Below the pieces are notes generated by a model, which was not told the origin of the DNA, did not search any database, and saw nothing but the letters and a program-made list of their open reading frames with translations. A program made the position numbers and the translations under genes. Shown in pieces: positions 1-32,000 of a stretch of 32,000 bases of DNA (positions are counted from its first letter, which is position 1; the number at the start of each line of letters is the position of its first letter). This DNA comes from Acaryochloris thomasi RCC1774 (GTDB taxonomy: Bacteria > Cyanobacteriota > Cyanobacteriia > Thermosynechococcales > Thermosynechococcaceae): assembly GCF_003231495.1 (NCBI RefSeq), contig NZ_PQWO01000018.1, positions 1 to 32,000 on the forward strand. Reading direction: 5' to 3'.

Positions 1-329
1 ACGGCTACTTCGGTCGGTTGATCTTCCAATATGCTTCTTTCAACAACAGCCGCGCACTACACTTCTTCTTGGGTGCATGGCCAGTGATTGGAATCTGGTT
101 CACAGCAATGGGCATCAGCACCATGGCGTTTAACCTGAATGGTTTCAACTTCAACCACTCCATCGTTGATTCAAGCGGCAACGTGATCAACACTTGGGCC
201 GATGTTCTGAACAGAGCTAACCTTGGTTTTGAAGTCATGCACGAGCGCAATGCTCACAACTTCCCTCTGGACCTAGCTTCCATGGAATCTACAACTGTTG
301 CTCTGACTGCTCCAGTCATCAACGGCTAA
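1..329 (+). CDS. psbA: Photosystem II D1 protein (PsbA), 3' partial; the 5' end lies upstream of the window
   Basis: The frame starting at nt 3 reads [53 protein letters not shown]...[17 protein letters not shown] 16-aa C-terminal extension ([16 protein letters not shown]) follows, then TAA at 327-329. This is the highly conserved D1 C-terminus. Confidence 0.97.
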
Positions 330-387
330 TCACGACCTTCTAATGGGACAACTTTAGTTCTCTCGACAATTAGATAAGTGATTAATG

Positions 388-421
388 AAATCCCGCCCTC
401 AATTGAGGGCGGGATTTTTCC
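388..421 (+). terminator. Rho-independent terminator of psbA
   Basis: Perfect hairpin AAATCCCGCCCTC / AATT loop / GAGGGCGGGATTT followed by a T-run, about 60 nt after the psbA stop. Confidence 0.8.
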
Positions 422-891
422 GTTGATTATAAATCCCCACGCTTTAGTCGGAGTCCGATATGGCTTCCACTCCGAAAGAAGGCTGGCGAGTTGGTGAATA
501 AGGCAGTGAGTTACAGGCTCAAGGCCGAGCGCGAAGCTTGTAAAGTTCCGTGGATCTACTCAGGGGGAGTGCTAAAGCAGAGGTTAAGCTAATAAAAACC
601 CCTAGCGGTGAGGCCAGGGGAGATCTAGTTATTTGGGGAACGCTGGGATTTAGTCTGACTCAATCGCATCTTTGAGATGGAAGCTCTAGAAAGCGCTTGA
701 GTTGTCCTTAAATCTGCGTTACATCATCAGTGTTCCCACTTTGATCTCCGATCTAACAGATTGGAGAAATTTTTTTGCTGGAGACTGTGACGATAGCGGA
801 GCGTGAAGAGTGGCAAGCTATTCCAATAATCTGCTTCCTTAAGACCTTAGCTTGGGCTTTCGTTCGTTTCTTGCTTTGCGATCGCAACAGG

Positions 892-975
892 TATAGCAGT
901 ACCCGGCTGAGTTAAAACAGTTCTTCTTTGGCATAGATGAGTTTGAGCCAGTTTTGTGTCCTAATCAGTACTTGT
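892..975 (+). repeat. Copy B of an ~80-nt intergenic repeat; its partner is at 31325-31408 in inverted orientation
   Basis: Hand alignment to the reverse complement of 31325-31408 gives roughly 80% identity with one 1-nt indel. Two blocks are near-perfect: TATAGCAGTnCCCGGCTGA (18/19) and TGTCCTAATCAGTAC (15/15). Confidence 0.6.
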
Positions 976-1086
976 ACCGCGACAAGCCCAAGTTTGCCGA
1001 AGTCAACGAGCACTATTCTTGTCTCCATCGTCTGTCCCCGAGGAGAGCGGAGAGTCTGTGAGCCTTAGGCTCGTTTGTCTCAATAC

Positions 1087-1341
1087 CTAAGCCGACCCCA
1101 GCACTTTTGCTCGAGAATTGCTAATCGTTTGGGGTTGAAACGATGAAAGAATCACGGTCCCTGAAGTATCAATGACAACCGCACGGACGCGTCGTCCGCG
1201 AGTGAAATCATGCAGTCGCCCATTCTCTTTCGCCGCAGCGATCAGCCGTTTAACCGGCATCGACTCAGGACTGATAATCGCGATGATCGAATTACCGCGA
1301 ATCATCTTGTTGAATCCCAGATTAAATAACGAATTCCCCAT
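1087..1341 (-). CDS. remA: RemA/DUF370-family regulatory protein
   Basis: The 84-aa product LFNLGFNKMIRGNSIIAIISPESMPVKRLIAAAKENGRLHDFTRGRRVRAVVIDTSGTVILSSFQPQTI aligns along its length with B. subtilis RemA ([63 protein letters not shown]). Confidence 0.85.
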   Translation of the reverse strand: MGNSLFNLGFNKMIRGNSIIAIISPESMPVKRLIAAAKENGRLHDFTRGRRVRAVVIDTSGTVILSSFQPQTISNSRAKVLGSA

Positions 1342-1514
1342 AACCCCTGTCTCACAGGCCCAATAGGCCCCTAAACAACCCCACCACTAATTCTTTTAAC
1401 AAATAAAAACCGCATCTCTCTCAGTGAGATTACCGAGAGATAGATTAAGCTTGATGAAGATAAAAAACAGTGAAGCGCATATACGGAGTAAGGCGCAGGA
1501 TAATGCCCATCAAC

Positions 1515-2168
1515 CTATGAAACGTGGCGATAGGGTCGGTGTGTGTAGTACTTTGGGCACGAATCAAGGCGAATATGTAGCCAAGAGACGCCTAATCCTG
1601 AAGTGCTGATCCAGAGAGGCTCGCCGTCGATTGTCTCTAGGTGGTACGAAATTGCTTCACTCAGGCTTTGCCATAAAATGTCTGTGCGTAGATGAGGGGC
1701 ATTACGAACAAAAATTGCCAGGTGTGCGTGGGTAGAGAGTGGTTCTGCAGGGCAGGGAGCCATCAGTAAAGCATCACCCCCAAGATTGGAAAAAAGACAG
1801 ATCTCTGTCCCAGCTTCCTGGCGCTCGAACTGCTGAGAAAAAGGGCGTGGATTCGCCACCATGCCGGTTAATGCAGGGGCGTTCACGATCACGCATTCCC
1901 ATGCCTTCAGTCGTGTGCTTTTGGTAATTGGGGGTGTTTCCCAAAAAAAGGCAGCGTAGGGAGACTGAACGAACACGTTCGTCGTCAAATCACGGAAATC
2001 TGAGTCATTTTGCCAAAAATCAATCACCTGTTGCCAAGTGAGGCGCAGATTGGGTTTGCTGTGAGCAGCAAACTGTAGCCGTAGTGTTTGACCCCGATCT
2101 AAGCGTTGGCTGTAGGCGACAAAACGACCCTCGGGAGACTGAAGAAAAAGCTCATGCTGCAGTGACAT
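1515..2168 (-). CDS. Conserved hypothetical protein of unknown function
   Basis: The long ORF in the track runs 1515-2261. The N-terminal 31 codons are Arg/Ser-rich and look non-native, and an ATG at 2168 (MSLQHELFLQ...) is the more likely start. I recognise no catalytic motif. Confidence 0.55.
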   Translation of the reverse strand: MSLQHELFLQSPEGRFVAYSQRLDRGQTLRLQFAAHSKPNLRLTWQQVIDFWQNDSDFRDLTTNVFVQSPYAAFFWETPPITKSTRLKAWECVIVNAPALTGMVANPRPFSQQFERQEAGTEICLFSNLGGDALLMAPCPAEPLSTHAHLAIFVRNAPHLRTDILWQSLSEAISYHLETIDGEPLWISTSGLGVSWLHIRLDSCPKYYTHRPYRHVS

Positions 2169-2331
2169 TCCGTTAATAGTTCCGAAGAACGATCGTGATG
2201 TTCCAAAGCTATCAGCTTTTCTTCTCCGAGCGTGAACTTCGAGACTGCCCCTTCTCAGCATCGAGGTTGTGAGGTTTAAGGGATGCAGGCCCGTGTTTTA
2301 ATGGGCGGTTGCCTCAAACCTTTCCGCGAAT

Positions 2332-3180
2332 CTACTGCTTATTAAGTCCCCAATCGTAGTCAAGGTACTTAACCTCATAGTCGCCTTGTTCTAGATATGC
2401 TTTATCTTCTGGGCTGACATAATTACTAACGAAGTTGAGTACAGCTCGTTCCTTGTCACTGCCGCTAAACTTGCCTTCAACAGCGTAGCTGGCCTTCCAG
2501 TCGTCACCGTACCAATCAAAAATCTTAGATAAAAAGACTTGCTTCTGCTCGCGATCAATCTTGAAACCCGTGTCAGGACGGGCTATCCAAATGTTTGTTT
2601 GATCTTCAAGTTGCGCCTCTACCTCTTCGCTGGTGTAGGGTTCATTGCGAAGGATGGGACAACTCATTGCGGCACAGACAAGGGCCGCATGGATGCGAGG
2701 CTCGTCAAATTCCTTGCGAATGGTGTCGTGCTCAATATTGTCGAGTGTTTTCTTCTCGCCGGCAATATCATATTTGGTAATGTCCCAAACACCTGTAATA
2801 TTTCGGATGCTGCCTTTAAGGGGTTCCTGATCAATAATGGCCTGCAGCGTAAACGAGTTATAGGCATTCATCAAAAAGGCTAGTTTCTCAGGTTCACTCC
2901 AGCCGCCATATATGTCAGCGGGGACAGCAGCCAGCGTGGCATTGAACCGATCTAAGGCTTCCCGGTCCTGCTGCAGAGCTTCGTAGTCAACTAAGCCTTC
3001 GTCATCAACATGGGCCGTCAGAACTGTCGCATAATCTTCATAGGAAAAAGGCTTCCCTTCCTTGATGTTGCTGACAATCTGTGAAGAGGCGGGCTGCTGC
3101 AGTTGATTTTCCAACACAGGCACAGTGCAGCCCATTAGGAATAGGCTGGGCAAAAGGATAAGGGATAAACGCCGTTTCAT
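2332..3180 (-). CDS. DUF547 domain lipoprotein
   Basis: The N-terminus has a signal peptide with a lipobox (LFLMGC). DUF547 hallmarks are present: AFLMNAYNSFTLQAII and IHAALVCAAMSCPILRNEPYT. Confidence 0.85.
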   Translation of the reverse strand: MKRRLSLILLPSLFLMGCTVPVLENQLQQPASSQIVSNIKEGKPFSYEDYATVLTAHVDDEGLVDYEALQQDREALDRFNATLAAVPADIYGGWSEPEKLAFLMNAYNSFTLQAIIDQEPLKGSIRNITGVWDITKYDIAGEKKTLDNIEHDTIRKEFDEPRIHAALVCAAMSCPILRNEPYTSEEVEAQLEDQTNIWIARPDTGFKIDREQKQVFLSKIFDWYGDDWKASYAVEGKFSGSDKERAVLNFVSNYVSPEDKAYLEQGDYEVKYLDYDWGLNKQ

Positions 3181-3268
3181 AATCTGTTTTCCGAAGCAGT
3201 TGAAGAATACCTACTCACCATAGAACTAGATGTACCTGAGTTTTTAGTGAAAGAATACTGGGCTGTGG

Positions 3269-5335
3269 TTAAACCTTTTGTGGATGAGTCGAACCTATTG
3301 CGGGCATTTCTGTCTCAAATGATTGCTGTTTAAGGGTCCATAGCCAGCCTAGTACGTAGGGCAGCCAAAGTACGGTTCGTTCGCTATTAGAGAGATACCA
3401 GGAGAAATCATCCTGGGTCAAAATACGAAAGGGCAGGACAAAATAGACAAAGACGGACAGACTGACTAGGCGAGTTCCCCAATTGCGACTCATGACTGAG
3501 AAAGGGACTAACCAGGTAAAATACCAGGCATGAATAATGGGCGAAAGAATCAGTAATAGCCCCAAAAATGCTTCCGTAAATTGACCCAGGGTACGGGATT
3601 TTAAGATCAGCCACAGTCCTACACCGCCTAGAGGGATGAGATAGGTCCAGTTATTCCAGCGGAGGACATCAATATTCCCGAGAAGGTGGGGGATCAGTTC
3701 GGCGCTGCGACCGTGGGTGACGAAGGTAGAGCTGGTGGGCACAAGGGGGCAGGAACCTTCAAGGCAAAAAGGAAGGGCGGTGATTACCATCGGCAAGCAG
3801 ACACACAGGAGTATGACAGGCACCCACTTCAGCCACTTTTGTCGTACCGTTCGCCACACTAAGAAACTCAAAATCGGCAGAGAGATCCACTTGACGGCAA
3901 CGCTGATGCCGAGCAGGAGGCTGCTGATGGTAATCTGCTTTGGCGTTTTGGGTCGGCTGGGTGAGTCAAGCCAGAGCCAGGCGGCGACGAGGGGGAGCAA
4001 AAACCAGCTATCGTAGTGGCCGCCACCGGCAAAAGAGTACAGAACAATTGGGTTCCAGGCATAGAGTAAGGTTTTTGCGTGGCCGAAGCGATGACTAAGC
4101 AAACCGCAGATTAAGAGGTCGGCGACTACAAAGCCAACTTTAAACAGCAATACGGAGGTAGAAAGGGCTGCTAATCCACGAAATCCCCACTGGGTTAAAG
4201 GGGGATAAATGGCTGAGACATCTAGATGGTTGATCTGAGACCACCAATCGGTTCGATACTCAATCAGGGCTTCGGCATTGGGGGCAAGATGGAAGGGACT
4301 AAACCCTAGGTTTTGAATACGGCCTTCCCAGAGATAGCGCCAGATATCGTCTCCGGGCTGCATGGGCAGCAGCAGCAGGCGAGCTGCAATAGAGACGGCC
4401 CAAAACCAAACCGCGCTGAGACGCTGCACCAGCCAAGAGAGGACAAAGCCCAGTCCTAGAACCGCAGTGCCTAAATAGAAGCGATTAAAGGAGTCTATGG
4501 AAGAAAAGTCGCCGTAGGGAGCAATCAGGGCGCAGCCTGCCATGAGCAAGAGGGTGCTCAGCCACAGCCAATGCACTTTTTGAGGAACGGGGTCCGATTG
4601 CTGAAGGGGCAGAACGCGCCAGCGACGGCTGTAAAGCTGGCCGAGGGTACTGAGAATTACAATTCCGGCTTGGATGCTGCCGGACAGGGTGCCAGAGATT
4701 TTTGAACGTCCGCCCAAACGACGGCGATACCCAACGGGCAGTTCGCTGATCCGTAAGCCGCACTCAACGGCGCGGACCTGCATCTCAACGGTCCAACCGA
4801 AGCCGCGATCTTGCATTTGGATTGTGTCTAGCGCTGAGCGCCGAATCAGGCGTAAGGGGCCAAGGTCGTGATATCGATGCTTCCAGCCGAGGGCGATCAG
4901 ACGGGTGGCGAGCTGGTTGCCAAAGCCTTGGGTTGCTGTCATGGCCGCTCGTCCGGTGGGAGTGGCGCGGCGATTGCCCAAAATTAGGTCATACTGCTCT
5001 CGCTGGTCGAGAAATTTGGATAGTTTACTGAGATCATCACTGCCATCACCGTCACAGAAAAAAATCCAGTCGATGTGATGGGGAAGATTTTGTAGTCCTT
5101 GCCAGCAGGCTTGCCCGTAGCCAGGAGTGGGCTCTCGCACGACTTCGGCCCCGGTCTGGGTTGCGATCGCAACGCTCTGATCGGTACTGCCGTTATCTAC
5201 CACGCGCAGGTTGTAGAGACCGTGGGACTGCAGATCGTGGATCACCCCTTTGATGGTGGCTTCTTCATTTAGAACTGGAATAATGACCAGAATATTATTG
5301 AGATTGTTCTGATCCGAGGACATAGCTGAAGTCAT
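3269..5335 (-). CDS. Fusion glycosyltransferase: N-terminal GT2 (polyprenyl-phosphate sugar synthase-like) plus C-terminal multi-pass GT-C/DUF2029-like membrane domain
   Basis: GT2 motifs: ILVIIPVLNEEATI, VVDNGSTDQS, FFCDGDGSDD. Ten or more hydrophobic helices follow, with the loop motif PGDDIWRYLWEGR..GFSPF typical of polyprenol-phosphate-dependent GT-C (GT87/DUF2029-like) enzymes. The track ORF extends to 5509, but ATG at 5335 (MTSAMSSDQNN) precedes the GT2 domain. Confidence 0.8.
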   Translation of the reverse strand: MTSAMSSDQNNLNNILVIIPVLNEEATIKGVIHDLQSHGLYNLRVVDNGSTDQSVAIATQTGAEVVREPTPGYGQACWQGLQNLPHHIDWIFFCDGDGSDDLSKLSKFLDQREQYDLILGNRRATPTGRAAMTATQGFGNQLATRLIALGWKHRYHDLGPLRLIRRSALDTIQMQDRGFGWTVEMQVRAVECGLRISELPVGYRRRLGGRSKISGTLSGSIQAGIVILSTLGQLYSRRWRVLPLQQSDPVPQKVHWLWLSTLLLMAGCALIAPYGDFSSIDSFNRFYLGTAVLGLGFVLSWLVQRLSAVWFWAVSIAARLLLLPMQPGDDIWRYLWEGRIQNLGFSPFHLAPNAEALIEYRTDWWSQINHLDVSAIYPPLTQWGFRGLAALSTSVLLFKVGFVVADLLICGLLSHRFGHAKTLLYAWNPIVLYSFAGGGHYDSWFLLPLVAAWLWLDSPSRPKTPKQITISSLLLGISVAVKWISLPILSFLVWRTVRQKWLKWVPVILLCVCLPMVITALPFCLEGSCPLVPTSSTFVTHGRSAELIPHLLGNIDVLRWNNWTYLIPLGGVGLWLILKSRTLGQFTEAFLGLLLILSPIIHAWYFTWLVPFSVMSRNWGTRLVSLSVFVYFVLPFRILTQDDFSWYLSNSERTVLWLPYVLGWLWTLKQQSFETEMPAIGSTHPQKV

Positions 5336-5663
5336 TTCATTTGTATTTGATAGACTAAACGCCGCAGAGGCGCAGTGTCTTATTTTTTGCTGAGAAACCG
5401 AGCAAATGAAGACTAGATATGAAGAAAATGCTCTCCTGAAGTGCCCTAAATGAGTATGAGATAAGACTTCCCTGTGATTCAAATTACCGCCAACCGCTGA
5501 CTGGATCACTGCATTAGGGTGGGAGATCTAAGAAAGTAGGACTTGAGATTAGTGAGGGCAAAGCGGATATTTGTCTACTCAGATCCACTTTGTTCTTGTC
5601 TCCATTTCAAAACTTGGCTGAGATCGCTTTTGCGGGGGAACGCCAAGCATTCATCTACAGTGA

Positions 5664-6209
5664 TTGGTGAAACCAATGGCACTCCTTAATGACAACCGCC
5701 CAGCTTCCATCACACCTTGCCAACGGGCGTATCAGACGAAAATACAGGCCTATTTATTCAAAGGCAAGCTCACCACTGCCGAGATTATGCTTTTAGAGAT
5801 CGAACGGCGTAGGCTCCAGCTCAGTCCTGCAGAAGCCCGCGATATTGAAGCTGAGGTCAGGCGGTCTACCCGTCAGGCGCAGGCGACACGATTGGGGGTG
5901 CTCAGCCTCTTTATACTGGGGCTTGGGACGATGACTCTGTTACTGCAGACGCCGGTCGCAAGTCGGCAGGCACTTCCTTTGAGGGCGCGATCTGAATCCT
6001 CTGGTGTTGTTCCCGTTGAGACATTCTCGTCTAAGGGACAGGGCGCAGATATTCTAGCGAGAGCTAGACAGATAGCGGAACAAAGAGGAGAGCTGGATGT
6101 TGCGATCGCAACCCTTACCCTAATTCCCACCCACAGCCTGCTCTACCCAGAGGTCCAAATCCAGGCTTTGCAGTGGAAACAACAGCAGGCCCAGAACGAG
6201 GCCTTTTAG
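5664..6209 (+). CDS. Hypothetical single-pass membrane protein
   Basis: 181-aa ORF with TTG at 5664 and the first ATG at 5676. It has one hydrophobic helix (LGVLSLFILGLGTMTLLL). I recognise no family. Confidence 0.45.
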   Translation: MVKPMALLNDNRPASITPCQRAYQTKIQAYLFKGKLTTAEIMLLEIERRRLQLSPAEARDIEAEVRRSTRQAQATRLGVLSLFILGLGTMTLLLQTPVASRQALPLRARSESSGVVPVETFSSKGQGADILARARQIAEQRGELDVAIATLTLIPTHSLLYPEVQIQALQWKQQQAQNEAF

Positions 6210-6240
6210 CGCTTGAAGCAAGCCTATACGGCACAAAAAA

Positions 6241-6582
6241 CTAAGCGAACTCCAAGCTGAGACTGGGCATCAACCGTTTCAGGTTCTTGAGAGATTTTGT
6301 TTGCCACAGTGTCGTTTCAGAGCCTTGAATCTGCAGCTTCACATTTCCCTGCTGCCTCACCTTGATAACGAACATCGTCAACATACTGATTCCAGAACTG
6401 TTCAGGAATTCAAGCCCCTGTAGGTTAAGGGTGAATTGTTCAGCACCCCCCAGGGCCTCAAGCATAAACTCCATGATTGGGTCATATTCTTTCATCCCTG
6501 ACAACCGCAAGATTCCTTGAATGTGAACGGTTGCAGACTCTGCATCACGCCAAATTGTATAGTCATCTGTCTTAATTTCCAC
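6241..6582 (-). CDS. SiaC/DUF1987-like (slr1659-type) STAS-like phospho-acceptor protein
   Basis: 113 aa. The layout matches SiaC-type proteins: V.I.G.L.LSG...EYDPIMEFM, then LEFLNSSGISML at the position of the SiaC LNTSS phosphosite. It lies directly downstream of the kinase-like gene. Confidence 0.65.
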   Translation of the reverse strand: MEIKTDDYTIWRDAESATVHIQGILRLSGMKEYDPIMEFMLEALGGAEQFTLNLQGLEFLNSSGISMLTMFVIKVRQQGNVKLQIQGSETTLWQTKSLKNLKRLMPSLSLEFA

Positions 6583-6630
6583 TGGCCACTCCCAAAAGTC
6601 TGATTTTTTTCACGTCAATTGCTGTCATGC

Positions 6631-7221
6631 TTAAACGCCCAATCGCACCGTTACTTTAACCTGAGTTAGGTTTGGGGACTCGGCCACAGGCTCAAAATAC
6701 CAGCCAAATTTAGCGGAATAGTCTTGGAGCATCGTCAGCATTCCTAAATTGGATTCTCCACTTCCAAGGGCAGACTGCTCTAGCTGCTGCACATAAAGGT
6801 CATCAAGATCTGAATTCAGCAATTTTTGAATGAAACTTTGATACTTTTCGACCCTTGATTGATTGGCATAGTTCACCACCTGAAAGATAATTTCTTGCTC
6901 ATATAGAAATAGCGTGATGTGAATCGCTCGGTCCGTCTCGATATCACTATATTTAACAGCATTCTCAAGTAGTTCATTCGCGATGTAGCTGATAGAGGCT
7001 TTGATTGTTTCTCGGCGACTAATCGGTTGCTCTGCATTTTCATCGCCTGGGAAAAAAGTTGAGAAATAGTCACCCAAGAAATCTGCAGATAAGCCATAGT
7101 TTCTCCAACGCTCCTGCCGGGGAATTGCGGTTGGAGAGAAATGTAGGGTCAGATACTCTTCAGAGCGAGGAATATTCTCGGAAGTAATACCAAACTGTTG
7201 AGGAATAGAAACCTGAGACAT
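6631..7221 (-). CDS. SiaB/slr1658-like GHKL-fold serine kinase (anti-sigma-factor-type)
   Basis: 196 aa with an N-box-like ANELLENAVKY and a G-box-like GSGESNLGMLTM. Its size and its position next to the STAS-like gene match RsbW/SiaB-type partner-switching kinases. Confidence 0.65.
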   Translation of the reverse strand: MSQVSIPQQFGITSENIPRSEEYLTLHFSPTAIPRQERWRNYGLSADFLGDYFSTFFPGDENAEQPISRRETIKASISYIANELLENAVKYSDIETDRAIHITLFLYEQEIIFQVVNYANQSRVEKYQSFIQKLLNSDLDDLYVQQLEQSALGSGESNLGMLTMLQDYSAKFGWYFEPVAESPNLTQVKVTVRLGV

Positions 7222-7272
7222 AAATCACCTTCTAAAATACTCTAGGTCAAACGTTTGGGACAGAAAATACTT

Positions 7273-8127
7273 TTACTTCGAATTGATCGCTGCAAATCGA
7301 TTGCGACCACCCTCCTTCGCCTGATAGAGCTGTTGATCTGCTTGCTCTAGATGATCTATCCATAATTGACTCGGCAAGGGCACCGTACAGGCCACCCCTA
7401 AACTGAGAGTGACAACAGCACTGTTCTGTGAACGAGCATGGGGAATTTGGAGTTTTTCAATGGAAGCTCGCATTCGCTCAGCGACCTCGACCGCACCCTG
7501 AAGATCGGTTTGAGGTAGAATAACCCCAAATTCTTCCCCTCCGTAGCGGGCCACTAAATCAATGGGGCGCAAAGCCGATTTCCTAAGGGTCAGAGCAATT
7601 TGCTTAAGGCAGGCGTCTCCTGCCAGATGGCCGTAGAGATCGTTGTACTGCTTAAAGTAGTCGATGTCGCCTAAAATCACCGCGATAGGTGCTTTTTCCC
7701 TAGCCATCTGCTTCCATTGCTGAGTCAAATGCTCATCAAAGCGGCGACGATTCGCGATTTGGGTCAAGCTATCTAGACTTGCTAAACTGATTGCCTCGTC
7801 CAGCTTGGCTTCCCACTGCTCATCCACTGCATCCCCGTGATCTACTAGAGTTCGCAGGGTTGTTTCTAAGTCATCTTTCTCCTGCGATAGTATCTCTAGC
7901 AGCTTGGCCAGTTGAGCTGCAGTGCGCTGTTGCTCTGCAGACTTAGCCTTGAGCTGTATGTTGACAGCATGGATTTGAGCTTCAATGAGATCGCCATGCT
8001 CAGCCGTGGTCGATAATGCAATCTGCAAATCTGTATTCTCTTGCCTAAGCTGCTCAACTTCTCGCTGCAATGCAGTCAGTTGTATCGCTTGCTGGTCTTG
8101 TTTAATCTCAGCAGAGTCTATCAACAA
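7273..8127 (-). CDS. Diguanylate cyclase with an N-terminal coiled-coil stalk (SiaD-like)
   Basis: The GGDEF domain has an intact GGEEF (nt 7528-7542) and an I-site RPID five residues upstream. About 110 aa of heptad-rich sequence precede it. The start is TTG, and there is no in-frame ATG near the 5' end. Confidence 0.9.
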   Translation of the reverse strand: MLIDSAEIKQDQQAIQLTALQREVEQLRQENTDLQIALSTTAEHGDLIEAQIHAVNIQLKAKSAEQQRTAAQLAKLLEILSQEKDDLETTLRTLVDHGDAVDEQWEAKLDEAISLASLDSLTQIANRRRFDEHLTQQWKQMAREKAPIAVILGDIDYFKQYNDLYGHLAGDACLKQIALTLRKSALRPIDLVARYGGEEFGVILPQTDLQGAVEVAERMRASIEKLQIPHARSQNSAVVTLSLGVACTVPLPSQLWIDHLEQADQQLYQAKEGGRNRFAAINSK

Positions 8128-8469
8128 CCCAATCCCCCCCGTCTTATACCAATTTCCTGTAGATGTGAACTGCTTTATTTTTGAGATTGCTCATTCTGCA
8201 AGGATCCTGAGCTTATATCTAGGTCATTCCGCTGGGTAATTGGTATCAGCGATCTTTTGGCTAAACTTTTCACCCTGAAGCGCCTTACCGAGATTAGGGT
8301 ACCCTTTCCAATATGGGAACTAACAACCGTTATTTAAATAATGCTTAAATGATGTTGAGCTACATCAAAAAGCTGAGGCTGTTCAGCAATATTGGCAACA
8401 TAATCACTCTCCAGGGCTATTTCATTCCAAAAAGACCGATGATGTGCAAGTCATCTTTGTTCGCTATTT

Positions 8470-8760
8470 ATGTCTTCACTCGCCATCATAGATGCCTTTT
8501 CAGCTCTGCCCGATGTCCGTCGCACCGCAGGTCTTCGCCATCAAAAAGCATTCTGTTTAGCCTTATTCACTCTTTCTATTGCAGCCGGTAATCGAGGCTT
8601 CCTTTCCATTGGCGATTGGCTCAAATCCTATCATGATGCTTTATTGGAGTTGTTCAATCCCCCCAAGCATCGCTTGCCGTCCTACAGCACCATTCGTCGA
8701 GTGCTGTTGGGCACCGATGAATCGCACTTCGCTCAATCCCTAACCCGTTTCTTTGAAATA
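8470..8760 (+). pseudogene. Truncated ISAs1-family transposase; only the N-terminal DDE_Tnp_1-associated domain remains
   Basis: The reading IIDAFSALPDVRRTAGLRHQKAFCLALFTLSIAAGNRGFLSIGDWLKSYHDALLELFNPPKHRLPSYSTIRRVLLGTDESHFAQSLTRFF matches the N-terminal ~95 aa of ISAs1/H-repeat transposases. The DDE catalytic part is absent, and the reading frame runs into the 3' end of the PP2C gene. Confidence 0.7.
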
Positions 8761-8785
8761 GCCCTGATCACTCTCAACGCCGCGA

Positions 8786-10459
8786 TCACCTTTGTTTGAT
8801 CACCACCAGTGTGATGTCATCAAATACTTTCTGTGTCCCGATATGTCGTCGCACATCGTTGATGACTGCCTGCTTGATATCATCAACAGGATGATGCCAA
8901 TTCTGGCACACCACTTTGCAGAGCTGGTCAGGCCCATATAGCCTATTGTCAATGTCACTAGCCTCAGTAATGCCGTCGGTGTAAAGGACAATGCCATCGC
9001 CACGGTTTAGCTGCACAGAGGCATGACTAATAAACTCACCAATCTCATCGACTATGCCGATTGGAAAACCTAAATCAATCGTATCAATACGTTCGATGTT
9101 TCCATCTGAACGCATCACAATGACTTCTTCATGCTGGCCGCTGATGCTGAGCTTTTTATCGGCGTAGGTCAAAACTGATAGGGTCAGATTCTTCGTTGAA
9201 TCCATCCGCTGCACATTCTGATAAATGGTGCGATTTAGCGTTTCCAAGAACTGAACTGGGTTCATCTCTCGCACCTCTTTGAGTGTACGAATAGCAGCTT
9301 GGGTCATCACCATGAGAATGCCACTTTCTAGTCCATGTCCTGTCACATCACCGATCCCGATAGTGACTACTCCATCATGATCGAGAACATCATAGTAATC
9401 CCCACCAACTTCGTCAGCTGACTCCATAAATCCTGCAATATCTAATTCTTCAATCGCCTTTAATTCCTGGGGCTTGGGCAAAATCATTTGCTGCATCTGA
9501 CGCAAAAGATCCAGCTCTGTCTCCATTCGCTGATTCTCAGACTGAAGTCTCTGGTTCAGAGTATTAATGGATTTATTTGCCTGGGCTAGCTGCGAGGTCC
9601 GCTCTGAAACCTTATCTTCAAGGGTAAGATTAGTCTCTTTGAGCTTCTCCGCAAATTGTAGCGTTGCTTTCTCAGATTTCTGTAGCCTGATCTGTGTATG
9701 CTCAAGTGTTTTGATTGCAGTAAATAGCTGCTTTTTCTGATCAGAGAGAGAGGTAATTAAAGCAACGCCCAAAATAACTAGCGTGACGACCCCAATTGTG
9801 TAAGCAAGCGTAGTATTGTTCAAAGCCAGCATTGAAACTGAGGCATCTTCAACGCGGATGAAGCGAACTGCTTCCATTCCGGTGTAATGTAATCCACAAA
9901 TGGCGGCTCCCATGAGGAGCGCTCCCCCTAGCTTTAGTATTTCCTGATCATTGCGCTTTTGTACATAGCTGGCGATCAACAAGGCTGTGCTGGAGGCGAG
10001 GACTGCGATGACTACCGATAGCGCAACAATCCAGGGATTGTAATGCATCTGGGCAGGGACACGCATTGCGGCCATCCCGATGTAGTGCATTGTGCCAATG
10101 CCCCCTCCCATCAGAACCCCTGGAACAATCAGCGCTAGCCAATTCGCGAACCCTCGGTGCAGACTATAAAATGCTATGCCGGAAGCGATGATTGCTGCCA
10201 GCCAAGAAACGACAACGGTGAGTAGGTCATAGGACATTGGAATTGGCAAACGATATGCCAGCATAGCCACAAAGTGCATAGACCAAATCCCTGTCCCCAT
10301 GGTGACGGAGCCGCCCAGTAGCCACCCAGGGCGAATTTGGTTATCCTCTTCAGACGTTATTCTGCCCGTTAGCTCTAGTGTTGTGTAGGAGGCAAGTAGA
10401 GCAATCACAAATGAGAAGAGAACTAAGGGCCAGCTATATTCGCCTATCAGTGTGATCAT
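8786..10459 (-). CDS. MHYT-domain membrane sensor fused to a coiled coil and a PP2C/SpoIIE serine phosphatase (SiaA-like)
   Basis: Seven predicted helices carry three MHYT-type motifs (SMHFVAM, TMHYIGM, GLHYTGM). An ~85-aa coiled coil follows. PP2C motifs are DEVGGDYYDV, GIGDVTGHGLESG, LYTDGITEA and FDDITLVVIK. AGGAG lies 10 nt upstream of the ATG. Confidence 0.9.
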   Translation of the reverse strand: MITLIGEYSWPLVLFSFVIALLASYTTLELTGRITSEEDNQIRPGWLLGGSVTMGTGIWSMHFVAMLAYRLPIPMSYDLLTVVVSWLAAIIASGIAFYSLHRGFANWLALIVPGVLMGGGIGTMHYIGMAAMRVPAQMHYNPWIVALSVVIAVLASSTALLIASYVQKRNDQEILKLGGALLMGAAICGLHYTGMEAVRFIRVEDASVSMLALNNTTLAYTIGVVTLVILGVALITSLSDQKKQLFTAIKTLEHTQIRLQKSEKATLQFAEKLKETNLTLEDKVSERTSQLAQANKSINTLNQRLQSENQRMETELDLLRQMQQMILPKPQELKAIEELDIAGFMESADEVGGDYYDVLDHDGVVTIGIGDVTGHGLESGILMVMTQAAIRTLKEVREMNPVQFLETLNRTIYQNVQRMDSTKNLTLSVLTYADKKLSISGQHEEVIVMRSDGNIERIDTIDLGFPIGIVDEIGEFISHASVQLNRGDGIVLYTDGITEASDIDNRLYGPDQLCKVVCQNWHHPVDDIKQAVINDVRRHIGTQKVFDDITLVVIKQR

Positions 10460-10676
10460 GTTGTTATTTCTCCTAACTCAATGTGAGATTGCTATCCCAC
10501 ACTGGATTTTTCTGCATGAATACTTCAGTAAATGCACAGCCTGAAGAAGACCTGACTAGGCTTGAACAGGTGGTGCTAAGCATAAAGTTCCCATGTCTGT
10601 TCTGACTTGCACATCTGCACAAGTGATAGAGCAATATTTATAATCCTTTTCAAGAGCAAGTAAAACTAGTGAGTTC

Positions 10677-13600
10677 CTAAAGGCGGATGAGGCGATCTCG
10701 CAATATTTCCACTTGCTTTTCGGCTTCAGCCAAAGCGTCTCGAGCACCCTGCACGACCTCTGCTGGAGCCTGATCGACAAACTTAGCGTTCTTCAATCGC
10801 CCAGAAAACGACTTGACTTCCCCTTCAGCTTTCTTGAGACCCTTTTCGATTTTGGCCTTGAGTGCACCCACATCCACTACACCACTCAGGGGAATTAGAA
10901 CTTGAACCGTTCCTTCAACGCCGACAATGGTTTGCGCCAGTTCTCCTTCGAGAACCGGCGTAATGCTTAAAGACTCGACCCTACCAACATCCTTAATATA
11001 GGCCTGGCCTGTCGTCAGGGCTTGACGTTCGCGATCGCTCTCACTTTGCAAGATCACCTTAATCGGCAAACTAGGCTTAATATTGGCCTCGGCTCGCAGA
11101 TTCCGAATCGTACGAATAATGCCAATCAACAGCTCGAACTGTTCTTCAGTGGCATCATCAGTAAACTGCATTATCTCCTTGGTCGATGATTGTGCAGCAG
11201 ACTCTACAGATTCAGATTCTTCGGCAACAGGCAGGGCAGGAGTATCAATAATTACCGGAGGGGGGGCGACTTTCTTTCTCCACTGGTTGACGGTCTGAAT
11301 CGTTTCCTTACGATTTTCTTTCCAGAGCAATTTTTGGTAAGCAAACTGAACAATGGCAAACAGTCCCACAAGCTGAAAGAGCGGCTTTGCTAGAGGGAGG
11401 TGGTTAACCGTTGTTAGGACTGAGCTTGCAACTTCAACTCCCACTAACCCGGAACCAAATAGAAGCAGCGTAATCATGCCTCTCCGATGCTTGCCAATAA
11501 ACGTAGCAATCTGCTCTGGAATCTCTAAGATACGTTCGGCAACCACCCGCCAGTCTTCTTCGCCTGCCCCGCTCGGCGTCGCTAAACCAGAAGAGCTGTG
11601 GGTCACTAGACTCGTCGTGGTGGGCTCAAATGCTGCTGCAGGAGGTGCGACTTCGATATCTAAATGTGTCGTTGCTATCTCAGGATAAAGCTGACAGGCA
11701 AGATATTGCTCCGCCTCTGCCTGGGTGAGTGTCTGCCAAATTTCCTCTGTGATATGAGGCATAAATGGATGCAGCAGTTTCAGCGTCCCTTCTAAGACAA
11801 ACGCTAGCGTCTGTTGGGCTACCCGATGAGAGCCTGTGCCCTTTTCGCGGAGTCGAGGCTTCACCAGCTCGATGTACCAGTCACAGAAATCACCCCAGAT
11901 AAATTCATAGAGTGATTTAGAGGCTTCACCTAGACCATAGGCGTCAATCTGCTGACGCGTTTGGGCCACTAGCCGATGAAACTTTGAAAGAATCCAGCGG
12001 TCGGCGAGTTCAAGATCTTTTAATGCGGGATAGCCCAGTTGAGCTGGCGTCTGATTCTCTAAGTTGATCAGCACAAACCGAGATGCATTCCAGAGCTTGT
12101 TGGCGAAATTTCGAGAGGCTTCGACCGACGATGATTCATCCGTTTTGCGATCGTAGTCTAAGCGGATATCCTGGCCAGCCCCTGCGACTTCGCGAATGAG
12201 CGTATATCGCAGTGCATCGGTTCCGTATTTATCGATTAACACCAATGGGTCAATGCCGTTGTTCTTTGACTTTGACATTTTCTGGCCCTTTTCATCCCGG
12301 ACAAGACCATGAATGTAGACATCTTTAAAAGGCATCTGCTGGGTGAAATGACCCGACATCAACGTCATGCGAGCTACCCAGAAAAAGATGATGTCAAAGC
12401 CGGTCACCAGGGTACTGGTGGGATAATAGGTGGATAGGTCTGCCGTCTCTTCTGGCCATCCCATTGTCGAGAACGGCCATAGCCCTGAAGAGAACCAGGT
12501 ATCTAATACGTCAGGATCCTGGCTGAGCTGGACCTGATCTCCAAACTGTTCTTTTGCTTTGTTCCAAGCCTCTGATTCATCGTGGGCCACAATGAAGGGC
12601 GTATTCTCGCGGATCTCACCCTCTGTTTCGCTCACGGCATACCAGGCCGGAATCTGATGTCCCCACCAAAGCTGGCGAGAGATGCACCAGTCGCGTAAAT
12701 TCTCGAGCCAGTCACGATAGACCTTTGTCCAGCGGTCCGGCACGAAGTTGGGGGACTGCTGCTCATTGAGAAACTTGAGCGTATCGGCGGCCATCGGCCC
12801 AGTTTTCACAAACCACTGGGTTGAAATCAATGGCTCAACAGGGACTTTGCCCCGATCGCTGTAGGGCACGCTGTGGCGATATTCTTCGATCTTCACCAAG
12901 CAGCCGTCTTCTTCTAGCCGCTTGATTACATTCTTGCGGGCTTCAAAACGATCTTGCCCTTCAAATGGCCCCGCGTTTTCATTCAGCCTGCCGTCCTTAT
13001 GCATGATGTTGATCAGCGGCAGATCGTGGCGCTGCCCCATCGCAAAGTCATTCCGGTCATGGGCAGGGGTTACCTTGACGCAACCTGTCCCAAATTCAGG
13101 GTCAACGTGCTCGTCAGCAATCACCGGAATCTCCCGGTCCATAATCGGCAGCTTCAGGGTTTTGCCAATTAGTTCCCTGTAGCGCTCGTCATTGGGATTG
13201 ACCGCCACTGCCGTGTCGCCTAGCATCGTCTCGGGTCGTGTGGTGGCGACTTCCACTGCACCTGAACCATCGGCAAGCGGATAGCGAAAGTGCCATAGAT
13301 GGCCGTCTACTTCTTGCTTCTCGACCTCTTGATCCGAGACGGCTGACTGACTGGCAGGGCACCAGTTGACCATATAATTACCCCGATAGATGAGTCCCTC
13401 GTCATACATGCTGACAAAGGCTTCCCGCACAGCCTTTGAGAGTCCCTCATCCATCGTGAACCGTTCCCGTGACCAGTCCACAGAAACGCCTAAACGACGC
13501 TGCTGATTCACGATCTTGCCGCCCGATTCAGCCTTCCATTTTGTCGCTCTCTCTAAAAAAGCATCACGACCAATCTCATCACGCGTTTTTCCTTCTGCCT

Positions 13601-13952
13601 GGAGTTGCTTCTCAAGGATGGAGTGCACCGCAATACTGGCGTGATCGGTTCCGGGCAGCCAGAGGGTGTTGCAGCCGAGCATTCGGTGGTAGCGCACTAA
13701 CACATCGATCAAAGCGCTTTCAAAGGCATGGCCCATGTGCAGACTGCCCGTGACATTAGGCGGCGGAATCACGACACAGTAGGGTTCCCCTCCGTGGTTA
13801 GGGTCGGCTGTGAATACTCCTTTGCTTTCCCAGTTCTCCTGCCACTTGGCTTCAGTGCTGGCGGGATCATATTGGCTTGAGAGGGCGGGCGCACTAGCAA
13901 TCATAAAGTTGGCTTTGGGTGAGGCGTATTCTATTGATTTTGCCATATTCAC
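10677..13952 (-). CDS. valS: Valine--tRNA ligase carrying a CAAD-type membrane insertion
   Basis: Class I motifs are present: [14 protein letters not shown] and KMSKSKNN. The CP1 editing region and the C-terminal coiled coil are also present. The start is uncertain: ATG at 13952, 13946 or 13904 ([14 protein letters not shown]...). Confidence 0.97.
11170..11675 (-). other. CAAD-like insertion within ValRS containing a two-helix membrane hairpin
   Basis: About 170 extra residues sit between the anticodon-binding body (..ACQLYPEIA) and the C-terminal coiled coil (..[20 protein letters not shown]). The insertion holds two hydrophobic helices, [24 protein letters not shown] and [21 protein letters not shown] (nt ~11325-11477). 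Confidence 0.7.
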
Positions 13953-14138
13953 GCTGATGAAAACGGATAGAGACCTTCTCGATCAGATCGCCAACAGCGG
14001 TGAGTCTAGTTTGTTTATTTTTCTCTCAGGAAACGCTCTGCCAAGATTCAGGAAACTGGCGGATTATTTACACATTGGGTTTATAGTTGGCTCAGCCAGC
14101 GACTCTATGGCGTAGATATCAAAGCTTGGGAAACAGAA

Positions 14139-14669
14139 GTGATGAGAAACCTCAGCATTCAATCAACAGCCGTACTGGTCGGTATTTCCTTGCTGGCGTG
14201 CACTACAATGATTCATCCCGTAGCGGCGGCTCAAGATGCAACTGGCTCAGGATTGGTGCAATTCCGGTCGAATTCAAAGACCAAAGAGGATCAGCCTACC
14301 TACTATTTCACACTCAAGAACCCCAAGCAGGCGCGACCCATTAAGGCCGTTAGTATTGTGCAAACAGAGAATATTGAGAGGGTCAAGTTTGAGAATCTTT
14401 CTCTGCGGGCATTTACAGGGGTAAAAGCTCAGAAGAATAAGACGAGATCGCTCATCCCAATGGGCGGACGGTCTAAAGCTGGAGCCGTGACGGTTGCTTT
14501 TGCTGAGCCAGTGCGACCCGGTGAAACAGTGACGATTATGGTGAAGCCTCAGCAAAAGCCCAGGGTAAGCGGGATTTACCGGTTTGGTGTAATTGCCTTT
14601 GCCAAACCCTCTGATCTCACGGGACGTTTTTTAGGTTACGGCCAGCTCAATATTTCTCCTGAGAAGTAA
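14139..14669 (+). CDS. Secreted DUF2808-family protein (cyanobacteria-specific)
   Basis: There is a signal peptide (AVLVGISLLACTTMIHPVAAA). The DUF2808-like core has IKAVSIVQTENIE..F, VTVAFAEPVRPGETVTIMVK and GIYRFGVIAF...GRFLGYGQLNI. GTG is at 14139 and ATG at 14142. Confidence 0.7.
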   Translation: MMRNLSIQSTAVLVGISLLACTTMIHPVAAAQDATGSGLVQFRSNSKTKEDQPTYYFTLKNPKQARPIKAVSIVQTENIERVKFENLSLRAFTGVKAQKNKTRSLIPMGGRSKAGAVTVAFAEPVRPGETVTIMVKPQQKPRVSGIYRFGVIAFAKPSDLTGRFLGYGQLNISPEK

Positions 14670-14706
14670 GGCATGGGCTATTGAGCACATGCGATGGCTC
14701 TAGGCG

Positions 14707-15960
14707 TCATTGAGCAACATTAGGTACAACCGAATCTAGGGCGTAGATATCACGGCCATTACCTAGCGCGAATGCAATGGAATGGGAGAAATCTTTGCTG
14801 TTGCTTGTGGCAAATAACAGGAGAGCCACTCCTGCAAACCCGCAGGCAAGGCCAAACATCGGTCGAATGCCTACCAGCGTTGCCACCGTGCCTAAGCAAG
14901 GCCCCGCTAGCGCAATGCCGACATCAAACCCGCTAATGCAAAGACTTAAAACCCGTGCGCGTTCGTGGGGTTCCGAGCGATCTGCCATAAGGGCTGCGAT
15001 CATGGGAATGAGAGTTCCACTCCCACAGCCTTGGAAGATGCCAGCTAGCAAAAAGGTTAGTTCTGTATGAGCAAGCCAAAGCAGAATCATTGCGAGGCCG
15101 TAGCAGCAAAGGCTCATGGAAATAAATCGTCCCCGACCCAGTCGATCGGAGGCTTTACCCGTCAAGACGCGGATCACGAAACTTGCGATCGCAGCGACCG
15201 AATAAAACAGTCCTGCATTCAAATCTACTGCCGTCTCACGAATCAACAGCGGCACAAAGGTTGATAGCGTTCCAAAGGTGAGACCGATCAAAAGCATGAC
15301 CGTTGCTGGAATCTTGAGGCGCGGAGCCTGCAGCAATCCCCAAAATTTCTGTTTTTTTGAGACCTGCGGCTGGACCTCACCTTGAGCTAACCCCTCATCA
15401 ATCGTGGAAGCTGCCAGCAGACCGACAATGGCTAAGCCTGATGCCAACAAAAAGAGAGGCAGATAACCTGCCCAAGCCTGTAAGAGTCCGCCCACCGTTG
15501 GACCGAGCATCACACCAATAGGGTTGATCAGACTCATGTAGCCAATCAATTCTCCCCGCTGTTCTCGTGGTGAGAGATCCACCACCAAAGCTGTATAAGC
15601 GGTGGTAAAAGCCGCCAAACTCACCCCGTGGAAAGCCCGCACAGCGAACAGTATCGGCAGCGTTTTCACCCCGAGATAGAGAAGAGGTGCGATCGCAGCG
15701 ACCACTAACCCAATCTGAAGCACAACTTTGCGGCTACGCTGATCGGCGATCCGTCCTAGCCAAGCGCGAGACCCCAGCAAACCCAGAGCAAAAGCACCCA
15801 TCACCACCCCTAACTGCTGCTCAGTAGCCCCCAGATCGCCGATGTACAGCGGCAGCGTCGGCAATTGAGAGCCGAGACTAGCCCAGAAGCAAAAACCAGA
15901 TATCAAAAGAACCACCAGACTCCTTCTGACACGGGGGGCTAGGGTCCAAAAAATCTTCAC
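14707..15960 (-). CDS. MFS transporter
   Basis: 417 aa with about 12 hydrophobic helices. The MFS loop motif GRIADQRSRK lies between TM2 and TM3, and a second DRLGRGR lies in the C-terminal half. Confidence 0.9.
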   Translation of the reverse strand: MKIFWTLAPRVRRSLVVLLISGFCFWASLGSQLPTLPLYIGDLGATEQQLGVVMGAFALGLLGSRAWLGRIADQRSRKVVLQIGLVVAAIAPLLYLGVKTLPILFAVRAFHGVSLAAFTTAYTALVVDLSPREQRGELIGYMSLINPIGVMLGPTVGGLLQAWAGYLPLFLLASGLAIVGLLAASTIDEGLAQGEVQPQVSKKQKFWGLLQAPRLKIPATVMLLIGLTFGTLSTFVPLLIRETAVDLNAGLFYSVAAIASFVIRVLTGKASDRLGRGRFISMSLCCYGLAMILLWLAHTELTFLLAGIFQGCGSGTLIPMIAALMADRSEPHERARVLSLCISGFDVGIALAGPCLGTVATLVGIRPMFGLACGFAGVALLLFATSNSKDFSHSIAFALGNGRDIYALDSVVPNVAQ

Positions 15961-16097
15961 AGATATACCCTTCAGATTGCGGACAACGGTAGGGAGCTGT
16001 TCATCTCTGCCAAGGTTGTCGACGCTCGTTCCTCAACAGTCTAACGAAGTACTTCACTTTTCGTTACATTTAGAGACGTACTGTTAGAGAGATAGGC

Positions 16098-16556
16098 TTG
16101 ATGGCTGTCAAAGTAGGGGATTCTGCACCTGATTTCACTTTAAAATCGAACAAAGGGAAGGCTGTAAAACTGCAGAGTCTATATAAACGCAAACCCGTTG
16201 TGCTGTATTTCTATCCCAAAGACGACACCCCCGGATGCACAAAGGAAGCCTGTGGGTTCCGCGATAGTTATGAAGTGTTCCAAAAGTTAGGGGCAGAGGT
16301 CGTAGGCATTAGTTCTGATTCGGTAGACTCTCACAAAGAGTTTGCGACATCGAACAATTTGCCGTTTCAGTTGCTTAGTGACGAAGATGATCAGGTTCGC
16401 AAGCTATACGGTGTGCCTTCAACGTTAGGGATTTTACCGGGTCGAGTCACCTACATTATTGATAAAAAGGGTATTGTCCAAAAGGTCTTTAACTCACAGC
16501 TGAACGTGAATGGGCACATCAAAACCGCCATTAAGACCTTAGAGGAACTGCAATAG
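16098..16556 (+). CDS. bcp: Peroxiredoxin Q / bacterioferritin comigratory protein (thiol peroxidase)
   Basis: VGDSAPDFTL...KPVVLYFYPKDDTPGCTKEACGFRD is the PrxQ/BCP active-site signature. The likely ATG is at 16101; the TTG at 16098 is the track start. Confidence 0.93.
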   Translation: MMAVKVGDSAPDFTLKSNKGKAVKLQSLYKRKPVVLYFYPKDDTPGCTKEACGFRDSYEVFQKLGAEVVGISSDSVDSHKEFATSNNLPFQLLSDEDDQVRKLYGVPSTLGILPGRVTYIIDKKGIVQKVFNSQLNVNGHIKTAIKTLEELQ

Positions 16557-16607
16557 TCTCCTCGGTAATGGCTGAAGGATAATCAGACTCCCTCTTTCTT
16601 TTCTAAA

Positions 16608-16641
16608 ATCGCGACGGCTAAAGGCTGTCGCGATTTTTGTG
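16608..16641 (+). terminator. Rho-independent terminator of bcp
   Basis: Hairpin ATCGCGACGGC / TAAAG / GCTGTCGCGAT with one G-U pair, followed by TTTTTGTGTTT. Confidence 0.7.
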
Positions 16642-17006
16642 TTTACGTATCATTCGTCATCAACTCTGTCGGCAGAACAGCGAAAAATAGGCTTACACCA
16701 TTAACGAGCCATTGGAAAAGCCACTGTGTTTGTGTCATTGCGTAAAAGCACTGTGGTGTGTGGAATACAAGCAATAGAGCCTTATCTTCATCACCATTAA
16801 TCCATATTGATATCCAAATGGATAAGGGCAAAACTATCCACTTGGGGGAGTAAATGCAGATAAAAATCGGTAATTCTAATAAATAAGCATCTTTACTGAC
16901 TATTACTTCCAAAAAGTAAAAAATAAGAGGTTCGCCACCTATTCTTTTGTTGGCCGTTGATAAACGCGACTCTCTAATGTCCCACTACTAATCAGGAGTA
17001 CAAGCA

Positions 17007-17804
17007 TTGGCGTATCAAACTTCCCTGCAGTCTCAAACGATGGAATTGCTGGTTGCTTATCAAAATCAGCCCTCTATACGGCTGCGCAATCGACTCGTTC
17101 GCCTGAATATGGGCCTTGTGCGCACTATTGCTCATCGACTCGCTCGCCAATGCGCTGAGCCCTACGAAGATCTTGAGCAGTGTGGATCTCTGGGCCTGAT
17201 TACAGCGATCGAACGCTTTGACCCGACGCAAGGATATGCCTTTAGCTCCTTTGCCGTACCCTATATTCGGGGTGATATTCTTCACTTTCTGCGTGATCGC
17301 GGCAACACCGTTCGCCTGCCCCGTCGCTGGCAGGCACTGCACCGCCATGGGCAAAAAGTTCGGCAAGCTCTCACGATGGAGCTAGGTCGTCAGCCCCGCG
17401 ATCAAGAATTGGCCAACGCCCTAGATTTATCGATGAACGAATGGCGCTCTGTGCAGCTAGCGGCCTGCAATCGCGTTCCCTTGAGCCTCAATGCCCGTAT
17501 CTCTCCGAACCAACAGCTACAGTCTGATTCAGCCCTGACGCTAGGGGATGCGCTCGTCGATGCACGGGACCAGATGCAGCAAATCAATGAAGAAGATAGC
17601 GCTGAACTTCAGTATGCTTTGGCGCAAATAGAAGAGACAACCCGTGAGGTCATTCAGCTCGTCTTTTTTAATCAGCTATCACGAAAAGAAGTGGCTGAGC
17701 ACATCGGCGTTAGCCCGGTTACTGTCACTCGCCGCATTAATCGAGGGCTAGAGGAATTGAAGGATTTACTGCAGCAGCCGATGCCAGCAGAAATCTACGG
17801 TTAG
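17007..17804 (+). CDS. Group 3 sigma-70 family RNA polymerase sigma factor (SigF/SigB-type)
   Basis: Region 2 reads NMGLVRTIAHRL...YEDLEQCGSLGLITAIERFDPTQGYAFSSFAVPYIRGDILHFLRD. Region 4 has the HTH LSRKEVAEHIGVSPVTVTRRINRGLEELK. The TTG start at 17007 is preceded by AGGAG; an alternative ATG is at 17040. Confidence 0.9.
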   Translation: MAYQTSLQSQTMELLVAYQNQPSIRLRNRLVRLNMGLVRTIAHRLARQCAEPYEDLEQCGSLGLITAIERFDPTQGYAFSSFAVPYIRGDILHFLRDRGNTVRLPRRWQALHRHGQKVRQALTMELGRQPRDQELANALDLSMNEWRSVQLAACNRVPLSLNARISPNQQLQSDSALTLGDALVDARDQMQQINEEDSAELQYALAQIEETTREVIQLVFFNQLSRKEVAEHIGVSPVTVTRRINRGLEELKDLLQQPMPAEIYG

Positions 17805-17825
17805 GCGGCTGGCGCGCCTGTTTTT
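17803..17825 (+). terminator. Possible weak terminator after the sigma gene
   Basis: Short GC hairpin AGGCG / GCTGGCG / CGCCT followed by GTTTTT, overlapping the stop codon. Confidence 0.45.
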
Positions 17826-17988
17826 GACAATATGCCACTGAGTCCTACTTCTGTCCTAACGGGAAGAAGAGCTATGGGCCGGATGTTAGAGCTGGCCGAT
17901 AATCGCGTCGCTTCTGAGGGCATGGGCTGCTCCCGGCTGCCTTCCTTGATGTGGGGGGGGGACAATTGGCAAGGGAAAGTTTTGTTCC

Positions 17989-18010
17989 CGTTGTTGCGAT
18001 CGCAACAACG
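17989..18010. repeat. 22-nt perfect palindrome built around a HIP1 core
   Basis: CGTTGTTGCGATCGCAACAACG equals its own reverse complement. It is one of about 16 GCGATCGC sites in the window, several with TTGCGATCGCAA extensions. Confidence 0.9.
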
Positions 18011-18646
18011 GTCAGAAGGCTCTGTCGGTTAAGCCGTTTGTTTCCTCTGCGATCTTGCAGCTTTAGGCAAGGCCAATTTGAGAAAATGACCTCTGATGTC
18101 TAGCTTTTGTTCATGTTCTCTAACAAAAGATTACAGTTGACTTATTTGTTCAAATAGAACATCTCAGACCTTGTCTGCCGTGCTATAAATAGGTTAAGTG
18201 GGGTAAGTAAATTCTTTAGTAAATATATTCTTCAGCATTACTAAGAATCTCGAAAAATCAAATTAAGGCTCACTGTGTAGCATTTAGGGGTTATTACACC
18301 GTAAATGCCTTAGCAGAGCTGTTCGCCGTCATTCCTTGGCTGTGAGCAATTGATTCTAATTGAGTTCTCAGTACATTTGTTGTTCGGTGCGTTATCATTT
18401 CGCCCCCATTTTCCTGTGCTTTTTTGTGTTCACTGGGGAATTTTCTAGCAGCAGTTTGAAATTACTTTTGCAATAAAGCAATTTGCTCACTCAATAATGG
18501 GCACCCTGATGGTGGGGGACGCAAAAGACAGATTTTAATGATGCGTTAAAGCAGGGGCGTGAAGTCGCTGCTGAATTTTTGTGACGCAATCTGTACTCTT
18601 GCCGGTTCACCAAAGCTTTATCACCCTTGGCAATTGAGGCTTAGAA

Positions 18647-19480
18647 ATGTTACCCCGACTTGGTCAGTCACGCAAAAATGTTCATGTAAACGGTCGCTCA
18701 CTCCGGCACCAGTTCTCTCCTCAGCGACTTAATCGGACATCTTGGCGCGGCTCTGTGTTACTGGCTTTAATTTCGATAGGCACGGCGATGCCTCTTATGT
18801 TTCAGCCGTCAAGCTTATCGCCAACGGTTCTGGCCAATCAATCACGTTCAACGTCTTCGCCAGAGACATCTGCTGATGACTTAGGCGGTGCCTCGGTGCC
18901 CAAAAAAGGGATATCGAAGCAAACGTCCCTGCTGCTCTCTCAACCGATTCAGAAGGTTGCCGCCCACCAGGCTGCACTTGCAGTCGGCCCTGATGTGGGG
19001 TCGGCAGTCAGGCAATTTTGTCATCCTCTTGGTGGTTTAGGGGAGCTGACGCAGGGAAATGGCGGGTTGACCCACCAAGGGCGAATGTACTACGCCTATG
19101 ATCTCGCTAGTCCGATTGGGACACCGGTTTACGCGATGCAGTCTGGGCGAGTGATTGGTATTTATGATCGCTACCCTGACACCGGTGGTGGCCGTGAAAA
19201 AAGCAATAAATTTAACTATGTTTACCTGGAGCATGATGATGGCTATCGCTCCGTTTATGTTCACCTACAGCAGGAGTTTAGAAAAGCAATCACGTTAGCC
19301 GTGGGGGATTGGGTTGAGGTGGGGGACTTGATTGGTCTCAGCGGTAATTCTGGCTGGAGCGGCGGTCCCCATCTGCATGTCGAGGTGCAGCAGCCGGGTG
19401 ATTCACCCCGACGATTTACGACTACTGTGCCGTTTGCGATCGCAAGTCAATGTGATGCTGGCCACATCGCGCAGGGCTAA
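18647..19480 (+). CDS. M23 family metallopeptidase (LytM/lysostaphin-like)
   Basis: YAYDLASPIGTPVYAMQSGRV...YVYLEHDDGYRSVYVHL...GDLIGLSGNSGWSGGPHLHVEVQ carries the M23 HxxxD and HxH zinc motifs. The N-terminus has a signal or anchor helix. Confidence 0.85.
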   Translation: MLPRLGQSRKNVHVNGRSLRHQFSPQRLNRTSWRGSVLLALISIGTAMPLMFQPSSLSPTVLANQSRSTSSPETSADDLGGASVPKKGISKQTSLLLSQPIQKVAAHQAALAVGPDVGSAVRQFCHPLGGLGELTQGNGGLTHQGRMYYAYDLASPIGTPVYAMQSGRVIGIYDRYPDTGGGREKSNKFNYVYLEHDDGYRSVYVHLQQEFRKAITLAVGDWVEVGDLIGLSGNSGWSGGPHLHVEVQQPGDSPRRFTTTVPFAIASQCDAGHIAQG

Positions 19481-19510
19481 AGGTTAATAAAGCGGCATCT
19501 TATCTCTGAT

Positions 19511-19831
19511 CTACAAGCCAGTCGAAGGTGAGGGATGAGGTTGAAGGTCAATCATTGCCAATAATCTCTTGCTATCGAGCTGCGCCGCGATAATTTTTTC
19601 TTTCTGAGGCTTGGCTAACGTCTTGATGCGCTTTTCTGCCTGTAGCGCTAGCGACTGATTGCCGATCTCAACTTGATAGACAAGCGTTAGTGGCCCTTTT
19701 GCTCGCAAATACTTGGCCCCTCGATTTCCTTTACCCGCATGTTCGGCTAGACGACGCTGTACATCGGTCGTGATTCCCGTGTAGAGCGTTCCCAACCGCG
19801 TTCTGATTAAGTAAAGATGCCACTGAGGCAT
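19511..19831 (-). CDS. GIY-YIG nuclease family protein (UPF0213/YhbQ-like)
   Basis: WHLYLIRTRLGTLYTGITTDVQRRLAEH...GAKYLRAKGPLTLVY is the GIY-YIG core with a small single-domain size (106 aa). Confidence 0.85.
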   Translation of the reverse strand: MPQWHLYLIRTRLGTLYTGITTDVQRRLAEHAGKGNRGAKYLRAKGPLTLVYQVEIGNQSLALQAEKRIKTLAKPQKEKIIAAQLDSKRLLAMIDLQPHPSPSTGL

Positions 19832-20048
19832 AGGGTATTCAACCTGTGAAAGTCAGTGATATCCTACACCCTTACCCCTAGCTTTTCGCGGGTCAGTGAT
19901 ATTGGTATGGCTCGCTTTCATCCTTGATCTTTGAACCAAGGCGCACCGAAGATTAGGAATTAATCAGGACTTTAAAGACAAGCAGATTGATGGCTATCAA
20001 CAGAACAATCAAATTTGGGCTTAGCGAGATCCGTCAAGTTTTTGCCTC

Positions 20049-21404
20049 ATGACCCTCATTGTTGCGGGAGAACGGAGCGGGGTTGGCAAAACTACAGTGA
20101 CTTTGGCGCTGCTGGCAAGTCTCAATCGCCAGCGGCAGGTACAGTCCTTCAAGGTGGGGCCGGACTATATCGATCCCATGTTTCATGAGGCGGTAACGGG
20201 GCGATCCTGCCGAAATCTCGATCCCGTACTCACGTCAGAGCAGTATGTACAGCAGTGCTTTGCTCGGCACAGCGCAACGGCAGACCTGAGCTTAATTGAA
20301 GGCGTTATGGGTCTCTTCGATGGCGCGGGGGATAGCGACTGGGCCAGTACGGCCCACATCGCCCGTCTGCTAGCGGTCCCGATTTTGTTGGTAATCGACT
20401 GCAGCCATCTTTCACGATCTGTCGCGGCGATCGTCCACGGGTATCGGTCCTTTGATCCGCGTTTGAGGCTGGCGGGCGTGGTCTTGAATCGAGTGGCCAG
20501 CGATCGCCACCTTGAGGTGTTGAAAGGCGCATTGGCCCCGCTTAATCTTCCGGTGCTGGGGGTTCTCCATCGCAATGCGGGGATCAAGATTCCTGATCGC
20601 CATTTGGGGCTGGTGCCCACGGATGAGCTGCAGGGGATGGAGAAAATTGTGACGCAGTTGGCGGATGTGGGGGACCAGTGTTTTGACTGGGAGAGGCTGA
20701 TGCCGCTATTGATGAGTCCTAAAAAGACGCTGGATGCTAAACCTAAACCATTGCAGGCAAAGGAGAGGAGGGTTCGGGTTGCGATCGCAAAAGATCCCGC
20801 CTTTAACTTCTACTATCCCGACAACTTAGAGCTACTAGAACAATCAGGAGCAGAGTTAGTTTTCTGGAGTCCTCTTAAAGATTCAGCCCTCCCTGCAGAT
20901 ATTCAAGGAATGTATTTGGGCGGCGGTTTTCCTGAAATGTTTGCAGCAGCGCTGGCAGAGAATGAACAAGCGCGGCAGTCTGTAAAAGCCGCTGTTCAAG
21001 CAGGGTTACCCACCTATGCTGAATGTGGCGGTCTTATGTATCTTTGCGAATCCCTACAGGATCTAGAAGGTCAAACCTATCCGATGGTCGGTGTCCTGCC
21101 TACCACTGTCTCGATGGGGGCTAAGCTAACGCTGGGCTATCGCCAAGCAACGGTGCAGCAGAACACGCCTTTGCTCAGCAAAGGCGTTCAAGTCTGGGGC
21201 CATGAGTTTCATCACTCTCAACTGAGTCAAACTTCGGCCCACCCCATTTATGATCTGTCTGGCTATGGCGCTTCAACGCTATCGGCCCGTGAGGGCTGGA
21301 GCCTCTTCAATCTGCACGCTTCCTATGTTCACCTGCATTGGGGCGTTCATCCCGAAATTCCCCAGCGGTTTGTGCATCAAGCTGAGCAGCAGTCAGGTCT
21401 CTGA
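20049..21404 (+). CDS. cbiA: Cobyrinate a,c-diamide synthase
   Basis: The N-terminal P-loop reads VAGERSGVGKTTVTLALLASL...FKVGPDYIDPMFH. The C-terminal glutamine amidotransferase part reads GGGFPEMFA...YAECGGLMYL...GHEFHHS. Confidence 0.93.
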   Translation: MTLIVAGERSGVGKTTVTLALLASLNRQRQVQSFKVGPDYIDPMFHEAVTGRSCRNLDPVLTSEQYVQQCFARHSATADLSLIEGVMGLFDGAGDSDWASTAHIARLLAVPILLVIDCSHLSRSVAAIVHGYRSFDPRLRLAGVVLNRVASDRHLEVLKGALAPLNLPVLGVLHRNAGIKIPDRHLGLVPTDELQGMEKIVTQLADVGDQCFDWERLMPLLMSPKKTLDAKPKPLQAKERRVRVAIAKDPAFNFYYPDNLELLEQSGAELVFWSPLKDSALPADIQGMYLGGGFPEMFAAALAENEQARQSVKAAVQAGLPTYAECGGLMYLCESLQDLEGQTYPMVGVLPTTVSMGAKLTLGYRQATVQQNTPLLSKGVQVWGHEFHHSQLSQTSAHPIYDLSGYGASTLSAREGWSLFNLHASYVHLHWGVHPEIPQRFVHQAEQQSGL

Positions 21405-21845
21405 AGCCCTGTGCCCAAAGAAATCGATGCGATAGTCGGTAATCTTGATACCGGTGTGCTGCTCAATTTGCTCAAGTAAATCTGTGGGGAGCTGAACGTG
21501 GATATCAAGGATTTGATCGGTATCGATACAGTTGACGTGGCTGTGGGAAGCGCTCACGTGACCATAAAGGCGACCATCTGCCCGATCTAGACACTCAATA
21601 ATCCCCTGTTGCGAGAGCGCTTCTAGATTTTGATAAACCGAGGTGTGACCGATATCTGTTCCCTGGCGGTTGAGGCGATCGTAAATGTGGCGAGCAGATA
21701 GGTGCTCCTTCGCATTCCACAGCAGCTCTAAAATGGCTCGTCGCTGGCGACTGAGGCGCATACCTAGCGACTGACACTTCTCTAGTGCATCCTCAAGAGA
21801 CACCCCTGCCTGCTCAATAATCAGACCACCCTGAGACTTAACCAC
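21393..21845 (-). CDS. Fur family transcriptional regulator
   Basis: The winged helix reads RLSRQRRAILELLWNAKEHLSARHIYDRL...GHTSVYQNLEALSQQGII. A His-rich metal site reads HVSASHSHVNC. It has a GTG start. Its 3' end overlaps the cbiA 3' end by 12 nt (convergent). Confidence 0.88.
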   Translation of the reverse strand: MVKSQGGLIIEQAGVSLEDALEKCQSLGMRLSRQRRAILELLWNAKEHLSARHIYDRLNRQGTDIGHTSVYQNLEALSQQGIIECLDRADGRLYGHVSASHSHVNCIDTDQILDIHVQLPTDLLEQIEQHTGIKITDYRIDFFGHRASET

Positions 21846-21869
21846 AATGTTTTCCCACTCAATGCATTA

Positions 21870-21887
21870 CTTTAATGATAACTAAAG
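21870..21887. promoter_or_regulatory. Candidate Fur-type operator upstream of the fur-family gene
   Basis: CTTTAATGATAACTAAAG is an AT-rich partial palindrome containing AATGATAA (Fur-box-like), 25-42 nt upstream of the GTG start. Confidence 0.3.
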
Positions 21888-22023
21888 TCAAACCGCTTCC
21901 GCATTACAGGCTTAGCCTTGATGTCTTTTGGACTGGGGCTTGAAAGAAAATCATCGTTCCAAGGCAAGTCTATGATAGAACCTGGGGCTACCGCTGCTCT
22001 TGCAAACAGGTGACTTAAATTCA

Positions 22024-22500
22024 ATGACGACGACAATTGCGCTAACGGCAGAGCATATAGATGCTCTAGATCTATCTCCTGCTCAGGCTGTGATTGATCC
22101 GTGGCTGCAGACGGGCACTCTGGCAAGCCAGACCCAAGAGATCAAGTTTCAGATTGATTATCCTCAAGAGGCCGATCAAACGCTTGAGTTTCCTGAGATT
22201 CCTGAGGTACGACTCTGGTTTATGCGCCTTGACAGCTATTATCCCTGGTTTCCTTGGCTGTTAGATTGGCAATCCGGTGAGCTAGTGCGCTACGCCGCGA
22301 TGCTGGTTCCCCATGAGTTTAATCCAAAAGAAGGGATTCAATTTAACCCCCAGGCCCTGGATATTTTTGTCATGCAAAAGATCTTTGTGAGCTTCCGGTG
22401 GTTGAAGAATCAAAATATTGAAGGGGAAAGCAAGCTCAAACAAATGGCAGAGATGTTCGGATATGAGTTGAACTCAGAGCTGTTTTCGCTGCTGCGTTAG
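22024..22500 (+). CDS. CRR6-family (DUF1817) NDH-1 NdhI maturation factor-like protein
   Basis: EFPEIPEVRLWFMRLDSYYPWFPWLLDWQSGELVRYAAMLVPHEF..KEGIQFNPQALDIFVMQKIF matches the conserved core I recall for cyanobacterial CRR6 homologues. ATG at 22024 is preferred over the track's TTG at 22000. Confidence 0.65.
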   Translation: MTTTIALTAEHIDALDLSPAQAVIDPWLQTGTLASQTQEIKFQIDYPQEADQTLEFPEIPEVRLWFMRLDSYYPWFPWLLDWQSGELVRYAAMLVPHEFNPKEGIQFNPQALDIFVMQKIFVSFRWLKNQNIEGESKLKQMAEMFGYELNSELFSLLR

Positions 22501-22552
22501 TGATGGTTTCTGCACTGTTATTCAGGTTTTAGCGGATGGCTCTGAGAGGATT

Positions 22553-22702
22553 TTGGAGAGTCAAACTGACTGGGAACGTGTAGATGCAATGACAGATGAA
22601 GACATAGAAGCAGCAGCACTTTCTGATCCAGATTGTCCACCTAGTCGTGTTGGGCAGTTCCGACGTCACGCATCTCAGAAGGCTAAAGCATCTTCAGATT
22701 GA
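22553..22702 (+). pseudogene. BrnA/DUF4415-like antitoxin remnant (C-terminal part only)
   Basis: The frame reads ..SQTDWERVDAMTDEDIEAAALSDPDCPPSRVG...* The TDW.RVDAMTDE.I..AA..DPD.PP pattern is typical of BrnA/DUF4415. There is no ATG, at most ~49 codons follow a TTG, and no cognate BrnT is present. Confidence 0.45.
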
Positions 22703-22703
22703 T

Positions 22704-23046
22704 TCAAGATGCGTTGATCACTTCGTCCGCAGCTTTTTCTAGTGCTTCATCCATCCAGGCATTAATGCTTTTCCCAGTCTTAGCTGCAGCGACAAAAAGT
22801 TTGCGGTGCCGGTCTGGAGTGGTTCTCAAGGGTAACTTGCCCGAAAAAGACTTAATCTGGCTCCTGCCCCAATTCCTGACAAAATTCTAGATAGTCATCA
22901 ACTGAGTCTTGAAAAGCTTGCTTGGCTTCAACAACGGTATCGCCCTTAAAAGTCACTACATCGCGGATGCCTAAAACTCTGCCGAAAATTAATCCTGCTT
23001 CTATATCAATATTCAGTTGTCCGGTATAGCCTTTGTAGTTCAGCAT
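22704..23046 (-). pseudogene. hicB: HicB-family antitoxin interrupted by a +1 frameshift
   Basis: The N-terminal ORF (23046-22852) reads MLNYKGYTGQLNIDIEAGLIFGRVLGIRDVVTFKGDTVVEAKQAFQDSVDDYLEFCQELGQEPD*. The RHH part continues in another frame (22851-22704) as KSFSGKLPLRTTPDRHRKLFVAAAKTGKSINAWMDEALEKA...*. Removing one T/A near 22854 restores the canonical ..EPDKSFSGK.. junction. Confidence 0.75.
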
Positions 23047-23048
23047 TT

Positions 23049-23321
23049 TTAATATTCTGACTCTGACTCTGGCTCAATGCCAGCATTGACCAAAAATTCT
23101 CTGACTGATTTGATCGTGCCCTTATCTGTCACTCGCTGTGGATGAGGTTCATGAAAGACCGCGCGCTGTCCATTGAGCAATACTCGAACCCGACTGCCTC
23201 GACCTTGAGTAACAGAGGCTCCGAGTGACTCAAACAACTTGGCAATATCTGCCCACGGAAGATTCGCTGGGACAGGATCGGTAAAAATTAACCGAAGCGT
23301 TTTCTTCTGCTTGTTGTTCAT
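23049..23321 (-). CDS. hicA: HicA-family toxin (type II TA)
   Basis: KKTLRLIFTDPVPANLPWADIAKLFESLGASVTQGRGSRVRVLLNGQRAVFHEPHP...DKGTIKSVREFLVNAGI fits the long HicA subfamily pattern. Its stop is 2 nt from the hicB ATG. Confidence 0.8.
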   Translation of the reverse strand: MNNKQKKTLRLIFTDPVPANLPWADIAKLFESLGASVTQGRGSRVRVLLNGQRAVFHEPHPQRVTDKGTIKSVREFLVNAGIEPESESEY

Positions 23322-23328
23322 TTATTCG

Positions 23329-23350
23329 TGATATCAATCAATGATATCAA
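23329..23350. promoter_or_regulatory. Candidate hicAB operator: two TGATATCAA repeats, each holding a GATATC palindrome
   Basis: TGATATCAA occurs at 23329-23337 and 23342-23350 (13-nt period), 8-29 nt upstream of the hicA ATG. Confidence 0.4.
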
Positions 23351-23465
23351 AGCAAGTCTAGCAAAGTTGATCGATACTAAGTCATAGGCTTCAAGTCGTT
23401 TAGGGGCCTGCAATCTTCAGCAGGAGACTGTTAACGATTGCGAACCTTACGATAGCCCCATCTTT

Positions 23466-25739
23466 GTGACTGAGTCTGTGTTCAATCAACAACCTATTAC
23501 TCAAGATCTTGTTCTCATTGGTGGTGGACATAGCCATGCGATCGCAACTCACCAATTCATCATGCAGCCCCTGCCAGGAGTCCGCCTTACCCTGATCAGT
23601 GCTGGCTCCAATACGCCTTACTCAGGGATGCTGCCCGGTCACGTCGCCGGTCTCTACAGCTATGACGAATGCCATATTGACCTACGTCCCTTAGCGAAAG
23701 CAGCCCAAGCTCAGTTTTATCTCGATCAGGTCATCGGTCTAGACCTAGAAAATCAGCGTGTGCTTTGTGCAAACCACCCTCCAGTGGGTTTCGACGCTGT
23801 CTCCATCGATATTGGCAGCACCCCCGCGCTACCCGATGTACCAGGAGCCGCCGAGTACAGCATTCCCGTAAAACCCTGGGACCAGTTCCTTGCCCAGTGG
23901 CAGCGTTTGATTGCTCAAGTGAAGCTGGCCCCCACCCAGCCCATCTGTCTTGCAATTGTCGGAGGGGGGGCCGGAGGCGTAGAACTGGCCCTCACGATTC
24001 AATATCAGATCCAGCAGATTTTGCAGAGGGCTGAGCAGCCGCTCGATAACGTTCAGATTCATTTGTTTCATCGCGGCGATCAGGTGATGACCGGCCACAA
24101 CGGCTGGGTTCGAAATCGATTTCATCGCATTTTGACGCATAAGGGCGTCCACCTTCACCTCGAAGAAGATGTGCAGGAAGTCCACGCCGGGATTGTTTAC
24201 TGTCGGTCTGGGTTTAAATTGACTTGCGATCGCATCTTCTGGGTGACTCGCGCTTCGGCCCCCCTCTGGCCCCGCACCTCAGGACTCGCCACTGACGATC
24301 AAGGCTTTATCCAAGTCTCACCAACGCTGCAGTCCCTCTCCCACCCGCAGGTATTTGCCGCCGGGGATATCGCCGCCATGGTTCAGTCCCCGCGCCCCAA
24401 AGCAGGCGTATTTGCCGTCCGTCAGGGCCGCCCTCTAGCGGAAAATCTCAGACGATTCCTGGGCGGTGAAACCTTAGAGAAATATCGACCTCAGCGCCAG
24501 ATTTTAGGATTGATTAGCACCGGCGATCGTAACGCTGTTCTCTCCTGGGGACCGCTCCCCTGGGGCTGGGAGTCCCCTTGGCTCTGGCGCTGGAAAGACA
24601 AGATTGATCGCAAGTTCATGGATCAGTTTAAAAATCTGGCAATGCCGAGCATGGCTCCAACCCCCGTTGCTGCTGAACCTGTTATGTACTGTGCCGGATG
24701 CGGCTCCAAAGTTGGAGGCTCTGTCCTAGAGCGGACGCTACAGCGGGTCCAAAAAGCTCAGCCCTCTATCGCAATTGAGGGAGAGGTGATCATTGGACTG
24801 GATGCCGCCGATGATGCCGCCATCGTCAGCGTTCCAGACGGACAGGTGATGGCCCACACGCTAGATTATTTTCGTAGCTTGATTAGCGACCCGTTTATCT
24901 TTGGGCAAATCTGCACCCACCATAGCCTCAGTGATTTATTTGCGATGGGAGCCACCCCGCAAACGGTTTTGGCGCTGGCTTCACTCCCCTATGCTAGCGA
25001 TGCCAAGCTAGAGGAAACGCTGTTTCAGCTTTTGTCTGGGGCAACGCAGGTGTTGCATGAGGCGGGGGCGTTATTGGTAGGAGGCCACACCACTGAGGGC
25101 AACGAGTTGGCTTTTGGATTGTCCTGTAATGGCGTTTTGAAACGCGATCGCATCCTCCGAAAAAGCGATCTCAAGCCTGATCAGGCACTGATAATGACGA
25201 AACCCTTAGGCACCGGCACTCTCTTCGCAGCAGATATGCGCCTGCAAGCCAGGGGCCGCTGGATAGATACAGCCGTTGAATCCATGCTGCAGTCGAATCA
25301 GGCAGCGGCGACCTGCTTGATCAAGCATCAGGCTAGCGCCTGCACCGATATCACCGGGTTTGGCCTCCTCGGACATTTATTAGAAATGGTCAAGGCCGCT
25401 CCTGTCTCAGTCGATCTCGACCTTGATGCCCTCTCACCTTTACCTGGCGCAATGACCTGTCTCGAACGAGGTATTTTTAGCTCACTCCATCCGCAGAATC
25501 TGCGTGCAGGTCAACAGATCGAGAACGTCAACGAATCTCAAACCCACCCCCACTGGCACCTCTTGTTTGATCCCCAAACCTCTGGCGGATTGCTGGGGGC
25601 TGTTCCCGCCGAACACGTCCTCGACTGTCTGGCCGATCTTCAAGCCTTGGGCTACTTGCACAGCCGACAAATTGGCTGGGTGATTCCCTCTAGGCCACTA
25701 GCGCAGCCTGTACGCTGTGTGATATCACGGCGTCGCTGA
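23466..25739 (+). CDS. selD: Bifunctional FAD-dependent pyridine-nucleotide-disulfide oxidoreductase / selenide, water dikinase
   Basis: The N-terminal half has DLVLIGGGHSHA, IVGGGAGGVELA and FAAGDIA (two Rossmann folds). The C-terminal half has YCAGCGSKVGGSVL (SelD glycine-rich loop with Cys), AADDAAIV and TDITGFGLLGHLLEM (AIR-synthase-like fold). GTG start. Confidence 0.92.
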   Translation: MTESVFNQQPITQDLVLIGGGHSHAIATHQFIMQPLPGVRLTLISAGSNTPYSGMLPGHVAGLYSYDECHIDLRPLAKAAQAQFYLDQVIGLDLENQRVLCANHPPVGFDAVSIDIGSTPALPDVPGAAEYSIPVKPWDQFLAQWQRLIAQVKLAPTQPICLAIVGGGAGGVELALTIQYQIQQILQRAEQPLDNVQIHLFHRGDQVMTGHNGWVRNRFHRILTHKGVHLHLEEDVQEVHAGIVYCRSGFKLTCDRIFWVTRASAPLWPRTSGLATDDQGFIQVSPTLQSLSHPQVFAAGDIAAMVQSPRPKAGVFAVRQGRPLAENLRRFLGGETLEKYRPQRQILGLISTGDRNAVLSWGPLPWGWESPWLWRWKDKIDRKFMDQFKNLAMPSMAPTPVAAEPVMYCAGCGSKVGGSVLERTLQRVQKAQPSIAIEGEVIIGLDAADDAAIVSVPDGQVMAHTLDYFRSLISDPFIFGQICTHHSLSDLFAMGATPQTVLALASLPYASDAKLEETLFQLLSGATQVLHEAGALLVGGHTTEGNELAFGLSCNGVLKRDRILRKSDLKPDQALIMTKPLGTGTLFAADMRLQARGRWIDTAVESMLQSNQAAATCLIKHQASACTDITGFGLLGHLLEMVKAAPVSVDLDLDALSPLPGAMTCLERGIFSSLHPQNLRAGQQIENVNESQTHPHWHLLFDPQTSGGLLGAVPAEHVLDCLADLQALGYLHSRQIGWVIPSRPLAQPVRCVISRRR

Positions 25740-25754
25740 TGCCCTAAACCCTCT

Positions 25755-26429
25755 TCATGGCAGAGCCTCTGTGAAGTAATGAGTAGACGGCTCTCTAATT
25801 GCACGAGCCGTCTCCAAGGCAAACCATTCTGCATAACGTTCGGCTGATGGCGTATCTCGTTCCCAAACTCTTTTATCTACGTGATGCCCCAATTCGTGCA
25901 GTAAGACATCGAATAAATAAAATCGCTCCAGACTGCCTTGGTCAAACTCCAGCCACCATCCTGCTTCGTCTTTTCTCCAATCAGCGCCCATGCGTTTATA
26001 TTCTTCAACGACTGTCGGTTTTGGCAGATTCCCCCAACAATTCCTTAGCATCCATTCAGGAAATGCATAGAGATAAATGGTTCCAGATTCATAGCAACCA
26101 TACCGGAAGCTCTTCTTAGAGGCTTTAAGCTGCCTAGACGTTCCACCCAAAAGATAAATGGCATGCAAATGCACCAAAAACTTGGCAGGCACTCTGTTCA
26201 ACACATTCTGAATATCTTCAGCACAGACAGGATGAATAAATTTAGGATGCAACTTTTGGACGTAGACTGAAATGGCTCCTGAACCCGTTTCAAATCTGAG
26301 CTTAGGCTTCGAGTATTTAGGGAGAGTAGAAATCTCTAAATCAAAAGGGTTATATCTAGACCAGTTCGTGAATTTAGATTCGGAATAAATATTGGAGCGT
26401 TCACCACTACTACATTTAAAGCCTGACAC
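25755..26429 (-). CDS. Hypothetical protein with an HExxH motif (putative small zinc metallopeptidase)
   Basis: 224 aa with a GTG start. The only recognisable motif is FDVLLHELGHHVD near the C-terminus. By eye, its AT content is higher than that of the flanking genes. Confidence 0.5.
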   Translation of the reverse strand: MSGFKCSSGERSNIYSESKFTNWSRYNPFDLEISTLPKYSKPKLRFETGSGAISVYVQKLHPKFIHPVCAEDIQNVLNRVPAKFLVHLHAIYLLGGTSRQLKASKKSFRYGCYESGTIYLYAFPEWMLRNCWGNLPKPTVVEEYKRMGADWRKDEAGWWLEFDQGSLERFYLFDVLLHELGHHVDKRVWERDTPSAERYAEWFALETARAIREPSTHYFTEALP

Positions 26430-26574
26430 CCTATCAACCTCGCTTTTCCCCTGTACCCATCATAGCCTTATGAATTTTGGGGGAGGTGAACACGTACCAG
26501 AGCTATCTAATCGATTCTCACCATAGTGCAGAAGGAGCGCTATTTTCTATTAACTGTCTGACATCAAGACGGCG

Positions 26575-27153
26575 TTAGTACCAGAAACCAGAAAGTTTCA
26601 GCACAAAACCCGGCAAAAGAGGATCGCCAGAAAGCTGGTTGGGCTGTCGTAAAACTTGCTTGTGCAGACCCGGTCGATAAACTTCAACCTGTCTGGTGCA
26701 GAAATTCATGAGCCAGCCCAACTGCACGCCATTGTCTGCATACTCTTGCATCTTGGCTTGCACCTCGGCCATATCTTCTTTGCGCGAGATCAGTTCCATC
26801 ACAAAATCAGGAGCCAGAGAGGGAAAATTTTGACGTTCTGAGAGAGGGAGCTGATTCCACCGTTCTCCATGAATCCATGCCAAACCAGGGGAACGAGCTG
26901 CACCGTTAGGCAAGTGAAAGCTAGTAGAGGAATCAAAAACGGTTCCTAACTGATGGCGTTCATTCCAAATGCCGATCTGAATCAAGAGATGGGCTTTCCG
27001 CCTTCCTATCGCTTCATCCGTCGGGTCGCAGACAACTAAGTCTCCCTGCGCAGTGCGTTCAAGCTGCCATTGAGGATTAGCCCGACAGAGATCATAGAAC
27101 TGATCGGAGGTGAGAGTCGCTGTGGCAGGCATTTTAAGAGTGGATAGGGGCAT
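26575..27153 (-). CDS. Uma2-family (DUF820) PD-(D/E)xK endonuclease
   Basis: LTSDQFYDLCRANPQWQLERTAQGDLVV..P, then PDFVMELIS and VQLGWLMNFCTRQVEVYRP follow the typical Uma2 pattern, a family highly expanded in cyanobacteria. Confidence 0.85.
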   Translation of the reverse strand: MPLSTLKMPATATLTSDQFYDLCRANPQWQLERTAQGDLVVCDPTDEAIGRRKAHLLIQIGIWNERHQLGTVFDSSTSFHLPNGAARSPGLAWIHGERWNQLPLSERQNFPSLAPDFVMELISRKEDMAEVQAKMQEYADNGVQLGWLMNFCTRQVEVYRPGLHKQVLRQPNQLSGDPLLPGFVLKLSGFWY

Positions 27154-27341
27154 GGCAGAATCTATCTGGAACTTAAGGGTATCTTAGCGCTTGTTTCGGA
27201 TCTCTCTTCAGATCGTCTTGATATCGTGACTCTTGTGAAGCTTGCTTAATTCACGGCTTACAGTGAAAAATGGATAAGATAAAGTCGATTGCCACAGCAG
27301 GTGCTGTCGGGCATGAGGCCAACCCAGATTAGGAGAGCACG

Positions 27342-28790
27342 GTGGCGCAGAATCAAAGCTTTGACTATGACTTAGTAATTATTGGAGCAGGCGTTGGTGG
27401 CCACGGAGCAGCCCTCCATGCCGTTGAGTGTGGCCTCAAAACAGCCATTATTGAAGCGGCTGATATGGGTGGTACCTGCGTTAATCGTGGCTGCATTCCG
27501 TCTAAGGCGCTACTTGCAGCCTCCGGTCGAGTGCGAGAACTGCGCGATCAGCATCATCTCAAGTCCCTTGGCATCCAATTGGGACAGGTGAATTTTGACC
27601 GAGATGCGATCGCATCTCACGCCAGCAACCTTGTCGATACGCTACGCGGCAACCTCACCAACAGTCTCACACGTCTCAAGGTAGATATCATCGAAGGCTG
27701 GGGCAAAGTCGCGGGGCATCAAAAGGTCTCCGTCAAAACGAACGATGGCGAGAAAACCATTACCGCCCAAAATATCATCGTTGCCAGTGGTTCAATCCCT
27801 TGGGTACCGCCCGGAGTAGAAGTCGATGGCAAAACCGTTTTCACCAGCGATGACGCTATCAAGCTCGACTGGCTTCCAGACTGGGTTGCGATTATCGGTA
27901 GCGGCTACATTGGTCTTGAATTCTCAGATGTCTACACGGCCCTTGGGTCAGAGGTCACCATCATTGAAGCGATGGACAAGCTAATGCCGACCTTCGACCC
28001 CGATATCGCCAAGCTTGCCAAACGGATGCTGATCGATCCCCGTGATATCGATACCCACACCGGCACCCTCGCCATGAAAGTGACGCCTGGTTCCCCCGTC
28101 GTGATTGAATTAGCCGATGCTAAAACAAAAGAAGTTGTAGATGTATTGGAAGTCGATGCCTGTCTAGTTGCGACGGGTCGGATCCCCGCAACGAAGAATC
28201 TTGGCTTTGATGCCGTCAGTGTCGAAACCGACAAACGTGGATTTATCCCCGTCAACGATCGCATGGAAGTCCTCAACCAAGGTGAACCTGTTCCTAATCT
28301 GTACGCCATTGGTGACGCCACAGGCAAAATGATGCTGGCCCATGCTGCCTCTGCTCAGGGCATTGTTGCCGTTGAGAACATGTGCGGTCGTCATCGGGAG
28401 GCTAATTACAACAGTATCCCTGCGGCTGCCTTTACCCACCCAGAGATCAGCTTCGTCGGTATGACCGAACCGCAGGCGAAAGAGAAAGCTGATGCCGAAG
28501 GATTCAAAATCAAAACGGTGCGCTCCTATTTCAAAGCTAACTCTAAGGCGCTCGCTGAAAGTGAGTCCGACGGCATCGCTAAAATCATCTTTCGAGAAGA
28601 TACTGGCGAAATTTTAGGGGGTCACATTATTGGTCTCCATGCAGCAGATTTGATCCATGAGGTCTCAAATGCTGTCGCTCAGGGTGAACCGGTTCAGGCG
28701 TTAGCCAACTTGGTTCATACCCATCCCACCATCTCAGAAGTCATTGATGAAGCCTATAAGCGGGCTGCTGCAGGGCTGGCCCACGCCTAG
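27342..28790 (+). CDS. lpdA: Dihydrolipoyl dehydrogenase (E3)
   Basis: [19 protein letters not shown]...[16 protein letters not shown] is the redox-active disulfide. There is a second Rossmann fold ([11 protein letters not shown]) and a C-terminal HTHPTISE dimerisation motif. GTG start preceded by AGGAG. Confidence 0.95.
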
Positions 28791-29001
28791 CTTTTCATTG
28801 GCTGAGTGAACTTCTTGAATGAAGCTGTTATGGCTGCACGCCTGTCAGGATGCGTACTAACATAATAAAAACTGACAGAAGTATATTCTTGCGAATGTTC
28901 CTCTGCGCTGTATAGAGATGCTCACTGATTGTGAAGCAAATCCTCCTGATGCTTGTGTGCAATCGCGATTACTTCAGTTCAACATCATCATAGAAGGCTG
29001 A

Positions 29002-30573
29002 TTGATGATTCAACGTTCATCCTCTACCAATTCTGACGGATTCGATTTATCCTACGAAGACTTATTCCCCTCAGAGACAGATGCTGATCTGGCCCTTCTG
29101 GAGGAAACGACAGATTCGCCTATGTTGGAACAGGAACGTCCAAGAAGTCCACACACCCCTCAAGCTCCTCCTTCTGTCCGCGACTCAGGGCTGTGGACTA
29201 AGGTGGTTTTACTTGCGATCGCAAGCATGTTGCCGATCTTAGCGATTGGGGCCGCCACCTACAACTTTGGCGCTCAAGAGCTTGCCAGCCGCACCCGTCA
29301 AACCAGCGATACGAGAACATCAGACCCCGCCACAGAACGACAGAAGCAAAAGCTGTTGTTCACTCTGATTACCGGCACCGGTGCCCTCGCGCTGTTAACC
29401 GGTGCGATTGTCGCCTATCTTGCCCAACGTTCAATGCGTTCAGCAATCGATACCTCCCGCCCGAATCTTTCCCAAACAGTACAAGAAACCCTGTCAGAGC
29501 GCCTCCAGGTTGCAACTACCACCTTTGACAACATCTATGACAAGCTCAGCGAAGAAGAGATCTACGCCAGTACTGTCAAAGACGTGCGTCAGGTTCTAGA
29601 GCTTGACCGCGTCATTGTTTATGGCCTCAATGAAAGTCTCAAAGAAGTCGTCGTTTCTGAAGACGTTTCCCCCGATTGGACCCCATCCATAGGTGCCTAT
29701 ATTCCAGACCCATGCTTCGAGACTCGCTACATAGAGCGATATCGCAACGGTCGAGTTAAGGCCATCAACGATATCTATACTGAAGGCCTATCTCCTTGCT
29801 ACATCGAGCAGCTCGAAGCCCTAGACGTTAGAGGGCTCGTCGTTGCTCCCATTGTCAGCAATGATAACCTCCAGGGTCTCCTGATCGGTCATCAATGTGC
29901 AGCCTCTAGAACTTGGCAAGATTTTGAAGTGCAGTGGTTTAAACAAATTGCAGCCCAAGTCGGATTCACGATTGCGAATCTCAAACTTTCCGCCAAGCAC
30001 GAAAGTCTGCAACAGCAGGCCAACACCCAAGTCAAGTGGATGCAGTTGTTTACAGAAACCGTCCAAAAAATCTGGACCCTGGACGAACCCAACGAAATCT
30101 TTAATACAACCGTTCGTCACGTTCGTAATGTGCTTGATGCTGACCGCGTGATTGTTTACGGATTGAGCGAACAAGCACAAGAAGTTGTGATTGCCGAATC
30201 TATCGTTCCAGATTGGCCCAGCGCCCTCAGCACTCATATTCCCGATCCTTGCTTTCAAGCCAGATATCTTGAGAGATATCAAAAGGGGCGCGTTAAGGCC
30301 ATTGAAGATATTTACAAGGCCAATCTGTCTCCCTGCTATATTGAGCAGCTTGCTTCATTAAAAGTCAAAGCACTTTTGACTGCACCGATCGTCCAGCAGG
30401 ATCAGTTAGTGGGCCTCTTAATTGCTCATCAGTGCTACGGTGCGCGGGCTTGGCAAGAATTTGAGATTCAGTGGTTTACACAAATTGCTGCCCAGGTCGG
30501 TCTAGCTCTCGACAAAGCTCAAAACCTAGCAGTCCGTCCGACAGAACAATATCCTGTCACTGATTGGGTCTAA
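29002..30573 (+). CDS. Two-TM membrane protein with two tandem CBCR-like (DXCF-type) GAF domains and no output domain
   Basis: The TM helices are VVLLAIASMLPILAIGAATY and LLFTLITGTGALALLTGAIVAYL. GAF1 spans ~29560-29990 and GAF2 ~30085-30520. Each carries DRVIVYGL..PDW..IPDPCF..RY.ERY..GRVKAI.DIY...LSPCYIEQL...GLLI.HQC...R.WQ.FE.QWF.QIAAQVG. Confidence 0.85.
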   Translation: MMIQRSSSTNSDGFDLSYEDLFPSETDADLALLEETTDSPMLEQERPRSPHTPQAPPSVRDSGLWTKVVLLAIASMLPILAIGAATYNFGAQELASRTRQTSDTRTSDPATERQKQKLLFTLITGTGALALLTGAIVAYLAQRSMRSAIDTSRPNLSQTVQETLSERLQVATTTFDNIYDKLSEEEIYASTVKDVRQVLELDRVIVYGLNESLKEVVVSEDVSPDWTPSIGAYIPDPCFETRYIERYRNGRVKAINDIYTEGLSPCYIEQLEALDVRGLVVAPIVSNDNLQGLLIGHQCAASRTWQDFEVQWFKQIAAQVGFTIANLKLSAKHESLQQQANTQVKWMQLFTETVQKIWTLDEPNEIFNTTVRHVRNVLDADRVIVYGLSEQAQEVVIAESIVPDWPSALSTHIPDPCFQARYLERYQKGRVKAIEDIYKANLSPCYIEQLASLKVKALLTAPIVQQDQLVGLLIAHQCYGARAWQEFEIQWFTQIAAQVGLALDKAQNLAVRPTEQYPVTDWV

Positions 30574-30595
30574 AAGGTAGTGAGATATTGCAGCC

Positions 30596-31198
30596 TCAAT
30601 TAATCCAGGGAATTGTGGAATCTTTCGGTGCTGCCTTTTCTTGAGATGATTGATCAGCAGAGTCAGCGACATGAATGAACAAAGGTGCAGGTTGTCCGTT
30701 CTGCTCCAGAGCCTGTTTCTGTTTGCCCCGTTTAACCTGCTTTCTCTGAGACTGGCTGCGTGGGCGCCGAATGAAGGGCTGCTCTGATTCCTTCCCTGGA
30801 TACAGAGATTCTAAGAAGAAATCTAGTGTTTGCTGCTTAAGCCATCCATGCAGAACGGCTAGCGAACCAAACCGATACCCACTTTGCTGTTGCTCTTTGA
30901 GAATAGATGCAACCTGAGCTTCGTCTAAAAGCCTTGCTTGCTGCAGGTAGCTACCCAGCGCATCCTTGGAAGACTCTTTTATCAGCACTTGCCACTGCTC
31001 AGCAAAGAAATCGGCCGTCTCCTGCTTTAGCCAACCTCTGAGAGCAAGAATCTCGCCAAATCGCAACTCCATATGTTGTTGCTGATCGTGCAAAGCAACC
31101 TCAATCTGAGACTGAGAAATAAGATGAGCTTTGTGCAAGAGTTCGCCCAATCTTTGATGTAGCAGCAAGCGGGGAACAAGCGTGGCAGACTTTGACAT
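30596..31198 (-). CDS. Hypothetical protein with two T2SSE_N/MshEN-like repeats and a basic, disordered C-terminal tail
   Basis: There is an internal duplication: RLGELLHKAHLISQSQIEVALHDQQQHMELRFGEILALRGWLKQETADFF versus ALGSYLQQARLLDEAQVASILKEQQQSGYRFGSLAVLHGWLKQQTLDFF. Both resemble the GspE-N/MshEN LGxxLLxxGLIxxxQLxxALxxQ pattern. Confidence 0.5.
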   Translation of the reverse strand: MSKSATLVPRLLLHQRLGELLHKAHLISQSQIEVALHDQQQHMELRFGEILALRGWLKQETADFFAEQWQVLIKESSKDALGSYLQQARLLDEAQVASILKEQQQSGYRFGSLAVLHGWLKQQTLDFFLESLYPGKESEQPFIRRPRSQSQRKQVKRGKQKQALEQNGQPAPLFIHVADSADQSSQEKAAPKDSTIPWIN

Positions 31199-31324
31199 AG
31201 ACCAAAAGCAAGTGTAATGGACTGTAGCTAAAGCATGAAACGAAATGAGATCGTCCGCCTCTTACTATACCAAATCCTTCCTATCCTCTAGCATCGAGCT
31301 ATCAGGCCTAAAAATATAGCAATA

Positions 31325-31408
31325 TACGTACTGATTAGGACATGAAAACGGCTGAAACCCATTTGTGCGAAGGAAAGGACTGTCCTGATTCAGCCGGGGA
31401 CTGCTATA
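31325..31408 (-). repeat. Copy A of the ~80-nt intergenic repeat; its partner is at 892-975
   Basis: The reverse complement aligns to 892-975 at about 80% identity. It lies ~125-210 nt upstream of, and in the same orientation as, the 30596-31198 gene. Confidence 0.6.
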
Positions 31409-31487
31409 AGCCCCCAACCCAAGTCGCCCGCTCCTGTATAGGCTTGAACAAAGCTCATCAACCTGATGCATGTCGACCTGCCGCAGG

Positions 31488-32000
31488 CTACTGCCACCCG
31501 GACAAATGAGTCAGTGCCCGCTCCTGTTCCGCCTGAGAAATTGTTCGCACTGCGGGAGCGCTGTTGGGAGATGATCGTGGAAGATCGCCATCAATAGCTT
31601 GACTTGACGGTAAGGATTCCTCCACAGACATATGTAGACCTTCTCCTTTCATAACCAAAACTGAGCAGGGGGCGTGATGCATGACGAAGTTACTGACGCT
31701 GCCCAGCAGTAGCTCACTGAGGCCCGCACGTCCTCGACTCCCCATACAGATTAAATCAGCGCCCCAAGACTGGCCGATTTCACAGATCAGATGCCCTGCG
31801 GCCCCAGAAGTTTGGGTTACTTCAGCCTGTACACCTGCTTGTCGTGCCTGCTCTGCAAAGGTTTGCAGGCGATTCAGCTCGCGTTTTTCATAGGACTCCC
31901 ATTGGTGACGATAGGTCTCTAGCGGCAGGTCAGACAAGCCTGGATAGTAGTGAAGACTAGGAATTGCAGGGAATTCAGGATATCCCTCTTCCTCCATCGA
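31488..32000 (-). CDS. Universal stress protein (UspA family), 5' partial; the ORF is open to the window edge
   Basis: ADLICMGSRGRAGLSELLLGSVSNFVMHHAPCSVLVMK is the USP ATP-binding C-terminal motif (G-2x-G-9x-G(S/T)). The frame stays open at 32000, and an unusual ~45-aa C-terminal extension follows the domain. Confidence 0.85.
   Translation of the reverse strand, partial: SMEEEGYPEFPAIPSLHYYPGLSDLPLETYRHQWESYEKRELNRLQTFAEQARQAGVQAEVTQTSGAAGHLICEIGQSWGADLICMGSRGRAGLSELLLGSVSNFVMHHAPCSVLVMKGEGLHMSVEESLPSSQAIDGDLPRSSPNSAPAVRTISQAEQERALTHLSGWQ

What the first reader, a model, noticed from the sequence alone, without database searches (positions are those of the whole stretch)
6241..10459. SiaABCD-like partner-switching c-di-GMP module with an MHYT-domain sensor phosphatase
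Four minus-strand genes together resemble the SiaABCD circuit described in Pseudomonas aeruginosa. In that circuit phosphatase SiaA and kinase SiaB set the phosphorylation state of SiaC, and unphosphorylated SiaC activates cyclase SiaD. The four genes here are:
- A 7-TM MHYT sensor fused through a coiled coil to a PP2C phosphatase (8786-10459).
- A coiled-coil GGDEF cyclase with intact GGEEF and an RPID I-site (7273-8127).
- A GHKL-like small kinase (6631-7221).
- A 113-aa STAS/DUF1987-like protein (6241-6582) with FLNSSG where SiaC has LNTSS.

Three features differ from the described system. First, the input domain is MHYT, a predicted gas- or metal-sensing membrane domain with three M/L-H-Y/F-x-x-M motifs, rather than SiaA's HAMP-type N-terminus. 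Second, the gene order is A-D-B-C rather than A-B-C-D. Third, the host is a cyanobacterium, where to my knowledge this circuit has not been characterised. If functional, it would link an O2/NO/CO/copper-type signal to c-di-GMP synthesis by protein partner switching.
Basis: partly seen in the sequence, partly recalled or inferred. Interest (0 to 1): 0.7.

Follow-up and report, generated by a model that had tools for sequence, protein, structure and literature searches.

The report
Cyanobacterial SiaABCD-like switch with MHYT sensor
Four adjacent genes in the cyanobacterium Acaryochloris thomasi encode a membrane-sensor phosphatase, a kinase-like protein, a small phospho-switch protein and a c-di-GMP cyclase; they belong to a widespread but mechanistically unstudied cyanobacterial cluster (slr1658/slr1659) that is a distant structural cousin of the Pseudomonas SiaABCD biofilm switch.

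Summary
All four minus-strand ORFs exist at the stated coordinates with the stated domains and motifs.

The kinase-like and STAS-like proteins fail the SiaB and SiaC sequence models. They pass NCBIfam slr1658 (248.7 bits, cut-off 200) and slr1659 (148.7, cut-off 100). Their AlphaFold models nevertheless find SiaB and SiaC as the best PDB matches.

Across 80 cyanobacterial loci, PP2C, coiled-coil GGDEF, slr1658, slr1659 is the usual order. So A-D-B-C is the norm, not a deviation.

The cyclase N-terminus carries two (E/D)HGD motifs exactly 53 residues apart. The same module precedes linked adenylate cyclases and histidine kinases. In six protein clusters it is fused with GGDEF and the slr1658 domain in one chain. 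It is a candidate docking stalk, analogous to the two SiaC-binding motifs of SiaD.

The MHYT input is rare for this cluster type: 1 of 48 partner phosphatases, plus one related MAG. It looks like a gene replacement, with an ISAs1 scar at the junction. MHYT-PP2C itself is common, normally beside a second cluster type linked to an MscS channel.

Verdict: a new variant of a known kind. No biochemistry has been done.

The parts
8786..10459 (-). Gene A: MHYT-domain membrane sensor fused through a coiled-coil linker to a PP2C (SpoIIE/RsbU-type) Ser/Thr phosphatase, 557 aa. It is 100% identical to a protein NCBI names 'putative signaling protein [Acaryochloris thomasi RCC1774]' (P0121).
   Evidence: The full-length gene is intact and ends like its homologues (DDITLVVIKQR).
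9725..10459 (-). MHYT sensor domain of A (aa 1-245), with three motifs: MHFVAM (10262-10279), MHYIGM (10073-10090) and LHYTGM (9875-9892).
   Evidence: Pfam PF03707, three stretches, E 3.4e-47. Motif coordinates were verified. It is 60-63% identical to the MHYT domains of Crinalium-type MHYT-PP2C proteins.
9455..9724 (-). Coiled-coil linker of A (aa 246-335).
   Evidence: No Pfam domain is assigned. It aligns with the SiaA, NarQ and NosR linker regions only weakly. It is 66-71% identical to the linkers of Cache-HAMP-PP2C proteins and 52-59% identical to those of other MHYT-PP2C proteins.
8786..9454 (-). PP2C catalytic domain of A (aa 336-557, plus the stop codon), with the metal-binding motifs GGDYYD (352), GDVTGHG (370), YTDG (493) and DDIT (547).
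   Evidence: Pfam SpoIIE, E 5.9e-38. The invariant columns are D357, D371, G374, H375 and D495; D354, D547 and D548 are at least 90% conserved in 48 partner phosphatases.
8470..8760 (+). Remnant of an ISAs1-family transposase gene (N-terminal DDE_Tnp_1_assoc part only), inside the 658-bp A-D intergenic gap. It is a scar at the point where homology with the closest relative ends.
   Evidence: Pfam PF13808, E 4e-17; NCBIfam transpos_ISAs1 covers model positions 3-67 of 314 only. Relatives have gaps of 80 bp (L085) and 130 bp (L087) with no IS.
7273..8127 (-). Gene D: diguanylate cyclase, 284 aa. It has an N-terminal coiled-coil stalk with two (E/D)HGD motifs, followed by a GGDEF domain.
   Evidence: Orthologues of the same length, with the same motif positions, occur in L085 and L005.
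7798..8127 (-). The '2xEHGD' stalk module of D (aa 1-110): EHGD at 7990-8001 (aa 43-46) and DHGD at 7831-7842 (aa 96-99), 53 residues apart. It is the candidate docking site for the switch proteins.
   Evidence: Two motifs spaced exactly 53 aa apart occur in 44 of 57 linked GGDEF proteins and 16 of 19 linked adenylate cyclases. The module is found in 117 representative clusters, in front of GGDEF, class III cyclase and histidine-kinase domains, and fused with GGDEF plus the slr1658 domain in six of them.
7297..7782 (-). GGDEF catalytic domain of D, with the active site GGEEF (7528-7542) and the inhibitory I-site RPID (7558-7569).
   Evidence: Pfam GGDEF, E 2e-53, aa 116-277. Motifs verified.
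6631..7221 (-). Gene B: slr1658-family GHKL-fold kinase-like protein, 196 aa (A. thomasi C1752_06601). The N-box ELLEN lies at 6961-6975.
   Evidence: NCBIfam slr1658_cyano 248.7 bits against 200; slr1658_superfam 225.2 against 100; SiaB_fam 18.6 against 85. The AF2 model has pLDDT 81.4. Its best PDB fold hit is SiaB 6kko_A, followed by SpoIIAB, UsfX and RsbW. E83 and N87 are invariant, and N117 is invariant in place of the G1-box Asp.
6241..6582 (-). Gene C: slr1659-family STAS-fold protein, 113 aa (C1752_06600). The predicted phospho-site loop N61-S62-S63 lies at 6394-6402.
   Evidence: NCBIfam slr1659_superfam 148.7 bits against 100. The AF2 model has pLDDT 94.7, and helix alpha-2 starts at residue 62. 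The top seven PDB fold hits are SiaC. LNSSG is invariant in 42 aligned homologues, and NSSG is present in 77 of 77.

Best explanation
The region is a four-gene, phosphorylation-driven partner-switch module that sets the activity of a diguanylate cyclase. It is one member of a large cyanobacterial cluster family built around the slr1658/slr1659 protein pair. It is a distant structural homologue of Pseudomonas SiaABCD, not a member of those sequence families.

Proposed mechanism:
1. [quoted passage not shown]
2. The PP2C domain of A removes that phosphate when its MHYT membrane domain detects its signal. The signal is unknown; gas, redox or metal are the usual conjectures.
3. Unphosphorylated C docks on the two (E/D)HGD motifs of the N-terminal stalk of D. 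This stabilises the active GGDEF dimer, so c-di-GMP rises. Product inhibition through the RPID I-site caps the response.

Shown here: the gene content, the family memberships, the fold similarity, the motif conservation, the co-conservation of the genes and the D-B fusions. Inferred by analogy with SiaABCD: every biochemical step, and in particular that C rather than B is the protein that contacts the stalk.

In this genome the phosphatase gene is not the ancestral partner. An MHYT-PP2C from the clade that normally serves MscS-linked 'type II' slr1658/slr1659 clusters has replaced a periplasmic-binding-protein-type PP2C, leaving an ISAs1 scar.
For: Family membership: slr1658_cyano at 248.7 bits (cut-off 200) and slr1659_superfam at 148.7 (cut-off 100).

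Fold:
- B's best PDB hit is SiaB 6kko_A (E 1.2e-5, TM 0.54/0.61), followed by the anti-sigma kinases.
- C's top seven hits are SiaC (E 5.7e-5 to 7.5e-4, TM up to 0.72), ahead of the canonical STAS antagonists.

Phospho-site: LNSSG is invariant, present in 77 of 77 homologues, and sits at the start of helix alpha-2. It matches the SiaC peptide LLYLNTSSIK, in which T68 is phosphorylated. N67-T68-S69 of SiaC insert between the SiaD stalk helices.

Stalk:
- SiaD has two conserved SiaC-binding motifs on its stalk.
- D has two (E/D)HGD motifs exactly 53 aa apart, as do 44 of 57 linked cyclases and 16 of 19 linked adenylate cyclases.

Co-conservation: slr1659 is adjacent to slr1658 in 79 of 80 loci. 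A stalk-GGDEF gene is present in 37 of 51 loci with full flanks, a PP2C gene in 34 of 51, and all four genes in 33 of 51.

Rosetta-stone fusions: six representative clusters encode stalk + GGDEF + slr1658 domain in one polypeptide.

Catalytic motifs of the PP2C and GGDEF domains are intact.

Gene replacement:
- A is 56-59% identical to Crinalium-type MHYT-PP2C, yet B and C are only 43% and 48% identical to their partners, against 62% and 67% for the GGDEF-linked type.
- The closest relative, L085, is 80% identical at DNA level from D downstream, but carries an unrelated Peripla_BP-PP2C (46% identity).
- A's catalytic domain is 70-75% identical to PP2Cs of MscS-linked clusters.
- The same MHYT-PP2C (77% identical) lies next to a GGDEF-B-C cluster in an Acaryochloridaceae MAG, with no IS.
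Against: - There is no biochemical or genetic data for any of these proteins.
- The Sia sequence models are all failed.
- The slr1658 family lacks the GHKL G1-box aspartate: an invariant Asn117 sits in 'NYA'. Kinase activity is therefore not assured.
- The stalk motifs differ from SiaD's in sequence and in spacing (53 residues against 32), and nothing shows that C binds them. The D-B fusions tether B, not C, to the cyclase.
- A is separated from D by 658 bp carrying an IS remnant and a terminator-like hairpin at 8387-8372. The number of such sites in the region is no greater than chance, however.
- A comes from a phosphatase clade that normally partners a different C subtype.
- In the only other MHYT+GGDEF cluster (L087), A has in-frame stops and B has a frameshift.
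- In Synechocystis, loss of slr1658 gives a transcriptional phenotype (pgr5 up about 1000-fold) whose link to c-di-GMP is unknown.
Confidence: 0.55

Rival explanations
1. This is a classical anti-sigma-style wiring. The kinase-like protein B, not C, binds the EHGD stalk and holds cyclase D (in)active. Unphosphorylated C acts only as an antagonist that pulls B off, as RsbV does to RsbW and SpoIIAA does to SpoIIAB.
For: B's fold matches SpoIIAB, UsfX and RsbW almost as well as it matches SiaB. Six natural fusions join the cyclase to the slr1658 domain, not to the slr1659 domain. B has a highly conserved N-terminal extension of about 68 residues that is absent from the much shorter anti-sigma kinase chains it matches, and this could be a docking surface. 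By sequence, C's closest profile matches are anti-sigma antagonists.
Against: The seven best fold hits of C are SiaC, including SiaC bound to SiaD. The N-S-S loop matches the SiaC residues that contact the SiaD stalk. A fusion of B to D is equally compatible with B simply being kept close to its substrate.
Confidence: 0.2
2. The MHYT-PP2C (A) is merely juxtaposed to D-B-C by an IS-mediated rearrangement and does not feed into it. It serves another (type II, MscS-linked) slr1658/slr1659 pair elsewhere in the genome, or nothing at all. The cyclase cluster has lost its dedicated phosphatase.
For: An ISAs1 fragment lies in the 658-bp A-D gap. Homology with the closest relative ends exactly at the start of D. 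A's sensor and catalytic domains both belong to the clade linked to type II clusters. All five Crinalium-type MHYT-PP2C loci examined lack a stalk-GGDEF gene.
Against: A second Acaryochloridaceae genome has the same MHYT-PP2C 130 bp upstream of a GGDEF-(B)-C cluster without any IS. A is on the same strand as D-B-C and is intact. The phospho-loop LNSSG is invariant in both C subtypes, so cross-reactivity is plausible. Sensor domains on partner phosphatases are highly interchangeable in this family: HAMP, PAS, Cache, Peripla_BP, MASE1 and REC all occur. Several PP2C genes can converge on a single pair.
Confidence: 0.2
3. B is a pseudokinase and the module does not use phosphorylation. B and C are ligand- or conformation-driven adaptors, and the PP2C protein has another substrate.
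For: The G1-box Asp of GHKL ATPases is replaced by an invariant Asn in the whole family. All Pfam GHKL models are sub-threshold. No PDB sequence match exists.
Against: The N-box Glu and Asn and a glycine-rich G2-like loop are invariant. SiaB, the best fold match, is an active kinase. An invariant Ser-Ser sits at the canonical phospho-site, and a PP2C gene is co-conserved in about two thirds of complete loci. Both are hard to explain without phosphorylation.
Confidence: 0.08
4. The real output is transcriptional. B is an anti-sigma factor for a sigma factor such as the group-3-like one at 17007-17804, and the cyclase is only a co-regulated neighbour.
For: Loss of slr1658 in Synechocystis derepresses pgr5 about 1000-fold. 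A sigma-70-family gene lies about 6.5 kb from A. B has the anti-sigma kinase fold.
Against: A homologue of that sigma factor lies within 10 kb in only 4 of 80 loci. A stalk-GGDEF gene is present in 55 of 80, and fused to B in six clusters. A transcriptional phenotype could equally arise downstream of c-di-GMP or cAMP.
Confidence: 0.07

Closest known systems
SiaABCD of Pseudomonas aeruginosa (PP2C phosphatase SiaA, kinase SiaB, phospho-protein SiaC, diguanylate cyclase SiaD)
   Same: - The four-part logic is the same: sensor-PP2C, small GHKL-fold kinase, STAS-fold phospho-protein, stalk-GGDEF cyclase.
- B and C have SiaB and SiaC as their best PDB fold matches.
- The N-(S/T)-S loop sits at the start of helix alpha-2.
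- The cyclase has a long N-terminal helical region with two repeated conserved motifs.
   Different: - All four Sia sequence models are failed.
- The gene order is A-D-B-C.
- The sensor is MHYT rather than two TM helices plus HAMP.
- The phospho-residue is Ser rather than Thr.
- The stalk motif is (E/D)HGD with 53-residue spacing, where SiaD has S/Q motifs 32 residues apart.
- In relatives the same switch pair is also linked to adenylate cyclases and histidine kinases carrying the same stalk, and to MscS-like channels that lack it.
Slr1658/Slr1659 of Synechocystis sp. PCC 6803 (NCBIfam NF052618, NF047703, NF047705; Pfam DUF6272)
   Same: B and C score above the curated cut-offs of these models. 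B and C are adjacent, as in 79 of 80 loci. A Synechocystis MAG (L061) has PP2C, stalk-GGDEF, slr1658 and slr1659 in the same order.
   Different: Only a genetic phenotype is published: a defect in recovery from iron starvation and pgr5 derepression, with the signalling chain stated to be unknown. No paper in the searchable library links the pair to PP2C, GGDEF or Sia. The window's cluster has an MHYT input, which was not seen in any of the 80 surveyed loci.
RsbU-RsbV-RsbW and SpoIIE-SpoIIAA-SpoIIAB partner-switching modules (Bacillus and relatives)
   Same: Both have a PP2C phosphatase, a GHKL anti-sigma kinase fold and a STAS antagonist with a phospho-Ser at the N-terminus of alpha-2. These proteins are the next-best fold matches and the only weak sequence matches.
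   Different: There is no conserved sigma-factor linkage (4 of 80 loci). The output genes are nucleotide cyclases. All Pfam and NCBIfam models for these families are sub-threshold.
MHYT-domain signalling proteins (for example P. aeruginosa NbdA and MucR, B. subtilis YkoW, CoxC/CoxH). From my own knowledge of Galperin et al. 2001 and later work; not checked here.
   Same: Three MHYT repeats in a multi-pass membrane domain lie N-terminal to a cytoplasmic signalling output.
   Different: The output is a PP2C phosphatase rather than GGDEF-EAL or a histidine kinase. MHYT-PP2C is itself a common but uncharacterised architecture. No ligand has been demonstrated for any MHYT domain, to my knowledge.

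Membership tests
SiaB family protein kinase (NCBIfam NF038262) | Score at or above the curated cut-off of 85 bits | tested here: not met
   18.6 bits, E 0.001.
SiaC / DUF1987 (Pfam PF09345, NCBIfam SiaC model) | Any significant match to the family HMM | tested here: not met
   No hit at E<=10 in Pfam or NCBIfam. HMMER's filters drop most matches above about 0.1.
SiaA equivalog (NF038263) and SiaD equivalog (NF038266) | Scores at or above the cut-offs of 700 and 290 bits | tested here: not met
   SiaA 63.7 bits, covering the linker and PP2C only. SiaD 146.5 bits, covering the GGDEF domain only.
SiaABCD-type system (functional kind) | The kinase and the phospho-protein adopt the SiaB and SiaC folds | tested here: met
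   B model (pLDDT 81.4): best hit 6kko_A SiaB, E 1.2e-5. C model (pLDDT 94.7): top seven hits are SiaC chains, TM 0.61-0.72.
SiaABCD-type system (functional kind) | [quoted passage not shown] | tested here: met
   N61-S62-S63 is invariant. Helix 62-78 starts there in the model. The SiaC peptide is LLYLNTSSIK with pT68. Phosphorylation itself was not tested.
SiaABCD-type system (functional kind) | The cyclase has an N-terminal stalk with two conserved binding motifs for the small protein | tested here: inconclusive
   Two conserved (E/D)HGD motifs are present at a fixed 53-residue spacing. They are unrelated in sequence to SiaD's S50/Q54 and S82/Q86 motifs. Binding was not tested, and no multimer prediction tool was available.
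SiaABCD-type system (functional kind) | Kinase, phosphatase and cyclase-activation activities | not testable with these tools
   These need Phos-tag or mass-spectrometry assays and DGC assays.
slr1658 family (NF052618 equivalog; NF047703 superfamily; Pfam DUF6272) | Scores at or above the curated cut-offs (200, 100 and 26.6 bits) | tested here: met
   248.7, 225.2 and 30.7 bits.
slr1659 superfamily regulator (NF047705) | Score at or above 100 bits, and adjacency to an slr1658 gene | tested here: met
   148.7 bits. The gene lies 48 bp downstream of B. Adjacency holds in 79 of 80 loci.
GHKL (Bergerat-fold) protein kinase | N-box (E...N), G1 box (DxGxG) and G2 box | tested here: inconclusive
   N-box residues E83 and N87 are invariant, and a G2-like GxGxSNxG is conserved. 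The G1 Asp is replaced by an invariant N117. Pfam HATPase_c_5 scores 17.3 against 22, and HATPase_c 13.5 against 26.4.
STAS anti-sigma-factor antagonist (Pfam PF01740/PF13466, TIGR00377) | Score at or above the gathering cut-off | tested here: not met
   17.7 against 22.6; 18.6 against 29.2; 26.4 against 53.45. The STAS fold is nevertheless clear.
MHYT domain (Pfam PF03707) | Repeated MHYT-motif transmembrane units scoring above the cut-off | tested here: met
   Three stretches, 158.7 bits against 21. The motifs are at aa 61, 124 and 190.
PP2C / SpoIIE phosphatase (Pfam PF07228) | Domain match plus the metal-binding aspartates | tested here: met
   131.2 bits against 25. GGDYYD, GDVTGHG, YTDG and DDIT are present, and the columns are conserved in 48 homologues.
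GGDEF diguanylate cyclase (Pfam PF00990) | Domain match, an intact GG(D/E)EF motif and an RxxD I-site | tested here: met
   180.8 bits. GGEEF is at aa 196 and RPID at aa 187.

The most novel reading that the evidence does not exclude
The slr1658/slr1659 pair is a general-purpose phospho-switch of cyanobacteria. It docks on a portable two-motif 'EHGD' stalk module and thereby controls three classes of output enzyme: diguanylate cyclases, adenylate cyclases and histidine kinases. Interchangeable sensor-PP2C phosphatases serve as its inputs. The A. thomasi version would be wired to an MHYT membrane sensor, giving an oxygenic phototroph a direct gas/redox/metal-to-c-di-GMP pathway. The NOS genes next to related MHYT-PP2C clusters in Crinalium and Nostoc would point to NO as the signal. 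The same logic would explain the so far unexplained regulatory role of Slr1658 in Synechocystis.
Probability: 0.3. Interest if true: 0.8.

Novelty: new variant of a known kind. Interest (0 to 1): 0.58.

Why it matters
Partner-switch control of a diguanylate cyclase has been worked out mechanistically for the Pseudomonas Sia system. This locus, and the hundreds of related cyanobacterial clusters behind it, suggest the same logic evolved, or diverged beyond sequence recognition, in oxygenic phototrophs.

In cyanobacteria it appears with a recognisable portable stalk module and swappable sensors. That yields concrete, cheap experiments for three open issues:
- what Slr1658/Slr1659 do mechanistically. 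Their loss derepresses pgr5 about 1000-fold, and the pathway is unknown;
- how cyanobacteria couple membrane-sensed signals to c-di-GMP and cAMP;
- what MHYT domains sense.

For this particular window the added value is narrower. It is a rare sensor variant, with signs of recent gene replacement.

Tried and rejected
- **Membership in the Sia families.** Tested with NCBIfam and Pfam, also at E<=10, and rejected.
- **Sequence search of the slr1658 profile against PDB.** No hits. The slr1659 profile gave only E of about 0.2 to anti-sigma antagonists. I therefore moved to structure prediction and fold search.
- **Anti-sigma-factor reading.** The window's sigma-70-family gene has a homologue near only 4 of 80 loci, so I down-weighted it.
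- **NOS linkage.** The window has no NOS gene. NOS occurs in only 2 of 5 related MHYT-PP2C loci, so I kept it only as a lead.
- **Promoter and terminator scan of 6100-10700.** Counts were at or below the shuffled expectation, so there is no usable evidence on operon structure.
- **Metagenome scan with an MHYT-domain alignment.** Of 80 loci, only 2 were MHYT-PP2C. The rest had other MHYT architectures. It produced no further example of MHYT-PP2C beside a stalk-GGDEF gene.
- **EHGD motif in the MscS-like proteins of type II clusters.** Absent.
- **The original Slr1658 paper (Zer et al. 2018, PMID 29161470).** Not held. Its content is cited only through PMC7555055 and PMC6525291.
- **Domain-level origin of A (MHYT grafted onto a local PP2C, or whole-gene transfer).** The identity differences are too small to decide. 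The PP2C domain is 63-69% identical to MHYT-PP2C proteins and 70-75% to Cache/CHASE2-PP2C proteins.

Full report
**1. The observation**

The ORF list reproduces the four minus-strand genes exactly: A 8786-10459 (557 aa), D 7273-8127 (284 aa), B 6631-7221 (196 aa) and C 6241-6582 (113 aa). The gaps are 51 bp (D-B) and 48 bp (B-C), but 658 bp between A and D.

- **A.** Pfam confirms three MHYT repeats (E 3.4e-47) and a SpoIIE/PP2C domain (E 5.9e-38). The three motifs are MHFVAM, MHYIGM and LHYTGM, at residues 61, 124 and 190. The PP2C metal-binding motifs are intact.
- **D.** Pfam finds a GGDEF domain (E 2e-53). D has GGEEF and an RPID I-site at the canonical spacing.
- **B.** It matches Pfam DUF6272 above threshold, and GHKL models only weakly.
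- **C.** It has only sub-threshold STAS matches.

B, C and A are each 100% identical to proteins of Acaryochloris thomasi RCC1774, on a 93-kb contig.

One feature was not reported. The A-D gap contains, on the plus strand, an N-terminal fragment of an ISAs1-family transposase gene (8470 to about 8760; DDE_Tnp_1_assoc, E 4e-17).

**2. Which families these proteins belong to**

| Protein | Model | Score (bits) | Cut-off | Result |
|---|---|---|---|---|
| B | slr1658_cyano | 248.7 | 200 | pass |
| B | slr1658_superfam | 225.2 | 100 | pass |
| C | slr1659_superfam | 148.7 | 100 | pass |
| B | SiaB family | 18.6 | 85 | fail |
| A | SiaA | 63.7 | 700 | fail |
| D | SiaD | 146.5 | 290 | fail |

No SiaC/DUF1987 match appears for C, even at E<=10. 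By sequence, then, this is an slr1658/slr1659 cluster and not a Sia operon.

The searchable literature holds only a genetic phenotype for Slr1658. [quoted passage not shown] The papers state that no details of the signalling chain are known. No paper in the library mentions DUF6272, or a mechanism for Slr1659.

**3. Fold-level relationship to Sia**

Profile searches against PDB sequences found nothing for the slr1658 family. For slr1659 they found only E of about 0.2 to anti-sigma antagonists. AlphaFold2 models built from family alignments were of good quality: B has pLDDT 81.4 and C has 94.7.

- Foldseek against the PDB puts SiaB (6kko_A, E 1.2e-5) first for B. SpoIIAB, UsfX and RsbW follow.
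- For C, the seven best hits are all SiaC chains, including SiaC bound to SiaD (7e6g_F, E 5.7e-5, TM 0.72/0.67). The canonical STAS antagonists come after them.

In the C family the sequence LNSSG is invariant, and NSSG is present in 77 of 77 homologues. In the model, helix alpha-2 begins at residue 62. In SiaC the peptide LLYLNTSSIK carries the phospho-threonine T68, also at the N-terminus of alpha-2. N67-T68-S69 are the residues that insert between the SiaD stalk helices. Ser62 of C is therefore the obvious candidate phospho-site.

For B, the GHKL N-box residues (E83, N87) and a glycine-rich G2-like loop are invariant. The G1-box aspartate, however, is replaced by an invariant asparagine, so kinase activity cannot be taken for granted.

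**4. Conservation of the gene set**

One scan of 185,579 species genomes with an slr1658 alignment found at least 554 relatives. The 80 best loci were analysed.

- slr1659 follows slr1658 directly in 79 of 80 loci.
- A GGDEF protein of about 290 aa, with the same N-terminal coiled coil as D, lies on the same strand within 3 kb in 55 of 80 loci (37 of the 51 loci with at least 4 kb on both sides). In 44 loci it lies immediately upstream of slr1658.
- A PP2C gene lies within 6 kb in 46 of 80 loci (34 of 51).
- All four genes are present in 33 of 51 complete loci.

The commonest order is PP2C, GGDEF, slr1658, slr1659.

The partner phosphatases carry many different sensors: HAMP 21, PAS 16, dCache 13, periplasmic-binding protein 10, REC 3 and MASE1 2 of 48. 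MHYT occurs only in the window.

In 24 loci a fifth gene follows slr1659. Twenty of the 22 examined encode the same N-terminal coiled coil, two PAS domains and a class III nucleotide cyclase. Their consensus has the Lys and Asp pair typical of adenylate cyclases; that specificity call is my inference from general knowledge. The window lacks this gene.

**5. A shared stalk module**

D has EHGD at residues 43-46 and DHGD at 96-99.

- Two [ED]HG[DE] motifs exactly 53 residues apart occur in 44 of 57 linked GGDEF proteins and in 16 of 19 linked adenylate cyclases. They sit in a conserved context, DL.IaL.TT.EHGD.IE.
- An exhaustive phmmer search with D residues 1-110 against 1.84 billion representatives found 117 clusters.
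- Their other domains are GGDEF (59), PAS (about 24), histidine-kinase cores (15-16, often with REC), class III cyclase (9) and DUF6272 (5 by Pfam).
- By my own HMM search, six representatives (467-528 aa) are single polypeptides of stalk + GGDEF + slr1658 domain.

These fusions are independent evidence that the cyclase and the kinase-like protein act together.

SiaD is activated when four SiaC molecules bind two conserved motifs on its dimeric stalk, and phosphorylation of T68 prevents this. The two-motif stalk found here is the natural candidate for an equivalent docking site. Its sequence and its spacing (53 residues against 32) differ from SiaD's, and binding is untested.

**6. Where the MHYT phosphatase comes from**

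MHYT+PP2C proteins are common. Most of the 120 best hits of A have both domains, and they come from cyanobacteria, Gammaproteobacteria and Bryobacteraceae.

The closest full-length relatives are 51-60% identical: Crinalium epipsammum PCC 9333, Nostoc linckia NIES-25 and three metagenome contigs. In all five, the gene is followed directly by an slr1658-like gene and a 117-aa slr1659-like gene, with no stalk-GGDEF gene.

These clusters, and related ones with Cache-HAMP or CHASE2 phosphatases, usually continue with an MscS-family channel gene of about 540 aa. That channel protein lacks the EHGD motif. I call these 'type II' clusters. Some of them stack two or three sensor-PP2C genes upstream of a single pair.

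The window is a mixture of the two types.

- A is 56-59% identical to type II MHYT-PP2C proteins.
- B and C are only 43% and 48% identical to the type II pair, against 62% and 67% for a typical GGDEF-linked pair.
- A's catalytic domain is 70-75% identical to type II-linked PP2Cs, but only 46-50% identical to the PP2Cs of the two closest D-B-C relatives.
- The closest relative, L085 (B 89% identical), shares about 80% DNA identity with the window from the start of D through C, a GT2 gene and a DUF547 gene. Upstream of D it has a periplasmic-binding-protein-type PP2C, 80 bp away.
- An Acaryochloridaceae MAG (L087) has an MHYT-PP2C 77% identical to A, 130 bp upstream of a GGDEF-B-C cluster that is more divergent (D 56%, B 66%, C 55%). 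There is no IS. That copy shows two in-frame stops in A and a frameshift in B, which may be MAG errors or decay.

The simplest reading is that the phosphatase gene was exchanged between clusters within Acaryochloridaceae. The ISAs1 fragment then marks the junction in A. thomasi.

A is intact and on the same strand as D-B-C, and the phospho-loop is invariant in both C subtypes. I therefore consider functional coupling likely, but not certain.

**7. The signal**

Nothing in the window bears on what MHYT senses. There is no NOS, globin or copper gene nearby. The neighbours are a CAAD-containing ValRS, a GT2 protein, DUF547 and others.

A multi-domain nitric oxide synthase gene lies 1-3 kb downstream of the MHYT-PP2C-B-C cluster in Crinalium and in Nostoc linckia, but not in the other three related loci. 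This is a lead, not evidence.

**8. Alternatives**

- A classical anti-sigma arrangement, in which B binds the output, is not excluded. The D-B fusions favour it slightly.
- A sigma-factor output is unlikely: a homologue of the window's sigma gene lies near only 4 of 80 loci.
- A pseudokinase scenario is made possible by the missing G1 aspartate. It is hard to reconcile with the invariant Ser-Ser loop and the co-conserved PP2C.
- Promoter and terminator scans gave counts no higher than shuffled controls. They say nothing reliable about operon structure.

**9. Verdict**

The finding is real. It is not a Sia operon by family membership.

It is a member of the slr1658/slr1659 cluster family, which is named in NCBIfam but has no known mechanism. 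Here it carries a rare, apparently recently acquired, MHYT-PP2C input.

I rate it a new variant of a known kind, with moderate to good interest. Most of the interest lies in the family-level picture: a portable EHGD stalk on three output classes, D-B fusions, swappable sensor phosphatases and a second, MscS-linked cluster type. It also lies in the testable mechanism this gives for Slr1658/Slr1659.

Noticed in passing
window 8470-8799 (+), inside the A-D gap 8128-8785: An N-terminal fragment of an ISAs1-family transposase gene (DDE_Tnp_1_assoc, E 4e-17). The DDE catalytic part is missing. It lies exactly where DNA homology with the closest relative (L085) ends.
   Followed up: yes
L081:10517-14104 (Crinalium epipsammum PCC 9333) and L082:12348-15590 (Nostoc linckia NIES-25): A nitric oxide synthase of about 1200 aa (EF-hand + Fer2_BFD + FAD/NAD-binding + NO_synthase) lies 1-3 kb downstream of an MHYT-PP2C / slr1658-like / slr1659-like cluster, on the same strand. 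It is absent from three other related loci (L084, L088, L089). It may hint that this MHYT lineage is linked to NO.
   Followed up: partly
L082:9693-11336, L088:11709-13340, L090:11628-13238, L091:9583-11181 (fragments in L084 and L092): A second cluster type: one to three sensor-PP2C genes (MHYT, dCache-HAMP, dCache-PAS or CHASE2), then DUF6272 (about 197 aa), a 117-aa STAS protein, and an MscS-family channel of about 540 aa in place of a stalk-GGDEF cyclase. The channel proteins lack the EHGD motif.
   Followed up: partly
P0364, P0386, P0400, P0403, P0420, P0457 (467-528 aa; from the representative search): Natural single-chain fusions of EHGD stalk + GGDEF + slr1658 (DUF6272) domain. P0364 has three EHGD motifs spaced 53 residues apart.
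   Followed up: yes
L005:11127-13001 and 19 further loci (alignment A3): A fifth conserved gene downstream of slr1659 in many clusters: the same 2xEHGD stalk, two PAS domains and a class III (probably adenylate) cyclase. Two loci have a hybrid histidine kinase there instead. The window has no such gene.
   Followed up: partly
L087:1-2900 (Acaryochloridaceae cyanobacterium CSU_3 MAG, GCA_012033135.1): This is the only other MHYT-PP2C + GGDEF + slr1658 + slr1659 locus found. It has two in-frame stop codons in the MHYT part and a frameshift near residue 148 of the slr1658 homologue. These are either assembly errors or a decaying cluster.
   Followed up: partly
window 10677-13952 (-): The valyl-tRNA synthetase carries a CAAD insertion (PF14159, aa 814-895) between the anticodon-binding domain and the C-terminal arm. 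This is the known membrane-anchoring insertion of some cyanobacterial aminoacyl-tRNA synthetases.
   Followed up: partly
window 23466-25739 (+): A 757-aa fusion of a pyridine-nucleotide-disulphide oxidoreductase domain (Pyr_redox_2) with AIRS/AIRS_C domains, which resemble selenophosphate synthetase or thiamine-monophosphate kinase. Not examined further.
   Followed up: no
window 3269-5509 (-) and 2332-3180 (-): A 746-aa GT2 glycosyltransferase with a long hydrophobic C-terminal half, and a DUF547 protein. Both are syntenic with the D-B-C cluster in the closest relative, L085. Whether the GT2 is a c-di-GMP-controlled polysaccharide synthase was not tested. DUF547 homologues lie near slr1658 in 6 of 80 other loci.
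   Followed up: partly
window 17007-17804 (+): A sigma-70-family gene with regions 2, 3 and 4 (group-3-like), about 6.5 kb from gene A. Homologues lie within 10 kb of slr1658 in only 4 of 80 loci, so there is no conserved linkage.
   Followed up: yes
window 5664-6209 (+): A 181-aa ORF between gene C and the GT2 gene, with no Pfam or NCBIfam match. The equivalent position in L085 holds an unannotated 269-aa gene, on the strand opposite to that locus's D-B-C genes.
   Followed up: no
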